Shown piece after piece: positions 1-64,000 of a DNA stretch of 64,000 bases. Below the pieces are notes generated by a model that ran no database searches, was not told the origin of the DNA, and saw nothing but the letters and a program-made list of their open reading frames with translations. Numbering within the stretch: position 1 is the first letter of the stretch; the number at the start of each line of letters is the position of its first letter. The DNA is from a virus. Taxonomy: Duplodnaviria > Heunggongvirae > Uroviricota > Caudoviricetes. The DNA is taken from positions 40,861 to 104,860 of the IMG/VR virus record IMGVR_UViG_3300024507_000282; one strand, 5' to 3'. Made by a program: the position numbers and the translations under genes.

Positions 1-1
1 T

Positions 2-616
2 TATGCCAACAATAATAACTGGGCTGTTGATAGTTACAACGGGTCATTCACTGTCCTAAGCGGACAACTGTTCCGTGTGACTAACAACCTAAATGAAAGT
101 GGCGGCGCAGTAAAGATGGCTGTAGATACTACAGGTAACTTGGCCACTACTGGATTTATACAAGCAGGTGCTTGGAGAGCTGGACAAGTCATCAAAGATA
201 CTATGTTGAACAACAGCGAGTTTACTGTTAATAATACTACAGTGGCTACTAGCACCAGCGACACAGATCTTCTTACCTACAGTTATACACCGACCAGCAA
301 TTCAAGTTACTTGATCATACACGTTCACGTGGCAGACTATAGAGCGGCATCAGATAGTGGTGGTGCTGGTACAGACAGTTATTTTTCTCGTATCAAAGTA
401 GATGGTTCTGAAATAGTCTACGCTCGTCAAATGACAAGAAGTAATGAAAGCGGTAGAACAGGTAATTTATTTCCGCTAACGGGTAGATATACAAATTCAA
501 GTACCACAGCAAAGACTATTACCGTTGGTGTTCGTAGAGACTCAGCGGACGATAGCATAACCGTTACAAATTCATCAACAGCACTAACACTTCGTATTAC
601 AGAGATCGCTCGATAA
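2..616 (+). CDS. tail-fibre-like structural protein, C-terminal part (5' end upstream of window)
   Basis: frame open from window position 2; Thr/Ser/Asn-rich beta-rich composition typical of fibre/receptor-binding proteins; no catalytic motif. Confidence 0.35.
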   Translation, partial: YANNNNWAVDSYNGSFTVLSGQLFRVTNNLNESGGAVKMAVDTTGNLATTGFIQAGAWRAGQVIKDTMLNNSEFTVNNTTVATSTSDTDLLTYSYTPTSNSSYLIIHVHVADYRAASDSGGAGTDSYFSRIKVDGSEIVYARQMTRSNESGRTGNLFPLTGRYTNSSTTAKTITVGVRRDSADDSITVTNSSTALTLRITEIAR

Positions 617-649
617 CTAAATAATAGCACTTAATTACTAAGGATTATT

Positions 650-1459
650 ATGAAGAAGTTATTATTATTGTTAGCGTTTGTTTCAACCCAAGTGTTTGCC
701 TGGGAACAACGTGCTCCACTACCAGTACAAGCCTGTCAAGTACACAGTCCTTACGGCTTTGCTCAAACACAACGACAAGTTGCTCCAATTTGCCGCGAAG
801 CATATCTAGTAGCATACGATGCTCCTGTTAAGATTCCTGCTTATGTAGCATACACATTACTTCCACAAAATGCTTTAGGATGCTTTCCACGTACGAACGC
901 ATTCGTTGCGGATCAGTCAGTTCCTGGGGGTGCTACTCCTAATGACTACGCAGGCACAGGCTACGACAAAGGACATGCCGCTCCCGATGGTGACCTAAGT
1001 TGGTCACAGATCGTGGAGTATGAGAGTTTCCTAATGACCAATATGTATCCACAACACGGCAGTTTAAATCGTGGAATTTGGAAACTACTGGAAACTTCAG
1101 TACGTGGGTGGGCGGTACAGCAGAATCGTCCGTTTACAATATACGTTGGAGCATTTTATGGCGCTGGTGACGGTGTAATTGGCAATGGCGTTATTGTTCC
1201 ACATGGCTACTACAAGATTGTTATTGATCAACAAACAGGTGCTATTGCTGGTTGGGCTTTCCCACACACTAAACCATATGTTAATCTTGGCAACGACTTG
1301 ACCAAGTTCCGTGTACCAGTAGCACAAATACAACAACAAGCAGGCGTTACATTCAAGTATCCTGCTAACGCAAAAGAACTACAACCTGGACAAGAATGGC
1401 CTGTGGACTACGGTGCGTTAACTAATGCTAAACGTGCTAAGTGCGGCAAAGCAGATTAA
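650..1459 (+). CDS. secreted DNA/RNA non-specific endonuclease (Serratia NUC family)
   Basis: signal peptide MKKLLLLLAFVSTQVFA; DRGH-type active-site block GYDKGHAAPDGD; AGGA SD 7 nt upstream. Confidence 0.7.
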   Translation: MKKLLLLLAFVSTQVFAWEQRAPLPVQACQVHSPYGFAQTQRQVAPICREAYLVAYDAPVKIPAYVAYTLLPQNALGCFPRTNAFVADQSVPGGATPNDYAGTGYDKGHAAPDGDLSWSQIVEYESFLMTNMYPQHGSLNRGIWKLLETSVRGWAVQQNRPFTIYVGAFYGAGDGVIGNGVIVPHGYYKIVIDQQTGAIAGWAFPHTKPYVNLGNDLTKFRVPVAQIQQQAGVTFKYPANAKELQPGQEWPVDYGALTNAKRAKCGKAD

Positions 1460-1821
1460 CTGTAAATTTGTCTATATTTGAGTAATGCTAGTTGGCGAGC
1501 TAAAAACAATCGCCAACGAACATTATCACTGATACCGTCTTCGTGTTCAATCTTGTTTAAATCCCTACGACGATAACTGGTGATAACATCATCAATTTCT
1601 AGGAAATCTCCGTCCCAATCAGAGACAAAGATTTTATGTGGATGTCCAACAAATATCTTAGGTTTTTGGATTTTCGGTAGATTTACACGGACCTGTGCGC
1701 TTCGTATCACAGTCGGGTGTTGGGCAACGGAGACTGAATGGGTCGGGTTTTTCAAGCTCGTATTTGCCAGGCTTAATGTCAAACTTGTTGTCAACGCAAT
1801 GAATACTACTAAGCGTTTCAT
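1456..1821 (-). CDS. hypothetical secreted protein
   Basis: minus ORF with GAGGA SD 6 nt upstream and signal-like N-terminus; competing + ORF 1580-1858 has no SD. Confidence 0.35.
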   Translation of the reverse strand: MKRLVVFIALTTSLTLSLANTSLKNPTHSVSVAQHPTVIRSAQVRVNLPKIQKPKIFVGHPHKIFVSDWDGDFLEIDDVITSYRRRDLNKIEHEDGISDNVRWRLFLARQLALLKYRQIYS

Positions 1822-1912
1822 AATTGGTCCTCATCAACATAGTAATCCACCTTTTTAAGTGCTATAATATAATAACGCCTAACCCAACAGAGAAGTTTAC
1901 ATAAATAAGACT

Positions 1913-3325
1913 ATGAGAGCCAAAGAATTCTTATCCAAACTTTTTGAATCAAAATCCAACGTTTACGTAATTGGAGACAGTATTGCCAATGGCATTGCTG
2001 GCGCCGGTGGCGTTAGCAAAGAATACACTAATCCTGGAAAAAACACTACATTTGTTCTACAAAATCTTGTAACGCCCTTTGTTAAAAGTGGCAAAGCAAA
2101 AGGTGCTATTGTTATTTTAAGTAGTGGAGCCGCTAACAGTGGTAAAGTAGAAACAGAAGACGGAACACAGATTCAATCGGAAAACTTTGGTCCAATTAGT
2201 CAACAGATTAAAGCGTTAAAAGATGCAGGAGCATCGGTAGCACTAGTTGGTGTTGCTGATGGCAAAACACCTTTGCAAAAGCCTACAAAGTTTACTAATG
2301 GTAAACAATGGACTGTAGATTACACAGGCGCAAATCAAAAACTATCCGGCATTGCCGCAGGCGCAGGAGCAAAGTTTTTAGGTTCACTAAACACCTTTGA
2401 TCCAAACATAGCCAAGGGCGATGGCATACACCCGTTTAACGGATACAGTAAACTATTTCAAGCAGGTTCTTCTATTGCCGCACCTGCTAGTAAAGATACA
2501 GCAGACAATAAAGAAAAAGATGCTACGGCAGTTCCATTTAGTGTAGAAGTTCCAGACGGCAAACGTGGCCCATTAATTGCAGATGCACAAAAGGCATTAG
2601 AAGCATTGGGCGTACCTTTACCTAAATATGGTGTTGATGGGATTCAAGGTAAAGAAACAACAGGTGCTATCAAAACCTTCCAAGAGAAGAATGGCTTAGA
2701 AGCAACAGGAATTGTTAATCAGCAAACTGCGGATAAAATGAACGCCATGCTCAAAGCCAAGCCTGAAGTATTGGCTACTTTAACAAAGAGTACTAACAAG
2801 GATGTTAAGTCATTAGACTATAGCAGAGGTGCTGAAGAAGTTGCAGCCTTAACTAGCACCGAGAGTACGCAAAAGGCAAGAGCAACAGCAGAAAAGTATC
2901 TAGGACGTCCAATGGACGACAAAGAATGGAATTACTTGTTACGTGCTACAACTGCTGAAGCAAGCAATAACAGTAAAGAACAAGCCTATGTTATGGGCGT
3001 TATCCTAAACAGAACACGCACAGGTAATTGGGGCGACAATGTTATCAGTGTGTTAAGAGCTCCAAATCAGTTCCAAGCAGTTACTGGTACAAGATTTGAT
3101 CCGGGCCCAAGTGCTAACTTTACACGTGGCCCAACTGATAGACAATTGGCTAACATTGTAGATGGCGCAATTAATATTCTTCCGCAAGTTCCAACAAATC
3201 TCAAATACTTTACAGCGGCTTCTAGTGCGGCCTACGGTGCAGGCACTAACATTGGATTTAGAGATAAGATGATAGCCGCTGGCGGCGAAAAGATAGGCGG
3301 CACAATATTTGCCGCTCAAGTATAA
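1913..3325 (+). CDS. peptidoglycan hydrolase: GDS(L)-like N-domain, PG_binding_1 domain, SleB-type cell-wall hydrolase C-domain; CTS-like N-terminus MRAKEF
   Basis: motifs VIGDSIANG; GVDGIQGKETTGAIKTFQEKNGL; NSKEQAYVMGVILNRTRTG...APNQFQ (Hydrolase_2/SleB); N-terminus shared with three other ORFs. Confidence 0.7.
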   Translation: MRAKEFLSKLFESKSNVYVIGDSIANGIAGAGGVSKEYTNPGKNTTFVLQNLVTPFVKSGKAKGAIVILSSGAANSGKVETEDGTQIQSENFGPISQQIKALKDAGASVALVGVADGKTPLQKPTKFTNGKQWTVDYTGANQKLSGIAAGAGAKFLGSLNTFDPNIAKGDGIHPFNGYSKLFQAGSSIAAPASKDTADNKEKDATAVPFSVEVPDGKRGPLIADAQKALEALGVPLPKYGVDGIQGKETTGAIKTFQEKNGLEATGIVNQQTADKMNAMLKAKPEVLATLTKSTNKDVKSLDYSRGAEEVAALTSTESTQKARATAEKYLGRPMDDKEWNYLLRATTAEASNNSKEQAYVMGVILNRTRTGNWGDNVISVLRAPNQFQAVTGTRFDPGPSANFTRGPTDRQLANIVDGAINILPQVPTNLKYFTAASSAAYGAGTNIGFRDKMIAAGGEKIGGTIFAAQV

Positions 3326-3355
3326 AAAAGGACTCCGAAGAGTCCTTTTTTATTT
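3324..3355. terminator. bidirectional intrinsic terminator between convergent genes
   Basis: GGACTCcgaaGAGTCC stem, A-tract 5' and T-tract 3'. Confidence 0.7.
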
Positions 3356-3390
3356 TCTATAATTTCCCTATGGGATTAATATAATAATTA

Positions 3391-3657
3391 TTATTTCTTT
3401 GCGCCAGTATTAACAAAAGCGTACATCTTTTCAGCGGCTTCTAAAACTTTCTCAAGTCCTGGAAACTCTGGCATATCTACTTTGCTAACAATCTGACCTG
3501 TCTTCTCATCACGAGTAGCAGTCATTTCCCAACCTTGAAACTTCACATGGAAGTCTTGGCTAACTAAGTCTTTAGCCATTGCTAGTATGTCAGTACGAAT
3601 TTCATAACCGTTTTTGTTGAATTTTACTTCTGGTAGTTTTGGTGTTAAATCACTCAT
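3391..3657 (-). CDS. hypothetical protein
   Basis: 88 aa ORF, AGGAGAAAATT-ATG initiation region. Confidence 0.5.
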   Translation of the reverse strand: MSDLTPKLPEVKFNKNGYEIRTDILAMAKDLVSQDFHVKFQGWEMTATRDEKTGQIVSKVDMPEFPGLEKVLEAAEKMYAFVNTGAKK

Positions 3658-3686
3658 AATTTTCTCCTGTGTGTGTTAATTAATGA

Positions 3687-3893
3687 TTACTTAGTGTAAA
3701 CAGCGGCTGATGCGTTCTTAACGAATGCTTCTGCGATTGCTAGAGTAGTTTTAACTTGACCCTTGGCAAACTCAGTCTGTGCATCAACTAGTTTGATAAG
3801 TTCTTTTTTGAATGAATCGTTAGTGATAAATGTATTAACGATTTGCTTTTTAGCGTTTTGAACGCCGTCGATGTAAAAGTCTGGTGTAAACAT
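3687..3893 (-). CDS. hypothetical protein
   Basis: 68 aa ORF, AAGGAGAAAATT-ATG leader nearly identical to that of 3391-3657. Confidence 0.5.
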   Translation of the reverse strand: MFTPDFYIDGVQNAKKQIVNTFITNDSFKKELIKLVDAQTEFAKGQVKTTLAIAEAFVKNASAAVYTK

Positions 3894-3966
3894 AATTTTC
3901 TCCTTGTGTGTGTATGTTACGATTAACTAGCACCTTGCTAGTAATCTATAGTATATATGCCTTCTG

Positions 3967-4539
3967 TTAAAAAAGCAACGGAAATCTGAATATTTGAGCA
4001 AATTTCCTTTGTGTTTTGCCTAGATGGTCTATCTTAGCAAAATTGTCTTCCATGTACTCTTTCCATAGACTAACTGGAGTAGGGTTTGGAATTTCTATTT
4101 CACCGTGGCTGTCACTGTATTCTGTTTTAACAAGAACATTGTGTTTTCTAGCCAGGCTTTTAATTTTGTCATTGATACCTAAACAGACCATACAGCCGTG
4201 TTTGATATTACGATTTTGACAGTATTCAATAGCACGAGCCATTAGAGCATCGCCCATACCTTGACCTTGACATTCTTTAAAAACACTAAAGGCTAGTTCT
4301 GCTGGATCGTCTTCTAGACTGATATGTGCTACAGCAACAACTTCTAAGTTATCGTTTTCAATAGCAAATATTTTATGCTTATCCGAATTTAATTCCCAAC
4401 GATTAACTAATTCATTAATTGTTATATTTGGAATATGAAATCCAAATCGTAGATATCTAGTTTCGTCGTCGAGACTTAACAAGTGAGTTCTATATCTATA
4501 GAACTCGTGAGTCGGCAGTTTATAGATAGTGTAAGACAT
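3967..4539 (-). CDS. GNAT family N-acetyltransferase
   Basis: acetyl-CoA motif A QGQGMGDALM and surrounding fold-typical pattern. Confidence 0.6.
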   Translation of the reverse strand: MSYTIYKLPTHEFYRYRTHLLSLDDETRYLRFGFHIPNITINELVNRWELNSDKHKIFAIENDNLEVVAVAHISLEDDPAELAFSVFKECQGQGMGDALMARAIEYCQNRNIKHGCMVCLGINDKIKSLARKHNVLVKTEYSDSHGEIEIPNPTPVSLWKEYMEDNFAKIDHLGKTQRKFAQIFRFPLLF

Positions 4540-4540
4540 T

Positions 4541-4652
4541 ATTAATCTCTGTAGATTGATTGTGCGGCTTTGTAATCACCCATTCTTGCGAAGTGTGCGG
4601 CTACTCGCGCTTTTTGAAACGACTTTAAAAAGTCAGCAATAAATTTGAACAT
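4541..4652 (-). CDS. small hypothetical protein (36 aa)
   Basis: GGAGA SD 5 nt before ATG; directly upstream of the GNAT gene on the same strand. Confidence 0.3.
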
Positions 4653-4700
4653 TTTGTATTCTCCGTGTATGTGTGTAGTAACTCATGGTTTCTACTGATA

Positions 4701-4708
4701 TATTTATA
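4701..4708 (-). promoter_or_regulatory. T4-type late promoter box TATAAATA for the minus-strand block
   Basis: TATTTATA on + strand = TATAAATA on - strand, upstream of the 4652-3391 gene block. Confidence 0.4.
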
Positions 4709-4743
4709 CAATATAACGCAGTGCCACATACTTCCGTTGACTC

Positions 4744-4772
4744 TTGCAATTCCAAAATCTTTAATGTATAAT
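4744..4772 (+). promoter_or_regulatory. sigma70-like promoter (TTGCAA-N17-TATAAT)
   Basis: hexamers with 17-nt spacer 30 nt upstream of ATG 4802. Confidence 0.5.
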
Positions 4773-4801
4773 AGGTAAATACATAACAGGAAACAGGGCT
4801 T

Positions 4802-5077
4802 ATGAAAAAACGTACACGTTCGATTTTAGAAGAACTTAGTAGTTTAGGCAATAGTAGAAATACAGAACTTCTAATAGAAAATAGAGGTCAAAATATCATT
4901 GACAGCGCAGTTAATCTACTAAGTTTAGTGCGCCAGCAGTTCAATGAGGAAGAAAGTGCAGAACTAGAACGCCGTTTCCTTAATGCTATACGCACAGGTG
5001 ACCCACGCAAATTCCGCCGTGGAGTACAGAAAATTCAAGAACAGCGCAGAGCCGCTAAAAATAATCCTGAAAACTAA
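4802..5077 (+). CDS. hypothetical protein
   Basis: 91 aa ORF, charged/helical. Confidence 0.5.
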   Translation: MKKRTRSILEELSSLGNSRNTELLIENRGQNIIDSAVNLLSLVRQQFNEEESAELERRFLNAIRTGDPRKFRRGVQKIQEQRRAAKNNPEN

Positions 5078-5165
5078 CCGATAGACACCGGTTTTTCTCC
5101 TTTTGGCTAAATAAAATTACAAAAGTCCTATAGAGTAATAGGCATATGACACGAGGAGAAAAATT

Positions 5166-5504
5166 ATGTCAGCAACAACACGTTATAATGGTAGCACAAA
5201 ATTTGTGCAAGGTACTGTATACTCAGTATATCAATTAAAAGCATTCGTTATCGATGCTGGTGCAACACTAGCAGATCAAGATGGCGACGGCGCAGGTGAA
5301 GTAGATCAAGCTCTTGAAGCAGTAGTTCGTGAAGTACAACCTTTAATGTACTATTCAGCAACAGACAAGATCCATGTTATCGTTGATGGTCACGCTGTAG
5401 ATGCAACAACACTACAAGCACGTATCCAAGCAATGGGTACTGTTAACGGTTACGACCTAAGCGGTGCAACTGTTACTTTAGCATCTAGTTTAACAATCGC
5501 TTAA
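5166..5504 (+). CDS. hypothetical protein
   Basis: GAGGAGAAAAATT-ATG; followed by a strong terminator. Confidence 0.55.
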   Translation: MSATTRYNGSTKFVQGTVYSVYQLKAFVIDAGATLADQDGDGAGEVDQALEAVVREVQPLMYYSATDKIHVIVDGHAVDATTLQARIQAMGTVNGYDLSGATVTLASSLTIA

Positions 5505-5532
5505 TAGCAAATAACCCAGGGATGGGAAGGAA

Positions 5533-5562
5533 GGGCCCTAGTTTATCTAGGGCTTTTTTTTG
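5533..5562 (+). terminator. intrinsic terminator
   Basis: CCCTAGtttatCTAGGG hairpin + T8. Confidence 0.7.
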
Positions 5563-5606
5563 ACTGGAAAATACATTAAATAATTGTTCATAGAGGCACA
5601 ATTAAA

Positions 5607-5936
5607 ATGAACGACTTCAACAACTTCAGAATAAAAACACTTAAACAAATTAAAATATGGGCATGGTTAGCGGCAGTACTACCCTTGGTATCTCTTGCAG
5701 GCATTTTCTTTATATGGGTATTTGGCGACAACACTCTCTTTGCCAGGGCTATGGTATTTGGTGAGACTAGTATGTTTGCCATAGCAGTGATATGGTGGTG
5801 GTGGGCAATATATGTTATCAACAAACTAGTACACCAGTGGGATAAAACTAGAGACAATGTTGGTGAAGTCTTGGTGGAACTTCGAGACATCAAAGACTTT
5901 GTCAAAGGTCGCAAATCGGTCAATACCGATAAATAA
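5607..5936 (+). CDS. membrane protein (2 TM)
   Basis: hydrophobic helices WAWLAAVLPLVSLAGIFFIWVF and FAIAVIWWWWAIYVI. Confidence 0.5.
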   Translation: MNDFNNFRIKTLKQIKIWAWLAAVLPLVSLAGIFFIWVFGDNTLFARAMVFGETSMFAIAVIWWWWAIYVINKLVHQWDKTRDNVGEVLVELRDIKDFVKGRKSVNTDK

Positions 5937-5987
5937 ATATAACAAAGGCACACAACTAGGCATGTATTTTTATTTTGGAGATAAAAC

Positions 5988-6230
5988 ATGGCTACAGCGC
6001 CTACAACAGAATTAGAAAAAACTAGTTTAGAAGCACACGTTGACCTTTGTGCTTTACGCTATGGACAACTTGAAGGTCGTTTAACTGCACTTGAAGAAAA
6101 AGTAGAGTCAGTGCATAACGATATCATCGAAGGTCAAAAGAGTTTAACCAAAGTTATTATTGGCACAGCCGGCACTATCATTGCAGGCGTTATTTCGTTA
6201 GTAGTAGCAATCTTATTAAAGATGGGTTGA
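5988..6230 (+). CDS. small tail-anchored membrane protein
   Basis: GGAG SD; C-terminal TM IIGTAGTIIAGVISLVVAILL. Confidence 0.5.
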   Translation: MATAPTTELEKTSLEAHVDLCALRYGQLEGRLTALEEKVESVHNDIIEGQKSLTKVIIGTAGTIIAGVISLVVAILLKMG

Positions 6231-6248
6231 ACCAACAGGATACATTAA

Positions 6249-6276
6249 AGCTCTAGTTTAACTAGGGCTTTTTTTG
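6249..6276 (+). terminator. intrinsic terminator (same family as 5533-5562)
   Basis: CTCTAGtttaaCTAGGG + T7; shares the CTAGGGCTTTTTTT 3' half with the previous terminator. Confidence 0.65.
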
Positions 6277-6294
6277 TGGCTGTTAAATACTCAC

Positions 6295-6720
6295 ATGAAA
6301 GAGTTTACCATACAGACGTTAGTAGATATTACTGAGACTGGACAGCGAAGAAAAGAGCCGGGCAAGGAAATAGACTATTTCCAAAATCAAAACTTTACAA
6401 TGTTGATTCAAACCATAGGTATGCGTGTAAACCCGCACTACATCAACAGTCCCAAACTTAGGGAAGATGATGTCAAGGACTATGGATTTGGATCTGCCTA
6501 CAAAGGCCAGCACAATATCTGGACATTTAAGTTTAGCATAGAGTATGCTGACGGATACAAAGATGCAGAAGGAAACAATGCAGGTCTGTTAATTGAAGAT
6601 TTAAACTTCATTCCAATGATTGTAGACTTGAACGAAACAGCAGACTTGGAACGTGCTCTGCTGGATACTAAATCTCCACAGCACAAGAACACAGTAATTT
6701 TTGCGTCGGACGACGAATAA
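6295..6720 (+). CDS. hypothetical protein
   Basis: ORF; first ATG taken at 6295 because the TTG at 6274 lies inside the terminator. Confidence 0.45.
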   Translation: MKEFTIQTLVDITETGQRRKEPGKEIDYFQNQNFTMLIQTIGMRVNPHYINSPKLREDDVKDYGFGSAYKGQHNIWTFKFSIEYADGYKDAEGNNAGLLIEDLNFIPMIVDLNETADLERALLDTKSPQHKNTVIFASDDE

Positions 6721-6727
6721 ATATAGT

Positions 6728-7456
6728 ATGAACGTCACAGAATTAACTGGTATTCCTAGTCCCGACTTTAGCATTAGTAATGCTGTGGTCTTCCACGACA
6801 TACTGAACCCTAAATTGTTCACTGAGTCGGGTATGATGCACGGGGAAGTACGCAGAGCGTTGATTGATATTGCTCGCCACTTTAAAGATTTCATAGGAGT
6901 TGAGTTAGACGTTAAAGATATCACAGTCAGCGGCAGTAACGCGGCATTCAGTTATACTCCACAGAGTGACTTGGATCTGCACATTGTTGTTGCTGTACCA
7001 GACAAGCCAGAATTCCGCGAACTGCTGGATGCCAAGAAAAATGTATATAATGCTAGACATGACATCAAAGTGCGAGGTATAGACGTAGAGCTATATGCCC
7101 AGGACGTAAACCAAGAGCACCACAGTTTGGGAATTTACAGCGTGTTAAGGAGTCGTTGGATTGAAAAACCCACACGACAAGATGTAGATATTAACACACA
7201 GGATGTTAAGGATAAGTACAAGAACTACAGAGATAGAATTATTGTAGTGTTAGGCGACAATGACATTGCCCTAGCAGAAGATATGTGGAAAGACATAAAA
7301 CGTATGCGACAGGCAGGTCTAGCCCGTGATGGAGAATTTGGCACAGAGAATTTAGTATTCAAAATGCTACGCAGTCAGGGATGGATCGAAAAACTCAATG
7401 ATCATATTAACACACTACAAGATCAAGAATTAAGTATAGAGCAGAGACAACTATGA
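6728..7456 (+). CDS. nucleotidyltransferase, Pol-beta superfamily
   Basis: hG[GS]x9-13Dh[DE]h signature: VSGSNAAFSYTPQSDLDLHIVVAV. Confidence 0.55.
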   Translation: MNVTELTGIPSPDFSISNAVVFHDILNPKLFTESGMMHGEVRRALIDIARHFKDFIGVELDVKDITVSGSNAAFSYTPQSDLDLHIVVAVPDKPEFRELLDAKKNVYNARHDIKVRGIDVELYAQDVNQEHHSLGIYSVLRSRWIEKPTRQDVDINTQDVKDKYKNYRDRIIVVLGDNDIALAEDMWKDIKRMRQAGLARDGEFGTENLVFKMLRSQGWIEKLNDHINTLQDQELSIEQRQL

Positions 7457-7716
7457 AAATATCAGACTTATTAGAAGCAGTACCCCCAGCACCAGGTGCC
7501 GCGCCCGCTCCAGGAGCCACAGCGCAAGGAGCCACACTGGATCCTAATAATCAAATGGTTGCTCAGGATCCTGCCGCACAGCAAAAACAAATGCAGTTAC
7601 AGATAGCACAGCATCAAAAAGAAGTGCAAGACAAGAAAAAAGAAATTACTGATCAAATCGCTGATTTAACAAAACAGATAACTGACCTTAAAAAGCAGAT
7701 GGCTGAATTAAAATGA
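7453..7716 (+). CDS. small coiled-coil protein with Ala/Pro-rich N-terminus
   Basis: ATGA start overlap with upstream gene; heptad-like C-terminus. Confidence 0.5.
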   Translation: MKISDLLEAVPPAPGAAPAPGATAQGATLDPNNQMVAQDPAAQQKQMQLQIAQHQKEVQDKKKEITDQIADLTKQITDLKKQMAELK

Positions 7717-7913
7717 AAATTAACGAATTTGTAAGAAAAATAGATGTATGGACCAGCAAGGAGGAACAAGAACTTCTTGAAACTATCACTGAGCCCAGCA
7801 TCTTAGCAGGATTTAATGAAAGAGAGCAATCCATAATCGAAAGTCTTATACGTAAGAGTCTGTTAATTAAAGTACAAGGTAAACATTCTTCTTACGTATA
7901 TCCAAATGTTTGA
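7713..7913 (+). CDS. hypothetical protein
   Basis: translationally coupled ORF. Confidence 0.45.
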   Translation: MKINEFVRKIDVWTSKEEQELLETITEPSILAGFNEREQSIIESLIRKSLLIKVQGKHSSYVYPNV

Positions 7914-8349
7914 TATTAAACAAGCCGCCGCAGATTTAGATTCCATGCTCTATGACATAGTTGTCAAGCAGGGCATCTTTGTAGCAGTAAACAAACGTCA
8001 GATACGATACAAGAAGTATATCATTGTAAAAGGTACAGACGATAATTGGAACGTAATTTTAGCAGACAAACGCAAAATTCACGTGGCCACAGTATTTTTA
8101 AAAGTAAGTGCTTTTGCTATATGCAAAATGCACGAAAAAGGCAAAAAACACAGCATCGATGATATTAAAAACAACGATGAGATTTTTAGAAAGAACTATA
8201 TAGATTCACAGTTTTACAGAAAAACAGCCCAGAACGCAAAGGACCCTGTGACTAGGGAAAGTGCTTACTGGAGATTTGAGTTAGTCAAGGATTATGCTAA
8301 GACAGCCAAGGCTCGAATCGACAACCTGTTCTACTCGTCGATTGTATAA
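7906..8349 (+). CDS. hypothetical protein
   Basis: 147 aa ORF, basic. Confidence 0.5.
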   Translation: MFDIKQAAADLDSMLYDIVVKQGIFVAVNKRQIRYKKYIIVKGTDDNWNVILADKRKIHVATVFLKVSAFAICKMHEKGKKHSIDDIKNNDEIFRKNYIDSQFYRKTAQNAKDPVTRESAYWRFELVKDYAKTAKARIDNLFYSSIV

Positions 8350-8352
8350 ATA
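8345..8352 (+). promoter_or_regulatory. T4-type late promoter box TATAAATA
   Basis: exact octamer overlapping the upstream stop codon, 30 nt before ATG 8383. Confidence 0.45.
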
Positions 8353-8382
8353 ATAAAACAACTTCACAGGAAGATTTTAACC

Positions 8383-9270
8383 ATGCGTATTACAGAACTT
8401 AACAAACCATTAACTGCCAAGGCGTTAAACGAAAGCGTAGCCCAGCAATTTGGACAGAAAATTGATTTAGAGAGTTTCACTCTTGAACAGTTAGAAGATG
8501 CACGTAACAAGTTACGTACAAAGATTAGTCAGTTTGAAGCCAGCGAGAGCTACAATGCTGTCTACGAAGACGAAACATATTCTAAGAACAAACTGTTCCT
8601 AGATGTGTTAAATCGTGCTATCGAAGAGCGTAGCAACGAAATGACTACTGACAGCGGCTATACTGAAATGGAAAGCATGGTATTAGAAAAAGTAGAGCAA
8701 GGTGTTATCGCATTTGAAGATCTTCCAGAAGAATTACAGAATAAAGTTAATAAGAACAAAGCCGTAGTACAAGTAGAATCTGTACTACGTGAAGGCGAAG
8801 AAGAAAAGGCCGAGTTAATCATGGCCGCTCGTGACATGGTTGACCGCGTTACAGGCTGGATGGAAGACACAGCAAATATGCAGGCCGAATCAATGTTAGA
8901 ATTAATTGACTCTATAAGAGACGAAATGGGCAGTGATACATCAATGGAGTTCGAGGGAGTTGTTAAACCAGCCCTTGCAACTATCTACACAGCATTAGAA
9001 AGTTCACGTCAGCAACTAACACAAGCAGTTGCTATCTTAACAGGCGAAGGTGAAGGAGCCGCTCCAACAATGGGCGCAGAGCCAGCACCAGAAGCAGGCG
9101 CAGAAGAACCAGAAGCAGGTGCTGAATCAGGCACAGTAGTTGGCGGTGAAGAAGAAGCAGGAGCGGCTGCTCCAGCGGCAGGTGGCGAAGAGCCCGCAGG
9201 TCGTGCTACTCGTGAATCAATCGAGTTTAGCCGTAAACTAGCAAGTTTACTAGCACCAAAAAAAAAGTAA
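8383..9270 (+). CDS. acidic protein with Ala/Glu/Gly/Pro low-complexity C-terminus (late gene; scaffold-like?)
   Basis: late box upstream; net acidic; tail EGEGAAPTMGAEPAPEAGAEEPEAGAE... Confidence 0.5.
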   Translation: MRITELNKPLTAKALNESVAQQFGQKIDLESFTLEQLEDARNKLRTKISQFEASESYNAVYEDETYSKNKLFLDVLNRAIEERSNEMTTDSGYTEMESMVLEKVEQGVIAFEDLPEELQNKVNKNKAVVQVESVLREGEEEKAELIMAARDMVDRVTGWMEDTANMQAESMLELIDSIRDEMGSDTSMEFEGVVKPALATIYTALESSRQQLTQAVAILTGEGEGAAPTMGAEPAPEAGAEEPEAGAESGTVVGGEEEAGAAAPAAGGEEPAGRATRESIEFSRKLASLLAPKKK

Positions 9271-9311
9271 TTGAGGCAACCGATCCAAACCTAATCCTAA
9301 TTCTTAGGAGT

Positions 9312-9599
9312 TTGATCGGTAAAGCCGATAGCAAAAACATTCCAGGCAATTTTAGATGGGACGAAATTAATCGTTTCATGACAAACATTGGCCAAGAAGA
9401 ATTCGACTACGACACATTTAAATTAACCTTCGATGCAGATCCTAATCTACAAAAATTAGTAGCACGATTTGATCAAAACGGCATTGAACTAAAGACTAAA
9501 AATCAAACACCACCACAAGGTCCAGTAGACGGCGACACAGGCAGTGACGCTGTTGCACAAATGGCAAAACACGCAACAAATACAGCAATGGCCTCTTGA
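9312..9599 (+). CDS. hypothetical protein (start uncertain)
   Basis: ORF with TTG start close to AGGAG; internal ATG alternatives. Confidence 0.4.
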   Translation: MIGKADSKNIPGNFRWDEINRFMTNIGQEEFDYDTFKLTFDADPNLQKLVARFDQNGIELKTKNQTPPQGPVDGDTGSDAVAQMAKHATNTAMAS

Positions 9600-9630
9600 C
9601 AGGCTGTAAACATAATGTTATAATTGCGTC

Positions 9631-10323
9631 ATGACTACGACATTATTACAGCCAAAATATACCTACACTAAACTTAATAGAGATGAATCCACTGGCAAGC
9701 GTTTATATGCTTGCCCAGATGGGTTTAAAGTTCCCAGTGTAACAACAATCCTAGATAAAACTAAACCAGCAGAAGCCCGTGAAGCACTGGCTAATTGGAA
9801 AAAGGCTGTTGGCGAACAAAAAGCACAACAGATTACCACCGAAGCCGCCAGTCGCGGAACTAGGATGCACACATACCTAGAAAACTACATTAAAGGTGAG
9901 CCACTAAAAGAAAGTGTGAGTAACCCTTATGCACAACAAAGCCTGGACATGGCTAAGATTGTTATTGCACAAGGATTCCCTAAAATTAAGGAAGTATGGG
10001 GCAGTGAAGTTCCTTTGTATTTCCCAGAATTATATGCAGGAACCACAGACTGTGTAGGCATACACGAAGGCGACGAAAGTATCCTAGACTTTAAGCAGAC
10101 TAACAAACCCAAGAAACTTGAGTGGATCGAGGATTACTTTTTACAGTTAACAGCCTACGCTCTAGCACACAACGAAATACACGGCACTAATATACGCAAG
10201 GGTGTTATTTTAATGTGTAGCAAAGACTACGAATATCAAGAGTTTATATTAGAACCTTCAGATTTTGACTACTGGACAAATCGCTGGTGTGACAGGGTGG
10301 CACAATATTATAGACTACCCTAA
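9631..10323 (+). CDS. PD-(D/E)XK nuclease (Cas4/RecB-like exonuclease fold)
   Basis: motifs GTTDCVGI...ILDFKQT and QLTAYAL (D, E-x-K, QxxxY); four Cys spread along the sequence (C28, C152, C207, C222), no Cas4-type C-terminal CxxC clustering apparent. Confidence 0.55.
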   Translation: MTTTLLQPKYTYTKLNRDESTGKRLYACPDGFKVPSVTTILDKTKPAEAREALANWKKAVGEQKAQQITTEAASRGTRMHTYLENYIKGEPLKESVSNPYAQQSLDMAKIVIAQGFPKIKEVWGSEVPLYFPELYAGTTDCVGIHEGDESILDFKQTNKPKKLEWIEDYFLQLTAYALAHNEIHGTNIRKGVILMCSKDYEYQEFILEPSDFDYWTNRWCDRVAQYYRLP

Positions 10324-10356
10324 ACACATAAATACAGTCATAACGGAGTGTAGATT

Positions 10357-11985
10357 ATGGCTGTAGTGCAAATATCAAAAATTCAGCATCGAAGAGGACG
10401 TAAAAATTCAGGTACTAGTTTACCGCAGTTAGCCAGCGGAGAAATTGGTTGGGCAATTGACACGCAAGAATTGTTCATAGGTAATGGTAGTGTTAGTGAA
10501 GGTGCTCCGTATGTGGGCAACACTAAAATTATTACAGAACACGACAACATTCTTGACCTAGCATTACAATATCAGTACAAGAGAAATGATGCCACAATCC
10601 AAACAGGTCCAAGCGCCGCGCAACCGATACAACGTACTGTTCAAGAACGTCTTGATGATGTAGTTTCTGTTAGAGCATTTGGTGCTGTGGGAAATGGTAC
10701 TACAGACGATACATTAGCCATTCAACGTGCTATTGATCAATTATATCTAAACGATGCTACCAAAGGATCTACAGCCAGCAGAATTAAATTAGTGTTTGAA
10801 GCAGGTATCTATAAAATTACTTCTCCACTACGTATTCCTCCTTATGCAAACTTACAAGGTGCTGGCAAAGATAAAACAGTGATTCGCCAGACAGGTGCAT
10901 TTGCAGTAGCATATACAGTTGGTAGCGACAGTACTCCAGGTGTCTATACAGACACATCTACTATGACCAGTTTAAATCAACCACAGTTAATAGGCATGTC
11001 CGACATGACCTTAGAAAATACTGTGGCAAATAAGCCTGGCTTAGAATTAATAGCCGCTAAAAATTCTACATTTAGTAATCTAAAGATTAAAGGTGTATGG
11101 GCATACCCAAGTACAGCCTTAAATGCAGACAGCGTTGGATTAAGATTAGTGGCAAAATCAGCCAGCGTATCTTGTACTGGTAATTTGTTTGACAATGTTG
11201 ACATTACAAACTTTGCTTATGGTATCGACAGTACATACGACATCGAATCTAATCATTTTACCAACAGTACATTCTATGAACTACGTAGAGGAATTAGATT
11301 TGGCCACAACGTAGATTCATTAGCCAGTGGACGTCAGTATGGTCCGCACGAAAACAAAGTTACACATTCACGTTTTTCTAGAATTACAGAAACTGGATAC
11401 GAAATTATTGCAGGTACAGGCAACGTATCTGAAAGCAATACCTATGTACAAGTTGGTAATGACGGCGGTACTGAAGAAACTGCAACCTATGAAGTAGTTA
11501 ATTTTGTTTCAGGCGGTAACGTTTCTACTAACGATTACTTTGAAAGAAGTATCGAATTAACTTCTAATCCAACATACTTGAATTCTATTCCTTATATTCC
11601 AGAAGTAAAAGGCATAGTAAAATCGGAACACAAATACAACAACGAAATTTATATCGACTCGGGTGCAACTGGTAGTCCGTTTATTAAACTGCCTGCTAAT
11701 ACCAGCACTTCTCACATCATTCATTATTTCTATACAAGCCCTGCACAGGCCGTTACAAGACAAGGAACTATTTTTGTTAATGTAGATAGAGAAAATGATC
11801 TAGTACACCTTACAGACGACTGTAGTACCATTGGTAATTCTTCAAACATTGAAGACCTAAGTTTTTCAGCAACTTTAGAAAACGCAGGAACATTTACCAA
11901 TGATCCAACTGTGTTTGTTAGATATACAAATACAGCAGTCTCTGAGGATGGTTATATTAACTATTGGTACGAAACAATTAGTTAA
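10357..11985 (+). CDS. tailspike/fibre protein with pectate-lyase-like beta-helix domain
   Basis: RAFGAVGNGTTDDTLAIQRAID signature of pectate_lyase_3/GH28-type beta-helix; conserved phage fibre N-terminus SGEIGWAIDT..LFIGNG. Confidence 0.6.
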   Translation: MAVVQISKIQHRRGRKNSGTSLPQLASGEIGWAIDTQELFIGNGSVSEGAPYVGNTKIITEHDNILDLALQYQYKRNDATIQTGPSAAQPIQRTVQERLDDVVSVRAFGAVGNGTTDDTLAIQRAIDQLYLNDATKGSTASRIKLVFEAGIYKITSPLRIPPYANLQGAGKDKTVIRQTGAFAVAYTVGSDSTPGVYTDTSTMTSLNQPQLIGMSDMTLENTVANKPGLELIAAKNSTFSNLKIKGVWAYPSTALNADSVGLRLVAKSASVSCTGNLFDNVDITNFAYGIDSTYDIESNHFTNSTFYELRRGIRFGHNVDSLASGRQYGPHENKVTHSRFSRITETGYEIIAGTGNVSESNTYVQVGNDGGTEETATYEVVNFVSGGNVSTNDYFERSIELTSNPTYLNSIPYIPEVKGIVKSEHKYNNEIYIDSGATGSPFIKLPANTSTSHIIHYFYTSPAQAVTRQGTIFVNVDRENDLVHLTDDCSTIGNSSNIEDLSFSATLENAGTFTNDPTVFVRYTNTAVSEDGYINYWYETIS

Positions 11986-11988
11986 TAC

Positions 11989-12414
11989 ATGGTTCTCAAA
12001 CGATTCGAAGATCGCCTAGCCGCCTGGAGAGGTCTCAGAGACCAATTAACCTCTGACACTGATCCAATTCAAACAGCCATAGACTTTTGGAACACAATTC
12101 CAAAATCTGTGCGTAACATCGATCCTTATGACCAAACAACATGGCCAGATCCATGGGAGATGATTGAGGAGAATGTCTATTGCGAGTACACCGCAACACT
12201 GGCAATTGGATATACATTAATGCTAACTGAAAAATTTAAAGATTGGCATTATGAGATTCAAGTTGGCCTTGACAAAGAACAGTCCAAGTTATATTATATG
12301 TTAATTGCGGGCGACCGTGTAATAGGACTAGACCAAGAAAAAAGTGTGCATATTAAAGACATTCCAAAGAACATACATATAGAAAAAACTCATGTATTGT
12401 CCGAACAGTTTTGA
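11989..12414 (+). CDS. hypothetical protein
   Basis: 141 aa ORF immediately after tailspike gene. Confidence 0.5.
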   Translation: MVLKRFEDRLAAWRGLRDQLTSDTDPIQTAIDFWNTIPKSVRNIDPYDQTTWPDPWEMIEENVYCEYTATLAIGYTLMLTEKFKDWHYEIQVGLDKEQSKLYYMLIAGDRVIGLDQEKSVHIKDIPKNIHIEKTHVLSEQF

Positions 12415-12451
12415 ACAGTACTAAATATCATACTTTGCAATCGAGGCGTAA

Positions 12452-14779
12452 ATGACAAATATAACAGTAATAAAAAGAAACGGTAACAGAGAGAAATTAA
12501 CGATTGAAAAGTGGCAGGCACAGGTAGCGAAAGTATGTGCTGGTATTGCAGACGTAAGTCAGTCGATGATTGAAATTAAAGCACAGCCTCATTTCTATGA
12601 TGGCATTACTACTCAAGAAATCGATGAAATTACACTACGAGCGATTGTAGATTTAATTGACGTTGAACATAATCCAGATGTAGGTCATGTAAATTATCAA
12701 TATGTAGCAGGCAAGCAACGCTTGAGTATGCTACGTAAGGATGTATATGGCGAATACGAGCCTCCTCGCCTCTACGAGATCGTAAAGAAAAATATTGAAG
12801 TCGGACTATACACACCAGAACTAATGAATTGGTATAGCGAAGATGATTGGAATAGAATGGATGATATGTTAGACCATTCTAAAGATGAAGAGTATAGTTA
12901 TGCGGCTATTGAGCAGTTAATAGAGAAGTATTTGGTACGCAATCGTGCGACAAAGGAAATTTATGAAACTCCACAGGTTAGATATATGGTGGCCGCGGCT
13001 ACAGTCTTCCATAAGGAAGAACCGAATAGTGCAAGAATGCGTTACATTAAAGAATACTATGCGGCAGCATCCGATGGTTTGTTTACTCTTGCTACACCTG
13101 TGTTGGCAGGGCTTGGCACTCCAACTAAGCAGTTTTCTAGTTGTGTTCTTATCCGCAGTGACGACGATCTGGATAGCATATTTGCTTCTGGAGAGATGAT
13201 GGCTAAGTACGCCAGTAAGAGAGCGGGGATTGGATTGGAAATCGGTCGACTACGCCCATTGGGCTCCCCGATCCGTGGTGGAGAAATCATGCACACTGGC
13301 ATGATCCCCTTCTTGAAGAAGTGGTTCGGTGATTTAAGGAGTTGCAGTCAAGGAGGCATTCGTAATGCAAGTGCTACTGTGTTTTATCCTATTTGGCATC
13401 ATCAGTTCGATGATCTTATTGTTCTCAAGAATAATCAAGGAACTGAGGAGACAAGAGTCCGCCACATGGACTACGGAGTCGTCCTCTCAGCGTTCTTTTG
13501 GCGCCGATTCAAGAACAAAGAAAACATAACATTCTTTGATCCTAATGAAGTACCAGATTTGTACGAAGCATTTTATCAGGATACTAAACTATTTGAAGAA
13601 TTATATGTCAAATATGAAAAGCAAAAAGATCTTCGCAAGAAAGTAATTTCAGCAGAAGAAGTTTTTAAAGGCGGTATTCTAAAAGAACGTACAGACACAG
13701 GACGTATCTATCTTGTGTTTGTAGACAACGTAATGAACCAAGGTCCATTTGATCCTGAGTATCATACAATCTATCAAAGTAATTTGTGCTGTGAAATACT
13801 ATTACCTACTAAGCCATTTAAGCGTCTCGATGACGATGCTGGTCGTATCGCTCTCTGTACTCTGGGCTCCATTAATTGGGGAGCATTCCGCAATCCTGAG
13901 GATATGCGTAGAGCTTGCCGCATCCTTCAGCGTAGTCTATGCAACATACTGGACTACCAAGACTTCCTAAGTATTCAAAGTAAACTAAGCAACGACGAAA
14001 TCCAACCATTGGGTATTGGCGTTACTAACTTAGCATACTGGCACGCCAAGCGTGGACTCAAGTATGGCGAAAAAGATGCACTACAAGATGTCAAGACATG
14101 GATGGAGCATCAAGCCTACTACCTAACAGAAGCCACAGTTGAATTGGCCAAAGAACGTGGACCTTGTCTGCATAGCGCACATACACGATACGGTCAGGGA
14201 GAGTTTCCTTGGGAGTTACGTGCTAAAGGTGTTAATGAACTAGCAGACTTTACTCCGGAACTTGATTGGGAAACTTTGCGTGGCGAGATGTTAGAACACG
14301 GAGTTAGAAATGCTACACTTATGGCCATTGCCCCTGTTGAAAGTTCTAGTGTTGTCATTAACAGCACTAATGGCATTGAAATGCCTATGTCGCTTATTTC
14401 AGTTAAGGAAAGCAAAGCAGGTTCCTTTGTACAAGTTGTCCCCGAGTATCATAAACTCAAGAACAAATATCAAATGATGTGGGAACAGAAAGACTGCGAT
14501 GGTTACTTAAAGACTGCGGCTGTACTTGCGGCCTATGTTGACCAGTCAATTAGTACAAACACATTCTACAATCCAGCACACTTTGCGGATCGTAAAGTGC
14601 CAACTACATTGATTGCTAAGAACTTGATGCAGGCACACTACTGGGGACTAAAAACTTTCTATTATAGCCTAATCAACAAGGCAGGTAGTAAAGCCAAAGA
14701 AGAAGAACTAGTACAAACTGTAGCACAGAATTATGTAGAAGTAGATTTAGAAGACGATTGTGAGGCATGTAAATTATAA
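12452..14779 (+). CDS. nrdA: ribonucleoside-diphosphate reductase class Ia alpha subunit
   Basis: ATP-cone N-terminus; active-site NLCCEI; C-terminal CEACKL redox pair; 775 aa. Confidence 0.9.
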   Translation: MTNITVIKRNGNREKLTIEKWQAQVAKVCAGIADVSQSMIEIKAQPHFYDGITTQEIDEITLRAIVDLIDVEHNPDVGHVNYQYVAGKQRLSMLRKDVYGEYEPPRLYEIVKKNIEVGLYTPELMNWYSEDDWNRMDDMLDHSKDEEYSYAAIEQLIEKYLVRNRATKEIYETPQVRYMVAAATVFHKEEPNSARMRYIKEYYAAASDGLFTLATPVLAGLGTPTKQFSSCVLIRSDDDLDSIFASGEMMAKYASKRAGIGLEIGRLRPLGSPIRGGEIMHTGMIPFLKKWFGDLRSCSQGGIRNASATVFYPIWHHQFDDLIVLKNNQGTEETRVRHMDYGVVLSAFFWRRFKNKENITFFDPNEVPDLYEAFYQDTKLFEELYVKYEKQKDLRKKVISAEEVFKGGILKERTDTGRIYLVFVDNVMNQGPFDPEYHTIYQSNLCCEILLPTKPFKRLDDDAGRIALCTLGSINWGAFRNPEDMRRACRILQRSLCNILDYQDFLSIQSKLSNDEIQPLGIGVTNLAYWHAKRGLKYGEKDALQDVKTWMEHQAYYLTEATVELAKERGPCLHSAHTRYGQGEFPWELRAKGVNELADFTPELDWETLRGEMLEHGVRNATLMAIAPVESSSVVINSTNGIEMPMSLISVKESKAGSFVQVVPEYHKLKNKYQMMWEQKDCDGYLKTAAVLAAYVDQSISTNTFYNPAHFADRKVPTTLIAKNLMQAHYWGLKTFYYSLINKAGSKAKEEELVQTVAQNYVEVDLEDDCEACKL

Positions 14780-14952
14780 TGGACGCTTACGACATACATC
14801 AAGAAATATTTAAAGCGTGGCAACAGTTGGCACACAAGGCCGATGCTACGAATATTAAGAAAAACTTTACTGAAGTTCCTGTGTACGTCGATGGCCGTCC
14901 AGTTAAACGTGTAACAATCGTAGACGGACAAATAACATTGGAAACAAAATGA
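14779..14952 (+). CDS. small ORF between nrdA and nrdB (57 aa)
   Basis: ATG overlaps nrdA stop (TAATG) and its stop overlaps nrdB start (ATGA): coupling on both sides. Confidence 0.35.
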   Translation: MDAYDIHQEIFKAWQQLAHKADATNIKKNFTEVPVYVDGRPVKRVTIVDGQITLETK

Positions 14953-16049
14953 GTAAAGCGCAATACAATTTAAACACAAAGACAGACTATCTTAATCGTA
15001 AGATGTTCTTGGACCCACAGGGTCCTGTTACTATTCAAAGATTTGAGGAAGTAAAGTATCCTAAAATTCAAAATTTCGAAACTACTGCTCGCGGCTTCTT
15101 TTGGGTACCTGAAGAAATTAGTTTAACTAAGGACGCACAGGACTTTAAAGATGCCAGCGATGCCGTAAAACATATCTTTACATCTAACTTGTTGCGTCAA
15201 ACAGCGTTAGATAGTTTACAAGGCCGTGGCCCAAGTCAAATCTTTACTCCGGTCGTAAGTCTGCCAGAACTAGAAGCACTGGTTTACAACTGGACATTCT
15301 TTGAAACAAATATTCATAGTCGTAGTTACAGTCATATCATCCGTAACATCTATAATGTGCCTAAAGAAGTATTCAATACTATCCACGACACTAAAGAGAT
15401 TGTAGACATGGCTAGTAGTGTAGGCAAGTATTATGACGACCTACACTTAATTAACTGCCGCAAAGAACTAGGCGAAGAAATTTCCGAAGTAGAACACGTC
15501 AAGTCAATTTGGTTAGCGTTGAACGCAAGTTATGCCTTAGAAGCATTCCGCTTTATGGTATCGTTTGCTACAAGTCTAGCAATGGTAGAAAATAAAATCT
15601 TTATTGGTAATGGCAACATTATCAGTTTAATTCTACAAGATGAATTACTACACAAAGGTTGGACTGCCTATTTGATCAATCAAGTAGTCAAAGAAGATCC
15701 TCGCTTTGCTCGAATCAAGACAGAGTGTGAAGCAGAAGTCTTGGCGCTATATATGGATGTAATACGTGAAGAAAAAGCATGGGCCGACTACTTGTTCCAA
15801 AAAGGACCAGTGATTGGATTAAACGCTAACATTCTTAAAGACTTTGTAGATTACACCGCATATAACGCACTCAAGGAGATTGGCATTAAGTACACTAACC
15901 CTGCACCTAAGACAACTCCTATTCCTTGGTTTAACAAGCACAGCGATACTAGTAAAAAACAAACTGCTCTACAAGAGAATGAAAGCACTAACTACGTTAT
16001 TGGCGTTATGAGCGATGCAATCGATTATGACGCATTACCAAATTTATAA
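14949..16049 (+). CDS. nrdB: ribonucleoside-diphosphate reductase class Ia beta subunit
   Basis: ferritin-like di-iron helices, 366 aa, adjacent to nrdA. Confidence 0.85.
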   Translation: MSKAQYNLNTKTDYLNRKMFLDPQGPVTIQRFEEVKYPKIQNFETTARGFFWVPEEISLTKDAQDFKDASDAVKHIFTSNLLRQTALDSLQGRGPSQIFTPVVSLPELEALVYNWTFFETNIHSRSYSHIIRNIYNVPKEVFNTIHDTKEIVDMASSVGKYYDDLHLINCRKELGEEISEVEHVKSIWLALNASYALEAFRFMVSFATSLAMVENKIFIGNGNIISLILQDELLHKGWTAYLINQVVKEDPRFARIKTECEAEVLALYMDVIREEKAWADYLFQKGPVIGLNANILKDFVDYTAYNALKEIGIKYTNPAPKTTPIPWFNKHSDTSKKQTALQENESTNYVIGVMSDAIDYDALPNL

Positions 16050-16058
16050 GAGAGAAGT

Positions 16059-16301
16059 ATGATTACAGTATATTCAAAACAAAACTGTCCGTTTTGTGAC
16101 AGAGCAAAAGCATTGTTAGAAAGCAAAGGTATTCCATTTAAAACAATTATGATGGAAGATGAACCAGATGCACGTGAGTTCCTTATGGATCAAGGCTTGC
16201 GTAGTGTTCCACAAATTTTTAAGGATGGCGTTCTCCTTCCTGGTGGCTATCAGGGCCTAGCAGGTAAAGACGAAGCATTTTTTGAAACATTAAAGGGATA
16301 A
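16059..16301 (+). CDS. glutaredoxin (NrdC-like)
   Basis: CPFCDRAK active site, 80 aa, directly after nrdAB. Confidence 0.8.
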   Translation: MITVYSKQNCPFCDRAKALLESKGIPFKTIMMEDEPDAREFLMDQGLRSVPQIFKDGVLLPGGYQGLAGKDEAFFETLKG

Positions 16302-16302
16302 T

Positions 16303-16596
16303 ATGTTAATTGACAAAGGCGTATCAGTAGGCGAAGTAATTACACTTAAACTAACTTCAGGAGAAGAATTAGTAGCCAAACTTACAGAGGAAACAGCAAC
16401 TTACTATAAGTTGAGTAAGCCAATGGTTATTGGTATGGGTGCAAAAGGACCAGGACTTATGCCGTATTTGTTTACAGTAAGTCCCGACAAAGAAGTTAAA
16501 CTACTTAAGACTACTGTAACTGTAGCAGAAGCAACAGACAAACAGTTTGCAGATCAGTTCATTCAAACAACAACTGGGATCACGTTAGCGTCTTAA
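16303..16596 (+). CDS. hypothetical protein
   Basis: 97 aa ORF coupled to glutaredoxin gene. Confidence 0.45.
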   Translation: MLIDKGVSVGEVITLKLTSGEELVAKLTEETATYYKLSKPMVIGMGAKGPGLMPYLFTVSPDKEVKLLKTTVTVAEATDKQFADQFIQTTTGITLAS

Positions 16597-18258
16597 TTAC
16601 GCTGAAAACGGTTGATCTAAACTACTAGGCAAGGCCGCTTCAGGCTTTGCCTTTATCAAATCCGCATACGTTTTAAAATATTTTGCTTCCTCTTCATCGG
16701 ATAATACAGCCGATGTTTTAATAGCAGTTTCAATACTCAACGGTGCTTCGCCGTATGTTTTATTTTCGTCAAATAACTTTTTAAGCAATTGCCACTGACG
16801 TGCTCTCTCATTAGTTTGAGCTTGAGTACGACTAGCACCTTTCCAAAAAACAGAATATTCTTGGAAGTTTGCGTTAAGTTTATCACGCTTATCTGAGTAA
16901 TACGTTTCTTCGGCTGTTCTAGTAGCAGGATCTGGTTTGTCTTTTACTACTTGTCTTCCTTTATCTCGTATAGCAACATATCCAGGGTACCAAGCATTAA
17001 GATTTTTTTCAAAATTATCTTTGGCAGTAATAGTCTCGAAGTAAGTCCTAATTTGTCTCCATTTTATTGCATAGGCTTCAACAAATGCCTCTGAAATTTT
17101 TTCATTAGGATCTTTGCCAAAGATTCCTGTTTTAGGTGTAGTTGTAGTAGTAGTTTCAGGTTCTTTAATTTTTGTTTCTTTAATCTCAGACTCTGGAGAC
17201 TTAGGCGGTTGTGCTGGATTGCTGGCAGCGGCCTGTGCAACAACTTTATTAATTTGTGCGGCACTAACTTGACTAGCATCAATCGTAGCGGCCCTGGCCG
17301 TGGCCATAATGCCACCTGCAGGTTGAGCCAATTGATTAGCAAATGCAAATGCCTTTAAATCTGCAACACCTGCACTAACAGCCGTATTGGCTTTAGTTTC
17401 GATTGCACCAAATGCCGCAGTAAGACCAGCACCCGCAGTAGTCATAGCAGTTTTTAAATTTGCTAGACTACTTAACTTACTGGCATTATCAGGATTAGCG
17501 GCAAATGTAGTATATGCCGGATTAGTAATAGGAGGACCACTGGGATTCTGTGGATCCGGGATAGTCTGCGGAGGTACACTATTAGCAAACGAAGTAATTG
17601 ATGCGCCTGCGCCGGTGGCAAGACTTGATACTTTATCTAAACCTGCCTTAGCAAAATTAGATGCGGTGTTTAATGCCGCAGGAAGTTTTGCACCAAAGTC
17701 TGCTCCTGCCTGTGCTACAGTTTTACTAACAGCCTCTGCCTGTGCTTTTAGAGCGGCAGGTCCATCTTGAAATATAGCCAATGCACCGCTGGCGGCTTTT
17801 AGTTGTTCTTCAGTTGGTGGTGCACCGGCTGCTAATGCTTTCTTAGTTGTTAGATCCATATTAGCCTGTGCTACTGCCATTAATTTAGGAAGTTGCGCCT
17901 GCGCCGCGGCCATCTTTGCGGCTACTGCGGCCTGTGCAGAAGCAAGTCCTTCGCTGACATCAGAAGGCAATGATCCAGCAACGTCGCCGATTTTATTAAT
18001 CGAAGCGGTAATACTTTTATTAATAGATCCATTTTTAATAGCATCTATAGTAGCATTTAAACTAGGACCATTAGAATCTGCCGGGGGAGTAAATGTGCCT
18101 GCATCTGCAGGAGGCTTAGGAAATGAACTGGCTATCTTCTTTGCCGCATCATTAACTATACTAGCCGCAGATTTGATTAATGTACCGGTTTGTTGACCAA
18201 ATCCATTAGTAGCAAAATCAAACCCATCTGGTGGGCTAGGTAAATTTAGTAAAGGCAT
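16597..18258 (-). CDS. Ala-rich low-complexity virion/tail-associated protein (function unknown)
   Basis: 553 aa, directly downstream of the PAAR gene on the same strand; long AxxA helical low-complexity stretches. Confidence 0.45.
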   Translation of the reverse strand: MPLLNLPSPPDGFDFATNGFGQQTGTLIKSAASIVNDAAKKIASSFPKPPADAGTFTPPADSNGPSLNATIDAIKNGSINKSITASINKIGDVAGSLPSDVSEGLASAQAAVAAKMAAAQAQLPKLMAVAQANMDLTTKKALAAGAPPTEEQLKAASGALAIFQDGPAALKAQAEAVSKTVAQAGADFGAKLPAALNTASNFAKAGLDKVSSLATGAGASITSFANSVPPQTIPDPQNPSGPPITNPAYTTFAANPDNASKLSSLANLKTAMTTAGAGLTAAFGAIETKANTAVSAGVADLKAFAFANQLAQPAGGIMATARAATIDASQVSAAQINKVVAQAAASNPAQPPKSPESEIKETKIKEPETTTTTTPKTGIFGKDPNEKISEAFVEAYAIKWRQIRTYFETITAKDNFEKNLNAWYPGYVAIRDKGRQVVKDKPDPATRTAEETYYSDKRDKLNANFQEYSVFWKGASRTQAQTNERARQWQLLKKLFDENKTYGEAPLSIETAIKTSAVLSDEEEAKYFKTYADLIKAKPEAALPSSLDQPFSA

Positions 18259-18260
18259 TG

Positions 18261-18584
18261 TTACGCTCCGTCATTAAACACATTAGAACTTCCGGTGATA
18301 GTTGTATATGTATCTCCGCCTTGTCCAAGGCCTGTATCTCCAATACGATGCACAGGCAAGTTTTCTGCAAACACAGTAGCAGATCCAGTAAGTGTTTGGC
18401 TAGTATGTCCGCAGGATTGTTCGCCAGGATCTCTAGTGGCTACTAGTTGTGCTAGGTTGTTTGTAAACACAGTACTGCATCCGGCAATGTGTGTGGTAGT
18501 ATAATCTACCGGTGGGCTAGGGGAGTGCAAAGGACATTTTCCTTCTCCCAAATCTGTTAATCTTGCTAGTGCTGGCATATTCAT
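18261..18584 (-). CDS. PAAR-repeat spike-tip protein (T4 gp5.4-like)
   Basis: 107 aa, Gly/Thr/His-rich with VHRIGD-type PAAR repeat and conserved Cys/His. Confidence 0.6.
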   Translation of the reverse strand: MNMPALARLTDLGEGKCPLHSPSPPVDYTTTHIAGCSTVFTNNLAQLVATRDPGEQSCGHTSQTLTGSATVFAENLPVHRIGDTGLGQGGDTYTTITGSSNVFNDGA

Positions 18585-18593
18585 ATTTATCGG

Positions 18594-18622
18594 TTGACAA
18601 CTACCAAAAATAATACTAAACT
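18594..18622 (+). promoter_or_regulatory. sigma70-like promoter (TTGACA-N17-TAAACT)
   Basis: consensus -35, 17-nt spacer, TAnnnT -10, 40 nt before iscA-like ATG. Confidence 0.4.
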
Positions 18623-18664
18623 ACGATAATTGTGCGATAAATATTACTACAACGGAGACACGAC

Positions 18665-18970
18665 ATGATTACAATAACAGAAACCGCTGAAAAAGAAATT
18701 CAAATGGTGCTGGATGAAAGCAAAGAAAAATACCTTAGAATTGCAATAGAAGGTGGAGGATGTTCGGGATTTAATTACGTGTTCGATTTTGCAAAAAACA
18801 AAGAAGAAGACGACTTTGAATTTGGTAGAATATTAATAGATTCAATGAGCATGAACTATTTGCAAGGAGCCAAAGTCGACTTTATCGATGACTTAATGGG
18901 CTCTAGTTTTAATATTGAAAATCCAAATGCACAAACAACTTGTGGATGTGGAAGTTCGTTTTCAGTTTAA
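18665..18970 (+). CDS. iscA: Fe-S cluster assembly protein IscA/HesB family
   Basis: C-terminal CGCGSSF signature, about 100 aa. Confidence 0.75.
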   Translation: MITITETAEKEIQMVLDESKEKYLRIAIEGGGCSGFNYVFDFAKNKEEDDFEFGRILIDSMSMNYLQGAKVDFIDDLMGSSFNIENPNAQTTCGCGSSFSV

Positions 18971-18979
18971 GGAGATTAA

Positions 18980-19369
18980 ATGGCTTATTCCGATAGAGTT
19001 ATAGATCACTACGAAAATCCTCGCAACGTAGGTAGTTTCCCTAAAGACGAGGAAGGCGTTGGCACAGGCATGGTGGGAGCACCTGCTTGCGGCGACGTGA
19101 TGAAGTTACAAATTAAAGTTAATAACGAGGGCATTATTGAGGATGCGAAATTCAAGACATACGGATGCGGAAGTGCTATTGCTAGTTCATCGTTGGTCAC
19201 CGAGTGGCTCAAAGGAAAAACGTTGGATCAAGCGGGAGAGATTAAGAACAGCGCGATTGCCGAAGAACTTGCACTTCCACCCGTTAAAATCCATTGTTCA
19301 ATTCTTGCGGAAGATGCTATCAAAGCCGCAGTAGCAGACTACAAGGCAAAAAATGATATCACTGTCTGA
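18980..19369 (+). CDS. iscU: Fe-S cluster scaffold IscU/NifU family
   Basis: [15 protein letters not shown] and [13 protein letters not shown] blocks; GGAG SD. Confidence 0.8.
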
Positions 19370-19673
19370 GAAAGCCGCAGAGCGAGTAAAGATTACACTA
19401 GACCGTAGGGGCAAAGGGCTAGGCATTCGATTAGGTGTTAAAACTACAGGCTGTAGTGGAATGGCTTATATGATTGAATTTGTTGACGAGCCCACAAAAG
19501 AAGATATGAGTTTTGTTAGTCACGGTGTACACGTATTTGTTGATCCAAAAAGTCTAGCATACCTGGACGGTGTACAAGTTGAATGGGTAAAGAAAGGTCT
19601 TAACGAAGGATTTGACTTTACCAATCCAAATGAACGTGACCGTTGTGGCTGTGGCGAGTCATTTCGAGTATAA
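19353..19673 (+). CDS. second IscA/HesB-family protein
   Basis: C-terminal CGCGESF signature. Confidence 0.7.
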
Positions 19674-19683
19674 ACCAAAACAC

Positions 19684-19712
19684 TTGACAGTTACCAAAAG
19701 TTGTTATATAAT
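19684..19712 (+). promoter_or_regulatory. perfect-consensus sigma70 promoter TTGACA-N17-TATAAT
   Basis: exact consensus hexamers with 17-nt spacer. Confidence 0.6.
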
Positions 19713-19749
19713 AATCCTATAGTAACAATATTTGGAGGTAACTTTGAGT

Positions 19750-20133
19750 ATGCACTTAGAAGGCCCGTGGCTTAGTACCACTGGCAAAAAGAAAGGCAAA
19801 CAAAAGTTTCGTTCTGCTGAACATGCCAAAAAGGCTAGAGAGTTAGACGAAAGTTGGAAGGCACTTCAAAAGAAGTGGGCCATCGAAGCCGAAGATAAAA
19901 AACGTAAGCGTGGACTAGCGGCACCGACGATGAATCCGGTAGTCAACAAGCCATTCGTTAGAGAAACACCAAAGATTGCTAGTTTACCATTTACTGGCGG
20001 TCCTTGTTTAAAAGCACCAGATAAAGTTTATACAGGCACAATGATCAAAGGCATCGGTACTATGCACAAGAGTAATGCAGTTCCAATTTTTAGTAATGAA
20101 GAAGCCGTAGAAATCTCCAAAATGAGAAGATAG
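19750..20133 (+). CDS. basic hypothetical protein
   Basis: ORF downstream of consensus promoter; ATG 19750 preferred over TTG 19732. Confidence 0.45.
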   Translation: MHLEGPWLSTTGKKKGKQKFRSAEHAKKARELDESWKALQKKWAIEAEDKKRKRGLAAPTMNPVVNKPFVRETPKIASLPFTGGPCLKAPDKVYTGTMIKGIGTMHKSNAVPIFSNEEAVEISKMRR

Positions 20134-20442
20134 GGCCTATTTAACTAGTGATTTTGGAATTATGAACTATATATTTGTACGTTTCGCAAAGAAACTAAGA
20201 TAGTTGGATTAAAGTATGTCACAAGCAGAAACAATCCTGCGAGTCTTGGCCAATTGGAAACCCGTGAGATTCGGGCGGTCAAGTTCGCCAAAGGCACACA
20301 AGTTATGAGATTGTGCGTCCAATGGAGACAACTACACGAACCCAGGGTTCTTTAATTGAGCCTCGTGAAGTTAACTCCCTTAATGTAATGTTGTTGCGGT
20401 GCAATATTATGCCCAAAATAACACTAAGTGAAAGGAGGACTT

Positions 20443-20997
20443 ATGGAAAAGTCATTTAGATTAGTATCCTATTTTTTAGGATTAGTTATGGTTGCCGTTT
20501 TGGTTCAAACTGTAACGACTACAAAGTTTCAGTCGTTGCGTGAACGAGGCGGGCTATACTCACAGGACGTAGTGTCTATCAAGACACGAGAGCGTCAATT
20601 AGATTGTTTGGCAATCAACATTTATCGCGAAGCAGGTTATGAGCCATTCGAAGGTAAGGTTGCTGTTGCCCAAGTAACAATGAACCGTGTTGCATCAGGC
20701 AAATTTGGACAAGATGTCTGCGGTGTCGTTTACCAAAAGAACGTAATTATGGAAAAAGTTGTGTGCCAATTTTCATGGGCATGTGACTCTGCGGCAAAAA
20801 CTAAACCTGTAAACAAGGAGGCTTATAATGAAAGTTACGAAGTTGCTAAGAAGGTTTTACTTGAGAATTTCAGATTGGACGTTCTCAAAGATGCTTTATA
20901 CTATCATGCCTCCTACGTCAACCCAAGATGGAATTTGGAAAAAATAGGCAAAATTGGACAACACATTTTTTATAAAGGCAAGGAAACCAAAATATGA
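20443..20997 (+). CDS. SleB-type cell-wall hydrolase with N-terminal signal-anchor (SAR-endolysin-like)
   Basis: AAAGGAGGA SD; TM FRLVSYFLGLVMVAVLV; SleB blocks LAINIYREAG, VAQVTMNRV, CQFSW. Confidence 0.65.
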   Translation: MEKSFRLVSYFLGLVMVAVLVQTVTTTKFQSLRERGGLYSQDVVSIKTRERQLDCLAINIYREAGYEPFEGKVAVAQVTMNRVASGKFGQDVCGVVYQKNVIMEKVVCQFSWACDSAAKTKPVNKEAYNESYEVAKKVLLENFRLDVLKDALYYHASYVNPRWNLEKIGKIGQHIFYKGKETKI

Positions 20998-21296
20998 TTA
21001 ATAATATTGATCAACTCAAAGAGTTTGTTACTACCAAAGTATCTCAAATTTCCGCAGAAACATTTGGTTGGTTAGCAGTCATTGTATTACACGCTAGTAC
21101 CATTCCAAGTTTGTTAGCAGTAATGAGTGGACTTACAGATAGACTACCAGCAGTTGATTTGGTACTGTTAGTTTGGTCCGGACTTGCGCTGTTGTTTGTC
21201 AAAGCCGCTGTCCAAAAGGATATGCTAAATGTAGTTACAATTGGCTTTGGTTTTATTGTTCAAGCCGTTTTAATGGCATTGATATTCTTTAAGTAA
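20994..21296 (+). CDS. small 3-TM membrane protein (holin candidate)
   Basis: ATGA overlap with hydrolase gene; 100 aa with three hydrophobic helices. Confidence 0.45.
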   Translation: MINNIDQLKEFVTTKVSQISAETFGWLAVIVLHASTIPSLLAVMSGLTDRLPAVDLVLLVWSGLALLFVKAAVQKDMLNVVTIGFGFIVQAVLMALIFFK

Positions 21297-21383
21297 TTCG
21301 ATTACCAAACCAGTTGACACCACCTTCGGGTGGTGTTATACTTTTAACTGTCGTAAATTGTTTCACACACAGAAAGGCACATT

Positions 21384-21848
21384 ATGAAAAAGGCACTTTT
21401 GGCAATATCTATGGTAAGTATTCTTTCTGCTTGTTCAAGCATGAAGGAAATTGAAGTCCGTAAAACTGCGGCACACCCAAGTTGGTATGCTGATTGCGAA
21501 CAACGAGGCAAAGAAGGCTGGTTTTGGGCACGTGAGGGTTATGTCTATTCTTGCGGTATGGGCGAAAGTCGTTACCAGCAAGCATCAGAAGCACAAGCAG
21601 ATGCCTTTGCATTAGACGGCTTTGCCAAACGCTTAGGTAGTCGAGTCAATTCTTTGACTAAAGTAGAAATTATCGACGAACGAAAGGCTACTCAGACCCG
21701 AGTAGAAACATCTACTGGTAACCAATTGATACAAGATCAATTAGAGTCTAAGAAACATCAGTACTCGTTAAACGGACAATATTACACTTATGTTCGTTTG
21801 AAAATGACTGAAGATACTTTCAATCGTCTTAAGGCAAAGGCTCAGTAA
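21384..21848 (+). CDS. lipoprotein
   Basis: signal peptide with lipobox LSAC. Confidence 0.55.
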   Translation: MKKALLAISMVSILSACSSMKEIEVRKTAAHPSWYADCEQRGKEGWFWAREGYVYSCGMGESRYQQASEAQADAFALDGFAKRLGSRVNSLTKVEIIDERKATQTRVETSTGNQLIQDQLESKKHQYSLNGQYYTYVRLKMTEDTFNRLKAKAQ

Positions 21849-22186
21849 TGACACACCCTTATACAGTTAAGAACTATCTGTGGTTAGCAATAATTGTAAT
21901 GTTTGTGATTATTGCTCTACTCTCGGGCTGTAGTTCTGCTCCTACTAAAACGGCACAGTTTTGTAACACATCAAAAACTATCGAAGTAGTCGATGGAGCC
22001 AATGTGTCTAGCAAAACTACTGTAAGATGCTCCGATGATTTTATTGAACGTCATGTTCCTGCAAGAATTGGCGTAGATCAAAATTGTCGTCCTGTAGTTA
22101 CACAATATGGAAGAAACTATGTTTGCGAAACACATCGTCAAGGTCATTACGTTTACATTTCTGACCCTGCTAATCTGTCAAACTAG
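21848..22186 (+). CDS. small membrane-anchored lipoprotein-like protein
   Basis: ATGA overlap; TM then LLSGC lipobox-like motif; Cys-rich. Confidence 0.45.
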   Translation: MTHPYTVKNYLWLAIIVMFVIIALLSGCSSAPTKTAQFCNTSKTIEVVDGANVSSKTTVRCSDDFIERHVPARIGVDQNCRPVVTQYGRNYVCETHRQGHYVYISDPANLSN

Positions 22187-22565
22187 TCAGGCTTCAGATC
22201 TCCGTGTTCCATTAAGTGCAACCGGAGGTGTGAGAAATGATTACGATTATCCTGGAAGTGCTGTTAGTGTTTTTGCCAACCTAATTAAAAGTTGGGATGG
22301 CGCATTGAGTAAAGAAGATAGACGTAGACACACAAATGCTGTTATACTAACATTAGAATCTGTACCAGATGGACAGGTTATGGAGTGGTATAACAACACA
22401 GAAGAATCGTGGGGTAAAATTAAACCGGTATTGTCTTGGCATGTTCAAGGCGGTGTATGCCGTAAATTAATTACTCTAGTTTATAAACAAGGCAAAAGTA
22501 GAGAATATGAAGAAGTTGGTTGCTATACATTAGATAGTCAGTTTTGGACTTTTGCTCGCCAATAA
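22107..22565 (+). CDS. secreted protein, overlaps previous gene out of frame
   Basis: signal peptide FTFLTLLICQTSQA; 80-nt overlap resembles overlapped spanin gene architecture. Confidence 0.45.
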   Translation: MEETMFAKHIVKVITFTFLTLLICQTSQASDLRVPLSATGGVRNDYDYPGSAVSVFANLIKSWDGALSKEDRRRHTNAVILTLESVPDGQVMEWYNNTEESWGKIKPVLSWHVQGGVCRKLITLVYKQGKSREYEEVGCYTLDSQFWTFARQ

Positions 22566-22575
22566 ATAATAGATT

Positions 22576-23943
22576 ATGCGATATCAAACTAGTGACAAAC
22601 TAATTGCTTGGCTAACATTGTTCAGCGGATTAACCATATCCGCTGTAGCCATTTATTACAGCGTAGCGGGCCTAATGGCCATTTTCTCTGCGGCTGTTAT
22701 TCCTATCATTGTTATGGGTGTAGCCCTAGAAGTTAGTAAGTTAGCCGCAACTGTTTGGCTAAAACAAAATTGGTCCAGGGCACCTAACTTTATTAGAGGT
22801 TATCTATTATCCGCTATTGCTATACTAATGCTTATTACCTCTATGGGTATTTTTGGTTTCTTATCCAAAGCACACAGTGACCAAAGTCTAGTAAGCGGCG
22901 ATGTTCAAAGTAAGATTGCTATCTATGATGAAAAGATCAAAACCGAAAAAGAAAATATTGAAGCAAACCGTAAAGCACTTAAACAGATGGATGAAGGAGT
23001 GGACCAAGTATTGGGTCGCTCAGCAGATGAAAAAGGTGCCGACAAGGCTGTGGCTTTGCGTAAGTCCCAGCAGAAAGAACGTGCTAGACTTCAAGCAGAA
23101 ATATCACAGTCGCAGAAGTCTATCGCGGAACTTAATGATGCCCGTGCGCCTATTGCCGCCGAGGTACGCAAGGTCGAAGCCGAAGTTGGTCCAATTAAGT
23201 ATATCGCATCGTTTGTCTATGGCGAGACAAATGAAACGATTTTAGAAAAAGCAGTTACCTGGGTAATCATTATTATTGTTATAGTATTTGACCCATTGGC
23301 TGTTATTTTGTTGCTGGCTAGCCAATATAGTTTCCAATGGTTTAGGAAACAAGAAGAGGAAGAACCTGAGCCAGCGCCAATTGTGCCAACTCCAATTGAT
23401 GCACAGAATGAACCTAAATACGAAGCAGACGATGGTCCATTAGTCGAAGAGCAAGTCGAACAGATTAAAGAAAGTGCTGATCCGCATCCAATTGGTTGGA
23501 TGTATCCTAAACACGCAGACATCCAAAACTATCAAGTAGAAGATGCCGACGATGAAGATGCTGAAATAGTAGAACATGCTAGATCTTATATTCCAGAAGA
23601 AGAAAAGGACATTGTTGAAGACATTGGACTAGAGCAATGGAATAAAATGATTGAAGAAGCAGAACGCGAACTTGAAAAAGAAAAAGAAGCCAAGCGCATT
23701 TGGAAGGAACAGAATCCAGATGACACTATTAAGCATCAGGAAAAATTAAAAGAATCTGGTGTAATTGAAGAGTTACCTTGGAAGGAAACTTTGGACGAGC
23801 GTCCTGGGGATTATATATCCGAAGTAACAGGAGACAGATACAAGCCCGATCTTACAGAAGTCATAGAACCTGACAGTTCAAAAAAAAAGACAACCTACAT
23901 AGTGAAGGAACAGAATCAACAAGTGACCAAGACCAAGGAGTAA
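22576..23943 (+). CDS. membrane protein: N-terminal TM bundle, coiled coil, internal TM, acidic tail
   Basis: hydropathy plus heptad repeats; tail EEEPEPAPIV..DADDEDAEIVE. Confidence 0.5.
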   Translation: MRYQTSDKLIAWLTLFSGLTISAVAIYYSVAGLMAIFSAAVIPIIVMGVALEVSKLAATVWLKQNWSRAPNFIRGYLLSAIAILMLITSMGIFGFLSKAHSDQSLVSGDVQSKIAIYDEKIKTEKENIEANRKALKQMDEGVDQVLGRSADEKGADKAVALRKSQQKERARLQAEISQSQKSIAELNDARAPIAAEVRKVEAEVGPIKYIASFVYGETNETILEKAVTWVIIIIVIVFDPLAVILLLASQYSFQWFRKQEEEEPEPAPIVPTPIDAQNEPKYEADDGPLVEEQVEQIKESADPHPIGWMYPKHADIQNYQVEDADDEDAEIVEHARSYIPEEEKDIVEDIGLEQWNKMIEEAERELEKEKEAKRIWKEQNPDDTIKHQEKLKESGVIEELPWKETLDERPGDYISEVTGDRYKPDLTEVIEPDSSKKKTTYIVKEQNQQVTKTKE

Positions 23944-23980
23944 CCTACGTCCAAAACGCTGAACAAGACACAGAGACATT

Positions 23981-24373
23981 ATGGCAGAGAATACAAAGAA
24001 GAAAATCAAAATCATAACCGCTCCGGATCGTATATACGATCAAAGTCAAACAATGCTAGTTATTACTCCTAGCGACACACTCAAAGACGCTGTACAGGAA
24101 TATGCTTTAGACTGTAGTGAACACTTAAACATATATCTGTACACAGGCGACGAAGACAACATAGCATGGTTACTCAGCGTAGCCAATTCCGTCGACACTA
24201 TTCTTATAGATATGGATAATAGTCCTGTAAGTATAAGCCAGTTCTTTGCTTACATTTTGAGTATTCCTACTACATACTATAGATGCACGAATATGCAAGC
24301 ACCTTGGGATTTAATAAATAAAAATCGTTTTTACGACTTTCCAAAATTAACAGAGGAAGATAATGAGGGATAA
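23981..24373 (+). CDS. hypothetical protein
   Basis: 130 aa ORF. Confidence 0.5.
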   Translation: MAENTKKKIKIITAPDRIYDQSQTMLVITPSDTLKDAVQEYALDCSEHLNIYLYTGDEDNIAWLLSVANSVDTILIDMDNSPVSISQFFAYILSIPTTYYRCTNMQAPWDLINKNRFYDFPKLTEEDNEG

Positions 24374-24596
24374 ACAACTACGTGGTAGTGGAGTTACTGT
24401 AAAAGACGGTGAACCCGTTGAAAGAGCTCTACGCCGTTTCAAAAAGAAAATACAGGATAGCGGATTATTGCAGGAACTAAGAGATCGCGAGTTCTATGAA
24501 AAGCCAACAACTGCTCGTAAGCGAGCAAAGTCTGCGGCTAAGAATCGTTGGCAAAAAGAACTGCGTAAACAACAACTACCTAAAAAAATGTATTAA
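24363..24596 (+). CDS. rpsU: ribosomal protein bS21 homologue
   Basis: ALRRFKKKIQDSGLLQELRDREFYEKPTTARKRAKSAA closely matches the bacterial S21 core. Confidence 0.8.
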   Translation: MRDKQLRGSGVTVKDGEPVERALRRFKKKIQDSGLLQELRDREFYEKPTTARKRAKSAAKNRWQKELRKQQLPKKMY

Positions 24597-24598
24597 AA

Positions 24599-24883
24599 AT
24601 GGACGAACAAAATAACGAAGTTATGGACATTCTGCAGGAAGAGTGTGCAGAAGTTATTCAAGCAGTAAGTAAAATTAGGCGTTTTGGCATAGACAATGCT
24701 AAACACGGAACAGAGCAGACCAATCGACAGCACCTAGAAGAAGAACTAGGGGATATGCTGGCTATGATTGATATACTAATGATCAACGAAGTAGTCAGTT
24801 GGGGCAAATTGCACGAAGCAAAAAGGGCAAAAGTCGAAAAGTTAAAAAAATGGTCTAAAATACCAAATTTAGATAAAATCTGA
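24599..24883 (+). CDS. mazG: MazG-like nucleotide pyrophosphohydrolase (small single-domain type)
   Basis: EExxE and EELGD metal-binding helices in a 94-aa four-helix protein. Confidence 0.6.
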   Translation: MDEQNNEVMDILQEECAEVIQAVSKIRRFGIDNAKHGTEQTNRQHLEEELGDMLAMIDILMINEVVSWGKLHEAKRAKVEKLKKWSKIPNLDKI

Positions 24884-24891
24884 TATAAATA
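24884..24891 (+). promoter_or_regulatory. T4-type late promoter box TATAAATA upstream of dnaK
   Basis: exact octamer 83 nt before dnaK ATG. Confidence 0.4.
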
Positions 24892-24924
24892 ATTTTGTAG
24901 AACGCCAATAGGGTTTTACGAAAC

Positions 24925-24973
24925 GGGCAGTTGCCCACAATTAAAATCTTGCTTAATTATAAGGAGAAATGTT
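24925..24973 (+). promoter_or_regulatory. conserved 5' leader (hairpin + AAAATCTTGCTTAATTATAAGGAGA) of dnaK
   Basis: GGGCAgttGCCC hairpin then a block near-identical to the hsp20 leader. Confidence 0.45.
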
Positions 24974-26839
24974 ATGAGCAAAGTCATCGGTATCGACTTG
25001 GGTACTACCAATTCATGCGTAGCAGTCATCGAGTCAGGAAATTCCAAAGTTATTGAAAACAGCGAAGGTGCAAGAACTACACCTAGTATTGTTGCCTATT
25101 CTACAGACGAAGTACTTGTAGGTGCTAGTGCTAAACGTCAAGCAGTAACAAATCCCAAAAACACAATCTATGCGGCCAAGCGTCTTATTGGACGTAAGTT
25201 CAAAGAACAGGCTGTACAAAAAGATATTGACCTAATGCCTTACGAAATCATGGAATCCAAGAATGGAGATGCATGGGTTCGCGCACAGGGTAAAGAATTA
25301 GCACCTCCGCAGATTAGTGCTGAAGTTCTGCGTAAGATGAAAAAGACAGCAGAGGATTATTTAGGTGAAAAAGTTACTCAAGCAGTTATCACAGTTCCCG
25401 CATACTTTAATGACAGCCAAAGACAGGCAACTAAGGATGCTGGAAAAATCGCAGGCTTGGAAGTATTGCGTATTATTAACGAGCCTACTGCGGCAGCTCT
25501 TGCTTATGGTGTTGATAAAAACGACAAAGCAGATCGCAAAGTTGCTGTTTATGACCTTGGTGGTGGTACTTTCGATGTATCGATCATTGAAATTGCCAAC
25601 GTGGATGGCGAAAAACAAATCGAAGTACTAAGCACTAACGGCGACACATTCTTAGGTGGTGAAGACTTTGACCAACGTATTATGGACTACTTGGTCGACG
25701 AGTTTAAGAAAGAGTCAGGCATGAACCTTAAGAAAGACATGTTGGCCTTACAACGTCTAAAAGAAGCCGCTGAAAAAGCCAAGATTGAGTTATCTAGCAG
25801 TGCCAGCACTGATGTTAACTTACCTTACATCACAGCAGACGCAAGTGGTCCTAAGCACATGAATGTTAAGATTACTCGTGCTAAGTTAGAAGCATTGGTA
25901 GAAGAACTAATCCAACGTAGTATCGAACCATGTAAGGTTGCTATGAAGGATGCAGGTGTTACTCCATCAGAAATTGACGAAGTTATTCTTGTTGGTGGGC
26001 AAACACGTATGCCCAAGGTACAAGAAGCAGTTGAAAAACTATTCGGTAAGGCTCCACGCAAAGACGTTAACCCAGACGAAGCAGTAGCAGTTGGTGCGGC
26101 TATTCAAGGTTCAGTACTAGCAGGTGATCGTACAGACGTTCTATTGTTAGACGTAACACCATTGTCACTAGGCATTGAAACTATGGGAGGTGTGTTTACT
26201 AAACTTGTACAAAAGAACACAACTATACCTACTAAGGCTAGCCAAGTGTTTAGCACAGCAGAAGATAATCAACCAGCAGTTGATATCAAAGTAGCACAAG
26301 GCGAGCGTGAACTATTCCAATACAACAAACTCCTGGGTGAGTTTAAGTTAGACGGTATTGCTCCAGCACGTCGTGGCACTCCACAGATTGAAGTTACATT
26401 TGACATCGATGCTAACGGCATTATGAAAATTAGTGCTAAAGATAAAAACACCGGCAAAGAAAATCAAATCACAATTAAGAGTGACAGTGGTCTAAGCAAA
26501 GAGCAGATCGAACAAATGGTTCGTGATGCAGAAGTTAATGCCGAATCAGATAAGAAGGCACGTGAACTTATCGATGCTAGGAACACAGCCGAGGCGTTGA
26601 TCAACAATGTTGAAAACGACATGAAAGAAACAACACTTTCAGACACAGATAAAACAAAGATCGAAGATGCTGTTAAAGCACTTCAAACAGAATTGACAGG
26701 TTCTGACAAAGACGCTATCGTACAAAAGACTAGCGAACTAGCAGTGGCCAGTCAAGCGATTGCACAGGCCAAACAGGACAAGCCATTTGAACCTGTTCAG
26801 GAAGATGCAATCAATGCCGAGTTTAAGGAAACAAACTAA
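24974..26839 (+). CDS. dnaK: molecular chaperone DnaK (Hsp70)
   Basis: [29 protein letters not shown] signatures; 621 aa. Confidence 0.9.
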
Positions 26840-26848
26840 ACTCGTTAT

Positions 26849-26905
26849 GTAGGGTGCCCGGGTGGGGCCCTACTAAAATTCTTGCTTAATTAAAGGAGAT
26901 ATAAA
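26849..26905 (+). promoter_or_regulatory. stable hairpin plus the same conserved leader, preceding hsp20
   Basis: GTAGGG..CCCTAC hairpin without T-tract, then AAAATTCTTGCTTAATTAAAGGAGA. Confidence 0.45.
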
Positions 26906-27352
26906 ATGACACAATTAACACGTTTTGACACAGCCGCTCTAAACAGAGCATTAATCGGTTTCGACAATCTATTCGATACTTTCGAAACACGCTTTGCACA
27001 TCAGATTTCGAACAACTATCCTCCATATAATATTGAAAAGTCTGGAGAAAACCAGTATAATATAGTTGTTGCTGTAGCAGGATTCGGTAAAGATGAAGTT
27101 GCAGTAGAAGTGGAAGGTGATCAATTAACTATTCGCGGCGAGAAGGCAATCAATGCTAACGAAGGCGAATACCAAGTTGAGTACTTACACAGAGGTCTTG
27201 CTTTCCGTGATTTCGAACGTAGATTTACTCTAGCAGAACACATGGAAATCAAGTCAGCAGAAATTAAGGATGGTGTGCTTACAATTCAAATCGAGCGCAT
27301 TGTTCCTGAAGCACTTCTGCCACGTAAGATTGAAGTGAAAGAAGTTAAGTAA
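26906..27352 (+). CDS. small heat-shock protein (Hsp20/IbpA family)
   Basis: alpha-crystallin domain; IbpA-like N-terminus. Confidence 0.85.
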   Translation: MTQLTRFDTAALNRALIGFDNLFDTFETRFAHQISNNYPPYNIEKSGENQYNIVVAVAGFGKDEVAVEVEGDQLTIRGEKAINANEGEYQVEYLHRGLAFRDFERRFTLAEHMEIKSAEIKDGVLTIQIERIVPEALLPRKIEVKEVK

Positions 27353-27354
27353 AA

Positions 27355-27378
27355 AATCGGGGGCTCCGGCCCCCACTA
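27355..27378. terminator. GC-rich hairpin (terminator-like)
   Basis: GGGGGCtccgGCCCCC after hsp20 stop; T-tract only on the opposite strand. Confidence 0.35.
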
Positions 27379-27407
27379 ATAAATACCATTAAGAATGGAG
27401 GGCCAAT

Positions 27408-27716
27408 ATGCCAACTGTAGACACCGAAATTAAAATTGACGAAAAGATTAAAATCGATATCACTGAACCTAAGCGTTACAAGGTATTGTTTTTAAATGAT
27501 AACAAAACTCCAATCGACTTTGTTATTGAATTACTAATGACTGTGTTTAAGCACTCCAGAGAAAATGCTGAACAGATTACATTAACTGTACACAATGAAG
27601 GTTCAGCAGTAGTAGGTGTTTATACCTACGAGATCGCCGAGCAGAAAGGTGTTGAGGCAACACACCTTGCACGTCAAGCAGGCTTCCCATTACAAATTAA
27701 AGTGGATTCCGAATGA
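27408..27716 (+). CDS. clpS: ClpS adaptor protein
   Basis: 102 aa; KVLFLNDNKTPIDFVIELLMTVF core typical of ClpS. Confidence 0.75.
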   Translation: MPTVDTEIKIDEKIKIDITEPKRYKVLFLNDNKTPIDFVIELLMTVFKHSRENAEQITLTVHNEGSAVVGVYTYEIAEQKGVEATHLARQAGFPLQIKVDSE

Positions 27717-28267
27717 GTCTAAAAGAACTTACACACGAGCAACATCGCAGAGCAGAAACAAGGCCTTTTGTTAAAGTCTTATTTTCAGGAAATGTAAATC
27801 CTAAACTATACGCAACATATCTAAAAAATCAACATCCAATGTATGAGATTTTAGAAGTCTGTGCTATGCCACATGGATTACTTTCCGGTCTACCAGAGAT
27901 ACGCAGAGCACCTGCAATTTTATCTGACTTCATAGAACTATGGGGCTCAGACAATCCTGAAGAACCAAAAATGTGTCCGGTAGTGGATGAATATATCAAA
28001 TATATTCTCAGCATCAAAGATGATCCTAAAAAGTTGATGGCACACATTTATGTACGTCACATGGGAGATTTATCAGGCGGTCAAATGATTGCTAAAAGAG
28101 TTCCAGGCAGTGGCAAATACTATCAGTTTGGAGACGAACCTGAAAAGATCAAAGAAGCAATTCGTGCAAAACTAGATGATAGTCTAGCAGATGAAGCAAG
28201 AGTATGTTTTGATTTTGCGGCAAAATTCTTTGATCAAATGATGGATATAGTTCCACACTATGAGTAA
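27713..28267 (+). CDS. heme oxygenase
   Basis: HemeO-family N-terminal helix; ATGA coupling to clpS and to the bilin reductase gene. Confidence 0.7.
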   Translation: MSLKELTHEQHRRAETRPFVKVLFSGNVNPKLYATYLKNQHPMYEILEVCAMPHGLLSGLPEIRRAPAILSDFIELWGSDNPEEPKMCPVVDEYIKYILSIKDDPKKLMAHIYVRHMGDLSGGQMIAKRVPGSGKYYQFGDEPEKIKEAIRAKLDDSLADEARVCFDFAAKFFDQMMDIVPHYE

Positions 28268-28940
28268 AGTATGGGACACGCTGATTGAAGTTCAGCATCT
28301 TTTAGAAAGCAGTTTTAATGAAACAGGAACAGAAATCTTTGAACCGGGCATGGATCGCTTTAATCAGCCTGGTTGGGTTAATCGTGTTTGGACCAGTGGG
28401 TCTTATCGCCGTGCTCACGTTGATGTTGTGGATGCTAGAGAAACCAAAGGACTCTGGATGATGCATTGTTGCATCTTCCCACACTTACACAATCCAGCAC
28501 CAATTTACGGCTTTGACGTTGTAGCAGGCAAGAATAAGATTACTGGCTGTTTTCATGATTACAGCAAAGCAGGAGATTCTAATCATCCTATGATGGAATG
28601 GTTTGCTGATTATGTTAAACGACTCGAATGGCGCAGAGAACGCCAACTACCAGAATGGGCTACCAACATATTCAGCCCTAGCATGGTAGCCGCAGGTAAT
28701 GTGCAGAGCGAAGAAGAACTAGCGCAGATTATAGAAATGGCTAAAGATACACTGGCACATTACTTAGAAACTGTAGCAGAAACTAATAATACTACTGAAA
28801 ATACCACAGAAGCGCAGAACTACTACGCAATCAATCAAAAATGTAACCCACATACTCCACGTGTAATGGCTAGTTTAGGCTTAGATGAAGAGGATGTTAG
28901 GGTATTCATACAGGAATGTTTGTTCCCAGAAATTCGCTAA
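28260..28940 (+). CDS. ferredoxin-dependent bilin reductase (PcyA/PebS/PcyX family)
   Basis: family-typical blocks WTSGSYRRAHVDVVD, MMHCCIFPH, GFDVV; sits downstream of heme oxygenase. Confidence 0.6.
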   Translation: MSKVWDTLIEVQHLLESSFNETGTEIFEPGMDRFNQPGWVNRVWTSGSYRRAHVDVVDARETKGLWMMHCCIFPHLHNPAPIYGFDVVAGKNKITGCFHDYSKAGDSNHPMMEWFADYVKRLEWRRERQLPEWATNIFSPSMVAAGNVQSEEELAQIIEMAKDTLAHYLETVAETNNTTENTTEAQNYYAINQKCNPHTPRVMASLGLDEEDVRVFIQECLFPEIR

Positions 28941-28963
28941 ATACAGAATAGACGGATTTTACC

Positions 28964-29872
28964 ATGAGAGCAAAAGAATTCATCACAGAAGCAACCAATG
29001 CCGCACAACAAGCCGCTATCGCTATTGCTAAAAAGAAAAAGCAAAATGTAAAAGAATTTGCGCCGGATAATAGTGGCGACGAAGAAGAAACATTACTCAA
29101 GTACGCTCGTATTTGGTACAATGGCGATGACGACATACAACAAAAAGTTGAAAAACTATTAAATCGTATGGGTTGGGAAATTGGCGAAATCGAATCAGAA
29201 GAAGGCGGCGCATTTGTTGTGCAGTCTGGCGATGAGCATGGTAAGAGTTATATTGGTTTTGCCCCAGAAGACTTAACTGAAGCCGCCATGGCGGAAGGTG
29301 TCGATATTGGCCGAGAGTGGATGAGCGACACTGAATTGGATCAGTATGTGCCAGATCGCTTACAACAACAATGGCGTGAATTGTTGGGTTACGATCGCCA
29401 TGGCAATCCAAGTGCATTGTGGGCAAACTTAACAGGCGGATATGAACCGGATGTTAATGATCGTCAACATCGTGCCCTAATGGTTAAAGTGGCTAACAAA
29501 TGGTTTGCGGCTAAGAAGATTCCTAATGTTAAATTCTTCAGTGTTAGAGATGCAGACGATGAATTAGAATGGTTAGTTCAAATTGGCCCAGAAGGTATGT
29601 CAGAAGATTGGCAGAAGGTTAATAAGAAAGACAAAACCGATGGCATGAGCAGTAAAGCCGTTAAAGCATATCGTAGAGAACATCCTGGTAGTAAATTAAA
29701 AACAGCAGTCACTACACCTCCTAGCAAATTAAAGAAAGGATCTAAGGCAAGTAAGCGTAGATCAAGTTTTTGTGCTAGAAGTGATGGCCAAAAGAAAATG
29801 CACAATATTGATTGCACTAAGACACCAGACAAGGCAATCTGCAAAGCACGTAAACGTTGGAACTGTGAATGA
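28964..29872 (+). CDS. hypothetical protein with CTS-like N-terminus MRAKEFITEA; basic Cys-containing C-terminus
   Basis: shared ATGAGAGCAAAAGAATT start; candidate packaged internal protein. Confidence 0.55.
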   Translation: MRAKEFITEATNAAQQAAIAIAKKKKQNVKEFAPDNSGDEEETLLKYARIWYNGDDDIQQKVEKLLNRMGWEIGEIESEEGGAFVVQSGDEHGKSYIGFAPEDLTEAAMAEGVDIGREWMSDTELDQYVPDRLQQQWRELLGYDRHGNPSALWANLTGGYEPDVNDRQHRALMVKVANKWFAAKKIPNVKFFSVRDADDELEWLVQIGPEGMSEDWQKVNKKDKTDGMSSKAVKAYRREHPGSKLKTAVTTPPSKLKKGSKASKRRSSFCARSDGQKKMHNIDCTKTPDKAICKARKRWNCE

Positions 29873-31422
29873 GAGCAAAAGAATTTATTTTATTTGAATC
29901 TGAAGGCGGCATGGCCCGCCGTGCAGAAGAAGCCGGCCGTGGCAAACGTGTAGCATTTAAAAATGCAGATGGAAATGTTATTCATATGATTGCATCTCAA
30001 GTGTTTCCACAAGACGTAGACAAGCGAGACAATTATCAAGAACTAGTTCCAGAGATTATGGACTATGTGAAGGCTAACAATGTAGCAGTATCTAACGCAC
30101 TAACACTTCCGCCAGTGGGCGGACTAAGCATACCTGAAAAAGCAGGTGCCGCATTAGTAATGATTTTTAAAGATGAAAAATCTAAAAAGAACATAGCATG
30201 GATCGCTCTTAAGCCTGCTAAGAAGCCAGGTGCTTATCCAATCTTCTTACAGACTAAACAGTTTTCAGACCTAACTGGTTATGTACAACTAAGCGGCAAA
30301 GCAGGAGAGGAAGATAAAATTTCTGGAGTACAACAACGTGCTCTAACTAATTTAAAACCTGTTGGAATTATTCCTACTAATACAACCATTGCTGTAGATG
30401 ATATTCCTACACAAGTGCAAGGTTCTATTCAAGAGCGTGATGATCTAGCAGATGCTATTAAACAACAGGTAGTACAACTATTGCAGGCTGTTGCTTCTGG
30501 TAGCAGTAATCCTGTCCCCGGCGCCGGCGACTATGCTAAGAGTTACGAAATTGATTTAGGTGAAACAGCCGCACCAATTTCATTAATTAAGAAAAAGTTC
30601 TTAAGTGGTGCATGGCAACAGGCCGAAGCCGGAATGGGTTTGAAGTTTGAAGAAGCCGTTGGTGTAGAATTTCCAAACGATCCTGCTGAAAAACTATACG
30701 ATAGTTATTTGAAGTTTTCAGGTGATGTGAAGATTCGTGTAAGTTCCAAAGACAAGCAAGGCGGCGCAAAGGCATCTGTATCTGGTGTGGTAGACGATAT
30801 AGCGGCATACCCGCAACGTTATGAAGGATTGTTTGATCCTAAAGTCAACCCAGGCTTCCAAGAGCTACTAGACATTGTAAACATTATTAAAGACCCTGAC
30901 ATGAGTTATGTGGCTAAAAGCGCACAATGGAAACGAAATGGTTCTATTGCTGGTGCATTAGAATTAGGTGTCAAAGTAGGCATCATCGATGGTACACAAG
31001 CAGAAAAAATTATGGAAATCATTGACAGCGATCAGCCGCATGTTGATGACGAAACACTAGGCGACTTAAAAGGATTGTTAGTTTATAAAGGCACAGACGA
31101 TTCGACAAGACCAGACTACAGAATTGGTTGGCATTTATTAGCCGCAGTAGCAACTGGCACAGCAAATAAAGTAAACAAGGACTACAAGACAGATGCTTTC
31201 TTCAAAGCAGTTCTGGAACGTTCCAATATGTTACAAGTCAAAACTTCATTACAACAGAAGCCTACTAAGGACGCTGAAGGTAAACCATCAAATGGAGCAT
31301 ACTTCTCCAATTTTGAAGTTATCTATCCTCCAGTATTCACGGGCACAATTAAATTGGATGCCAGCAGTAACTTCTACGCTACAAGAAGACCAGTTGGTAA
31401 AATGGGTTTCGCAATCCGTTAA
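29869..31422 (+). CDS. hypothetical protein (517 aa) with CTS-like N-terminus MRAKEFILFE
   Basis: same N-terminal module; ATGA coupling. Confidence 0.55.
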   Translation: MRAKEFILFESEGGMARRAEEAGRGKRVAFKNADGNVIHMIASQVFPQDVDKRDNYQELVPEIMDYVKANNVAVSNALTLPPVGGLSIPEKAGAALVMIFKDEKSKKNIAWIALKPAKKPGAYPIFLQTKQFSDLTGYVQLSGKAGEEDKISGVQQRALTNLKPVGIIPTNTTIAVDDIPTQVQGSIQERDDLADAIKQQVVQLLQAVASGSSNPVPGAGDYAKSYEIDLGETAAPISLIKKKFLSGAWQQAEAGMGLKFEEAVGVEFPNDPAEKLYDSYLKFSGDVKIRVSSKDKQGGAKASVSGVVDDIAAYPQRYEGLFDPKVNPGFQELLDIVNIIKDPDMSYVAKSAQWKRNGSIAGALELGVKVGIIDGTQAEKIMEIIDSDQPHVDDETLGDLKGLLVYKGTDDSTRPDYRIGWHLLAAVATGTANKVNKDYKTDAFFKAVLERSNMLQVKTSLQQKPTKDAEGKPSNGAYFSNFEVIYPPVFTGTIKLDASSNFYATRRPVGKMGFAIR

Positions 31423-31433
31423 GCCAAATCTAG

Positions 31434-31463
31434 TTGACAAATCTTACGAAGTTCATATATAAT
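31434..31463 (+). promoter_or_regulatory. sigma70-like promoter TTGACA-N18-TATAAT driving tRNA-Thr
   Basis: consensus hexamers 10 nt before the tRNA. Confidence 0.55.
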
Positions 31464-31472
31464 AAAAACATT

Positions 31473-31548
31473 GCCCCTTTAGCTCATCTGGTAGAGCAAC
31501 TGATTTGTAATCAGTAGGTGGTCTGTTCGAGTCGGACAAGGGGCACCA
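31473..31548 (+). tRNA. tRNA-Thr (anticodon TGT), CCA encoded
   Basis: manual cloverleaf: acceptor GCCCCTT/AAGGGGC, D GCTC/GAGC, AC stem ACTGA/TCAGT loop TTTGTAA, T-arm GTCTG-TTCGAGT-CGGAC. Confidence 0.8.
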
Positions 31549-31570
31549 TTTTTAACTTCAGGAGAAATTT

Positions 31571-32260
31571 ATGTTTGGTGCAAGTTACACAGGTACTGGA
31601 ATTTACCGTTCAGCCGCACAGATCAATGAAGCAATGGGTCGTGTCTATGGACACATGAGCCTAGCAGTTCTTGTGTCTATGATTGTTAGTTACTTTGTAG
31701 GTACTAGCCCAGAATTGTTACAATTCTTCTTTACAGGTGTAATGAAGTGGATTGTAATTTTTGCACCACTGGTTGCTATCTTTGGTGTTAGCATGGTACT
31801 ATCTAATAACCCTAGTAAACAAGTCGCCCAACTATGCTTACATGGTTTTGCGGCATTAATGGGTTTGAGCTTTGCTACAATTTTTGCTATCTTTACCATG
31901 GGCAGTATTGTTAGTGCGTTTATGGGTGCGGCGATCTTGTTTGGTACAATGAGCTTCTATGGATACTTTACAAAACGTAGTTTGGAAAGTCTTGGACAGT
32001 TTATGTTCATTGGATTGATTGCTATTGTTATTGCCAGTATTGTTAACATCTTTATTGGTAGTAGTGTAATGGCCATGGTTATCAGTGCATTAGCAATTAT
32101 TATCTTTCTAGGATTAACTGCTTACGATACACAGCAAATACGAGAAATGGTTTCAATCGACTCTGATCCTGCAACCGAAGTAACAGGTGCATTAACACTA
32201 TATATGGATTTTATTAATCTGTTCATTAATTTACTACAGTTGTTTGGTGATAGAAAATAA
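31571..32260 (+). CDS. Bax-inhibitor-1/YccA family membrane protein
   Basis: 7-TM profile and C-terminal LTLYMDFINLFINLLQLF block of BI-1/YccA family. Confidence 0.7.
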   Translation: MFGASYTGTGIYRSAAQINEAMGRVYGHMSLAVLVSMIVSYFVGTSPELLQFFFTGVMKWIVIFAPLVAIFGVSMVLSNNPSKQVAQLCLHGFAALMGLSFATIFAIFTMGSIVSAFMGAAILFGTMSFYGYFTKRSLESLGQFMFIGLIAIVIASIVNIFIGSSVMAMVISALAIIIFLGLTAYDTQQIREMVSIDSDPATEVTGALTLYMDFINLFINLLQLFGDRK

Positions 32261-32282
32261 TTAACTAGTATGTTAATTAATA

Positions 32283-32310
32283 AAAGGGCTCTTCGGAGCC
32301 CTTTTTTATT
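32283..32310 (+). terminator. intrinsic terminator
   Basis: GGGCTCttcgGAGCCC + T6. Confidence 0.75.
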
Positions 32311-32374
32311 ATGTGGTAATAGAATCTTTCTTGCTCTAGATTAAATAATAGTGAGATAGCCGGGAGCGAACCGA

Positions 32375-32914
32375 ATGAAAAAACTATTATCACTTATAGC
32401 ATTATTGCCTATGATTGTATCGGCAGCACCTTTAGGTGATTACACCTTTAAGAGTCCTGCCTTTAACGGCGTAGGTTACAGCAGTCATGTATTAACCATT
32501 GAGAATCAAGAGCGCACACGTCAGAAAGAACGTGCAGATAAACTACAGGCTGAAATTGACAAAGCAGCCGCAGATAAGAAAAACACCAACCTTGCTAAGT
32601 TTGTTAGTAACTTAGAATCACGTATCTATGCACAGATTAGTCAGAACGTAGCAACCGCTATGTTTGCCAATAACAACTGTACAGCAAGTAGCAACACAAA
32701 CTGTTCTGGCAACATTGACTTCCAGGGCAACTATATTAGTTGGGGCAGAGTTAGTAGTGCTAACGATGCTAACTGTTCAACAGCCTACGGATACTGCATT
32801 ATGTTAAAGATTGCAGATCCTACAGCCACTAACCCAAGTACAGCATCATGCACAGACACTGGAATGAGTTGTGTGTATGTTCCATTAAGTTCATTCCAAA
32901 TGCCGGGGAACTAA
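32375..32914 (+). CDS. secreted CsgF-like protein (curli accessory)
   Basis: signal peptide; mature N-terminus DYTFKSPAFNGVGYS resembles CsgF TMTFQFRNPNFGGNP; C-terminus Cys-rich. Confidence 0.45.
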   Translation: MKKLLSLIALLPMIVSAAPLGDYTFKSPAFNGVGYSSHVLTIENQERTRQKERADKLQAEIDKAAADKKNTNLAKFVSNLESRIYAQISQNVATAMFANNNCTASSNTNCSGNIDFQGNYISWGRVSSANDANCSTAYGYCIMLKIADPTATNPSTASCTDTGMSCVYVPLSSFQMPGN

Positions 32915-32917
32915 GAC

Positions 32918-34087
32918 ATGAAAAAGACAATACTATCCCTAGCAGTTTTAACTATGCTTTCAGGTTGTGCTGTTATGCAGACAACTGGAGTACTAGACAA
33001 GAGTCCTGAAGTTACAGGGCAAATGACTAATGTTAAGAAAGAATTTGATACAATACCTAGTCCAATCGCTGGAAGACCACTAAGCGTGGCCGTTTATAGT
33101 TTTACTGATAAAACAGGTCAACGTAGACCGCAGGCAAACATTGCCAGTTTATCAACAGCAGTGACACAGGGTGCAGAAACATTCTTAATACAGGCATTAC
33201 AAAATGTAGGACGCGGTCAATGGTTCGACGTTGTAGAACGTGTGGGCATTGATAACCTAACTAAAGAACGTTTAATTATTAGGCAAATGCGCGAAGCATA
33301 TGAAGGTAAAGATGCTAAACCATTGCTACCAATGCAATTCGCTGGAATTATTGTAGAAGGCGGAATAGTAGGCTACGATCAAAGCACTACCAGCGGTGGT
33401 GTAGGTCAACGTATATTTGGCATAGGCAAAAATACACAGTGGAGCACTGATACAGTAACAGTAAGTTTACGAGCAGTTAGCGTAAACACTGGTAAGGTAT
33501 TAGCCACAGTGACAGTACAAAAGACTATCTTAAGTTCAGCAGACAGCGTATCTGCATTAAAATTCTTTGACGCAGGCACTAAGGCATTTGAAGCAGAAGC
33601 AGGTTTAACTATCAATGAACCTGGCACTTACGCTACAAAGGCAACTATTGAAATGGCAGTCGTAGAGTTAATTAAGGAAGGACAACGTAAAGGTGTATGG
33701 GAGTTTAAACCAGAATCCGCACCAGCGGCCAAGGCACCTGTACCAGCACCAGCGGCCCAGCCGGTAATTAGCTCTGAGATTAAAGAAGAAGTTAAAGTAG
33801 AGGAGAAGAAAGATGTCGTGGTTCAATCACAAACCAAATCCGAAACCGAAACCAAGGCCGTACCCAGTACCGCCGCAAAAGAACTAGAGAAGTTACCTAC
33901 AGAAGCAATTCTAAAGGATGCTCAGTTTATATACAAGGAGCCAAACGAAAAGAGTCAAAGGACTTGGCAGTTTAAGCCAAATACACGAGTATTCATAACC
34001 GGGAGCGAAGGTGATTGGGTACAAGTGCAGGACGTAGAGAAGCGTAAAGGGTTTGTTAAAAAAGAAGTAGTTAACAAACAAAAATAA
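32918..34087 (+). CDS. csgG: CsgG-family secretion-channel lipoprotein (curli CsgG / holdfast HfaB family)
   Basis: lipobox LSGC; long colinear similarity to E. coli CsgG (AVYSFTDKTGQ, ERVGIDNLTKERLIIRQ, IIVEGGIVGYDQSTTSGGVGQRIFGIG, VSLRAVSVNTGKVLATV). Confidence 0.8.
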   Translation: MKKTILSLAVLTMLSGCAVMQTTGVLDKSPEVTGQMTNVKKEFDTIPSPIAGRPLSVAVYSFTDKTGQRRPQANIASLSTAVTQGAETFLIQALQNVGRGQWFDVVERVGIDNLTKERLIIRQMREAYEGKDAKPLLPMQFAGIIVEGGIVGYDQSTTSGGVGQRIFGIGKNTQWSTDTVTVSLRAVSVNTGKVLATVTVQKTILSSADSVSALKFFDAGTKAFEAEAGLTINEPGTYATKATIEMAVVELIKEGQRKGVWEFKPESAPAAKAPVPAPAAQPVISSEIKEEVKVEEKKDVVVQSQTKSETETKAVPSTAAKELEKLPTEAILKDAQFIYKEPNEKSQRTWQFKPNTRVFITGSEGDWVQVQDVEKRKGFVKKEVVNKQK

Positions 34088-34170
34088 GAAAGAGAGGTAG
34101 CACTTTAAATTTTTTAATGGTCTTAGACCAAGGAGCGAGTTAGGGAAGATAACCTAATTCTGTAAAAACG

Positions 34171-35145
34171 ATGCATAAGAGAATCACAGGCGCTGGTGGG
34201 TTGTCGAGAAAATTACTCACAATTCTGGTGTTGTCTGCAATGACAACATTGGGTTATGCGGCTGACAATAGCATTTACATTGATCAGTCCGGCGATAATA
34301 GTACTATTACTATGACTCAAGACGGAGCAGGAAACAAAGTAAAGGGTATATTATTAAATGGCACAGCAGGTGGAACAACTGATCCTGCTAAACTAACTGG
34401 TGCCGCACAGACTATCAACATTGAGCAAACAGGAGCAACTAACGTATTGGCGTTAGGTGTTAACTCAACACAAGGTGGTACTGTACAAGGTTATGCTAAT
34501 ATTGGTGTGAATTTAAATTACCAAGTAAGTGGTGGTGGAAACACAGGTTACATTAATATTAACAATAATGGTACAGGCACAGCCAGTGGTAACGTTGTTA
34601 GTTTTGTTCAAAGTGGCGGTAGTGCAACTACAACACTTAACATGACTGGTACAAGTAACCAATTAACTGTTGGAACTAGTGGTGGTGCTAACAACACATT
34701 TACAGGTACAATCAACGCTGATGAAACTGTAGCAACTGTTAGTCAAACAGGTGGCGGCGGCAACGCAACTACACTTAACATGACCGGAAACAAAGGTCAA
34801 GTTAGTCTAACAACTGTTGGTGCAACTAACACTACATCTGTAACACAGAGTGCATACGGTGTAACTGGTGCTCAAGCAATTATCAACATCACAGGTTCTG
34901 GTAATACTACAGACGTAACACAAACTGGTGCGTACGATCACTATGCTAGTATTACTGTAACAGGCGGTAGCAATGGCATTACACTTGCACAAACAGGTGG
35001 ATCTGCTACTGGACACAGCACAACGTTATCTGTAACAGGTAGTACTAATACTATTGGTATTACACAACAAGGATCAGTTAGCAATCTAACTAATCTTGCT
35101 ATATCAGGAAGTGGCAACACTTACACTATTTTACAGAAAAACTAA
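34171..35145 (+). CDS. secreted curlin-repeat protein (CsgA/CsgB/HfaA-like)
   Basis: signal peptide; repeated Q-x-G-x-x-N units (DQSGDNSTITMTQDGAGNKV, IEQTGATNV, VSQTGGGGNATT, VTQTGAYDH, ITQQGSVSN). Confidence 0.55.
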   Translation: MHKRITGAGGLSRKLLTILVLSAMTTLGYAADNSIYIDQSGDNSTITMTQDGAGNKVKGILLNGTAGGTTDPAKLTGAAQTINIEQTGATNVLALGVNSTQGGTVQGYANIGVNLNYQVSGGGNTGYININNNGTGTASGNVVSFVQSGGSATTTLNMTGTSNQLTVGTSGGANNTFTGTINADETVATVSQTGGGGNATTLNMTGNKGQVSLTTVGATNTTSVTQSAYGVTGAQAIINITGSGNTTDVTQTGAYDHYASITVTGGSNGITLAQTGGSATGHSTTLSVTGSTNTIGITQQGSVSNLTNLAISGSGNTYTILQKN

Positions 35146-35154
35146 GAGGGTTCC

Positions 35155-36261
35155 ATGAAATTATGGATGGTAGTATTATGCGTTCCGTTGCTGAGTACAT
35201 CGTTGGCCTACGCCGCGATAGGCAAAGTAACGGAACAAATCAATACACCCCCGACTATCCAGAGACAGAATTCGACACTAACGGCGTCGAAAGGGACTGG
35301 AGTGGAAATGAACGATGCGATCAAGACCCAGCAGGGCAAGGTGGGGATAACATTTGAGGACGATACTAAAGTCCAAGTCAATGAAAATTCTAAACTTGTA
35401 ATTGATGATTTCGTTTATGATCCAAAAAGTAAGGCGGGTAAACTAGGTGCTAAGATTGCTCTTGGCACAGTTCGTTATGCGTCTGGACAGATTGCTAAGA
35501 ATTCGCCTCAGAATGTGGCCCTTTCTACTCCTAGTGCTACTGTTGCTGTACGCGGTACTGACTTTACTGCCACTGTAGACGAGCTAGGCGAAAGTACAAT
35601 TATTCTTTTACCTAGTTGTCCTAATGATAGACCAACACGCTCAGTTAGAGATATTGAAACTAACTGTAAGACTGGCAGTATTGAAGTTAGCAATGATGTA
35701 GGTACTGTAATACTAAATCAACCCTTCCAAGTAACTAAAGTTCAAAGTAGAACACAACCTCCTACACCGCCTAAAGTATTAAATCTAAGTGAAATGGCCA
35801 TTGGCAATATGTTAATTGTCAGTCCTCCGCGCGAAGTCAAACAAGCACAACAAGAACAACAGAGAACATTTAATGCTTTAGACTTTGACTTTTTAAAAGA
35901 GAAAGGTTTGGAGAATTATTTAGATATGCAGGCCAATATGATTTATGAAGATAAGTTAGCCAAAAACTTTTTGTCTAATGATTTCCTTGCTAACTTATTC
36001 GACATTGTGGGAAACATACTGGATCAAAAGTTTTTAGATCCTGTAGATCCTGTGCTACCAGACTATAAAAAGTCCAGTGGCATTATAGCCTACAAAGATG
36101 ATATGAGTGTTGAACTCTGTCGCGACAACGGTGCTGACATACAATGTGTTAAAACACCACTCACACAAAACTCAACAATATTACAAACACAGGGCAATTT
36201 AGAATTTAAGAACAGAATAAATCAGGGAGGTAATACTATTATTACCTTGATACAAAAATGA
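35155..36261 (+). CDS. secreted FecR-domain-like protein
   Basis: signal peptide; VAVRGTDFTATV block typical of FecR/DUF4880 beta-domain. Confidence 0.4.
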   Translation: MKLWMVVLCVPLLSTSLAYAAIGKVTEQINTPPTIQRQNSTLTASKGTGVEMNDAIKTQQGKVGITFEDDTKVQVNENSKLVIDDFVYDPKSKAGKLGAKIALGTVRYASGQIAKNSPQNVALSTPSATVAVRGTDFTATVDELGESTIILLPSCPNDRPTRSVRDIETNCKTGSIEVSNDVGTVILNQPFQVTKVQSRTQPPTPPKVLNLSEMAIGNMLIVSPPREVKQAQQEQQRTFNALDFDFLKEKGLENYLDMQANMIYEDKLAKNFLSNDFLANLFDIVGNILDQKFLDPVDPVLPDYKKSSGIIAYKDDMSVELCRDNGADIQCVKTPLTQNSTILQTQGNLEFKNRINQGGNTIITLIQK

Positions 36262-38651
36262 TAAAACGTTTATTACAGTTCCTTGTGTTTTTAACTGTGT
36301 GCATTAGCGCACATAGTCAGGCTGTGACTTATAATGCTATTGCTACTGCTTATGTTACTACTACAATTAGTCAACAAGTAGTGTTTGATAGTAATATGCA
36401 ACAAGGCGGTACATTTACAATGAGTGTACTAGCACACAACGGCGGCGGCCGTGCAGGACAAAGTGATACGGCTAACGTAAAGATACAGTTCTATAACAGC
36501 AGTGGTGGATTAATCACTAGCGTAAACTCAACTAACTCTGCTAACTTACCAAACCCAAATGCTGTGTGTGGTAATCCTTGTATTGATACTGCGGTACCTT
36601 GGACTACAGTAACTATCAGTGCAACGCTTACTGCGGCACAAGCAAGCCAAGTAGCCTATGCCACAGTCAGTATGTACGGTATTGATGGAAGTTACTGGGC
36701 AGGTGATTATGGTCCTTGGTATCGTGCTCCTACATTCCAACTTAATGGCGGCGGCAACTTATTGTATAACCCGGAGTTTGGGCCTTATAATAATATAACA
36801 GCACAAGGTTGGGTATCAAATCCAGGGTTCGGTGCTTGTCAAGGTGCATGGGGCGGATCAAATGCCTGTATCGTTAACAGCGATGGAGTGCCTGGTTCGA
36901 GTACAGTTGGCTTAGTTGCTAACGCTAACGGTGGCGGCCCTAGTGCTACTGGTGGTACTACTAGTGGTACTGCTGGTGGATATAATAACACAATGTCAGT
37001 GACCAATGCTGGCACGGGCGCAACTGCCGGTGCGGCTCCTGCTCCGACTCCTACAGTAACAGGAACTAGTGTAACTTATACAACTAGAACTGTGGTTAAT
37101 GGTAATACAACTACTGTTTATCGCACACCTGTAACTACAACAACTTACAGCGACGGAACTAGCACAAGTACAAATGGTACTGAAGCAGTATATCAAACTA
37201 AGGTTGCGTCTAACGTAGTAACTACAAAAATTGTAAACGGTGTTCTGACAACAACTACAACACCAATTAATACAGTTACTACAACCGGCGTTAATGGCAG
37301 CACCATAGAAGCAAACGGCACAGCAACAACTACAACACAAAACATACAGCAGGGATTAAACTATAAAGTCTACAAATTCGATCCTTACACTTATAACTGC
37401 GGTTGGTTAGGTTGTATTAAAAACTGGTTAGGGCCATATCGTGTACCTGATATGCCACCTGGTGGACAGCCTGTTAGTATTGGTACAACTAGTAACGGAG
37501 TTTATGTTCCGACTAACGGCAGTTTTCCAAATATGGACACTGGTACCTTAGTTAGATTCAACGGAACGATTACTGCTCCGACGACACAAAATTATCCTGC
37601 AGGTACTGTATATAGATTATACTTCTATAGCAACAGCGATGACGGATTTGTTATGAGTGTAAACGGACAAACAGTTATCAACGATAGATCTACATTCCAA
37701 CTTCAGAGTATAGGTGGCTATACAGCGTCTGGCTGGATAGACATAGTAGCAGGACAGACTTATAATTTTGAAGCATGGTACTGGAACGACACCGGCGGCT
37801 ATGGACTACGTTTTCAATGGGACTACGGTGCAGGCCGTATGAACGTACCTAACTCTGCATTTACTACAGGGTGGATTACTGAAACAAATACAATTGACAC
37901 TAGTGGATTTGTTTATTCTAACAGCGCAGTAGTTGACGTGTCGGGTACAACAGTTTTATTAGGACCAGTAGTTGAAGGTGGAACAATTACACAAACAAAT
38001 GCGCCTGGTGATCAAGTTATAGGTAGCGGTGGCTCATACGTTCCTCCAGCAGATATAGATGTTAAACAAACTAGAATTAATACTTGGAACAACGGTACAC
38101 AAAACTACAATAACGAATTGTACATCACACAAACATACGGTACTAACAATAATGTAACTATTACACAAAGTGGTACTAAGAACAAAATCGAATTTACCTT
38201 AGAAGGAAACAACAATATTGTTAATAATACTCAAACTGGCAGTAACTACTTAAAGCAAGAAGTGCCTGGGTGGGGCAATAACATAACTACTAATCAGTCA
38301 AATGCTAGTGGTTCAAATTATGCTGAAACTAAAATACAAGGAAATGGTAATACTGTAAATCATACACAAACCGGTAATCACATATTGTTCAGTAAAGTTA
38401 CAGGCGATATTAATACTGTAAACACTACACAGTCTGGCGGTGCTGGCCATTTCGCTGATATTACACTAACAGGAAATAACAACTCAGCACTAGTGACACA
38501 AACAGGAAATACTGCTAACAGAGCAGTTATTGATGTAACTAACGCAGGTGGCCCAGCCAGTGTTGACCTGCAACAAACAGGCGGCAAATCATTTAGCATC
38601 ATTCAAAGTTGTACAAATCCAGCGGGTTGTAGCACAGTTGTTCGCCAATAA
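36258..38651 (+). CDS. large secreted Thr-rich protein with PA14-like domain and C-terminal curlin-like repeats
   Basis: signal peptide; PA14-like block YFYSNSDDGFVMSVNGQTVIND...AWYWNDTGGYGLRFQW; C-terminal TQTGN/TQSGG repeats. Confidence 0.55.
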   Translation: MIKRLLQFLVFLTVCISAHSQAVTYNAIATAYVTTTISQQVVFDSNMQQGGTFTMSVLAHNGGGRAGQSDTANVKIQFYNSSGGLITSVNSTNSANLPNPNAVCGNPCIDTAVPWTTVTISATLTAAQASQVAYATVSMYGIDGSYWAGDYGPWYRAPTFQLNGGGNLLYNPEFGPYNNITAQGWVSNPGFGACQGAWGGSNACIVNSDGVPGSSTVGLVANANGGGPSATGGTTSGTAGGYNNTMSVTNAGTGATAGAAPAPTPTVTGTSVTYTTRTVVNGNTTTVYRTPVTTTTYSDGTSTSTNGTEAVYQTKVASNVVTTKIVNGVLTTTTTPINTVTTTGVNGSTIEANGTATTTTQNIQQGLNYKVYKFDPYTYNCGWLGCIKNWLGPYRVPDMPPGGQPVSIGTTSNGVYVPTNGSFPNMDTGTLVRFNGTITAPTTQNYPAGTVYRLYFYSNSDDGFVMSVNGQTVINDRSTFQLQSIGGYTASGWIDIVAGQTYNFEAWYWNDTGGYGLRFQWDYGAGRMNVPNSAFTTGWITETNTIDTSGFVYSNSAVVDVSGTTVLLGPVVEGGTITQTNAPGDQVIGSGGSYVPPADIDVKQTRINTWNNGTQNYNNELYITQTYGTNNNVTITQSGTKNKIEFTLEGNNNIVNNTQTGSNYLKQEVPGWGNNITTNQSNASGSNYAETKIQGNGNTVNHTQTGNHILFSKVTGDINTVNTTQSGGAGHFADITLTGNNNSALVTQTGNTANRAVIDVTNAGGPASVDLQQTGGKSFSIIQSCTNPAGCSTVVRQ

Positions 38652-38809
38652 AATCTAACTAAATATTGGATGCTGAAAAACATCTTAATATTAGCAATTA
38701 TTACAACCTTAGCAGGCTGCGCCGGAATAGCATTTTGCGACAAAGACGGACGACCCAAGGGTTGCCACTCATGGGATCCTGCTACTCGAAACGGCGCGGC
38801 ACCAAGATC

Positions 38810-39346
38810 ATGAGAGCAAAAGAATTTATAAAAGAAGCAGAAGCAAGTGACGCCGATTTAAAAGCAAGATATGGTGACTTCGATCCTGAAGATAAAATAA
38901 TGCTTCCAACTACAAAATTAAGCAGAGAACCTGCAGCCACGCTTTGGACAGCATATGATGTAGTTAGAAATATTCTAGGTAGAGATAGAGTAACTGACGA
39001 TGATGACGAATTAGGTCCTGGAATGTATTATGTCTACCAGAGTAGCGGAGATCCAATGTTTAGGGATACAGGCGACGGCGTTGGCAGTATCAACTTACCA
39101 AATCTAGACAGCACCGCGGCACGAGACGTTGCTGTTGCGGCCCACGAAGCATATCACGCTTATGTACACGCTAAAAGTAAAGGCGGCTTTGCACACGCTA
39201 ATGAAAAGATTATTAACAACTTAGCAGAAAAATGGTTGCGTAAACATTTATCAGGACAAGCCTTACATACAGCATTAGAACAAATTATAGGCAGTAGAAT
39301 TAGTTACGGCCGCAACCACTTACCAAAGCCAGGATTTAAAAAATGA
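38810..39346 (+). CDS. hypothetical protein with CTS-like N-terminus MRAKEFIKEAE
   Basis: fourth ATGAGAGCAAAAGAATT start; upstream in-frame extension to 38666 judged non-coding. Confidence 0.5.
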   Translation: MRAKEFIKEAEASDADLKARYGDFDPEDKIMLPTTKLSREPAATLWTAYDVVRNILGRDRVTDDDDELGPGMYYVYQSSGDPMFRDTGDGVGSINLPNLDSTAARDVAVAAHEAYHAYVHAKSKGGFAHANEKIINNLAEKWLRKHLSGQALHTALEQIIGSRISYGRNHLPKPGFKK

Positions 39347-39675
39347 AAATACAATTCAAAAAAATACTAGTAAGTCCATGGACTGCTTTACTAACTCTAG
39401 CACTAGTTGTTGGTGTCAGAGTTGCAGATCCTACATTTGTTGAAAGCGTAAGACTACGTTATTTTGACACATTAATTACAAGTAAAGAAGTTACAGTTAA
39501 CAACATAGTTACTGTAAATATCGACGAAGCCACGTTAGACAAATATGGTCAGTGGCCCTTACCAAGAGCAGAATATGCTAAACTTGTGAAGGAACTATAC
39601 CAAAGAAATGCAGGACTTGTTGTACTTAATGTTCTTTGCCAGAGACAGATCGTACTGGTGGAGATGGTGCGCTAG
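39343..39675 (+). CDS. CHASE2 sensor domain, N-terminal fragment of adenylate cyclase gene (frame 1)
   Basis: signal/TM then CHASE2-like blocks; domain continues in a different frame from about 39636. Confidence 0.5.
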   Translation: MKIQFKKILVSPWTALLTLALVVGVRVADPTFVESVRLRYFDTLITSKEVTVNNIVTVNIDEATLDKYGQWPLPRAEYAKLVKELYQRNAGLVVLNVLCQRQIVLVEMVR

Positions 39676-41393
39676 GACAAACTCTAAAAGAGTTCCCTGT
39701 AGTACTAGGAAGTGCGCCAGCACAGAAAACAAAGAATACACCACGTGTTCCAGGATCGGCTGTACTAGGTCCAGAACATCTAGATCAAATTATTCAATAC
39801 CCGGGACTAATCGCCAACGTTCCTCAACTAGAACAAAATGCCGCAGGTGTTGGCATTACAGGAACACTTCCAGAAGTAGATGGTGTTAATCGCCGCATGC
39901 CGTTAATTGTTACTGTAGACGGCAAATTATATCCAGCATTGAGTTTAGAGACACTTAGAGTCGCCGCAGGAGACTCTACCTTCCAAGTAAAACTTTTTGA
40001 AGGCGGCGTTGAGAAAATGCGTATTCCAAAGTTTGGTCCTATTGCTACAGATAGTTTAGGAAGAATTTGGATCGATTGGAGCCAAGAAGCTCATAGCGTT
40101 AGTGCTGTTAAACTTCCAAAAGATTTAGGTGGCGCCGTCGTTATTGTAGGTCCTACTGCCGCTGGTATTAGTAATCCGTTACCGACAAGCAAAGGTGCTG
40201 TATTTCCTCACGAAGTGCAGGCCGCAGTAATTGGTACAATGGTTAACGGCATTGTTATTCAACGTCCCGACTATGCCGACGGGGTTGAAATTTTAGCATT
40301 AGTATCACTTGGCATATTATTAATTTTCTTATCGAGGTGGACTTATGTTGGCATTGGTGCTACTGTGGTTATTGTTGGTGCCATCGTTCCTGGTACTATC
40401 TACGCTTTCAATAATTGGCTCGTCTTGGGAGACGCGACTGCGATCGCGTTTGGCCTTATTATCGTTGCTCTTCATTGTTATGGCGTTAAGTTTATAAGCG
40501 AGTTTTTACAGAAACAGGCAATTAAGAAACAGTTCGCTGGATACTGTAGTAAGGAAGTAGTAGAAATGCTACAAAAAGATCCAGACCTAATCAAGCGTGG
40601 TGTGCGTAAAGACGTATCCGTTATGTTCAGTGACTTGCGTGGCTTTACACCCATTGGAGAACACTACGGTGATGATGTTGCTGGATTAGGCAAGTATATG
40701 AACGGTTACATGGATGCTATTAGTCAGCCTATCATGGACAACAAGGGTATGGTCATAAAGTATGTAGGTGACGCAAGTATGCACATACACGGTGCTCCGA
40801 TTGAAGATCCTAATCATGCCCGTACTATTGTTGCTGTTGGTTTACAGATGTTAGATGCTGTTGATGAGTATACTAAACTAATGGAAGCACAAGGCTTACC
40901 ACCAGCCGCAATGGGTTGGGGTTGTAACTCAGGTATTGGCTTTATTGGTGAGATGGGATCAACTGACAGACATAGTTACGACATCTTAGGTGACATGGTT
41001 TCAACCGCCGCTCGTTTAGAAGCACGTTGTAAGGCCTATGGCGTGTTATGTATCATCGGTGCTGAAACTTACAACCGTACTAAAGATGACTTCTTCTATC
41101 TAATGCTAGATAACTTACAACCTAAAGGCAAAACTGTAGCAGACTTAATCTATACAGCATTAAGAACCAAAGGTGAAGATTACAGTAAAGATAAAGTACA
41201 GCACGAGTTGATGCATGCCTTGTATAAACAAAAGAAGTTCGACGAAGCAGCCGCTATGTGTAAAAAACTAAAAGGCAACTTTGGTGGACAAATGGACAAG
41301 TACTACAAAATCTGGATTGAACGTTGCGAGTTTATGAAAGAACAGAACCTTCCAGATAATTGGAATGGTGAATTCATAGCACATGAAAAATAA
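39636..41393 (+). CDS. CHASE2-TM-class III adenylate/guanylate cyclase, C-terminal part (frame 0)
   Basis: CHASE2 continuation, TM helices, cyclase blocks VSVMFSDLRGFT, KYVGDASMH, GDMVSTAARLEA. Confidence 0.65.
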   Translation: MPETDRTGGDGALGQTLKEFPVVLGSAPAQKTKNTPRVPGSAVLGPEHLDQIIQYPGLIANVPQLEQNAAGVGITGTLPEVDGVNRRMPLIVTVDGKLYPALSLETLRVAAGDSTFQVKLFEGGVEKMRIPKFGPIATDSLGRIWIDWSQEAHSVSAVKLPKDLGGAVVIVGPTAAGISNPLPTSKGAVFPHEVQAAVIGTMVNGIVIQRPDYADGVEILALVSLGILLIFLSRWTYVGIGATVVIVGAIVPGTIYAFNNWLVLGDATAIAFGLIIVALHCYGVKFISEFLQKQAIKKQFAGYCSKEVVEMLQKDPDLIKRGVRKDVSVMFSDLRGFTPIGEHYGDDVAGLGKYMNGYMDAISQPIMDNKGMVIKYVGDASMHIHGAPIEDPNHARTIVAVGLQMLDAVDEYTKLMEAQGLPPAAMGWGCNSGIGFIGEMGSTDRHSYDILGDMVSTAARLEARCKAYGVLCIIGAETYNRTKDDFFYLMLDNLQPKGKTVADLIYTALRTKGEDYSKDKVQHELMHALYKQKKFDEAAAMCKKLKGNFGGQMDKYYKIWIERCEFMKEQNLPDNWNGEFIAHEK

Positions 41394-41414
41394 TTTGACA
41401 GAGATTATAGCAGA

Positions 41415-42164
41415 GTGTACAATAGACAGATGTGTAGAGTTATATCTATATTGGTATTTTTTGCCTTTTTACATCATGGGCAAACAAGCGCCGCCACTGC
41501 CAAACCTCTGTCTATCACCGCTCAGAGCTGGCTCGTGGCCGATGAATCCGGCAGAATTATTCAAAGCGAAAACATAGATCAACAGCGTAGTATTGCCAGC
41601 ATTACTAAACTAATGACGGCAATGGTTGTGTTAGATGCTAATCAAAACTTAGATGAACAAATCGGTAAGTATACCCGAGCCGAAACAATACAACTAGCAT
41701 TAGTACACAGCGACAACAAAGCGGCTGATCTACTGTGTCAATACTATCCTAATGGTAAGGATGCCTGTGTTAGAGCAATGAATACTAAAGCACATCTGTT
41801 AGGTATGCACGACACAAAGTATGTCGAACCTACAGGGCTTAGTGTGTTTAATGTAAGCACAGCCACTGATTTAATTAAACTAGTTCTAGCGGCAAAGAAC
41901 TACGCAGAGATTATTGAAGCATCACGCACACCGCAGGTTAAAATTAAGATAAAGAAAAAGTGGTTTATCTTTAATAATACTAATCCAATTATTGGCAAGC
42001 GTCATGAATTTATTGTCAGCAAAACTGGCTACATAAGAGCCAGTGGAGGTTGCATAGTAATGATGTTGGATACAGAAATAGGACGCAGAATTGTAGTAGT
42101 ACTAGGAAGTAAGAATACTAAGACACGTATTCCTGAAGCAGAGTTTATTGCTGTTAATTCCTAA
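41415..42164 (+). CDS. secreted D-alanyl-D-alanine carboxypeptidase/endopeptidase (peptidase S11, PBP5/7-like)
   Basis: signal peptide; SxxK active site SIASITKLMTAMVVLD; ATG 41433 is an alternative start. Confidence 0.65.
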   Translation: MYNRQMCRVISILVFFAFLHHGQTSAATAKPLSITAQSWLVADESGRIIQSENIDQQRSIASITKLMTAMVVLDANQNLDEQIGKYTRAETIQLALVHSDNKAADLLCQYYPNGKDACVRAMNTKAHLLGMHDTKYVEPTGLSVFNVSTATDLIKLVLAAKNYAEIIEASRTPQVKIKIKKKWFIFNNTNPIIGKRHEFIVSKTGYIRASGGCIVMMLDTEIGRRIVVVLGSKNTKTRIPEAEFIAVNS

Positions 42165-42858
42165 CCTGTGCAAGGTTAAAGAAGCGTAGTACCTTAATAT
42201 AGATCCAACCGATATCTAATTCAAACCAACGTTGACGGAAACTAGCATTGGCCCCATCGGCATGATGATTGTTATGTAGTTCCTCACCACCGATCCAAAT
42301 AGCCCAAGGCCATAAGTTACGGCTAGTGTCTTTGGTGTCAGTATTACGATATCCCCACCAATGTGCCAGTCCATTAATAACACCAGCGGCCCAGAATGGA
42401 ATCCATATCATTTGAATGCCCCACACAAGAATACCCCAAGGACCAAAGAACAATAAGTCTATGACTAACATTAAGAGAATTCCAAGGCGGCTGTGTAGGG
42501 TGTAAACATTACGCTCTAGCCAATCATCAGGAGTACCTACTCCTAACTTTTCAACCATTGCGGTATCTTTACTGGCAGAGTGATATAAACTCCAGCCTTT
42601 GAATAGCACAGTTTTAATACCGTAAACTTGTGGACTGTGCGGATCTAAATCTGTATCGCTGGCTTGATGATGTTTGCGATGTATTGCTACCCATTGCTTG
42701 GTAACCATACCTGTTGTAAGCCAAAGCCAAAAACGCATGAAGTGATTTACTGCTGGATGGAATGTTACTGCTCTGTGTGTTTGTCCTCTATGAAGATAAA
42801 GGGTAACACAGGCTATGGTGATTTGAACCATCACCAAGGTGGCTATAATTGTTGACAT
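42154..42858 (-). CDS. membrane acyl-lipid (delta-9 type) fatty-acid desaturase
   Basis: three His boxes HRGQTH, HRKHH, HNNHH in a multi-TM protein. Confidence 0.7.
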   Translation of the reverse strand: MSTIIATLVMVQITIACVTLYLHRGQTHRAVTFHPAVNHFMRFWLWLTTGMVTKQWVAIHRKHHQASDTDLDPHSPQVYGIKTVLFKGWSLYHSASKDTAMVEKLGVGTPDDWLERNVYTLHSRLGILLMLVIDLLFFGPWGILVWGIQMIWIPFWAAGVINGLAHWWGYRNTDTKDTSRNLWPWAIWIGGEELHNNHHADGANASFRQRWFELDIGWIYIKVLRFFNLAQVRN

Positions 42859-42860
42859 TA

Positions 42861-43295
42861 TTAACTCTCGCCAGCGGCCGCAGTCTTTTTATCGTCCGGG
42901 TCAACTTTCTTTGCGCCAATCTTGTCTGCTTCTTCCATTGCTTCGTGGAACTTCTTGTTAGCCTGTGCTTCTACAAGTGCAGTTTCCATAACACGATCCG
43001 ATTCAATCATCTTACCACGTAGGTGTAAGACTGTATTAACTTTTTGGTTAAGACGAATCAAGTCATTGTCTAGCATACGGATACGGTCGATAAGAGCAAT
43101 CAACACAGTATTAGCATCGCTGATAACTGGCTTAACTTCTTTTGTGGCCCATTCCCAAACGTATTTGATAATGAAACCCATACCAACCGCCATAACGATT
43201 GGAAACCCATACTTATTGACTAACTCTACGACATCCATTATATAATCATCCCTATTATTAAACCAACAACTAATCCAGTAATGCCAGCCTTCCAC
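42861..43295 (-). CDS. membrane-anchored coiled-coil protein
   Basis: N-terminal TM, charged helical remainder; directly upstream of desaturase on the same strand. Confidence 0.45.
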   Translation of the reverse strand: MEGWHYWISCWFNNRDDYIMDVVELVNKYGFPIVMAVGMGFIIKYVWEWATKEVKPVISDANTVLIALIDRIRMLDNDLIRLNQKVNTVLHLRGKMIESDRVMETALVEAQANKKFHEAMEEADKIGAKKVDPDDKKTAAAGES

Positions 43296-43379
43296 ATATC
43301 GCTGTCATACCAAATTGCTCTTGGCTGATCCATCCAATCTTTGATGTGTTGGGGTTGTGCATCATACCACAACTGCCAT

Positions 43380-43577
43380 TTATTCTTCTTGAACATTTAC
43401 TGGGTATCCTTTTACAAATTGCTCTACTGGGTGCATTTTAACCAGCATTGCCTTACCATTAACGTTGGTAATTCTAAAGCAATCGCCGTGCTTCCAACCT
43501 AACTTATCAATATCAAGTTCTTCATCGAATATGATACCGCTAGGATTTAAATCCCAACTGTAATCAACATACAGCAT
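43380..43577 (-). CDS. small hypothetical protein
   Basis: 65 aa ORF in minus-strand block. Confidence 0.35.
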   Translation of the reverse strand: MLYVDYSWDLNPSGIIFDEELDIDKLGWKHGDCFRITNVNGKAMLVKMHPVEQFVKGYPVNVQEE

Positions 43578-43758
43578 TTTCGACTCTTTCCTTAATCAAT
43601 ACATTGACTCTATTAGCACAGTTTCTAATATCGTCACTAAGGTTACCTCGGCCAACTTCTTGTTCAATTAGTCTGGCTATGTCATGCAACGTTATAATTG
43701 CATCTTGTAATTTTGTATTAGTCTCGTCTAGCATCGTTCTTACCATCTGCTCTAGCAA
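43564..43758 (-). CDS. small hypothetical protein
   Basis: 64 aa ORF overlapping neighbours. Confidence 0.35.
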   Translation of the reverse strand: MLEQMVRTMLDETNTKLQDAIITLHDIARLIEQEVGRGNLSDDIRNCANRVNVLIKERVENAVC

Positions 43759-43999
43759 TACGATCTACGTCAGGGCGTAAACCTAATGCGTTGGACACAA
43801 TAGTATCAATACGTACAACATCGTGGTTCATTGTTTTTACACGATTGTCTAACGCAGTAATAATACCGGCCATACCTTTGATACTTCCCAAAACACCTTG
43901 TAGTAGTAATTTGATTGTTAGGTAAACAAAGTATCCACCTGCCAATGCCGCCGCTACCGGCATACCCAAATCACCAATTATTTTGAATATATCACCCAT
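43718..43999 (-). CDS. small membrane protein
   Basis: Gly-zipper-like TM GDLGMPVAAALAGGYFVYLTI. Confidence 0.45.
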   Translation of the reverse strand: MGDIFKIIGDLGMPVAAALAGGYFVYLTIKLLLQGVLGSIKGMAGIITALDNRVKTMNHDVVRIDTIVSNALGLRPDVDRIARADGKNDARRD

Positions 44000-44051
44000 T
44001 TTACGCTCCGCTCTTTATACGTGTATTTATGTTAACTGAGTAGATAAGTAT

Positions 44052-44079
44052 TTGACAGGTTAAATAAATGTGTTATAAT
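44052..44079 (+). promoter_or_regulatory. sigma70-like promoter TTGACA-N16-TATAAT
   Basis: consensus hexamers 27 nt before ATG 44106. Confidence 0.55.
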
Positions 44080-44105
44080 AGTAGCACTTAATAAAGTAAG
44101 GAATC

Positions 44106-44393
44106 ATGTCACAAGCACACGTTCAGAAGTTCGAAGCATCTATGTTTGAGTATTGCTCGGACCATGCCGAAAGGGCATACAAGTTATTTGAAGATGGAGA
44201 AGTAGATGTTGGATTGGAAAGATTAGGCCATTTAGCAGATATACTCCAAATGTTAAAAAGTTCTAAAAGTTCAAACGGAACTATTAACATTAATACATTT
44301 GCACAAGAAGTAAAAGCATTAGATGAAATAGATAAAGATGCCGTATACACACACTTCCAAGAGAACGGCTTTGGACAATATATACCGGAGTGA
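44106..44393 (+). CDS. hypothetical protein
   Basis: 95 aa ORF downstream of promoter. Confidence 0.5.
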   Translation: MSQAHVQKFEASMFEYCSDHAERAYKLFEDGEVDVGLERLGHLADILQMLKSSKSSNGTININTFAQEVKALDEIDKDAVYTHFQENGFGQYIPE

Positions 44394-44395
44394 AA

Positions 44396-44953
44396 ATGAA
44401 AAAAATTGATGAGTTCAATGCGGAAGATAGAATTGATCTTAGATTACTGGAAAATTCTACTTTTTATTTGAATGGAGAGATAGATGAAGATACAGTAGGC
44501 GAAGCCATCAAATGGATTCTCTATGAAAATTTACAAGGCGAAGGTAGAACTTTGACCTTGTATATTAACAGCACGGGCGGAGATTTGTATCAGGCTCTAG
44601 CGTTAATTGATGTAATGCGTAGCAGTCCACATATTGTAAGAACTATTGGAATTGGTGCTGTCATGAGTGCGGCATTTTTAATTTTTGCCTGCGGTGATAA
44701 AAAGCATCGTTATGCGGCTAGTAATACTAGTTTTATGTGTCACCAATTTACATCCGGAATGGATGCTAAGTATCACGACCTAAAAGCAGAAATGAAAGAA
44801 ACCGAATTGTTAAATGAAAAGATGATAACAATTCTAACCGAAACAACAGGCTTGGTTAAAAGTAGAGTTAAAGCAAAACTACTACCAGCCAGCGATGTTT
44901 ACCTAACTGCACAAGAAGTGGTTGACTTTGGGGTAGCGGATCATATAGTATAG
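44396..44953 (+). CDS. clpP: ClpP-family serine peptidase (S14)
   Basis: ClpP-like blocks INSTGGDLYQALALIDVM, GAVMSAAF (Ser), FMCHQ (His); GGAG SD. Confidence 0.65.
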   Translation: MKKIDEFNAEDRIDLRLLENSTFYLNGEIDEDTVGEAIKWILYENLQGEGRTLTLYINSTGGDLYQALALIDVMRSSPHIVRTIGIGAVMSAAFLIFACGDKKHRYAASNTSFMCHQFTSGMDAKYHDLKAEMKETELLNEKMITILTETTGLVKSRVKAKLLPASDVYLTAQEVVDFGVADHIV

Positions 44954-45091
44954 TGATGTATAAGGTAAGATACTACATGACTGCTGGAACACTTTCATCG
45001 AGAACGTTTGCTACACTAAGTGAGGCAATAGAGTTTTCGGTGTACAAGGTCGGCTTCATGCAACTCTACGGAATAGATAAGATAGATTAAA

Positions 45092-45928
45092 ATGCGTAAT
45101 CATTATTGGACTTGTTCAAAATTTGCAGATTGGCTTCGTGGTACTACTAAACTAAAGTGTGGGACTAGCGAAGAGTGGGACGAGTGGGAATCTCGTGCTA
45201 AAGCCGCGTATCCTATCCGTTGGTGGTTAGCAGAAGAAGGATTGGATCATTTACAAACAGTTGTATTTTTTATTCCGGATAAACTACATGCTCTCAAATA
45301 TTACATTAACAACCGTTGGGTTACTAAAACTCATGCCCTTACCGCTCATCCTCGTGATATCAAGCCCGGTGATTGGCACGATGTTGGTAATCGTTTTTTA
45401 CCTTGTCTCTTTAATGAACTTCAAGATTTTGTCGAGGTTGAACTAGCCTGGTGGCACATAGCATGGAGTGACAAGAGTGAAAGAGAAAAATACAAAGCAC
45501 CGTTTTGGGCTACTGGTTGGTTCAGATGGCGCACTTGGCGTTGTCCTCAAGCCGGACTTGACAACCTTGAATGGCAACGTAATCTACGTTGGAAAGAAGA
45601 CGAAGTTGGACCAGACAGTAAGAACCTTGGCGAACTTACTCCGCAGGCAGTCAAAGCGCAGGAAATCTTAGACTTGTACACATGGTGGACACAGGTATAT
45701 CGTAATCGTCCAGAGCCGATGGAAGCAAGTGGCTGGACTGCTTACTGTGAAGCCGCACGTTTAGCCAACGGTGGCAAATTAAGTTTCAGTAATGACAAGA
45801 CTCCTGAACTTAGAAAGATGAGCGATAAAGCACACAAGTTACTTCGTAAAATCGAAGCAGACTATGAAAAAGAAGATGAGGCTATGATGATTCGCCTAAT
45901 CAAAGTGAGGCACGGATTATGGACATAA
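45092..45928 (+). CDS. Trp-rich hypothetical protein
   Basis: 278 aa ORF. Confidence 0.5.
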   Translation: MRNHYWTCSKFADWLRGTTKLKCGTSEEWDEWESRAKAAYPIRWWLAEEGLDHLQTVVFFIPDKLHALKYYINNRWVTKTHALTAHPRDIKPGDWHDVGNRFLPCLFNELQDFVEVELAWWHIAWSDKSEREKYKAPFWATGWFRWRTWRCPQAGLDNLEWQRNLRWKEDEVGPDSKNLGELTPQAVKAQEILDLYTWWTQVYRNRPEPMEASGWTAYCEAARLANGGKLSFSNDKTPELRKMSDKAHKLLRKIEADYEKEDEAMMIRLIKVRHGLWT

Positions 45929-46086
45929 GTTATAAGTGTCCTGTCTGTGAAAGTGAGAAACAATATAGCAACAAGTACGATGCGTATTTTTGCGAGTTGT
46001 GTAATAAGTGGCTAGAAGAACCGTGCAAGGATCCAGAGTGTCAATTCTGTACTACACGGCCAGAAAAGCCCAGCCAAGTTGGCTAA
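45919..46086 (+). CDS. small Cys-rich zinc-ribbon-like protein (55 aa)
   Basis: overlaps upstream stop; CPVC..CELC..CKDPECQFC pattern. Confidence 0.35.
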   Translation: MDISYKCPVCESEKQYSNKYDAYFCELCNKWLEEPCKDPECQFCTTRPEKPSQVG

Positions 46087-46118
46087 AAGTAATAAACATA
46101 ATAACAAGGAGAAACATT

Positions 46119-46319
46119 ATGGCAACAAACAGATTTCAAGATTTTTCAAAACTAATCGAAGCCGCAGAAGGTGACTTTGAAAAGTTCTATGACAAGGGTG
46201 TTAATGCCGCAGGTACTCGTGTTCGCAAGCACTTACAAGAGTTAGCCAAACTATGTAAAGAAGTTCGTAACGATGTAACCGCAGTAAAGAACGAACGTAA
46301 AGAATCCGCAGGTAAGTAA
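46119..46319 (+). CDS. small basic protein (possible DNA-binding)
   Basis: AAGGAGAAACATT-ATG; the longer ORF from 46008 overlaps the previous gene and lacks an SD. Confidence 0.5.
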   Translation: MATNRFQDFSKLIEAAEGDFEKFYDKGVNAAGTRVRKHLQELAKLCKEVRNDVTAVKNERKESAGK

Positions 46320-46702
46320 TGGATAAAAAAGAAATCAAACGCGATGTAGCAACATTCGCTCATATGCTCAAGGAGTTAATGAACGATCCTACACCAGATG
46401 TACTAGTAACATTGGATCGCGACATTCAGCATTTCATCTATGGCAGAACCGCAGTATTAGTAAAACATAATGAAGGCAAGCCAATTGGTACAGTAGCAGA
46501 TATTGCCGCAGTAGTTGGGGCGGCCTTTGCTGATGTACTAAAAGAATTTACTAGAGGTCGTGTTAGTGATGCAGAATTAGATACAATAGTCCAAACTGCA
46601 AGAGCCAACTTACTCAGTGGATTTGAAGCAAGAGCTCCTAAGCCTGAAGTAAATACAGAAGCACCGGCAGAAGAGCCAGCAAAAGAGGAAGTAGCACAAT
46701 GA
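46319..46702 (+). CDS. hypothetical protein
   Basis: ATGG overlap coupling; 127 aa. Confidence 0.5.
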   Translation: MDKKEIKRDVATFAHMLKELMNDPTPDVLVTLDRDIQHFIYGRTAVLVKHNEGKPIGTVADIAAVVGAAFADVLKEFTRGRVSDAELDTIVQTARANLLSGFEARAPKPEVNTEAPAEEPAKEEVAQ

Positions 46703-46908
46703 TTCCAGCATACAGTGAAGAAGTAAAGATTCATGTACATGAAAAAGATCCAAATCTTCTTCCGCTGGAGCAACAGGTTCGACAACTTCAAGAGCAGGTT
46801 CGACTGTTACAGGAAAGCGTTGAGTATATAAATCGAGAACGCAGTCGTTTAAAAAGCGAACTTGATATAATTAGAAATGCAATGAATAGGAGTAGCAATG
46901 GATCGTGA
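46699..46908 (+). CDS. small coiled-coil protein
   Basis: ATGA overlap; leucine-heptad sequence. Confidence 0.45.
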   Translation: MIPAYSEEVKIHVHEKDPNLLPLEQQVRQLQEQVRLLQESVEYINRERSRLKSELDIIRNAMNRSSNGS

Positions 46909-47083
46909 AAAAATTCAACACCACATTAAGCATTTACAAAAGAAGCACGACGAATTGGATCGTTTAATTCAAGAAGAGTTTAATAGATACCAAGACGACA
47001 AAGCAGTAAGTAATCTTAAAAAAGAAAAATTACATCTTAAAGATGAAATTGAAAAATTTAAGAAGGACTTAGATTTATTATGA
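46898..47083 (+). CDS. small coiled-coil protein
   Basis: overlapping coupled ORF, Lys/Glu-rich. Confidence 0.45.
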   Translation: MDREKIQHHIKHLQKKHDELDRLIQEEFNRYQDDKAVSNLKKEKLHLKDEIEKFKKDLDLL

Positions 47084-47175
47084 CGTTGCTGTTCTGGTTA
47101 ATTATCGCCGCAGTGGTCGGTTGGGTCATTTGGTGGATCATGGACTGGCACGATAAATTTCCAGATGGCGAATAA
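47080..47175 (+). CDS. tiny membrane peptide (31 aa)
   Basis: ATGA overlap with previous stop; single TM helix. Confidence 0.3.
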   Translation: MTLLFWLIIAAVVGWVIWWIMDWHDKFPDGE

Positions 47176-47177
47176 CA

Positions 47178-47756
47178 ATGCAGTACAATGAATTTTTAGA
47201 TTGGGTAGATATTGACAAGTTTTCAGATGCTTGTAATAACATCTGTCATCAGACAGTATTAAATGAATCCACAAATCGAATGATGAAAGAAAAATTCATT
47301 ATTGCGGCAATGCAATTATCTAATCATAAAAAGAACATCGAGTGGACTGACGTTCGCGATTACGATATAAAATTTACCGATTGGACCAATGGCGACGTAG
47401 AAGTTAAAACTGGCAACGAACCTTTGTTCTACGCAAAGTCAGGAACTCCTAAAAAGACAATCAGTCTTAAATTAAAAAATGTTTACGAAAGTAAGAATCA
47501 AAGAACTACACTAGACAAAGTTTTTAATCATTTAATGATAGTCCAAATTAAAGGAACATTCGCTGTTGCCTTTGTAGATTACGCAACAGTTAAGGCTAAT
47601 CTAAAACAATTAACAGACGGCTTCTTAGTCAAACTAACACACGACCAAATAAATATTGTGTACAAAAAAGATATGAGAAATGAACCGACATCTTGGACAA
47701 TTGACTTAGATCCAAAACCTTGGATATTTGGCACATTAGCAAAGGCAGGCGTTTAA
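47178..47756 (+). CDS. hypothetical protein
   Basis: 192 aa ORF. Confidence 0.5.
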   Translation: MQYNEFLDWVDIDKFSDACNNICHQTVLNESTNRMMKEKFIIAAMQLSNHKKNIEWTDVRDYDIKFTDWTNGDVEVKTGNEPLFYAKSGTPKKTISLKLKNVYESKNQRTTLDKVFNHLMIVQIKGTFAVAFVDYATVKANLKQLTDGFLVKLTHDQINIVYKKDMRNEPTSWTIDLDPKPWIFGTLAKAGV

Positions 47757-47761
47757 AGAAT

Positions 47762-48118
47762 TGTTGTAATCCCTTCAAAGCGAAGGACTTCTGGACGCGG
47801 GTTCGACTCCCGCCAGGTCCACCATAAGGACATAAATTTACTTTGGTATTCATTGTAAATTTACTTTGGTATTGTGTTTTTATGATGGGCCTGCCATGGT
47901 TTCGACAGGGGTAGATAGTAGAGACGGCAACACGGTAGGCGATGACCGTAAATCAAGCAAAACTAGTAAATGCAAACGCATCTACATTTGAGTACTTCAC
48001 TGTTGAAGGCTTCACAGCCGACAATGGTCTAGTAGCAGCCTAAGAAACTGCAACTCCGGGGTAGGACTTACCTTGTAACCCAAACAACCAAAGGGCCTTC
48101 GGGCCCTTTTTTATTTTA
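47762..48118 (+). ncRNA. ssrA: two-piece (circularly permuted) tmRNA gene: acceptor piece first, coding piece second
   Basis: 47791-47824 T-arm GCGGG-TTCGACT-CCCGC + CAGGTCC-A-CCA; 47887 GGGCCTG pairs with it giving G3:U70; UUUCGACAGGGG tmRNA-like 5' element; tag ORF 47972-48043 ANASTFEYFTVEGFTADNGLVAA; terminator at end. Confidence 0.6.
48092..48117 (+). terminator. intrinsic terminator
   Basis: GGGCCttcgGGCCC + T6. Confidence 0.75.
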
Positions 48119-48127
48119 CCAAACACA

Positions 48128-48156
48128 TTGACAGATGCCCTGTCCGAGCCTATAAT
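48128..48156 (+). promoter_or_regulatory. perfect-consensus sigma70 promoter TTGACA-N17-TATAAT
   Basis: exact hexamers 37 nt before ATG 48193. Confidence 0.6.
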
Positions 48157-48192
48157 ACACAGTATCGCAGTTTTATTTCATAGAAAGATCAC

Positions 48193-49272
48193 ATGACCTA
48201 TTTCCTAAAGCAAGGTAGCACTTACCGAGTATCCAAAAAAGAAGCACTTGATATTCAAGAGAAGTTGCCGGCTGGTAACTATGTCGTTAAAAAGGACGAG
48301 ATGTCTGGGCAGTTGTTTCTTGAAACAATTGACAAGTTCGAAATCAAAGGCAAGATTTACGGCGATACAAACAAACGTGCCGACCGTATTCTTTATGCGT
48401 TTGAGGATCGTCCCAGTACTACTGGCGTAATGCTTACTGGTGAAAAAGGTTCTGGCAAAACACTATTGGCTAAGATGCTTTCTGTCAAGGGATATGACAA
48501 AGGTATTCCTACTATTGTAATCAATGCTCCTTGGTGTGGAGACCAATTCAATGCGTTCATTCAAAGTATTGAACAACCTGTAATTGTAGTGTTTGATGAA
48601 TTTGAAAAAGTCTATGATGAACACGAGCAAGAACAGATGCTGACTCTGCTGGACGGTGTGTACCCAACCAAAAAGTTGTTTGTGCTTACTTGTAACGACA
48701 AATGGCGTGTTAATAGCCATATGCGTAATCGTCCTGGTCGTGTTTATTACAGCCTTGAGTATAAGGGCTTGGATGCAGACTTCATTCGTGAATACTGCAT
48801 GGACAATCTTCAAAACAAAGAACACATTGAAAAGATTGTAGGTATTGCTGGTACGTTTGACCAATTCAACTTTGACATGCTGAAGGCATTGGTTGAAGAA
48901 ATGAATCGTTTCGACGAAACTCCGCAGGAAGCAATGACTATGCTGAATGCCAAACCAGAATACGGTTCGACTTCTCGTTATGCAATCAAGTTGGTTATCA
49001 ATGGCGAAGAAGTCAAAGAAAACAATTTTGAAGACAAGGAATGGGAAGGCAATCCTCTTAACAAGAATGTCAACATTTCTTACAAGGTTATTGAACGTGA
49101 CGAAGAAACTGGTGACGAAGATTGGGATTGGCAGGGTATCCGATTCACTCCGGACGAGTTGAAGAAGATTGATGACAATGGTACCAAGTACGTGTTCACT
49201 AACAAGGAAGGTGCAAGCCTTATCCTTACCAAAGTTAAAGAGAAGACTTACTCTTACTGGGACGCTTTTTAA
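48193..49272 (+). CDS. AAA+ family ATPase
   Basis: Walker A GEKGSGKT, Walker B VVFDEFEK, sensor-1-like LTCND. Confidence 0.6.
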   Translation: MTYFLKQGSTYRVSKKEALDIQEKLPAGNYVVKKDEMSGQLFLETIDKFEIKGKIYGDTNKRADRILYAFEDRPSTTGVMLTGEKGSGKTLLAKMLSVKGYDKGIPTIVINAPWCGDQFNAFIQSIEQPVIVVFDEFEKVYDEHEQEQMLTLLDGVYPTKKLFVLTCNDKWRVNSHMRNRPGRVYYSLEYKGLDADFIREYCMDNLQNKEHIEKIVGIAGTFDQFNFDMLKALVEEMNRFDETPQEAMTMLNAKPEYGSTSRYAIKLVINGEEVKENNFEDKEWEGNPLNKNVNISYKVIERDEETGDEDWDWQGIRFTPDELKKIDDNGTKYVFTNKEGASLILTKVKEKTYSYWDAF

Positions 49273-49367
49273 GCGCAAGGGTGTTGTAGAAATACAACAC
49301 CTTTTTTACGATTGACATTTCTTACTAGATCGCTTATACTAAAAGCCTAGTAAGAAAGGAGCCCAAA

Positions 49368-49559
49368 ATGTCCGAAGTTAGAGTTAGCACCCTGTACAAA
49401 GTCACCGTAACTGAGTACGAAGCAGGATGGGGACAGCGTCCTTGCCCAGAAGAAACCAAATTCTTCACTACCCGCGAAGAGGCCGAAACCTACGCAGAAG
49501 CCTGTAATCAAGGCACTTATGAGATCTATTGGAGAGCCCGCATAGATCAAATTGGTTAA
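49368..49559 (+). CDS. small hypothetical protein
   Basis: AAGGAG SD; 63 aa. Confidence 0.45.
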   Translation: MSEVRVSTLYKVTVTEYEAGWGQRPCPEETKFFTTREEAETYAEACNQGTYEIYWRARIDQIG

Positions 49560-49598
49560 TCTTGTGTCGATGGGTTCATATTTTGGACTCATCGACAG

Positions 49599-49627
49599 TT
49601 GACAGACCACAGTTCATTTGCTATAAT
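49599..49627 (+). promoter_or_regulatory. perfect-consensus sigma70 promoter TTGACA-N17-TATAAT
   Basis: exact hexamers; shows that the listed ORF start at 49599 is not the real start. Confidence 0.6.
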
Positions 49628-49667
49628 ATACACATACAGTAAACAACTAGGCGCAGAAAGGCTAAAG

Positions 49668-51830
49668 ATGATTATTAACAATGCTCCGCAAAACGAAGCA
49701 ATTTTGAGTAATGTAAGTGAAGTGGGCGAGTTCCGTATTCGCAACTCTGCTAAGGCATTTAACATTTTGAGTTCAGGCTTGTATGCTAACAAGATCCGTG
49801 CTATCATCCGTGAACTGAGTTGTAACGCAGTAGATAGCCATACTGCCGCAGGCAAACAAGATACTCCTTTTGATGTACACTTGCCCAACCAATTGGAACC
49901 TTGGTTTAGTATTCGTGACTATGGTACTGGTTTGAGCCACGAACAAGTTACAAACATCTATACCACATACTTTGAAAGTACTAAGACCAACAGCAACGAT
50001 TTTATCGGCGCATTAGGTTTGGGTTCTAAGAGTCCTTTTAGTTATACAGATAACTTCACGGTAACCGCAATCAAAGACGGCGTTAAAGGTGTTTACTCTG
50101 CTTTTATTAACGAAGCAGGTGTGCCTAGTATTGCCAAGATGGGTGAAGAACAAACCAGCGAACCCGACGGTGTCGAAGTTAAATTCTCAGTCAGTGACCG
50201 TTGGGACTTTAGTAAGTTCCAAGAAGAAGCACGATATGTCTACACTTATTTTGCTCTGCGCCCAGTTATCAGCGGTGTCAGCGACTTCCGTTTCCGTGAT
50301 GTAGAATATGATGCTAAGGATATCATTCCAGGCGTTCACTCATACACAGACGGACACCGTCGTGCTGTAGCCATCATGGGCAATATTGCCTATCCTATAG
50401 ATGTTCCTAACACAGAACAGGCTATGGGCGAATTGCGCCTGTTGTTGAACTGTGGTTTGGAAATGCACTTTGCTATTGGCGAATTAGACTTCCAAGCAAG
50501 CCGTGAAGGTTTGTCATACATTCCTCAGACTGTAGATGCCATCAAGCGCAAGTTAGAGGCAGTAAATGCTCAGTTGGCTGTTCACGTAGCCAAAGAAGCA
50601 GATGCTATTCCTAACCTGTGGGATCGTGCTATCTTCTTGACTAAGAAGTATCATAATGGTTTGTGGCAAGCGGCGGTTAAGAAGTATGTAGCAGACACTA
50701 ACCTGTCTACATTCGATGACAGCCGTTACGGCGGTACTAAGACTTTCAAAATGGGTGTTGAAGATCTTGCTAAGAAATACAACATCGTTATCAGAGGTTT
50801 TAACTATGCCAAGCACACTAAGGCATATCCTAACCGTAAGGCTGACACACAATACAGTGATAACAAGAACGCTCAAGGGCATTACGATATGTTTGCCTAC
50901 TGGGGCATTACTGTAGAGGACCGTGTACAGTTTATCGTTAATGATACCAATATCGGTGCCCTTGAACGTGCCAAGTTCCACTATCGTGAAACTAAGCCAG
51001 ACAATAGTGCTACAGTCTTTGTCTTAGATAAATTAAACAAAGACAAAGTCATGAACACTAAGGCGTTCTTTAAGGCTATTGCTAATCCTCCAGAGGATCG
51101 TATTGTAAAAGCCAGTTCGTTGTCGAAGAAAGAACGTCAAGTTGGTTTGGCAAAGAACGTTACAATCTTGTGTTTGCAAGAACGTGGCACAGGTGGCTAC
51201 TATCGTGAACGCGAAATGGTTTGGCGTGATGCTGGTAAGGCTGACAGTTTTGATGATGCTACTACTTACTACTACTTGCCTTTGAGCGGTTTTGAAGTTC
51301 AAAGTAAGTATGGTATGAGCAACGTCAAAGAGTTTTACAACGATTTGAAAGACTGTGGTTTAACTGGTTTGAAGACTACAATCTACGGTGTGCGTAAAGG
51401 CGACATTGAGTTTATTAAGACTCAAAAGAATTGGGTCAACATTGAAGAGCACATTGTTAGTGTTTTGAGCAAGCCAATTGATAATAAACTTGTTATGAGT
51501 TTGGTATTGCAGGCTGTTGACAATTTCAACCTGTTGCAGTATAATGAAAGCATCATGTTTAATGTTACTAACAAAAATAGTCCGTATGTTGAATTGGTAA
51601 AACAGTTCAAGGGCTATGAAAAGATTAAGTACAGTGAACAAAGTTTGAAGCGTTTGTGCAATCGTTATGCTCCTGGTGTAACCTTTAGTCCAGAAGCTCA
51701 AGTGCAGAAGTTTACTGATGAATGTGCAACCATTAGTAAGCGTTATCCGTTGTTGGCATACTTGCGTAGTGCGCCAAATCATGAAGTTGCTGAGTACGTT
51801 AATTTGATTGACACACAGAAAGGTGTTTAA
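49668..51830 (+). CDS. rIIA: rIIA-like membrane-integrity protector (GHKL ATPase fold)
   Basis: Bergerat N box IRELSCNAVD, G1 IRDYGTGLS, G2 GALGLGSKS; about 720 aa; N-terminus recalled as similar to T4 rIIA. Confidence 0.6.
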   Translation: MIINNAPQNEAILSNVSEVGEFRIRNSAKAFNILSSGLYANKIRAIIRELSCNAVDSHTAAGKQDTPFDVHLPNQLEPWFSIRDYGTGLSHEQVTNIYTTYFESTKTNSNDFIGALGLGSKSPFSYTDNFTVTAIKDGVKGVYSAFINEAGVPSIAKMGEEQTSEPDGVEVKFSVSDRWDFSKFQEEARYVYTYFALRPVISGVSDFRFRDVEYDAKDIIPGVHSYTDGHRRAVAIMGNIAYPIDVPNTEQAMGELRLLLNCGLEMHFAIGELDFQASREGLSYIPQTVDAIKRKLEAVNAQLAVHVAKEADAIPNLWDRAIFLTKKYHNGLWQAAVKKYVADTNLSTFDDSRYGGTKTFKMGVEDLAKKYNIVIRGFNYAKHTKAYPNRKADTQYSDNKNAQGHYDMFAYWGITVEDRVQFIVNDTNIGALERAKFHYRETKPDNSATVFVLDKLNKDKVMNTKAFFKAIANPPEDRIVKASSLSKKERQVGLAKNVTILCLQERGTGGYYREREMVWRDAGKADSFDDATTYYYLPLSGFEVQSKYGMSNVKEFYNDLKDCGLTGLKTTIYGVRKGDIEFIKTQKNWVNIEEHIVSVLSKPIDNKLVMSLVLQAVDNFNLLQYNESIMFNVTNKNSPYVELVKQFKGYEKIKYSEQSLKRLCNRYAPGVTFSPEAQVQKFTDECATISKRYPLLAYLRSAPNHEVAEYVNLIDTQKGV

Positions 51831-51831
51831 A

Positions 51832-52629
51832 ATGTTTCCATATTTGATTCAAGGCAAAAATATTGTTGTTGTAATTAACAACAATCCACATACAATTACT
51901 TCTACTCATATTGCCTATGAGAAAGTCAAAGAAGCAATTAAGACAGGTGACTGGGACACAGTACAGGAAGTAATTGAGCCAAAGAAAATTGTGCTCGAAT
52001 ATGGTGCTGGTAACATCGCTATCCAAGGAGACAAGTTCTACTGGAAGGGACAAGAGTTCCACAACACATTGGCAGATAGAATTATTTCTATGTACCAAGA
52101 TGGTTTCCCAATTGAGCCTATGGTTCAGTTTATGGAGAACTTGATGAGCAACCCAAGTCATCGTGCTGTTACAGAACTGTACAAGTTTTTGGAAAAGGGT
52201 AATTTGCCAATTACCAATGACGGTCACTTCTTGGCATACAAGAAAGTTCGTAAGGACTATAAGGATTGCCACAGTGGTACAATGGATAACTCTGTTGGAC
52301 AGATTGTTGAAATGGAGCGCAACCAAGTTGACGACAAGGCCGAAAACACTTGTAGTTCTGGTCTGCACTTCTGCTCACGTGAGTACTTGGACCACTTTGG
52401 TGGTGAACGTACAGTGATCCTTAAGATCAATCCACGTGATGTTGTAAGCATTCCTACTGACTACAATGCGTCTAAGGGTCGTGCTTGCCGCTACGAAGTT
52501 ATTGGTGAATTGGGCGTACATCCAGACGATGCTTTCAAAGCACCTGTCCAGGATGAAGCCTACACACAAGAGCAGTTGGATGCCGCTGTTAAGGCCGCAG
52601 TCGATGCCGCTCTTAAGGTAACACAATGA
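51832..52629 (+). CDS. rIIB: rIIB-like protein
   Basis: follows rIIA; NPSHRAVTELYKFL and CHSG..NSVGQIVEM..CSSGLHFCS blocks recalled as rIIB-conserved. Confidence 0.55.
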   Translation: MFPYLIQGKNIVVVINNNPHTITSTHIAYEKVKEAIKTGDWDTVQEVIEPKKIVLEYGAGNIAIQGDKFYWKGQEFHNTLADRIISMYQDGFPIEPMVQFMENLMSNPSHRAVTELYKFLEKGNLPITNDGHFLAYKKVRKDYKDCHSGTMDNSVGQIVEMERNQVDDKAENTCSSGLHFCSREYLDHFGGERTVILKINPRDVVSIPTDYNASKGRACRYEVIGELGVHPDDAFKAPVQDEAYTQEQLDAAVKAAVDAALKVTQ

Positions 52630-52802
52630 TTAGACTTTGGCTAGTCTTTGCAATCCTTGCCGTCCTGATCCATTTAGGTATTACTACCTGGAGGAAAATG
52701 GAGGGCAAGGAGCGTTGGTCATTGACAAAGTCATTGGCCTATAGTATAATTGTTTCACTGTTAGCACTAATGGTGATGACAGCAATCGTAATTTTATTTT
52801 AA
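52626..52802 (+). CDS. small 2-TM membrane protein (58 aa)
   Basis: ATGA overlap with rIIB stop. Confidence 0.35.
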   Translation: MIRLWLVFAILAVLIHLGITTWRKMEGKERWSLTKSLAYSIIVSLLALMVMTAIVILF

Positions 52803-52811
52803 GGAAAAACA

Positions 52812-53612
52812 ATGAAGCGTATTTTAACTCTCTCTATTCTTGCCGCCGCAGTTTTGGCAACGGGTTGTACTCGTATCGAAACTGGTGAAGTTGGTCTCCG
52901 TGTCGGTTTTGACAAGCAGGTCAAGAATGAGGAATTGCTTCCTGGTTCGTTTAACCAAACTATTATCGGCGATGTACTTACATTCCCAACTAAGGAAATT
53001 AGTGTCAAAGTTGAAGACATGACTCCATTGGCTAAAGATAATAGCACAATGAAGGACTTTGATGCGTTGGTTACTTATAATATCAATCAAGCACAAGTGG
53101 CCGAGATTTATAATACAAAAAATAAATCATTCCACGCTAGTCATAATGGCGATGTTTACTTGATGTATAATTACATCTTTAATGCTTCACGTAATGCTAT
53201 CTACAAAGCCGCACGTAAGTATGAAGCATTGGAAATGGGTGATGCACGTCAAGCAATGGAAACTGAAATCAAAGAACAAGTTACTCGTACACTGGCTGAA
53301 GAAAAGTTGGATGGTACTATTGTAATTGGACAAGTTCTTATTCGTAACATTGTGCCTGCAGACTCTGTTGTAGCCAGCGCCAACGAATTGGTCAAAGCCA
53401 AGAACGAGTACAAGACCGAAGAAGTCAAAGTTGCTACTGCTAAGAAACGTAACGAATCGATGCAGGCCAATCCGATGGCAATTCCATTGTTGAAGGCGGA
53501 GGCAGAAGCAGAAGCCATGCGTAAGTTGCCCGATGCTATTGCCAACTTCAAAGGTCAAACTTTGGTTATCAACGGTGTTGTAACTCCTACTGTTACTACC
53601 AACGGTAAGTAA
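52812..53612 (+). CDS. SPFH/band-7 (HflK/C, prohibitin-like) lipoprotein
   Basis: lipobox LATGC; SPFH-typical N-terminal block; Ala/Glu-rich coiled-coil C-terminus. Confidence 0.65.
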   Translation: MKRILTLSILAAAVLATGCTRIETGEVGLRVGFDKQVKNEELLPGSFNQTIIGDVLTFPTKEISVKVEDMTPLAKDNSTMKDFDALVTYNINQAQVAEIYNTKNKSFHASHNGDVYLMYNYIFNASRNAIYKAARKYEALEMGDARQAMETEIKEQVTRTLAEEKLDGTIVIGQVLIRNIVPADSVVASANELVKAKNEYKTEEVKVATAKKRNESMQANPMAIPLLKAEAEAEAMRKLPDAIANFKGQTLVINGVVTPTVTTNGK

Positions 53613-53613
53613 T

Positions 53614-53823
53614 ATGTTAAAACGTTTACTTTGGCAACGCAGTGGCGGACATTACCTCTTTTGGCTGTCCGCCATTTATCTAGTAGTTGGCTTTGCTAAC
53701 ATTGCCTACAAATTTACAGAAGCAGAATACATCCAAATGGTTTGGATTCTTTGCTTAATGATTCCGCTGGTAGTTAAACCCGTAGCACGTTGGCTCAACA
53801 TGACTACAATTTGGGAACGATAA
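53614..53823 (+). CDS. small 2-TM membrane protein
   Basis: ATGT coupling; 69 aa hydrophobic. Confidence 0.4.
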   Translation: MLKRLLWQRSGGHYLFWLSAIYLVVGFANIAYKFTEAEYIQMVWILCLMIPLVVKPVARWLNMTTIWER

Positions 53824-53824
53824 T

Positions 53825-53898
53825 GCGCTTGAAGCTCAATGGATAGGCAGGGACTTCTAAACTCCCGATAGCAGGTTCGATTCCTGTCTAGCGCACCA
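53825..53898 (+). tRNA. isolated tRNA whose anticodon loop TTCTAAA gives anticodon CUA (amber-suppressor-like); identity uncertain
   Basis: acceptor GCGCTTG/CTAGCGC (one U.U), 3-bp D stem, AC stem GGGAC/CTCCC with C.C closing pair, T-arm GCAGG-TTCGATT-CCTGT, CCA encoded. Confidence 0.5.
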
Positions 53899-53919
53899 TT
53901 TTTAAGAAAGAGAAGTAGT

Positions 53920-54168
53920 ATGGATATGGATCAGGCGGCAGTATTTTTAGCCGGATCAGTTTTAACAGTTTTAGGATTCTTGATAATCCTAGGCGGTATT
54001 CTTATCGCTAATAACTTAGTTGCCAAATATTGGAAGTCGTGGGGTTGGTCATGGATGCCACATTGGGCACATGAACCACAACGGTTTATGACACAAGAAG
54101 AATCTGAAAAGATTCCGCCATATATGAAAGACAATCATGGCAAAGAAGAAACAAGCAAAACAGTTTAA
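53920..54168 (+). CDS. small membrane protein
   Basis: N-terminal TM then Trp-rich segment. Confidence 0.45.
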   Translation: MDMDQAAVFLAGSVLTVLGFLIILGGILIANNLVAKYWKSWGWSWMPHWAHEPQRFMTQEESEKIPPYMKDNHGKEETSKTV

Positions 54169-54361
54169 CTACGCAGTAGGACATTACTGGGAAGGCGAAA
54201 CCGGCTCGGTAGGAACTTATGCTTACGGTAATGACATCTTCTACGGTACTATGGAACAGGCACAGAGCTTCTTGAAGTATGTTCAGGAAGAGAACAAGAA
54301 GAAAAAAGTGGCTGATCGCAGAGATTGGAGAATTTTTCAACTGATCGAAGTGCCGATATAA
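54137..54361 (+). CDS. small hypothetical protein
   Basis: 74 aa ORF overlapping previous by 32 nt. Confidence 0.35.
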   Translation: MAKKKQAKQFNYAVGHYWEGETGSVGTYAYGNDIFYGTMEQAQSFLKYVQEENKKKKVADRRDWRIFQLIEVPI

Positions 54362-54364
54362 ATA
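54357..54364 (+). promoter_or_regulatory. T4-type late promoter box TATAAATA
   Basis: exact octamer overlapping upstream stop, 77 nt before ATG 54441. Confidence 0.45.
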
Positions 54365-54440
54365 AATTTGTAGGGTGGTCCTACACTAACACTCTTTAAT
54401 AACTAGGCGTTTAGAGTGTACGCCGTAAAAAGGAAGAACC

Positions 54441-55199
54441 ATGATGTATAATCAAAAACTAGTAGCCTCTATCAAATCAAAAGGCAAAGTGCTCCGTGAA
54501 TTCAAGGACACAGTCTATATTCCGTTCGCTAGCGAATATAGTATCTTACTCAAAAATCTTAATACAACTCGTGCTGTCGTAAATGTGTTTATCGACGGAG
54601 AGAATGTCGTCCCTGGCGGATTGGTCATTGACCCGGGTCGGACTGTCGACTTAGAGCGTTGGATTAAAAACGGCAATCTCTCCGAAGGTAACAAGTTTAA
54701 GTTTATCGAACGCACAAGTGCAATTGAAGATGGTCCACGTGGTATCAAACTAGAAGACGGGTTAATCCGTGTTGAATATCAATTTGAAATTCCACGCCCT
54801 ATTCTAAACATTCCTACTTGGAGCTCAACTACTCTTACTAGGGGTATTAGTGGTAGTACAGGAGATTGGGCAAGCCCGATGGGTGCTACTTACTCTACCA
54901 ATGCCAGTCTTAACAGTATGAATGTAACAGCAAGTGCCGCAAGTTTTAAAAATGAAACCGGCATTACTGTTCCAGGTAGCAAGTCCACTCAGTCATTCCA
55001 ACATGTCACAGTTGGCGCACTAGAATCTACAGTACACAATATTGTGCTGAGACTAGTAGGCGACTTGGGAGATAACAAACCTGTTGAAAAGGCAGTGACA
55101 GTTAAAGCCAAACCAAAATGCGTAACTTGCGGCAAGCAGAATAAAGCTCACGCTAAGTTCTGTTCAGAATGCGGTACTGCATTAGAAATATTTGCGTAA
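54441..55199 (+). CDS. late protein with C-terminal zinc ribbon (structural candidate)
   Basis: AAAAGGAAG SD; late box upstream; CVTCGKQNKAHAKFCSECG at C-terminus. Confidence 0.5.
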   Translation: MMYNQKLVASIKSKGKVLREFKDTVYIPFASEYSILLKNLNTTRAVVNVFIDGENVVPGGLVIDPGRTVDLERWIKNGNLSEGNKFKFIERTSAIEDGPRGIKLEDGLIRVEYQFEIPRPILNIPTWSSTTLTRGISGSTGDWASPMGATYSTNASLNSMNVTASAASFKNETGITVPGSKSTQSFQHVTVGALESTVHNIVLRLVGDLGDNKPVEKAVTVKAKPKCVTCGKQNKAHAKFCSECGTALEIFA

Positions 55200-55280
55200 A
55201 TAAAAACACGGGGGGTGAAAGTCCCCCTTTAACTAAAGGAAACGAAAATGAAATAGATTGAATATGCTTGTAAGGACCTA

Positions 55281-55820
55281 GTGTTCCATTTTAACAAAAA
55301 ACACTTAGAAGATCAGACCATACCTATGTGGGTCTTAAAATTTCATGGGGAGACATTATATGTCAATCACGTAGACTGTACAGTTGCTTGGAGCACCAAG
55401 GAAACACCAGACAACAGTCATACAAAAGGTAGCATTAAAGTCAAGAACGTACTATTACGTGTCGACGATGAAAACAATGCTCAAATCTCCGAACTCACGT
55501 TAATAGATAAATTTAGACTACGTAACCAAAAGTTAGGTATTACTAGAATTATGTTTAGACCTCATAGCGAAATGCACAAAGCATTGTTGGCTAACGAATA
55601 CAAGCACGGTCCTATGAAATACATTCAAGGTAGATGTACTAGTACATTTATTATTTGTGATCTTTTGGATAGGAAACAAGTAACGTTCGCCCAACTCAAG
55701 TATGATGATTGGAGAGAAGTTAAACCAAACGAGTCGTACTACACACAATACGATGACACTAAAGGATCCAATTTACATGTCGACTATGGACACCCAAGTA
55801 CACCGTTTGAATATAGTTGA
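55281..55820 (+). CDS. hypothetical protein (GTG start; start uncertain)
   Basis: 179 aa ORF; ATG 55326 possible alternative. Confidence 0.4.
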   Translation: MFHFNKKHLEDQTIPMWVLKFHGETLYVNHVDCTVAWSTKETPDNSHTKGSIKVKNVLLRVDDENNAQISELTLIDKFRLRNQKLGITRIMFRPHSEMHKALLANEYKHGPMKYIQGRCTSTFIICDLLDRKQVTFAQLKYDDWREVKPNESYYTQYDDTKGSNLHVDYGHPSTPFEYS

Positions 55821-55955
55821 TTTGGCACTAAAATATATTGACTACTGATTTACACTTATATATACTATACAAAGTGATTTAGTATAATCGCTTTTAATTG
55901 CCGTACGGAAGGTATGTAAATTTGCCGTACGGTTTACACATAAGGAAAATTTAAA

Positions 55956-56516
55956 ATGAAAAAATTTGTTATTGCAACTCTGTTTGCCGCTGTTGCCGGT
56001 GTCGCTTCTGCGGCAGGTAACGTAGTTGGATTGGAATATAAATTCGAAGATCCACGTGGCACAGGAGCCAACCAACAAGGTTATGAGTTTACTATCGGTA
56101 CACAAGCCGCATCAAATGTTGGTGTTGACCTAAAAGGTGAAAACATGTACACAAATGGTAACGGTGCAAACTCTAGTAAACTAGAAGTTGGTGTTACTCC
56201 AACAGTTGGTATTACAGACAAACTAAGCGGATATGTTCGCGGTGCAGTCGGTGAGAAATGGCAAGTTGGTAATCGTTTCGATTACTACTCTGTTGAACCA
56301 GGTGTTAAGATTGCAGTTAATGATCGTTTTGGTCTAAGAGCTGGTTATCGTTATCGTACTGGTTTCTCCAGTGGCGACAACTACATGACACGCACTTGGA
56401 GAATTGGTGCTGACTACGGTGTTACTAAAAATGGTACAGCCTTTCTTGGATTTGATCGCCAGGAAGGTGATATCAACAGTAACGTAGTAAGTGTTGGTTA
56501 CAAGTACGGTTTCTAA
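55956..56516 (+). CDS. outer-membrane beta-barrel protein (OmpA/OmpW-like)
   Basis: signal peptide; alternating beta pattern; C-terminal YKYGF aromatic terminus. Confidence 0.6.
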   Translation: MKKFVIATLFAAVAGVASAAGNVVGLEYKFEDPRGTGANQQGYEFTIGTQAASNVGVDLKGENMYTNGNGANSSKLEVGVTPTVGITDKLSGYVRGAVGEKWQVGNRFDYYSVEPGVKIAVNDRFGLRAGYRYRTGFSSGDNYMTRTWRIGADYGVTKNGTAFLGFDRQEGDINSNVVSVGYKYGF

Positions 56517-56532
56517 TCAAACCAAAATTAAT

Positions 56533-56558
56533 AAAGGGCCTTCGGGCCCTTTTGTTAT
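56533..56558 (+). terminator. intrinsic terminator
   Basis: GGGCCttcgGGCCC + TTTTGTT. Confidence 0.7.
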
Positions 56559-56604
56559 TGAAAAAACCTATAAGCGTTATTAAAATAATTATTGGAAAAA
56601 CCTA

Positions 56605-56634
56605 TTGATTTTGCATTTTAATAGGATATATAAT
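56605..56634 (+). promoter_or_regulatory. sigma70-like promoter TTGATT-N18-TATAAT
   Basis: hexamers 56 nt before ahpC ATG. Confidence 0.45.
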
Positions 56635-56689
56635 ATACACATACAACGAAGAGTTGTTATAGTTTTCAAACACACACAAGGAGAAACAA

Positions 56690-57229
56690 ATGAAAACAGT
56701 TGGACATAAATTAGAAAAATTCGCAATTACTGGTGTTAAGCCAGGACAACCAGAAGATGCTTTCTTTGACATTACAGATGAAAGTTTTGCTGGCAAGTGG
56801 AAAGTAATCGTTTACTACCCAAAGGACTTCACATTCGTTTGCCCTACAGAGATTGTAGCCTACGATAAACTAGCAGGTGACTTTGCTGACCGTGACGCAG
56901 TATTGCTAACAGGTAGCACAGATAACGAGTTTTGTAAAATCGCATGGCAAAAAGCACACCCAGACTTACAGAAAATTACACATACACAATTTGCAGACAC
57001 ACAGCGTGGCGAGTTGTCATTGATTGAGCAGTTGGGTGTATTTTATGCTCCAGCAGGTGCGGCTCTACGTGCTACATTTATTGTTGACCCAGAGAACGTT
57101 ATCCAGCACGTTACTGTCAACAACTTGAACGTTGGTCGTAGCCCAGAAGAAACTTTACGTATTCTTGATGCGCTACAAACTGGTGAGTTGTGCGCTTGTA
57201 ACCGTACAGTAGGCGGCGAAACTCTTTGA
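56690..57229 (+). CDS. ahpC: peroxiredoxin (AhpC/TSA family)
   Basis: AAGGAGAAACAA-ATG; peroxidatic Cys in FTFVCPTEI; C-terminal Cys pair LCACN. Confidence 0.8.
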   Translation: MKTVGHKLEKFAITGVKPGQPEDAFFDITDESFAGKWKVIVYYPKDFTFVCPTEIVAYDKLAGDFADRDAVLLTGSTDNEFCKIAWQKAHPDLQKITHTQFADTQRGELSLIEQLGVFYAPAGAALRATFIVDPENVIQHVTVNNLNVGRSPEETLRILDALQTGELCACNRTVGGETL

Positions 57230-57240
57230 TAGGATCAATT

Positions 57241-57663
57241 ATGCTTGATTGTTTAATCCTAGGCGATAGCCTAGCAGTAGGAGTAGGACAAGTTCGTACA
57301 GAATGTGTTACTCGTGCTAAGAGTGGCATTAACAGTTATGACTATGTTAATCGTCATGTGTTACACACTCAGGGCACTACACAGGCAAAAAATGTAATCA
57401 TTAGTCTAGGGTCAAACGATACAGCAAAAATAAACACAGTGGAGGAACTAGACAGTCTAAGACAACTAGTAGACGCCACTCGTGTTTATTGGATTGTACC
57501 TAATATCAAGGACGATAAGAGACGGGCAGTTCTTGCAGTAGCAGAAAAATACAAGGACTTTGTAATAGATGCTAGAAAGCACGAAACTAGCCCGGATCAC
57601 GTACACCCAACTTACAAAGGCTATAAAAGCATAGCCAAAGCAACTAAAGGAGACACACTATGA
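57241..57663 (+). CDS. GDSL/SGNH-like hydrolase-fold protein
   Basis: block I LILGDSLAVGVG; AGGA SD before ATG 57241. Confidence 0.45.
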   Translation: MLDCLILGDSLAVGVGQVRTECVTRAKSGINSYDYVNRHVLHTQGTTQAKNVIISLGSNDTAKINTVEELDSLRQLVDATRVYWIVPNIKDDKRRAVLAVAEKYKDFVIDARKHETSPDHVHPTYKGYKSIAKATKGDTL

Positions 57664-58178
57664 CACAATGGGTTGATCAATTAAAAGAAGGTTTACCAGA
57701 ATACGCCAAGGACACAAAACTAAATCTGGATGCAGTAATCAAGCGTAGTACACTATCAGATGTTGTAGAAGCAGAAGGTTGTGCATTGGCCGCGGCTATG
57801 AGCACCGGCAATGGAAAATTGATTAGTTTCATCATGAGCAACATCACAGACGAAAAAGAACGTGATGCCGCGATGACCGCTGGTTCAATTATGGCACAGA
57901 ACAACGTTTGGTATCCATATGTTGAGATGGCAGACGATGAGCAACTAAAGGGCTTGCCAGCACAGTTACGCATGAACGCTATCGCAAGCCATGGCGGAAC
58001 TACCAAGGCTCGCTTTGAAGCATACAGTCTTGCCGCAAGTATTGTTGGCAAGTGTCATTTCTGTGTTAAGGCGCACTACGAAACATTGAAGAAGGAAGGC
58101 TACACCGTAGAACAACTTCGTGACATCGGACGTATTGCCGCAGTGATCAATAGTCTAGCAAAAGTACTAAACGGTTAA
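57660..58178 (+). CDS. ahpD: AhpD-family alkylhydroperoxidase (carboxymuconolactone decarboxylase fold)
   Basis: AhpD core motif KCHFCVKAH; ATGA coupling. Confidence 0.7.
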   Translation: MTQWVDQLKEGLPEYAKDTKLNLDAVIKRSTLSDVVEAEGCALAAAMSTGNGKLISFIMSNITDEKERDAAMTAGSIMAQNNVWYPYVEMADDEQLKGLPAQLRMNAIASHGGTTKARFEAYSLAASIVGKCHFCVKAHYETLKKEGYTVEQLRDIGRIAAVINSLAKVLNG

Positions 58179-58235
58179 TACAAAAGTGTGGCGGTTTTCA
58201 AAATGTTGCAAAATCGCCACATTTCAACATAGGTA

Positions 58236-58264
58236 TTGACAAGTTTTATAAATACTCATATAAT
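58236..58264 (+). promoter_or_regulatory. perfect-consensus sigma70 promoter TTGACA-N17-TATAAT
   Basis: exact hexamers. Confidence 0.55.
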
Positions 58265-58328
58265 ACAAATATTGTAAAGCAATCACTTTCCACAAAACAT
58301 TAGGTTGTCCAAAAAAGACAAAAAGATG

Positions 58329-58357
58329 TTGACAAAGATGTTGAAAGGCATTACAAT
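58329..58357 (+). promoter_or_regulatory. sigma70-like promoter TTGACA-N17-TACAAT
   Basis: second tandem promoter 90 nt downstream. Confidence 0.5.
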
Positions 58358-58415
58358 ACAAAGACAGTAGCAATTCCGCTACAACTTTTAAGAAGGTAAG
58401 AAAAAGAGAAACAAA

Positions 58416-58577
58416 ATGCAAACGATTAGTTTACATAGACAAACGATATCTAAACAAGCCAAAGCGCCGGCATGTATGTCCGCCTATTGGTCACAGTTTA
58501 GTAATGTCGGGCTAGGTCTAGGTAATGATCGTACACCTGAGATTATCGTAGGGTTCTTGGAGGATCGTGTAAGTTAA
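58416..58577 (+). CDS. small ORF (53 aa)
   Basis: ATG after tandem promoters, weak SD. Confidence 0.3.
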   Translation: MQTISLHRQTISKQAKAPACMSAYWSQFSNVGLGLGNDRTPEIIVGFLEDRVS

Positions 58578-58603
58578 CAGTAACATACACAATAACTTTT
58601 AAG

Positions 58604-58640
58604 AACCCTGGACTAAAAACCCAGGGTTTTTTGTTTTGTA
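58604..58640 (+). terminator. intrinsic terminator
   Basis: CCCTGGactaaaaaCCCAGGG + T-rich run. Confidence 0.65.
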
Positions 58641-59021
58641 AGATTTGGAAATGAAAATGAATTTTGAAGATTTTAGAAAACAGAAAAGTGCCAAAGTGCT
58701 AAGTGAGCATGAACTGGACGACGATGCTTTTGAAAAACTCATCGAAGAAAAGTTTAATCGTGCTCGTGCTTATCACACAGCACTTTACAAGAGAGAAGTT
58801 GAGCTCGTAGAGCAAGACTAATCTCAAACGTGTTATAGGGAACGCGACCCTGCCTGCACGTAAAACATGGGCTTAATGTGGGCGGCCTACCGGATGGTAA
58901 GTTCTAGGCGATAACTAGAATGTGTAAAAAGGTAGCGTATTAAAGCATACTGCCGAACAATCAAATGGCAGTAGCCGATGAGTAGTATGCTTTAATACAC
59001 ACTTTCGAAAGAGAGTGTTAT

Positions 59022-59096
59022 GTATCCCTAGTGTTAATGGCAGCACGACAGTCTCCAAAACTGCTAGTCGGGGTTCGAGTCCCTGGGGGTACGCCA
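59022..59096 (+). tRNA. tRNA-Trp (CCA)
   Basis: acceptor GTATCCC/GGGGTAC, D GTGT/GCAC, AC loop CTCCAAA, T-arm GTCGG-GGTTCGAGT-CCCTG region, CCA encoded. Confidence 0.75.
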
Positions 59097-59101
59097 ATAA
59101 T

Positions 59102-59179
59102 GCAACGGTGGCAGAGAGGCCCAATGCAACGGATTGCAAATCCGTAAAACCGTCAGTTCAAATCTGACCCGTTGCTCCA
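59102..59179 (+). tRNA. tRNA-Cys (GCA)
   Basis: acceptor GCAACGG/CCGTTGC, AC stem ACGGA/TCCGT loop TTGCAAA, T-arm GTCAG-TTCAAAT-CTGAC. Confidence 0.7.
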
Positions 59180-59187
59180 GGTTATAT

Positions 59188-59277
59188 CCCCCGTTAGCTC
59201 ATGGAGAGCAGGTCGGCTTATAACCGATTAATCTAGATAAGGTCCAGGATGAGGTTCGATTCCTCAACGGGGGACCA
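59188..59277 (+). tRNA. 90-nt tRNA with long variable region; anticodon loop CTTATAA (UAU, Ile2-like?)
   Basis: acceptor CCCCCGT/ACGGGGG, AC stem GTCGG/CCGAT, T-arm TGAGG-TTCGATT-CCTCA; D and variable arms atypical. Confidence 0.45.
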
Positions 59278-59290
59278 TAAGGAGAATATT

Positions 59291-59353
59291 ATGGCAGTAC
59301 TTGTAGTGTTAGTTATAATGTTCGTGTTGTATCAAGTTTTGAAAAAATATTAA
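59291..59353 (+). CDS. 20-aa hydrophobic micro-ORF inside tRNA array
   Basis: strong GGAG SD 6 nt upstream; MAVLVVLVIMFVLYQVLKKY. Confidence 0.25.
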   Translation: MAVLVVLVIMFVLYQVLKKY

Positions 59354-59448
59354 AAGGAGAGTAGCATGAAACGTGCTAAACGTTAGTGTCACTCTAGATC
59401 TCCCGTATGGTCTAGGGTTGGCACGTAAAATCAAATCAATACGTACAA

Positions 59449-59524
59449 CCCTGTTTAGCGTCAATGGTAGCGCACTTGACTCTTAATCAATGAGGTGTGA
59501 GTTCGAATCTCACAGCAGGGACCA
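59449..59524 (+). tRNA. tRNA-Lys (CTT)
   Basis: acceptor CCCTGTT/AGCAGGG (G.U), D GCGT/GCGC, AC loop CTCTTAA, T-arm GTGAG-TTCGAAT-CTCAC. Confidence 0.6.
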
Positions 59525-59527
59525 TAT

Positions 59528-59602
59528 GGGGGTATAACTTAATGGTTAAAGTAGCGGGCTTTTAACCCGTAAATCAGAGTTCGATTCTCTGTGCCCCTAC
59601 CA
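59528..59602 (+). tRNA. tRNA-Lys (TTT)
   Basis: acceptor GGGGGTA/TGCCCCT (two G.U), D ACTT/AAGT, AC GCGGG/CCCGT loop CTTTTAA, T-arm CAGAG-TTCGATT-CTCTG. Confidence 0.7.
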
Positions 59603-59784
59603 TATGAAAGCATTCTTAACTGGTCGCATAGCGTCAGTAGTAAGGACGGGCCACCATCTTATGACGAAAAAGGCATAAGAGTGCTTCCATATGGTAGTGT
59701 ATAAAAACAAACTAACCACAGCCAGGAACTATAGACTCTGGGTGCATAGCGCATTGTCGTTAGTTTCTTTTTGTATAGTATTAT

Positions 59785-59858
59785 TCCTGGATAGTTAAAT
59801 GGTATAACAATCGGCTGATAACCGGTCATTCTGAGTTCAATTCTCGGTCCAGGAACCA
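59785..59858 (+). tRNA. tRNA-Ile (GAT)
   Basis: acceptor TCCTGGA/TCCAGGA, D GTTA/TAAC, AC ATCGG/CCGGT loop CTGATAA, T-arm CTGAG-TTCAATT-CTCGG. Confidence 0.7.
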
Positions 59859-59864
59859 ATTTAC

Positions 59865-59939
59865 ATAGCGTTCGACTTCTGGGGAGGTCATCACCCTTTC
59901 AAGGTGACTAGGCGGGTTCGATCCCCGTACGCTATACCA
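59865..59939 (+). tRNA. tRNA-Glu (TTC)
   Basis: acceptor ATAGCGT/ACGCTAT, D GACT/GGTC, AC TCACC/GGTGA loop CTTTCAA, T-arm GCGGG-TTCGATC-CCCGT. Confidence 0.75.
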
Positions 59940-60024
59940 GAGCAAATAGAGATCTTGTGGGTTCATCCATGTTCTCTCAATGTTTGTTAGTTTCAATGGG
60001 TGGTATAGAAACTAACACCAATTT

Positions 60025-60099
60025 GGGGGCAGTAGTGGGCTACGGTCTTCCCTTGCAAGGAAGATGTCTAGAAGGATTCGATTTCCTCGGCCTCCACCA
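60025..60099 (+). tRNA. tRNA-Ala (TGC) with G3:U70
   Basis: acceptor GGGGGCA/GGCCTCC gives G3.U70; AC CTTCC/GGAAG loop CTTGCAA; T-loop TTCGATT; D-arm poorly formed. Confidence 0.55.
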
Positions 60100-60101
60100 A
60101 A

Positions 60102-60179
60102 TTTGCGACAATGGTGGGTTAACCGGCCTTGCCGGGGCATTCTAGATTACCGCGAAGGTTCGAGTCCTTCGGTCGCAAT
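60102..60179 (+). tRNA. tRNA-like element (T-arm and acceptor pairing but no clean anticodon arm); possible pseudo-tRNA, no CCA
   Basis: T-arm GAAGG-TTCGAGT-CCTTC; TGCGAC(A) pairs with GGTCGCA; middle region does not fold canonically. Confidence 0.3.
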
Positions 60180-60188
60180 TATTTTTAT

Positions 60189-60266
60189 CTCTGCGTAATG
60201 TCAATCTGGTAGACGGCCTGATCTGGAGTCAGGAGGCTGTACGTTCGAATCGTACCGTGGAGACCA
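60189..60266 (+). tRNA. tRNA, anticodon loop TCTGGAG (UGG, Pro-like; C33)
   Basis: acceptor CTCTGCG/CGTGGAG (two G.U), AC CCTGA/TCAGG, T-arm GTACG-TTCGAAT-CGTAC. Confidence 0.55.
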
Positions 60267-60271
60267 ATTTT

Positions 60272-60346
60272 GCCCTTGTATCCTTAGTGGTAGAGGTCCT
60301 GTTTTGTAAGCAGGGTGTGGTGGTTCGATTCCATCCTGGGGCACCA
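60272..60346 (+). tRNA. tRNA, anticodon loop TTTGTAA (UGU, Thr-like)
   Basis: acceptor GCCCTTG/CTGGGGC (one U.U), AC CCTGT/GCAGG, T-arm GGTGG-TTCGATT-CCATC. Confidence 0.6.
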
Positions 60347-60572
60347 AGTTTTGTAAGTGTCAGCAAGAGAATGTCACGCTATTGTAGGTAAGTTCGAACT
60401 ACCTTAATAGTAAAAGGGGACGGGTTCAACTCCCGGGGGATCGGAAGATCCCTGCAGATTGGTTGCTAACTGGACTAGTATCCCAAGTGACGTACCGAGT
60501 CCCAGCCGGCTTTATATACATGGGTGAATGGTTGCTATAACGATGGGGCAACTACTTACAAATTCAATCTGT
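60347..60572 (+). ncRNA. 226-bp tRNA-free spacer with two tRNA top-half-like minihelices and hairpins (candidate small stable RNAs)
   Basis: CTATT..GGTAAGTTCGAACTACC..AATAG minihelix; ACGGGTTCAACTCCCG T-arm-like element; GGGATCggaaGATCCC and GTTGC..GCAAC hairpins; no ORF. Confidence 0.3.
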
Positions 60573-60646
60573 TGGCCTATGGTGTAATGGTAACACAACT
60601 GACTTTGACTCAGTCGTTCCAGGTTCGAGTCCTGGTAGGCCTGCCA
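60573..60646 (+). tRNA. tRNA-Gln (TTG)
   Basis: acceptor TGGCCTA/TAGGCCT, D GTGT/ACAC, AC ACTGA/TCAGT loop CTTTGAC, T-arm CCAGG-TTCGAGT-CCTGG. Confidence 0.7.
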
Positions 60647-60653
60647 ATTTTAA

Positions 60654-60730
60654 CGGTCCTTAACTCAATGGATTAGAGTGCCAGTCTTCGAAACTGGAGG
60701 TTGGGAGTTCGAGTCTCTCAGGGCCGGCCA
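60654..60730 (+). tRNA. tRNA-Arg (TCG)
   Basis: acceptor CGGTCCT/AGGGCCG, D ACTC/GAGT, AC CCAGT/ACTGG loop CTTCGAA, T-arm GGGAG-TTCGAGT-CTCTC. Confidence 0.65.
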
Positions 60731-60732
60731 AT

Positions 60733-60807
60733 GGTGTTGCTAGTGTAGTGGTCCGCACGGCTGTCTGTGAAACAGTAAGGCAGGGTTCGATTCCCGGCTT
60801 CACCCCA
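60733..60807 (+). tRNA. tRNA-His (GTG), acceptor with two U.U mismatches
   Basis: D GTGT/GCAC, AC GCTGT/ACAGT loop CTGTGAA, T-arm CAGGG-TTCGATT-CCCGG, CCCCA 3' end; acceptor register ambiguous. Confidence 0.5.
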
Positions 60808-60813
60808 AATATC

Positions 60814-60889
60814 GCCGCTTTAGCAAATGTGGTCATTGCACCGGTTTGAAGCACCGAGGAACTTGGTTCGATCCCAAGGGGCGGCACCA
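60814..60889 (+). tRNA. tRNA-Phe (GAA)
   Basis: acceptor GCCGCTT/GGGCGGC (two G.U), D GCAA/TTGC, AC loop TTGAAGC, T-arm CTTGG-TTCGATC-CCAAG. Confidence 0.7.
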
Positions 60890-60896
60890 TAATTAT

Positions 60897-60973
60897 GCCC
60901 TTGTACGCTAATTGGTAATGCGAATGGATTTAAAATCCGTTGTGTGTAGGTTCGAATCCAACCAAGGGTACCA
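60897..60973 (+). tRNA. tRNA with anticodon UAA (Leu codon UUA) but short type-I variable arm
   Basis: acceptor GCCCTTG/CAAGGGT (G1.U72), AC ATGGA/TCCGT loop TTTAAAA, T-arm GTAGG-TTCGAAT-CCAAC, discriminator A. Confidence 0.55.
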
Positions 60974-60974
60974 T

Positions 60975-61046
60975 GCCTCTGCTGATGGAGCAGTGCCAGG
61001 TCTTCTAAACCAGGTTATAGTAGTTCGAATCTACTCAGAGGCGCCA
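60975..61046 (+). tRNA. tRNA-Arg (TCT), short (72 nt)
   Basis: acceptor GCCTCTG/CAGAGGC, AC CAGGT/ACCAG (one A.A) loop CTTCTAA, T-arm AGTAG-TTCGAAT-CTACT. Confidence 0.55.
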
Positions 61047-61048
61047 AG

Positions 61049-61122
61049 GCTCTTGTAGGTAAATGGTATACCAGTGTCTTGGTACGACACAATCGAAAGT
61101 TCGATTCTTTCCTTGAGCACCA
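61049..61122 (+). tRNA. tRNA-Thr (GGT), acceptor with two U.U mismatches
   Basis: acceptor GCTCTTG/CTTGAGC, D GGTA/TACC, AC GTGTC/GACAC loop TTGGTAC, T-arm GAAAG-TTCGATT-CTTTC. Confidence 0.65.
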
Positions 61123-61127
61123 GATAT

Positions 61128-61205
61128 ACCCCTGTGGACAAATTGGTAAAGTCGTCTCTCTCAAAAGGAGAAGTTCTCTCCGTTCGAATCGGAGCAGGGG
61201 TACCA
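61128..61205 (+). tRNA. tRNA with anticodon CAA (Leu codon UUG), short variable arm
   Basis: acceptor ACCCCTG/CAGGGGT, AC TCTCT/GGAGA loop CTCAAAA, T-arm CTCCG-TTCGAAT-CGGAG. Confidence 0.5.
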
Positions 61206-61251
61206 CATTTGTAGCAGATTCTATCTACAACGAATTATACAAGTAAAACAA

Positions 61252-61341
61252 CGAAGCGTGGCAGAGTCCGGTTTATTGCACCTGTCTTGAAAACAGACGA
61301 TCCGAAAGGGTCCGTGAGTTCGAATCTCACCGCTTCGGCCA
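61252..61341 (+). tRNA. tRNA-Ser (TGA), type II
   Basis: acceptor CGAAGCG/CGCTTCG, AC loop CTTGAAA, variable arm GATCCgaaaGGGTC, T-arm GTGAG-TTCGAAT-CTCAC. Confidence 0.65.
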
Positions 61342-61348
61342 AAAGGTG

Positions 61349-61377
61349 TTGACTTGTTTAACAGTTGATCGTATAAT
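61349..61377 (+). promoter_or_regulatory. sigma70-like promoter TTGACT-N17-TATAAT inside tRNA array
   Basis: consensus hexamers 9 nt before tRNA-Ser(GCT). Confidence 0.55.
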
Positions 61378-61385
61378 ACAAATAT

Positions 61386-61480
61386 AGTGAGTTGGCCGAG
61401 CTGGTCGAAGGCACCTTCCTGCTAAGAAGGCATTCCTGCAAAAACGGGGATCAAGGGTTCGAATCCCTTACTCACTGCCA
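61386..61480 (+). tRNA. tRNA-Ser (GCT), type II
   Basis: acceptor AGTGAGT/ACTCACT, AC CCTTC/GAAGG loop CTGCTAA, long variable arm, T-arm AAGGG-TTCGAAT-CCCTT. Confidence 0.65.
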
Positions 61481-61487
61481 AAATGTC

Positions 61488-61516
61488 TTGACTAGTTTCT
61501 AAAGTTCATATACAAT
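61488..61516 (+). promoter_or_regulatory. sigma70-like promoter TTGACT-N17-TACAAT inside tRNA array
   Basis: hexamers about 50 nt before tRNA-Tyr. Confidence 0.5.
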
Positions 61517-61567
61517 AGAGACTAGTTAAGAAATTAACCTAGTTCTTTAAAAATTTCAAGCAGATAT

Positions 61568-61653
61568 GGATGTGTAGGAAAATTGGTAACCCCAGTGGAC
61601 TGTAAATCCGCCGCCTTACGGCACTGCTGGTTCGACTCCAGCCGCATCCACCA
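61568..61653 (+). tRNA. tRNA-Tyr (GTA), type II
   Basis: acceptor GGATGTG/CGCATCC, AC GTGGA/TCCGC loop CTGTAAA, variable hairpin GCCttacGGC, T-arm GCTGG-TTCGACT-CCAGC. Confidence 0.7.
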
Positions 61654-62793
61654 TTAAGAAATAGCATTGACGGGTATCGTCTATGGACGCATAGACTTAT
61701 GAAGGATAAGGCCATCTTACCCTTCTGAGAAAACCGTGAACAATGGCTTATGAGGAGAATCGAACTCCACTCAGAAATACGTTTCATCCCATAGGGTGTA
61801 ATGTTATTTTTTAATGGTAAAAATTTAAGGGTAGTTTATTATCCTGTTGGCGGTTCGCCGTTGACGAAGAATAAGTTGAGTGATCAACCCAAAGGAGGTA
61901 AGCCTACGCAACTCCGCCAGTAATGGTTCATGTAAACAAGCCTGCTCACTACCGCGAGGTAGCGTTCACTGAGAAGACCGGTGGATGTAACAATGAAGCA
62001 AGTGTTAGGGAAAGAATGTGTATCGACTGGCCCGCAAGGGAACCAGGGTGCATGAAAAGTAACGGGTGGTGCTGACTTCCTAACAAAACCAACTTGCGAA
62101 TTGGTATGAGAAAGGGTAGTGTATTTGTCCAAGGGGTCGCTCCTAAGGGCTTGTATGCAATATTAATGGTTAGTGGACTGTTTTGATGCAGGACATTGAT
62201 CGTGAAATATCACTGAGTAGTCCGCGAGACAAAAGGTATGTGGTGAGTTGTATTCAGTAATCCAAAAGGTTATTGAGCAACAGAGGCAGCTCATCGCGGT
62301 AGGTTTGATATAGCGTAATGGTAACGCAATTGCCTCTTAAGCAATGGACTGTTGGTTCGATCCCAACTATCGATTATAAAATGCAAAGACTGCCTCGGTC
62401 ATATGTGAAAAGCATCTAATACTCGAGCCGCAAGGTAATCGAGTCAGACGTAGCTCGCAAGGTGAAATCTGTTTATGCTGGAAGTTTCGTAAGTGGTTAG
62501 CGCCGCTGAATGGCTCGCAAGGTCAACGGAGTAGATAGCGTAGAATAGCATATGGCGACAAGACTACTGCCTGTCTTTAAAAACGGCGATGCTGATAGTG
62601 GACATAGGTACAGTAATGGCTTATGTGGATGTCTAGAGAAGGTTGGCTCGCAAGGCTGACTATAATGCTAGAGGCACTATTGGCTAACGTATAATCTCAG
62701 CGTTAGCACTATTCTAAAACACATTAGCTCGAACCGAATAACGGCATTATAAATGCTTCTGGTAGTTGGTTAGTGTGTTTCAGAATAGAATTT
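61654..62793 (+). ncRNA. 1.1-kb ORF-poor spacer in the tRNA array carrying a repeated GCYCGCAAGG motif (5 copies) and many hairpins; candidate structured RNA(s)
   Basis: no + strand ORF over 60 aa; motif at 62029, 62425, 62451, 62511, 62643; one pseudo-tRNA inside. Confidence 0.35.
62297..62366 (+). pseudogene. tRNA-like pseudogene (D-arm, CTT anticodon arm, T-arm present; acceptor stem unpaired)
   Basis: D GCG/CGC, AC ATTGC/GCAAT loop CTCTTAA, T-arm GTTGG-TTCGATC-CCAAC; no 7-bp acceptor helix, no CCA. Confidence 0.35.
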
Positions 62794-62870
62794 GCACCGT
62801 TAGCTCAGTTGGTCAGAGCGCCGGCCTGTCACGTCGGAGGCCAGGGGTTCAAGTCCCCTACGGTGCGCCA
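62794..62870 (+). tRNA. tRNA-Asp (GTC)
   Basis: acceptor GCACCGT/ACGGTGC, D GCTC/GAGC, AC CCGGC/GTCGG loop CTGTCAC, T-arm AGGGG-TTCAAGT-CCCCT. Confidence 0.8.
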
Positions 62871-62884
62871 AGATAACTATTAAT

Positions 62885-63688
62885 ATGAAAACACTTTTAA
62901 TTTTAGGAGATTGCCAAAGTAATGGCAATAATTGTTTGGCTGGTGACATAGTCAACGACGATGCTCCGAGGACTTGGAGTCTACGTTTCCATAATGATTT
63001 TAGAAGTGTTTTTAAATGGTATCTAAAACATAGAAAAGAAAACAATGTTACAACACCTATGCCCAATGGCAATATGGAAAATGTTGTTTGGCATTATCTA
63101 TGGGAAGAAGAACAAAAAGCCGCATGGCCTAATTTCTTAAATGTTTCCAATGTAGTTAATATATCTATTAACGGTGGACATTTTATAGGTCATCACAAAA
63201 GATTAAAACAGTACCTAGCAGAGAATCCTAAACCGGATCATGTATTAGTTACAGATTACACGTTTAGTCATATAGCACACAGTTTCAAATATAACAATCA
63301 ACGATATGTATTTGAACGTGAAAATTATGTAGACGGAGAATGGAATCCAGATAGATATCCAATTGAAGTTCATAAAAAGCGATTAAACGGTATTGCTTTT
63401 CAAAAAAGTCAAAGCAAAGATTGGCATATTCGTAGACATAGAAATGGTTACAATATGTTAATTAAGTTTTTAGATTCTCAAAATATTAAATGGACGACTG
63501 TTAGGTTTGGAGATCCTAATCCTGACAACTCAGAAATTTTTAAAGAGTTTATGCACACTGGTATAGATTGTACTGAATACGGAAAACAGTATATGAGTGC
63601 TAATGGTGAGAATGCAAAAATTAAATTGTCTGTGCAAGAAAAAATTGCAACGACAATTCAGGAATACTTAAATAGTATTGTCAGTTAA
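62885..63688 (+). CDS. AT-rich hypothetical protein embedded in tRNA array (possible Cys-variant GDSL/SGNH-like fold)
   Basis: 267 aa ORF; N-terminal LILGDCQSNGNN resembles SGNH block I with Cys in place of Ser; lower GC than surroundings. Confidence 0.45.
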   Translation: MKTLLILGDCQSNGNNCLAGDIVNDDAPRTWSLRFHNDFRSVFKWYLKHRKENNVTTPMPNGNMENVVWHYLWEEEQKAAWPNFLNVSNVVNISINGGHFIGHHKRLKQYLAENPKPDHVLVTDYTFSHIAHSFKYNNQRYVFERENYVDGEWNPDRYPIEVHKKRLNGIAFQKSQSKDWHIRRHRNGYNMLIKFLDSQNIKWTTVRFGDPNPDNSEIFKEFMHTGIDCTEYGKQYMSANGENAKIKLSVQEKIATTIQEYLNSIVS

Positions 63689-63689
63689 T

Positions 63690-63773
63690 GCCCTGGTGGT
63701 GGAATGGTAGACACGCTGGTCTTAGAAGCCAGTGGCGAGAGCCGTGAGAGTTCGAGTCTCTCCTGGGGCACCA
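63690..63773 (+). tRNA. tRNA-Leu (TAG), type II
   Basis: acceptor GCCCTGG/CTGGGGC, AC CTGGT/GCCAG loop CTTAGAA, variable hairpin GGCgagaGCC, T-arm GAGAG-TTCGAGT-CTCTC. Confidence 0.7.
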
Positions 63774-63779
63774 AAATAT

Positions 63780-63855
63780 GCGGGTGAAGTGTTTGTGGTT
63801 ACACGTCAGTCTTCCAAACTGAAATAGACGAGTTCAACTCTCGCCTCCCGCTCCA
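63780..63855 (+). tRNA. tRNA-Gly (TCC)
   Basis: acceptor GCGGGTG/CTCCCGC (one U.U), D GTGT/ACAC, AC TCAGT/ACTGA loop CTTCCAA, T-loop TTCAACT. Confidence 0.7.
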
Positions 63856-63860
63856 TCATT

Positions 63861-63937
<77 letters not shown>

Positions 63938-63947
63938 ATGTTAGTTT

Positions 63948-64000
63948 GCCTGGTTAGCTCAGTGGTAGAGCGTCTCGTTTACACCGAGAGGGTCGGCAGT
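63948..64000 (+). tRNA. tRNA-Val (TAC), 3' end beyond window
   Basis: acceptor GCCTGGT, D GCTC-AGTGGTA-GAGC, AC TCTCG/CGAGA loop TTTACAC. Confidence 0.6.

Follow-up and report, generated by a model that had tools for sequence, protein, structure and literature searches.

A probable amber-suppressor tRNA and its leader-UAG-gated orphan gene form a candidate two-part translational switch in large phages

Introduction

Among the described systems closest to the locus studied here are the recoded phages (crAss-like, Lak and Jade/Agate; Ivanova 2014, Yutin 2021, Borges 2021/2022), where a tRNA(CUA) decodes in-frame UAG in a standard-code host, and tens to hundreds of in-frame stops occur in late, structural and lysis genes, under code 15 or code 4. 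For this genome-wide recoding, Borges et al. described a "code change module" of tRNA, aaRS and RF adjoining recoded lysis genes, proposed that suppression regulates translation and reported a strong association of phage suppressor tRNAs with TAG recoding. Other suppressor tRNAs, one or two per genome, are carried by standard-code jumbo myophages with large tRNA sets, such as XacN1 and RsoM2USA (CUA) and Atu_ph07 (UCA). The XacN1 paper states that no target genes of its CUA suppressors were identifiable, having tested only the C-terminal read-through of 18 amber stops; the RsoM2USA paper similarly reports a CUA suppressor with no target found, as does the AP-J-162 paper for its suppressor tRNA, for which the label tRNA-Pyl was used. 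For Atu_ph07, the one suppressor tRNA reported has the anticodon UCA, and its target was not known (PMC6102473). The literature searched describes no case in which a suppressor tRNA is paired with one leader-gated gene.

The stretch of DNA analysed here, called the window, has 64,000 nucleotides and is part of a large lytic phage. It carries a permuted tmRNA, a GOLLD RNA and at least 24 tRNAs in an array, and its protein genes include those for RIIA, NrdA, ClpP and a tail spike. Megablast gave no DNA match to cultured phages for the region, and the closest protein relative, with about 30% identity, is XacN1, a jumbo phage of Xanthomonas. Regarding the other RNA genes, the permuted tmRNA (47671-48134) is in two pieces and of betaproteobacterial type, with an unusually long tag, ANASTFEYFTVEGFTADNGLVAA, the tags of the relatives having 10 residues, e.g., ANDESYALAA. 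The GOLLD RNA (62240-62703, full length, 207 bits in Rfam) lies inside the tRNA array and has a tRNA-Lys(CTT) embedded in it (62303-62376), which is without an encoded CCA, unlike almost all tRNAs of the window. A tRNA-Ile(TAT) call of 90 nt (59188-59277) is far over the class I length and may be interrupted by an insertion or intron, either within the anticodon arm or following it.

Outside the array there is a further tRNA, with the anticodon CUA. It is concluded here, with a probability of about four in five, that this tRNA is a functional amber suppressor and that its identifiable job is the decoding of the one leader UAG of a nearby gene, called gene X below, the pair being a two-part translational switch. 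Loci of relatives are designated by L numbers.

The suppressor tRNA and its family

53825 to 53898, + strand: tRNA, very probably an amber suppressor (ARAGORN, Rfam, family covariance model, covariation over 44 copies)
53857 to 53859, + strand: anticodon C34 U35 A36, within this tRNA

An earlier note, made from the letters of the window, had placed a tRNA reading CUA at 53825-53898, and ARAGORN, which found 27 RNA genes in the window, returned exactly this gene, with 74 nt on the + strand and the anticodon CTA at position 33; the sense anticodon that the note had considered as a possible outcome of tRNA prediction was not called. The Rfam score against RF00005 is 38.4 bits, compared to a gathering score of 29, and is among the lowest of the window. 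As read from the sequence, the acceptor stem has 7 bp, including G1-C72, C2-G71 and G3-C70 and a U6.U67 mismatch, followed by A8 and A9, where A8 replaces U8. The D stem has 3 bp (G10-C, C11-G, U12.G) and a loop with G18G19, the anticodon arm is GGGAC/UUCUAAA/CUCCC with a C31.C39 closing mismatch, the variable loop has 4 nt, and the T arm, GCAGG-TTCGATT-CCTGT, is followed by the discriminator A73 and an encoded CCA. The anticodon arm with its C.C closing pair, the 3-bp D stem and the encoded CCA had all been correctly described before, as had the isolated position, the main array (59022-64000) starting about 5 kb downstream.

Some of these features are those expected from a decaying or non-functional tRNA pseudogene, which the note had also suspected from the C.C pair and the D stem: the score is low, U6.U67, A8, C31.C39 and the 3-bp D stem depart from the usual cloverleaf, and this cloverleaf was not recovered by single-sequence folding, where shuffles were no worse (z = -0.89). 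Since the single-sequence fold is no better than that of the shuffles, the reality of the tRNA rests on comparative evidence. A family covariance model was built on 37 copies of the CUA tRNA, and 44 family copies score 69-92 bits, with the window copy at 75.3 bits, inside the family range; non-family tRNAs in the gene X loci reach at most 58 bits, and the nearest non-family tRNA, with a CAT anticodon, in L072-L078, has 65.4 bits. In the alignment of the 44 copies, 93.1% of the cells are paired and 15 of the 20 pairs have double-sided changes; the observed covariation score was reached by none of 500 shuffles, and slid controls gave 0.06-0.13 against 0.50. Thus, the gene belongs to the tRNA family RF00005 both by its score and by a covarying cloverleaf.

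Moreover, G1-C72, C2-G71, G3-C70 and the loop Y-U-C-U-A-A-M are invariant in the family, A73 is present in nearly all copies, and the D loop keeps GG, the T loop TTCGA and the variable loop 4-6 nt. Of the irregularities, only U6.U67 is confined to the window copy, where the other copies have A-U, G-C or U-A. The family as a whole conserves the 3-bp D stem and an unpaired 31:39, the latter seen in 36 of 43 distinct copies, and neither is a mark of decay. In addition, the linked gene X is intact, which would be unexpected if its sole decoder were dead. Decay is therefore extremely unlikely, and the tRNA is real and under selection. Its anticodon loop has the features of an amber suppressor (7 nt, U33, CUA and a purine at 37), being UUCUAAA in the window and YUCUAAM in 44/44 copies, and a conserved gene has an in-frame UAG that is invariant in about 60 homologues (gene X, TAG 55254-55256). 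The tRNA is thus very probably a working amber suppressor, and this part of the earlier suggestion stands. The alternative fold with a 9-nt loop, which would read UCU (Arg), is unsupported: 44/44 copies keep Y32-U33-C34-U35-A36-A37 in a 7-nt loop, and the linked gene has an invariant in-frame TAG; likewise, an origin from tRNA-Arg(UCU) through a 1-nt loop deletion was considered, to which the scores give no support.

Regarding the isotype, bacterial tRNAs of the Ser, Leu and Tyr types are excluded by the short variable loop. With the anticodon loop masked, no close isotype was found among 205 sense tRNAs of the same phages, tRNA-Gln being among the least similar. With its CUA anticodon and one particular gene that has UAG in frame, the pair also resembles the arrangement of tRNA-Pyl and the methylamine methyltransferases, and the label Pyl is given by ARAGORN (automatically for CTA), by the GenBank records of the cultured phage RHph_I1_18 and by the AP-J-162 paper. 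In the family described here, the anticodon stem has at most 5 bp, with a mismatch, the variable loop has 4-6 nt, and GG and TTCGA are present. The hallmarks of tRNA-Pyl are a 6-bp anticodon stem, a 3-nt variable loop, a tiny D loop without G18G19, the lack of T-Psi-C and an association with pylS/pylBCD. Scans with Pfam, NCBIfam and PHROG gave no PylS or PylBCD-like genes among the annotated neighbours, and the TAG, which precedes the conserved domain by 9-11 codons, belongs to a variable leader and not to a catalytic position. By these tRNA features and neighbour scans, the gene does not belong to tRNA-Pyl, and the probability of a pyrrolysine or other non-canonical amino-acid system is close to nil.

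L145, where gene X is TAG-gated, also has a separate tRNA-like gene (322-398), with two tRNAs as its distance upstream of gene X. Its anticodon loop has 8 nt (GCCCUAAC) and contains CUA; expanded anticodon loops are typical of frameshift suppressors.

The surroundings of the tRNA were compared through a syntenic negative set of 80 loci (806 kb), collected by the upstream SPFH/Band-7 gene (66-95% amino acid identity). Among these, the CUA tRNA occurs only in L052, on a 364-kb contig, and so does gene X; the DNA homology of the other loci ends at the SPFH stop codon, which places the tRNA in a hypervariable segment. Pattern searches found the same CUA tRNA in other contexts (L001, L002 and L084). 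This distribution points to a mobile, selected gene, rather than a conserved fixture.

Gene X and its leader TAG

55248 to 55820, + strand: gene X, a 190-amino-acid orphan two-domain protein, the inferred target of the tRNA (homology, sequence, 49/49 loci)
55254 to 55256, + strand: in-frame TAG at codon 3, followed by A (TAG-A context), here called the gate
55236 to 55241, + strand: Shine-Dalgarno-like AAGGAA, 6 nt 5' of the ATG at 55248 (read from the sequence)
55210 to 55227, + strand: G/C hairpin GGGGGG-TGAAAGT-CCCCC, between the zinc-ribbon gene and gene X
54441 to 55199, + strand: 252-amino-acid protein with a C-terminal zinc ribbon (Pfam Zn_Ribbon_1 at residues 226-248)

In L001 and L002, the CUA tRNA is followed by a good Shine-Dalgarno sequence (SD) and by ATG ACA CAA AAA TAG ATT GAA..., where the frame stays open for about 190 codons after the TAG, and the same layout is present in L052 (MSK*IEYACKD). 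By tblastn, positions 55257-55817 of the window are a 65%-identical homologue of the L002/L001 protein, with the homology opening at the codon directly after the TAG at 55254-55256. The window gene reads SD-ATG-AAA-TAG-ATT-GAA, that is, an ATG at 55248, AAA, the in-frame TAG, 187 sense codons (IEYACKDLVFHFNKKHLEDQTIPMW...) and a TGA at 55818-55820; it is intact and keeps all family-invariant residues. Consequently, the earlier statement that no TAG-interrupted conserved gene was obvious is wrong, and the absence of any in-frame TAG, which the note had named among the conditions against a suppressor, is contradicted by this conserved TAG lying only 1.35 kb downstream of the tRNA.

The hairpin at 55210-55227, located directly 5' of the gene X SD and also present in L090, L092, L099 and L112, was called as terminator-like on the minus strand only and has only three T's after it on the + strand; termination, RNA processing and regulation are all possible roles. 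A promoter scan near the tRNA and gene X stayed within the shuffle expectation. The zinc-ribbon gene is found on the same strand in 30 of 41 gene X loci, with the orders (t, tRNA; Z, zinc ribbon; X, gene X) tZX in 18, tXZ in 8, ZtX in 3 and XtZ in 1, and its product may be a third component of the module formed by the tRNA and gene X.

Co-inheritance of gene X and the tRNA

The set of relatives comprised every IMG/VR locus encoding a gene X homologue, resulting in 49 loci with 54-83% identity, on contigs of up to 364 kb. All 49 carry an in-frame TAG after an SD, an ATG and 1-10 variable codons, and the gate is never TAA or TGA. The leaders vary in length and sequence (MK, MA, MS, MSK, MTQ, MSQQ and MIDLNPIAI). 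About ten further contigs are gated by TAG as well: L001, L002, the loci L134 and L135 of NCBI and ENA assemblies, L141 (48% identity), L143-L146 (from MAG bins) and the cultured Rhizobium phage RHph_I1_18. In the latter, an unannotated 82-codon gene with the N-domain only (MSEFM*NESCREVIFHFNKAHL...) is gated, and the annotated "tRNA-Pyl(cta)" starts 12 nt past its stop. Contigs L143-L147 are binned as Bifidobacterium, Flavobacteriaceae, Nanopelagicales, Phycisphaerales and Methanobacterium MAGs, and are most likely phage contigs mis-binned into cellular genomes; a scan of bacterial genomes for gene X returned only MAG bins of five unrelated phyla, with no clue to the host.

The family CUA tRNA lies within 10 kb in the flanks of 47 of the 49 loci, where ARAGORN found 44 copies and the covariance model added those of L101, L109 and L128; in the two loci lacking it, gene X is within 190 nt of the contig end, so the tRNA is present in every assessable locus. 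With a single exception, the tRNA is upstream of gene X and shares its strand, and the distance between the two ranges from about 40 nt (L001, L002) to 8.5 kb. This joint distribution indicates that the tRNA and gene X are co-inherited.

Distant homologues without a gate were also found (L139, L140 and L147), two of them with the CUA tRNA upstream, at 154 nt in L140 and 454 nt in L147:

L140, 2430 to 2504: tRNA; 2658 to 3203: ungated gene X homologue (MTVELACRD...)
L147, 3547 to 3621: tRNA; about 3977 to 4228: ungated gene X homologue (MLDYNGKNEIIFHF...)

As these ungated homologues keep the adjoining tRNA, the linkage is not explained by decoding alone, which suggests a functional tie of protein X with the tRNA beyond its own decoding.

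Codon evolution around the TAG

The codons around the TAG were followed in 43 distinct gene X sequences. Codons +1 to +9 keep their residues (I in 43/43, E in 43/43, C in 41/43 and D in 41/43) with synonymous third-position changes, and neighbouring two-fold codons vary freely (GAT 20 and GAC 21; AAG 28 and AAA 11), while the TAG is kept in 43/43. This pattern argues that the codons after the TAG are translated and evolve as coding sequence. The base after the TAG is an A in nearly every gated copy examined, with a G only in L141, and TAG-A is a favourable context for amber suppression in E. coli.

The same arrangement, an ATG with 1-10 codons and a TAG, could be a mini uORF, from which protein X would be reached by termination-reinitiation at the ATT or at a downstream GTG or ATG, and no suppression would be needed. 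In this sense, the ATT that follows the TAG in 42/43 distinct sequences is a weak start codon, a GTG is found 8-9 codons downstream in most members, and the ungated homologues that keep the tRNA indicate that linkage need not reflect decoding. However, the post-TAG codon is ATA, ATC, AAC, AAG or GTT in some members, the last three not being start codons, and this variation makes reinitiation at a conserved start untenable. Besides, 8 of the 43 sequences have their next ATG, GTG or TTG only 24 codons downstream, inside family-invariant residues, and thus lack a canonical start over 24 protein-conserved codons. A mere stop would also drift to the preferred TAA, which is one transition away, whereas TAG is present in all of the about 60 gated genes, and the stop identity in the PTH2 genes described below follows the suppressor anticodon. 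Reinitiation is then very unlikely, and suppression at the UAG is the preferred route to protein X.

Stop-codon usage and specificity of the gate

The gene stops are about 64% TAA, 30% TGA and 6% TAG, in agreement with the earlier remark that most genes end in TAA. It was also proposed that a suppressor could serve late-gene read-through or a stop-codon-reassigned lifestyle, and gene X could then be the one visible case of a genome-wide or late-gene TAG reassignment of the crAss-like or Lak style. This possibility is favoured by the strong tie between suppressor tRNAs and TAG recoding (Borges et al.), by TAG being the rarest stop and by some gene callers already using a TAG=Gln table on gene X contigs, and the data cover the window and the loci of relatives, most of the genome being unseen. 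Against it, about 77% of the window is taken up by + strand ORFs of at least 100 amino acids when the standard code is applied, and no in-frame TAG was found in the tail spike, RNR, RIIA and ClpP genes of the window. Three credible + strand genes end in TAG, each followed by another stop within 0-4 codons; the ORF pairs after the TAGs at 20131 and 44951, which had been considered as split genes, have stops within 0-4 codons, and these TAGs are genuine terminators. No enrichment of backup stops was found after genuine TAG terminators.

The specificity of the gate was assessed over 42 non-redundant loci with a total of 766 kb (the 64-kb window and about 700 kb of relatives' loci), using the pattern SD-ATG-(12 or fewer codons)-stop-(80 or more open codons). 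This pattern occurs 42 times with TAG, 41 of which are gene X, 8 times with TGA and once with TAA; the sole TAG gate outside gene X has a counterpart in L110 with TAA. Same-frame splits with at least 70 codons on each side number 34 for TAG, 32 for TGA and 89 for TAA, matching the trinucleotide counts, and all the larger TAG-split candidates examined were antisense frames of real genes, adjacent same-frame genes or compositionally biased off-frames. As no other gene is TAG-gated or TAG-split across the 766 kb, there is no sign of genome-wide recoding, and the window with its relatives' loci does not fit a code 15 stop-reassigned phage. The dense standard coding and the lack of a TAG-split excess speak against both late-gene read-through and the reassigned lifestyle, which are considered very unlikely, in favour of a suppressor with one leader UAG to decode. 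No target other than gene X could be detected close to the tRNA or elsewhere in the 64 kb of the window, and the scan indicates that the TAG gate is specific to it.

Protein X and its annotation in databases

Gene X has 1,476 homologues in a large protein database, all of them unnamed and lacking Pfam domains, and the PDB sequence search, NCBIfam and PADLOC gave no matches for protein X. Two domains are confidently predicted, an all-beta N-domain (residues 1-80) and an alpha/beta, ferredoxin-like C-domain, with an AF2 pLDDT of 85.8 for the full model, and of 92.7 when the N-domain is modelled by itself. In an exhaustive representative search, the X domain appears in three architectures: the full length protein, the N-domain only, and the N-domain at the C-terminus of a 175-amino-acid protein, the last one being that of Atu_ph07 and Phosso.

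The public calls of these proteins are inconsistent, as some translate TAG as Gln (M-x-Q-IEYACKD) and others are cut to a downstream GTG or ATG (MFHFNKK..., MWVLKFHG...). The DNA has TAG at this site (L134, L135), which indicates that the Q of the database homologues comes from the TAG=Gln table of the callers; Gln was thus set aside as the inserted residue that these records would suggest. Leader-gated genes escape annotation because callers truncate them, drop them (as in RHph_I1_18) or switch contigs to TAG=Gln, and more than 1,400 database proteins are flagged here as having mis-called N-termini.

A parallel in the PTH2 genes of Phosso and Atu_ph07

L138 (Sinorhizobium phage Phosso, PV764938.1), 379 to 454: CUA tRNA; 4887 to 5381: apparently gated PTH2-like gene
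L137 (Agrobacterium phage Atu_ph07, MF403008.1), about 4932 to 5381: PTH2 orthologue

In Phosso, a tRNA annotated as "Undet" is a CUA suppressor, and the gene for its PTH2 peptidyl-tRNA hydrolase, which lies upstream of the X-like protein at a distance of two genes, has the sequence AGGAG-N8-ATG AAG TAT TAG GTT GAA..., with 51 codons free of any other in-frame start. Its orthologue in Atu_ph07 reads ATG ATT GGC GAA CAC TTT TGA ATT AAT..., and in both phages the Pfam PTH2 match extends 10 residues upstream of the annotated starts. The gate codon thus tracks the suppressor anticodon, with TAG and a tRNA-CUA in Phosso and TGA and the reported tRNA-UCA in Atu_ph07, which gives independent support to leader-stop gating by phage suppressor tRNAs as a general design. 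We propose the leader-gated PTH2 as the suppressor target in these two phages, and a class formed by a leader-stop-gated gene and a suppressor tRNA, to which gene X and its tRNA-CUA belong in 47/47 assessable loci and which the PTH2 pairs also fit.

Proposed mode of action

In the mechanism that is preferred here, ribosomes would start at the SD-ATG of gene X and, lacking the suppressor, would terminate after a di- to deca-peptide, with no protein X made. Once the mature and charged tRNA(CUA) competes with release factor 1, read-through would give the 190-amino-acid protein X, so that the tRNA would act as the key and the leader UAG as the lock of a two-part switch. The two genes would travel together among the hypervariable regions of a large group of jumbo and T4-like phages from freshwater and soil, in which the code is otherwise standard. 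From the comparative data, we infer read-through at the gene X UAG, charging by a host synthetase and a purpose in timing, dosage or feedback. As the ungated homologues L140 and L147 keep a neighbouring CUA tRNA, protein X probably also acts on or with the suppressor tRNA or UAG decoding.

A bolder proposal, which is doubtful at present but would extend the same mechanism, is that the tRNA and protein X make up a self-contained UAG-decoding circuit, a mobile "read-through stat". Protein X, by its conserved all-beta N-domain with or without the ferredoxin-like C-domain, would have the suppressor tRNA, release factor 1 or the ribosome as its target. Through the leader UAG, the synthesis of protein X would reflect the efficiency of suppression and in turn influence it. 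The proposal draws on the tRNA staying beside the ungated homologues L140 and L147. It also draws on the X-like domain of Phosso and Atu_ph07, two genes from a PTH2 gated by a suppressor-matching stop, and on the resemblance of the leaders to two- to four-codon minigenes, which provoke peptidyl-tRNA drop-off. If true, standard-code phages would run a controlled level of amber suppression.

Under the two-part switch, a target class is supplied for the orphan suppressors of standard-code jumbo phages, namely a tRNA-linked gene with an early single stop, and an explicit question of several jumbo-phage papers, the target of the suppressor, would be answered. The arrangement suggests a natural switch of one tRNA and one gene, of the same design as synthetic amber-suppression circuits, and a tRNA with its gated gene is a plausible evolutionary intermediate towards full stop-codon recoding. 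Three cultured phage-host systems (RHph_I1_18, Phosso and Atu_ph07) carry related genes.

Comparison with known systems

As in the prfB gene of RF2, an early in-frame stop makes expression hang on termination or decoding, and the logic would be the same if protein X feeds back, the leader UAG then being a feedback sensor comparable to the prfB in-frame UGA. Nevertheless, prfB escapes by +1 frameshifting and senses RF2, whereas gene X has a dedicated suppressor tRNA and no frameshift site, and its feedback is hypothesised. The pyrrolysine system (mtmB/mtbB/mttB) likewise has a CUA tRNA linked to genes with a single in-frame UAG; it differs from the pair described here in the tRNA architecture, in its pylS/pylBCD genes and in the position of the UAG, which here belongs to a variable leader and is not an active-site residue.

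Compared to the recoded phages, with which it would share the decoding of in-frame UAG by a tRNA(CUA), the locus has the standard code, one orphan gene and one TAG in the first 2-11 codons, tightly linked to the tRNA, and neither an aaRS nor an RF gene was found among its annotated neighbours. Hosts and settings (freshwater, soil and rhizobia) are also different from those of the recoded phages.

The locus also resembles those of the standard-code jumbo myophages, as XacN1, the nearest annotated relative, has the layout of the window (Band7/SPFH ... tRNA-Sup ... tmRNA ... GOLLD ... tRNA-array):

L142 (XacN1, AP018399.1), 36047 to 36205, 37177 to 37596 and 38570 to 38983: tRNA-Sup/tmRNA/GOLLD stretch

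Both tRNA-Sup genes of XacN1 have the anticodon arm of the family (AGAGC-CUCUAAA-ACUC) on a different acceptor stem, and the permuted tmRNA and the GOLLD RNA are located in an unannotated 2.5 kb after them. Gene X is absent from XacN1 and RsoM2USA, and no credible gated gene was found beside the XacN1 suppressors, where the next gene is without TAG. Thus, unlike in the XacN1, RsoM2USA and Atu_ph07 papers, a target for the suppressor is identified here, as judged from homology and linkage: a single orphan gene with its stop at the very start and its probable decoder close by.

Follow-up and report, generated by a model that had tools for sequence, protein, structure and literature searches.

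The locus and its Rfam match

The stretch 61654-62793 of the 64-kb window (the whole stretch of DNA that was analysed) is flanked by genes for tRNA-Tyr and tRNA-Asp and lies in an array of about 25 tRNA genes located by ARAGORN at 59022-64000. Besides these tRNAs the window carries a tmRNA (ARAGORN, Rfam), and its open reading frames (ORFs) include ribonucleotide reductase, Hsp70 and a tail-fibre-like protein. The longest ORF overlapping the stretch on either strand comprises 82 aa, in agreement with a preliminary description of this DNA in which no convincing ORF had been seen between the two tRNA genes.

A cmscan search against Rfam, which that description had suggested as a check, returned a match to the GOLLD family (RF02032) that scores 207.2 bits, where the gathering score is 150 (E 4e-57). 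The match at 62240-62703 covers the full model (positions 1-416 of 416), and no other family competes there; a match to ROOL was not obtained anywhere in the window. The stretch is very probably the gene for one GOLLD RNA of ~880 nt, carried by a large, uncultivated tailed phage within its tRNA array. The whole RNA extends over approximately 61826-62703 (878 nt, including a 72-nt insert) and consists of two domains, with 414 nt in the 5' and 464 nt in the 3' domain (Table 1). We met no evidence that contradicts the assignment to this family, from which expression as a discrete large RNA, rising in the lytic cycle, would be predicted. GOLLD RNAs are phage-encoded and found near tRNA islands, their 5' domain is variable and their linker sometimes holds a tRNA (PMC12286853; PMC12990946). 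The RNA, its location in a tRNA array and the tRNA in its linker are thus traits already described, and the present copy is an ordinary one for the family. The discovery value is small, as any annotation that uses Rfam would recognize GOLLD in the 3' half.

Table 1. Coordinates of the GOLLD RNA, its structural elements and its neighbours in the window.
Feature	Position	Strand	Details
tRNA-Tyr(GUA)	61568..61653	+	encoded CCA; upstream neighbour; ARAGORN, Rfam
Spacer hairpin 1	61650..61818	+	19-nt closing stem ACCAUUAAGAAAUAGCAUU with AAUGUUAUUUUUUAAUGGU, branched interior
GOLLD 5' domain	61826..62239	+	outside Rfam model; nhmmer in 27 IMG/VR loci, alignment A1, RNAalifold
Unit 1 hairpin	62026..62046	+	CUGGCC-CGCAA-GG-AA-CCAG, loop 62033 GCAA; 5' domain; helices 13, 14
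GOLLD conserved 3' domain	62240..62703	+	full RF02032 model; helices 22-41 covary
Linker-closing helix (helix 23)	62283..62290 with 62388..62396	+	GAGGCAGC with GACUGCCUC; encloses linker and tRNA-like insert
tRNA-Lys(CUU)-like cloverleaf	62303..62376	+	in variable linker, J13/15 of published numbering
5' partner of J13/15-L20-type pairing	62398..62406	+	GUCAUAUGU; helix 28
Unit 2 hairpin	62421..62444	+	ACUCGAGCC-GCAA-GGUAAUCGAGU; helix 29
Unit 3 hairpin	62445..62471	+	loop CGCAA; fits Rfam consensus ggcuCGCAAggcc; helices 30, 31
Unit 4 hairpin	62511..62525	+	GGCU-CGCAA-GGUC; helix 35
3' partner of J13/15-L20-type pairing	62548..62556	+	GCAUAUGGC; helix 28
Unit 5 hairpin	62643..62660	+	extra GCAA-capped hairpin; helix 40
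Spacer hairpin 2	62709..62788	+	~19-bp stem CUAUUCUAAAACACAUUAG with UUAGUGUGUUUCAGAAUAG, one A/C mismatch, variable interior
tRNA-Asp(GUC)	62794..62870	+	encoded CCA; downstream neighbour; ARAGORN, Rfam

Covariation and the GCAAGG hairpins

Using nhmmer we found 27 IMG/VR phage contigs that match both the 5' half and the 3' half of the RNA. All of these homologues are IMG/VR viral contigs and carry the RNA inside tRNA arrays. When 20 of the homologous loci were scanned with Rfam, 19 contained GOLLD above the gathering score (157-235 bits), 18 of them over the full model, while the nineteenth (L036) is cut by the contig end. The window and its 27 relatives represent a well-sampled clade in which both domains can be aligned (alignment A1, 28 phage contigs), and this provides a covariation-supported structure for the 5' domain, which lies outside the Rfam model.

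In this alignment, 228 base pairs in 41 helices are paired in 98.0% of cases, compared with 35-41% in controls with slid partners, and 162 of the 228 pairs show changes on both sides. None of 500 shuffles reached any of the five covariation measures. The 5' domain, with 418 consensus positions in the alignment, adopts a multi-helix fold with long-range closing helices according to RNAalifold; its helices 1-21 are 92-100% paired, most of them with compensatory changes. Two of its long-range helices that covary connect 61940-61948 with 62107-62117 and 61991-62010 with 62078-62103. The helices of the 3' domain are likewise 92-100% paired and mostly changed on both sides. They include the linker-closing helix 23 (8 pairs, 100% paired, 4 with a compensatory change) and helix 28 (9 pairs, 100% paired, 6 with a compensatory change), the pairing annotated as a pseudoknot in Rfam. 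Since long-range covarying helices tie the region together, we consider it to be one RNA rather than a series of separate small RNAs. The loops in the alignment tolerate insertions and deletions of any length.

The preliminary description had drawn attention to five copies of the motif GCYCGCAAGG and to their GNRA-type loops. Exact copies number four in the 64-kb window, all of them inside the stretch, where shuffled sequences predict 0.05 and none of 100 shuffles reached four. These are unit 1 (GGCCCGCAAGGG, 62029), unit 3 (TAGCTCGCAAGGT, 62451), unit 4 (TGGCTCGCAAGGT, 62511) and unit 5 (TGGCTCGCAAGGC), the last of which starts at 62644 and not at 62643 as first given. Unit 2 at 62425 (GAGCCGCAAGGT, GCC-GCAAGG) is one base shorter and matches the pattern inexactly, but the ACTCGA..TCGAGT hairpin that had been noticed around it is real. 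In the fold derived from the alignment the units indeed cap hairpins, and alignment with related phages, also suggested at the outset, reveals covariation around these hairpins.

The five units are five of nine GNRA tetraloop caps, each at a distinct and individually conserved position of the fold. The other four all belong to the 5' domain (61880 GUGA, 61920 GUAA, 61954 GCGA and 62223 GCGA). Among homologues the hairpin of unit 1 varies in length and its cap is usually GNRA. The helix of unit 2 comprises 9 pairs, 8 with a compensatory change, and its loop reads GCAA in 21 sequences, GUAA in 3, UUCG in 2 and GAAA in 1. The CGCAA loop of unit 3 is unchanged in all 28 sequences, and that of unit 4 is CGCAA in 16 and CUAAA in 11. 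Unit 5 is an insertion in the terminal loop of a hairpin of the Rfam model (positions 362-403); its GCAA loop is present in each of the 26 sequences that possess the hairpin.

These observations bear on the earlier proposal that the kilobase encodes several discrete small stable RNAs, as a larger analogue of T4 species 1 and 2, or that it is a spacer in which the GCAAGG units recur as sites of processing or recognition. T4 species 1 and 2 (bands C and D) are stable non-coding RNAs of ~120-140 nt each that lie among the phage tRNA genes and are co-processed with them; we know of no reported likeness of these RNAs to GOLLD and of no reported oligomerization. The location in a phage tRNA cluster, the over-representation of the motif (four observed against 0.05 expected) and the fact that each unit forms a local hairpin would fit such a proposal. 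On the other hand, one covariance model of a known large RNA covers 464 nt in one piece, covarying helices bridge 100-170 nt in both halves, and the element is a single RNA, ~6-7 times larger than species 1 or 2. Moreover, the units occupy non-equivalent positions in the fold, and in homologues some become UUCG, GAAA or UAAA loops, swaps that a sequence-specific site would not tolerate. Both versions are thus very improbable, while the more general expectation of a stable structured non-coding RNA in the tRNA cluster is borne out by the RF02032 match and by the covariation.

That the stretch is decaying spacer, made up of a tRNA pseudogene, relics of other tRNAs and chance hairpins with no function of its own, can be given practically no credence. 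The first 170 nt (61654-61825) are unconserved in homologues and contain a T-arm-like hairpin with no tRNA call, as decay would produce, but ~880 nt are kept in 27 other contigs with 162 compensatory pairs, and neutral decay could not have left a full-length match to a curated family. Decay is thereby refuted for 61826-62703 and could apply at most to the interior of the 5' spacer hairpin. Finally, although 18 mechanically called ORFs of 30-90 aa overlap 61500-62900 (none within the stretch exceeding 82 aa), it is extremely unlikely that either strand codes for any small protein here, as there is no long ORF, the substitutions are base-pair compensatory and not codon-periodic, and the loops accept indels of any length.

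Flanking hairpins and a model of assembly

The GOLLD RNA is bracketed by two long hairpins of common design but different sequence. Spacer hairpin 1 is closed by an inverted repeat with 89% complementarity (MFE -46.9 kcal/mol, z -3.3) and incorporates the 3' ACCA of tRNA-Tyr. Its sequence is unconserved in homologues, where nhmmer homology begins only after ~61805. An inner hairpin (61785-61798) followed by a U-run (to 61812) resembles a terminator and is situated between the upstream promoter and GOLLD. A candidate minus-strand tRNA relic in this spacer (GGAGTTCGATTCTCC, 61758-61772) was rejected, as it obtained no ARAGORN call and no Rfam match at E values up to 1.

Spacer hairpin 2 starts 6 nt past the 3' end of GOLLD and stops 5 nt before tRNA-Asp (MFE -29.5 kcal/mol, z -5.4). 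A hairpin with a covarying outer stem is found at the equivalent place in 18 homologues; in L103 and L015 short GC-rich hairpins stand there instead, one of them followed by a T-run. RNAalifold gave no structure on the 3' flank of the alignment because the hairpin interiors fail to align, and these hairpins were assessed by per-sequence folding. The hairpin arms TAGTGTGTTT and AAACACATTA, considered as a dispersed repeat family, are not enriched in the tRNA array beyond the GOLLD flank. We regard the flanking long hairpins, and not the GCAAGG units, as candidate processing signals.

A consensus scan of 61654-61826 found no dedicated GOLLD promoter, and the best site of a second scan has 7 of 12 matches. 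As there is no consensus promoter in front of GOLLD here, the transcript would probably be made by read-through, which we assume, from the strong promoter upstream of tRNA-Tyr. The RNA would then probably be freed from the neighbouring tRNAs by RNase III-type cleavage in the flanking hairpins, a step that is purely inferred, and by RNase P at tRNA-Asp. Near-consensus sigma-70 promoters lie immediately upstream of GOLLD in 6-9 homologues, and some members of the clade have such a promoter at the 5' end and a terminator or long hairpin at the 3' end.

Few natural RNAs are known to assemble into a cage without protein, and GOLLD belongs to them. Closed RNA-only cages have been characterized by cryo-EM and mass photometry for other GOLLD members, with stoichiometries of 10, 12 or 14 (PMC12286853; PMC12990946). 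The member env-38 from a marine metagenome (Kretsch et al. 2025, PMC12286853) belongs to the same Rfam family as the window copy. Its domains measure 420 nt (5') and 413 nt (3'), compared with 414 nt and, including the 72-nt insert, 464 nt here (PMC12286853). The two RNAs agree in their layout of two domains and in adjoining tRNA genes; both have a P14 hairpin with a CAAAA loop, a variable linker that a helix closes off, the pairing of J13/15 with L20 and, at the 3' terminus, a GUAUUCUCAGC hairpin. The linker-closing pairing can be read in env-38 as UGAUAGAC with GUCUAUCA, and the J13/15-L20 pairing is likewise readable in its sequence (Kretsch et al., Supplementary Table 4). The two differ in the linker, which is a 42-nt disordered loop without tRNA in env-38 (PMC12286853) and holds the tRNA-like insert in the window. 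Among the 3'-domain hairpins compared, env-38 has one with a GCAA cap (ACCGCAAGU), whereas the window copy has three such hairpins with (C)GCAA and an extra GCAA-capped hairpin in another loop. The long hairpins that bracket the window copy are absent from the env-38 construct.

At the sequence level the similarity is undetectable: neither the whole of alignment A1 nor its 5' or 3' half, used as an nhmmer profile, matched env-38 significantly. Only short motifs, e.g. ACGGGUGGUGC, are visibly shared in the 5' domain, which may have the published P1-P13 architecture or be a distinct variant. The window clade is linked to the RNAs of known cage structure by the covariance model and the shared pairings only. 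The env-38 sequence used here has 816 nt against 833, so that residue numbers are offset, and the mapping of helices to the cryo-EM numbering is partial and inferred.

By analogy with the solved homologues, env-38 as a 14-mer (PDB 9MEE) and the Streptococcus agalactiae 12-mer, the RNA may fold without protein and homo-oligomerize into a closed cage of two half-shells, with caps built from the 5' domains and a ring built from the 3' domains. A-minor or tetraloop-receptor contacts would be expected from the GNRA loops and from adenosines. Cryo-EM shows the equivalent of the J13/15-L20 pairing as an intermolecular bridge (PMC12286853), and the covarying helix 28 may correspondingly connect two chains. 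The linker, and hence the tRNA-like module, would point to the cage interior. The stoichiometry cannot be predicted here because the solved members differ.

The tRNA-like insert and related RNAs

The pseudo-tRNA mentioned in the preliminary description is called by ARAGORN as tRNA-Lys(CTT) at 62303-62376 and by Rfam as a tRNA at 62304-62375 (62.5 bits). Its anticodon loop is canonical, with 7 nt, U33 and A37. The acceptor end departs from that of the phage's own tRNA genes: the A/U-rich acceptor stem has a U-U mismatch at the terminal pair 1-72, and the 3' tail reads UAUAAA, without an encoded CCA. Each of the 25 free tRNAs in the window, by contrast, ends in an encoded NCCA, and in most of them the acceptor stem is paired at 7 of 7 positions. 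Its GC content (0.40) is below the range of the free tRNAs (0.43-0.66). The cloverleaf is 68% identical to the free tRNA-Lys(CUU) at 59449-59524, whose acceptor stem is perfect.

A tRNA-like insert occurs at the same position in homologues, where its D, anticodon and T stems covary (helices 25-27). Acceptor positions 1-3 and 70-72 are mismatched in most homologous inserts, some of which Rfam aligns only across positions 4 to 67 of the tRNA model. L012 and L013 have lost the insert, and L006 and L101 retain it with a degenerate T-loop. A NUU anticodon (Lys or Asn) is retained in 20 of 26 inserts. Orthologous insert bodies nevertheless differ in anticodon: Lys-CUU in the window corresponds to a UUA suppressor in L116, Lys-UUU in L070 to Arg-UCU in L097, and Lys-UUU in L120 to AUU in L036 and Ile-GAU in L096. 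Some inserts have A34 anticodons (AUU, AUG), which are not known to be normal decoders in bacteria. Taken together, these features make a tethered module with a structural or ligand-binding role more likely than a released, charged tRNA.

An alternative is that GOLLD serves mainly as the precursor, a carrier or 'inhibited storage' form, of a working tRNA-Lys(CUU). The cloverleaf would be shielded in the cage until RNase P and a 3' endonuclease cut it out, which would leave GOLLD in two pieces; the host enzyme would then add CCA, and the tRNA would enter translation. The covarying D, anticodon and T stems, the canonical anticodon loop, the good tRNA score and the prevalence of NUU anticodons are all compatible with this alternative, and a storage function has been raised in the literature (PMC12990946; PMC12286853). 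Nonetheless we consider it unlikely. The insert lacks the CCA that every free tRNA of the window possesses, most homologues have mismatches at its acceptor end, and the phage already carries a free tRNA-Lys(CUU) whose stem is perfect. The losses of the insert, the degenerate T-loops and the exchange of anticodons on orthologous bodies, A34 forms among them, also argue against it, and the pseudo-tRNA within the Mycobacterium aubagnense GOLLD was silent on northern blots (PMC6582537).

If the cloverleaf is a tethered module, it might be the working part of the cage rather than a tRNA gene or passive filler. The particle would then display 10-14 anticodon arms, which might divert host factors directed at tRNAs (anticodon nucleases or modification enzymes, for instance) in the manner of a decoy or sponge or might serve as a regulated store, and the anticodon could be quickly retuned as hosts change. 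tRNA-Lys is a target of the PrrC and PARIS anticodon nucleases. Such a display would fit the covarying D, anticodon and T arms and the canonical anticodon loop kept across diverged phages, the degraded acceptor end without CCA, and orthologous bodies that carry different anticodons with NUU in 20 of 26. Easy access to a decoy is disfavoured as the published structures put the linker inside the cage, and we judge the proposal quite improbable. The linkers of the clade form a natural series in which the cloverleaf is intact, has a degenerate T-loop or is deleted, and in which at least six anticodons occur; this material could help to distinguish between roles of the embedded tRNA as cargo, as decoy and as part of the structure.

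Related RNAs occur in isolated phages. In Caulobacter phiCbK-type phages (e.g. CcrMagneto, JX100812) Rfam detects GOLLD with 169 bits and a tRNA at the same linker position, which is tRNA-Lys CUU in CcrMagneto, and in Sinorhizobium phage Phosso (PV764938) GOLLD with 187 bits and a tRNA, again at this position. These phages have genomes of 219-469 kb in which GOLLD adjoins tRNAs and, in CcrMagneto, also a permuted tmRNA. Only the 3' half can be aligned with the window by sequence, while the 5' regions are unmatched. The phiCbK group is included in the published GOLLD alignment. The GOLLD stretches are unannotated in the GenBank records JX100812 and PV764938.

The mycobacterial GOLLD is found within a cluster of >30 tRNA genes and has a predicted pseudo-tRNA whose expression was undetectable; these tRNA arrays are horizontally acquired and borne by the bacterial chromosome or a prophage in an actinobacterial host (PMC6582537). 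Its embedded tRNA is reported to be of the tRNA-Phe type (PMC12990946), compared with Lys-CUU in the window. ROOL RNA (RF03087) resembles GOLLD in its large size, its occurrence in phages or prophages close to tRNA islands and its assembly into a cage of RNA alone with an internal linker, but it differs in its unrelated sequence and fold and in that its 5' and 3' parts are intertwined and do not form two domains.

Regarding the phage itself, megablast of 24 kb against isolated phages yielded tRNA-sized matches only, and distant blastn of the region matched Phosso and phiCbK-like phages in the GOLLD and tRNA portion alone. tblastn with structural proteins gave weak matches to Pelagibacter phage HTVC008M and Methylophilales phage Melnitz.

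A GOLLD RNA in the tRNA array

The non-coding kilobase 61654-62793 is part of a tRNA array with about 25 genes (ARAGORN) and, as the preliminary description held, contains no convincing ORF, the longest on either strand being 82 aa. An Rfam scan at curated thresholds, which that description had proposed, gives a full-length match to the large phage RNA GOLLD (RF02032) at 62240-62703 (207.2 bits, gathering score 150, E 4e-57, model positions 1-416 of 416), with no competing Rfam family over the region up to E 1. Attention had first been drawn to this region by five reported copies of GCYCGCAAGG. Four are exact and are the only exact occurrences in the 64-kb window, compared with 0.05 expected from dinucleotide-preserving shuffles; the one noted at 62643 starts at 62644, and the fifth, at 62425, lacks one base (GCC-GCAAGG). 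Four of the five units fall in hairpins within the conserved 3' domain of GOLLD. In the model alignment those at 62425 and 62451 are two consecutive hairpins (consensus of the second, ggcuCGCAAggcc) and that at 62511 is a third, while the unit at 62643 forms an extra hairpin inserted in the terminal loop of model hairpin 362-403.

The Rfam model represents the 3' half only, and a 5' domain similar in size but lower in conservation has been described (PMC12286853, PMC12990946). It comprises positions 1-420 of the 833-nt env-38 RNA, a marine-metagenome GOLLD with a solved cryo-EM cage (PMC12286853); under the family numbering it is P1-P13 (PMC12990946). IMG/VR was scanned for a short 3'-domain pattern, and the retrieved loci were searched by nhmmer with the two halves of the window's region separately; both halves were matched in 27 viral contigs. 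The 5' matches start at query positions 126-263 of 61654-62239, mostly 150-220, indicating that conservation begins at about 61826 (TAAGGGTAG...); nhmmer detected no conservation of the first 170 nt after tRNA-Tyr among the homologues. On rescanning 20 loci with Rfam, 19 GOLLD matches exceeded the gathering score (157-235 bits), 18 of them covering the full model and one (L036) being cut by the contig end.

Six defining GOLLD features are found here: a model score above threshold, covariation in the 3' domain, a large structured 5' domain, a helix-closed tRNA-bearing linker, a covarying J13/15-L20 pairing and the phage tRNA-array context. Elements of this kind are already known, and standard annotation would label this one GOLLD. 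As no isolated phage is a close relative of this one, this particular copy is probably undescribed.

Covariation and GNRA caps

Alignment with related phages, also proposed in the preliminary description, was carried out for the window and the 27 homologues (A1, 28 sequences). A consensus structure of both domains was derived with RNAalifold, and its base pairs were then counted. Across its 41 helices and 228 pairs, 98.0% are paired, a value inflated by deriving the structure from the same alignment, and the control with 3' partners slid by 1-3 columns gives 35-41%. Compensatory changes on both sides occur in 162 pairs, and none of 500 column shuffles matched any of the five measures. Same-alignment bias does not account for the compensatory-pair count, nor for how many distinct pair types occur. 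The 5' domain contributes 21 helices, and its long-range helices demonstrate one large RNA rather than a string of independent hairpins, which overturns the earlier idea of a set of small RNAs. This covariation-supported 5' structure for the clade is possibly worth follow-up.

The long-range pairing of the 3' domain is annotated as a pseudoknot in Rfam, and its J13/15-L20 equivalent forms a bridge between chains (Kretsch et al., PMC12286853). Both this pairing and the linker-closing helix are recognisable in the sequence of env-38 (Supplementary Table 4); nhmmer found no other similarity between this clade and env-38, whose sequence was used 17 nt short.

Projected onto the window, the consensus structure has nine GNRA-type hairpin caps. 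The GCAA cores of the five reported units are five of these, confirming their GNRA character, and are those with a common CC/GG or CUC/GG closing context. The caps sit at non-equivalent places of the fold and are not copies of one processing or recognition site. In solved GOLLDs, the A-minor, tetraloop-receptor and kissing contacts that hold each chain together and link it to others come from hairpin loops and adenosines (PMC12286853, PMC12990946), and by analogy we infer that the caps would make the same contacts here.

Features of the GOLLD locus and other genes of the window (caps: window sequence, then distribution in A1)
Feature	Position	Detail
tRNA-Tyr	61568-61653	upstream neighbour
5' spacer hairpin	61650-61818	z -3.3; 19-nt closing stem takes in ACCA end of tRNA-Tyr
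GOLLD 5' domain	61826-62239	
Long-range 5'-domain helix	61940-61948 with 62107-62117	A1 structure
Long-range 5'-domain helix	61991-62010 with 62078-62103	A1 structure
Linker-closing helix	62283-62290 with 62388-62396	8 pairs, all paired, 4 compensatory
Long-range pairing (J13/15-L20 equivalent)	62398-62406 with 62548-62556	9 pairs, all paired, 6 compensatory
Cap	61880	GUGA; GUGA in 21/28
Cap	61920	GUAA; GCAA in 11, GUAA in 8
Cap	61954	GCGA; GCGA in 11, GUGA in 11
Cap	62033	GCAA; length varies, mostly GNRA-capped
Cap	62223	GCGA; (C)GCGA in 12, (C)GCAA in 10
Cap	62430	GCAA; GCAA in 21/28, else GUAA, UUCG or GAAA
Cap	62456	GCAA; CGCAA in 28/28
Cap	62516	GCAA; CGCAA in 16, CUAAA in 11
Cap	62650	GCAA; GCAA in 26/26
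3' flank hairpin	62709-62788	80 nt, 6 nt after GOLLD end; stem about 19 bp, one A/C mismatch
tRNA-Asp	62794-62870	downstream neighbour
Other array-spacer hairpins	59597-59697, 59695-59780, 58937-58998	long inverted repeats
Class I ribonucleotide reductase large subunit	12452-14779	
Hsp70/DnaK	24974-26839	full-length
Curlin-repeat protein	36258-38651	797 aa
CHASE2-adenylate/guanylate cyclase	39636-41393	

The cloverleaf in the linker

The pseudo-tRNA reported in the region is borne out as a tRNA-Lys(CTT) call at 62303-62376 (ARAGORN; 62.5 bits with the Rfam tRNA model). It lies where the GOLLD model has a long unpaired segment (positions 63-140), the family's variable linker, and published work describes linker tRNAs in some GOLLD RNAs (PMC12286853, PMC6582537, PMC12990946). 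Almost all members of this clade have one, ARAGORN calling a tRNA at the equivalent position in 21 of 27 both-domain loci and in 24 of all 31 loci scanned. The insert can be aligned in 26 of the 28 A1 sequences; L012 and L013 carry a deletion of it, and in L006 and L101 it has a degenerate T-loop. Covariation is seen in its D, anticodon and T stems (helices 25-27).

Each of the window's 25 free tRNAs has an encoded 3' CCA, and most have seven acceptor pairs. The window insert lacks CCA, its pair 1-72 is a U-U mismatch, its acceptor stem is A/U-rich and its GC content is 0.40, compared with 0.43-0.66 for the free tRNAs. It duplicates the free tRNA-Lys(CUU) at 59449-59524 with 68% identity, the differences lying mostly in the acceptor stem. 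Acceptor positions 1-3 are unpaired with 70-72 in most homologous inserts, and some align to the Rfam tRNA model from position 4 to 67 only. A CCA follows the insert in a single locus, L064.

Near-identical cloverleaf bodies carry differing anticodons (A1 columns 693-775; L116, L070, L097, L120, L036, L096, L064, L058 and the window): Lys-CUU in the window versus UUA, of ochre-suppressor type, in L116; Lys-UUU in L070 versus Arg-UCU in L097; and Lys-UUU in L120 versus AUU in L036 and Ile-GAU in L096. An NUU anticodon is present in 20 of 26 inserts, and two have A34 anticodons (AUU, AUG). In Mycobacterium aubagnense, a northern blot gave no signal for the pseudo-tRNA inside GOLLD (PMC6582537). 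We consider it fairly probable that the insert functions as a tRNA-shaped module that stays tethered. On the rival view of storage and release, a tRNA-Lys-like insert would be freed and charged as a tRNA, which is less likely than the tethered module. A literature search for GOLLD and anticodon, with incomplete coverage, found no description of anticodon turnover and acceptor decay in the GOLLD cloverleaf, a side observation possibly worth follow-up.

RNA ends, flanking hairpins and neighbouring genes

In six homologues (L005, L045, L080, L009, L101, L121) a sigma-70 match of 11/12 (TTGACA-17-TACAAT or TATAAT) stops 6-9 nt short of the point where conservation begins, and such promoters were seen by eye in three more; this places the RNA 5' end at about 61824-61827. 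Directly before the window GOLLD there is no sigma-70 promoter (best match 7/12), and thus its transcription probably starts at the strong promoter that precedes tRNA-Tyr (61488-61516), which would require read-through of a terminator-like hairpin at 61785-61812. At the other end, the env-38 cryo-EM construct ends with ...GUAUUCUCAGCCU (PMC12286853), corresponding to window position 62703.

The 3' flank hairpin has an MFE of -29.5 kcal/mol (z -5.4). Hairpins of the same design lie 3' of GOLLD in 18 homologues, with a sequence-conserved inner stem and a covarying outer stem; L103 and L015 have short GC-rich hairpins in its place, that of L015 followed by a T-run. Some homologous GOLLD genes, with a promoter 5' (six loci) or a GC-rich hairpin 3' (L103, L015), resemble stand-alone transcription units; the window GOLLD has neither feature. 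Including the GOLLD flanks, five long inverted repeats occupy array spacers, with arms of 15-26 nt that are 81-100% complementary, sharing a design and no common sequence. Two begin within the CCA end of the tRNA just before them (Lys-UUU at 59597, Tyr at 61650). These hairpins may be processing sites for an RNase III-type double-strand-specific activity, or insulators between units of a polycistronic precursor, and the brackets around GOLLD are possibly worth follow-up. Inside the 5' spacer hairpin, the reverse complement of GGAGAATCGAACTCC (61758-61772) resembles a tRNA T-arm, GGAGTTCGATTCTCC, then ...TCATAAGCCA; ARAGORN and Rfam make no tRNA call at this site, and it may be a minus-strand tRNA relic.

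Directly after tRNA-Asp, within the array, a 267-aa ORF (62885-63688) has no Pfam match; by eye only, its N-terminus LILGDCQSNG is like a GDSL/SGNH hydrolase motif. A permuted (two-piece) tmRNA gene at 47671-48134 (tmRNA_permuted, 138 bits) has an unusually long predicted tag peptide, ANASTFEYFTVEGFTADNGLVAA, and permuted tmRNAs also occur near GOLLD in CcrMagneto (L002), L056 and L101. An amber-suppressor type tRNA with anticodon CUA lies at 53825-53898 (ARAGORN label 'Pyl', encoded CCA, Rfam tRNA 38 bits). CUA tRNAs in L116 and L064 and a UUA tRNA in L116 likewise hint that phages of this group suppress or recode stop codons. At 18276-18474, AAACACATTA or AAACACAGTA occurs three times at about 95-nt spacing (18276, 18369, 18465). 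The gene content suggests a large aquatic myovirus-like phage; the curlin-repeat protein has phage relatives only in Pelagibacter phage HTVC008M and Methylophilales phage Melnitz (27-33% identity).
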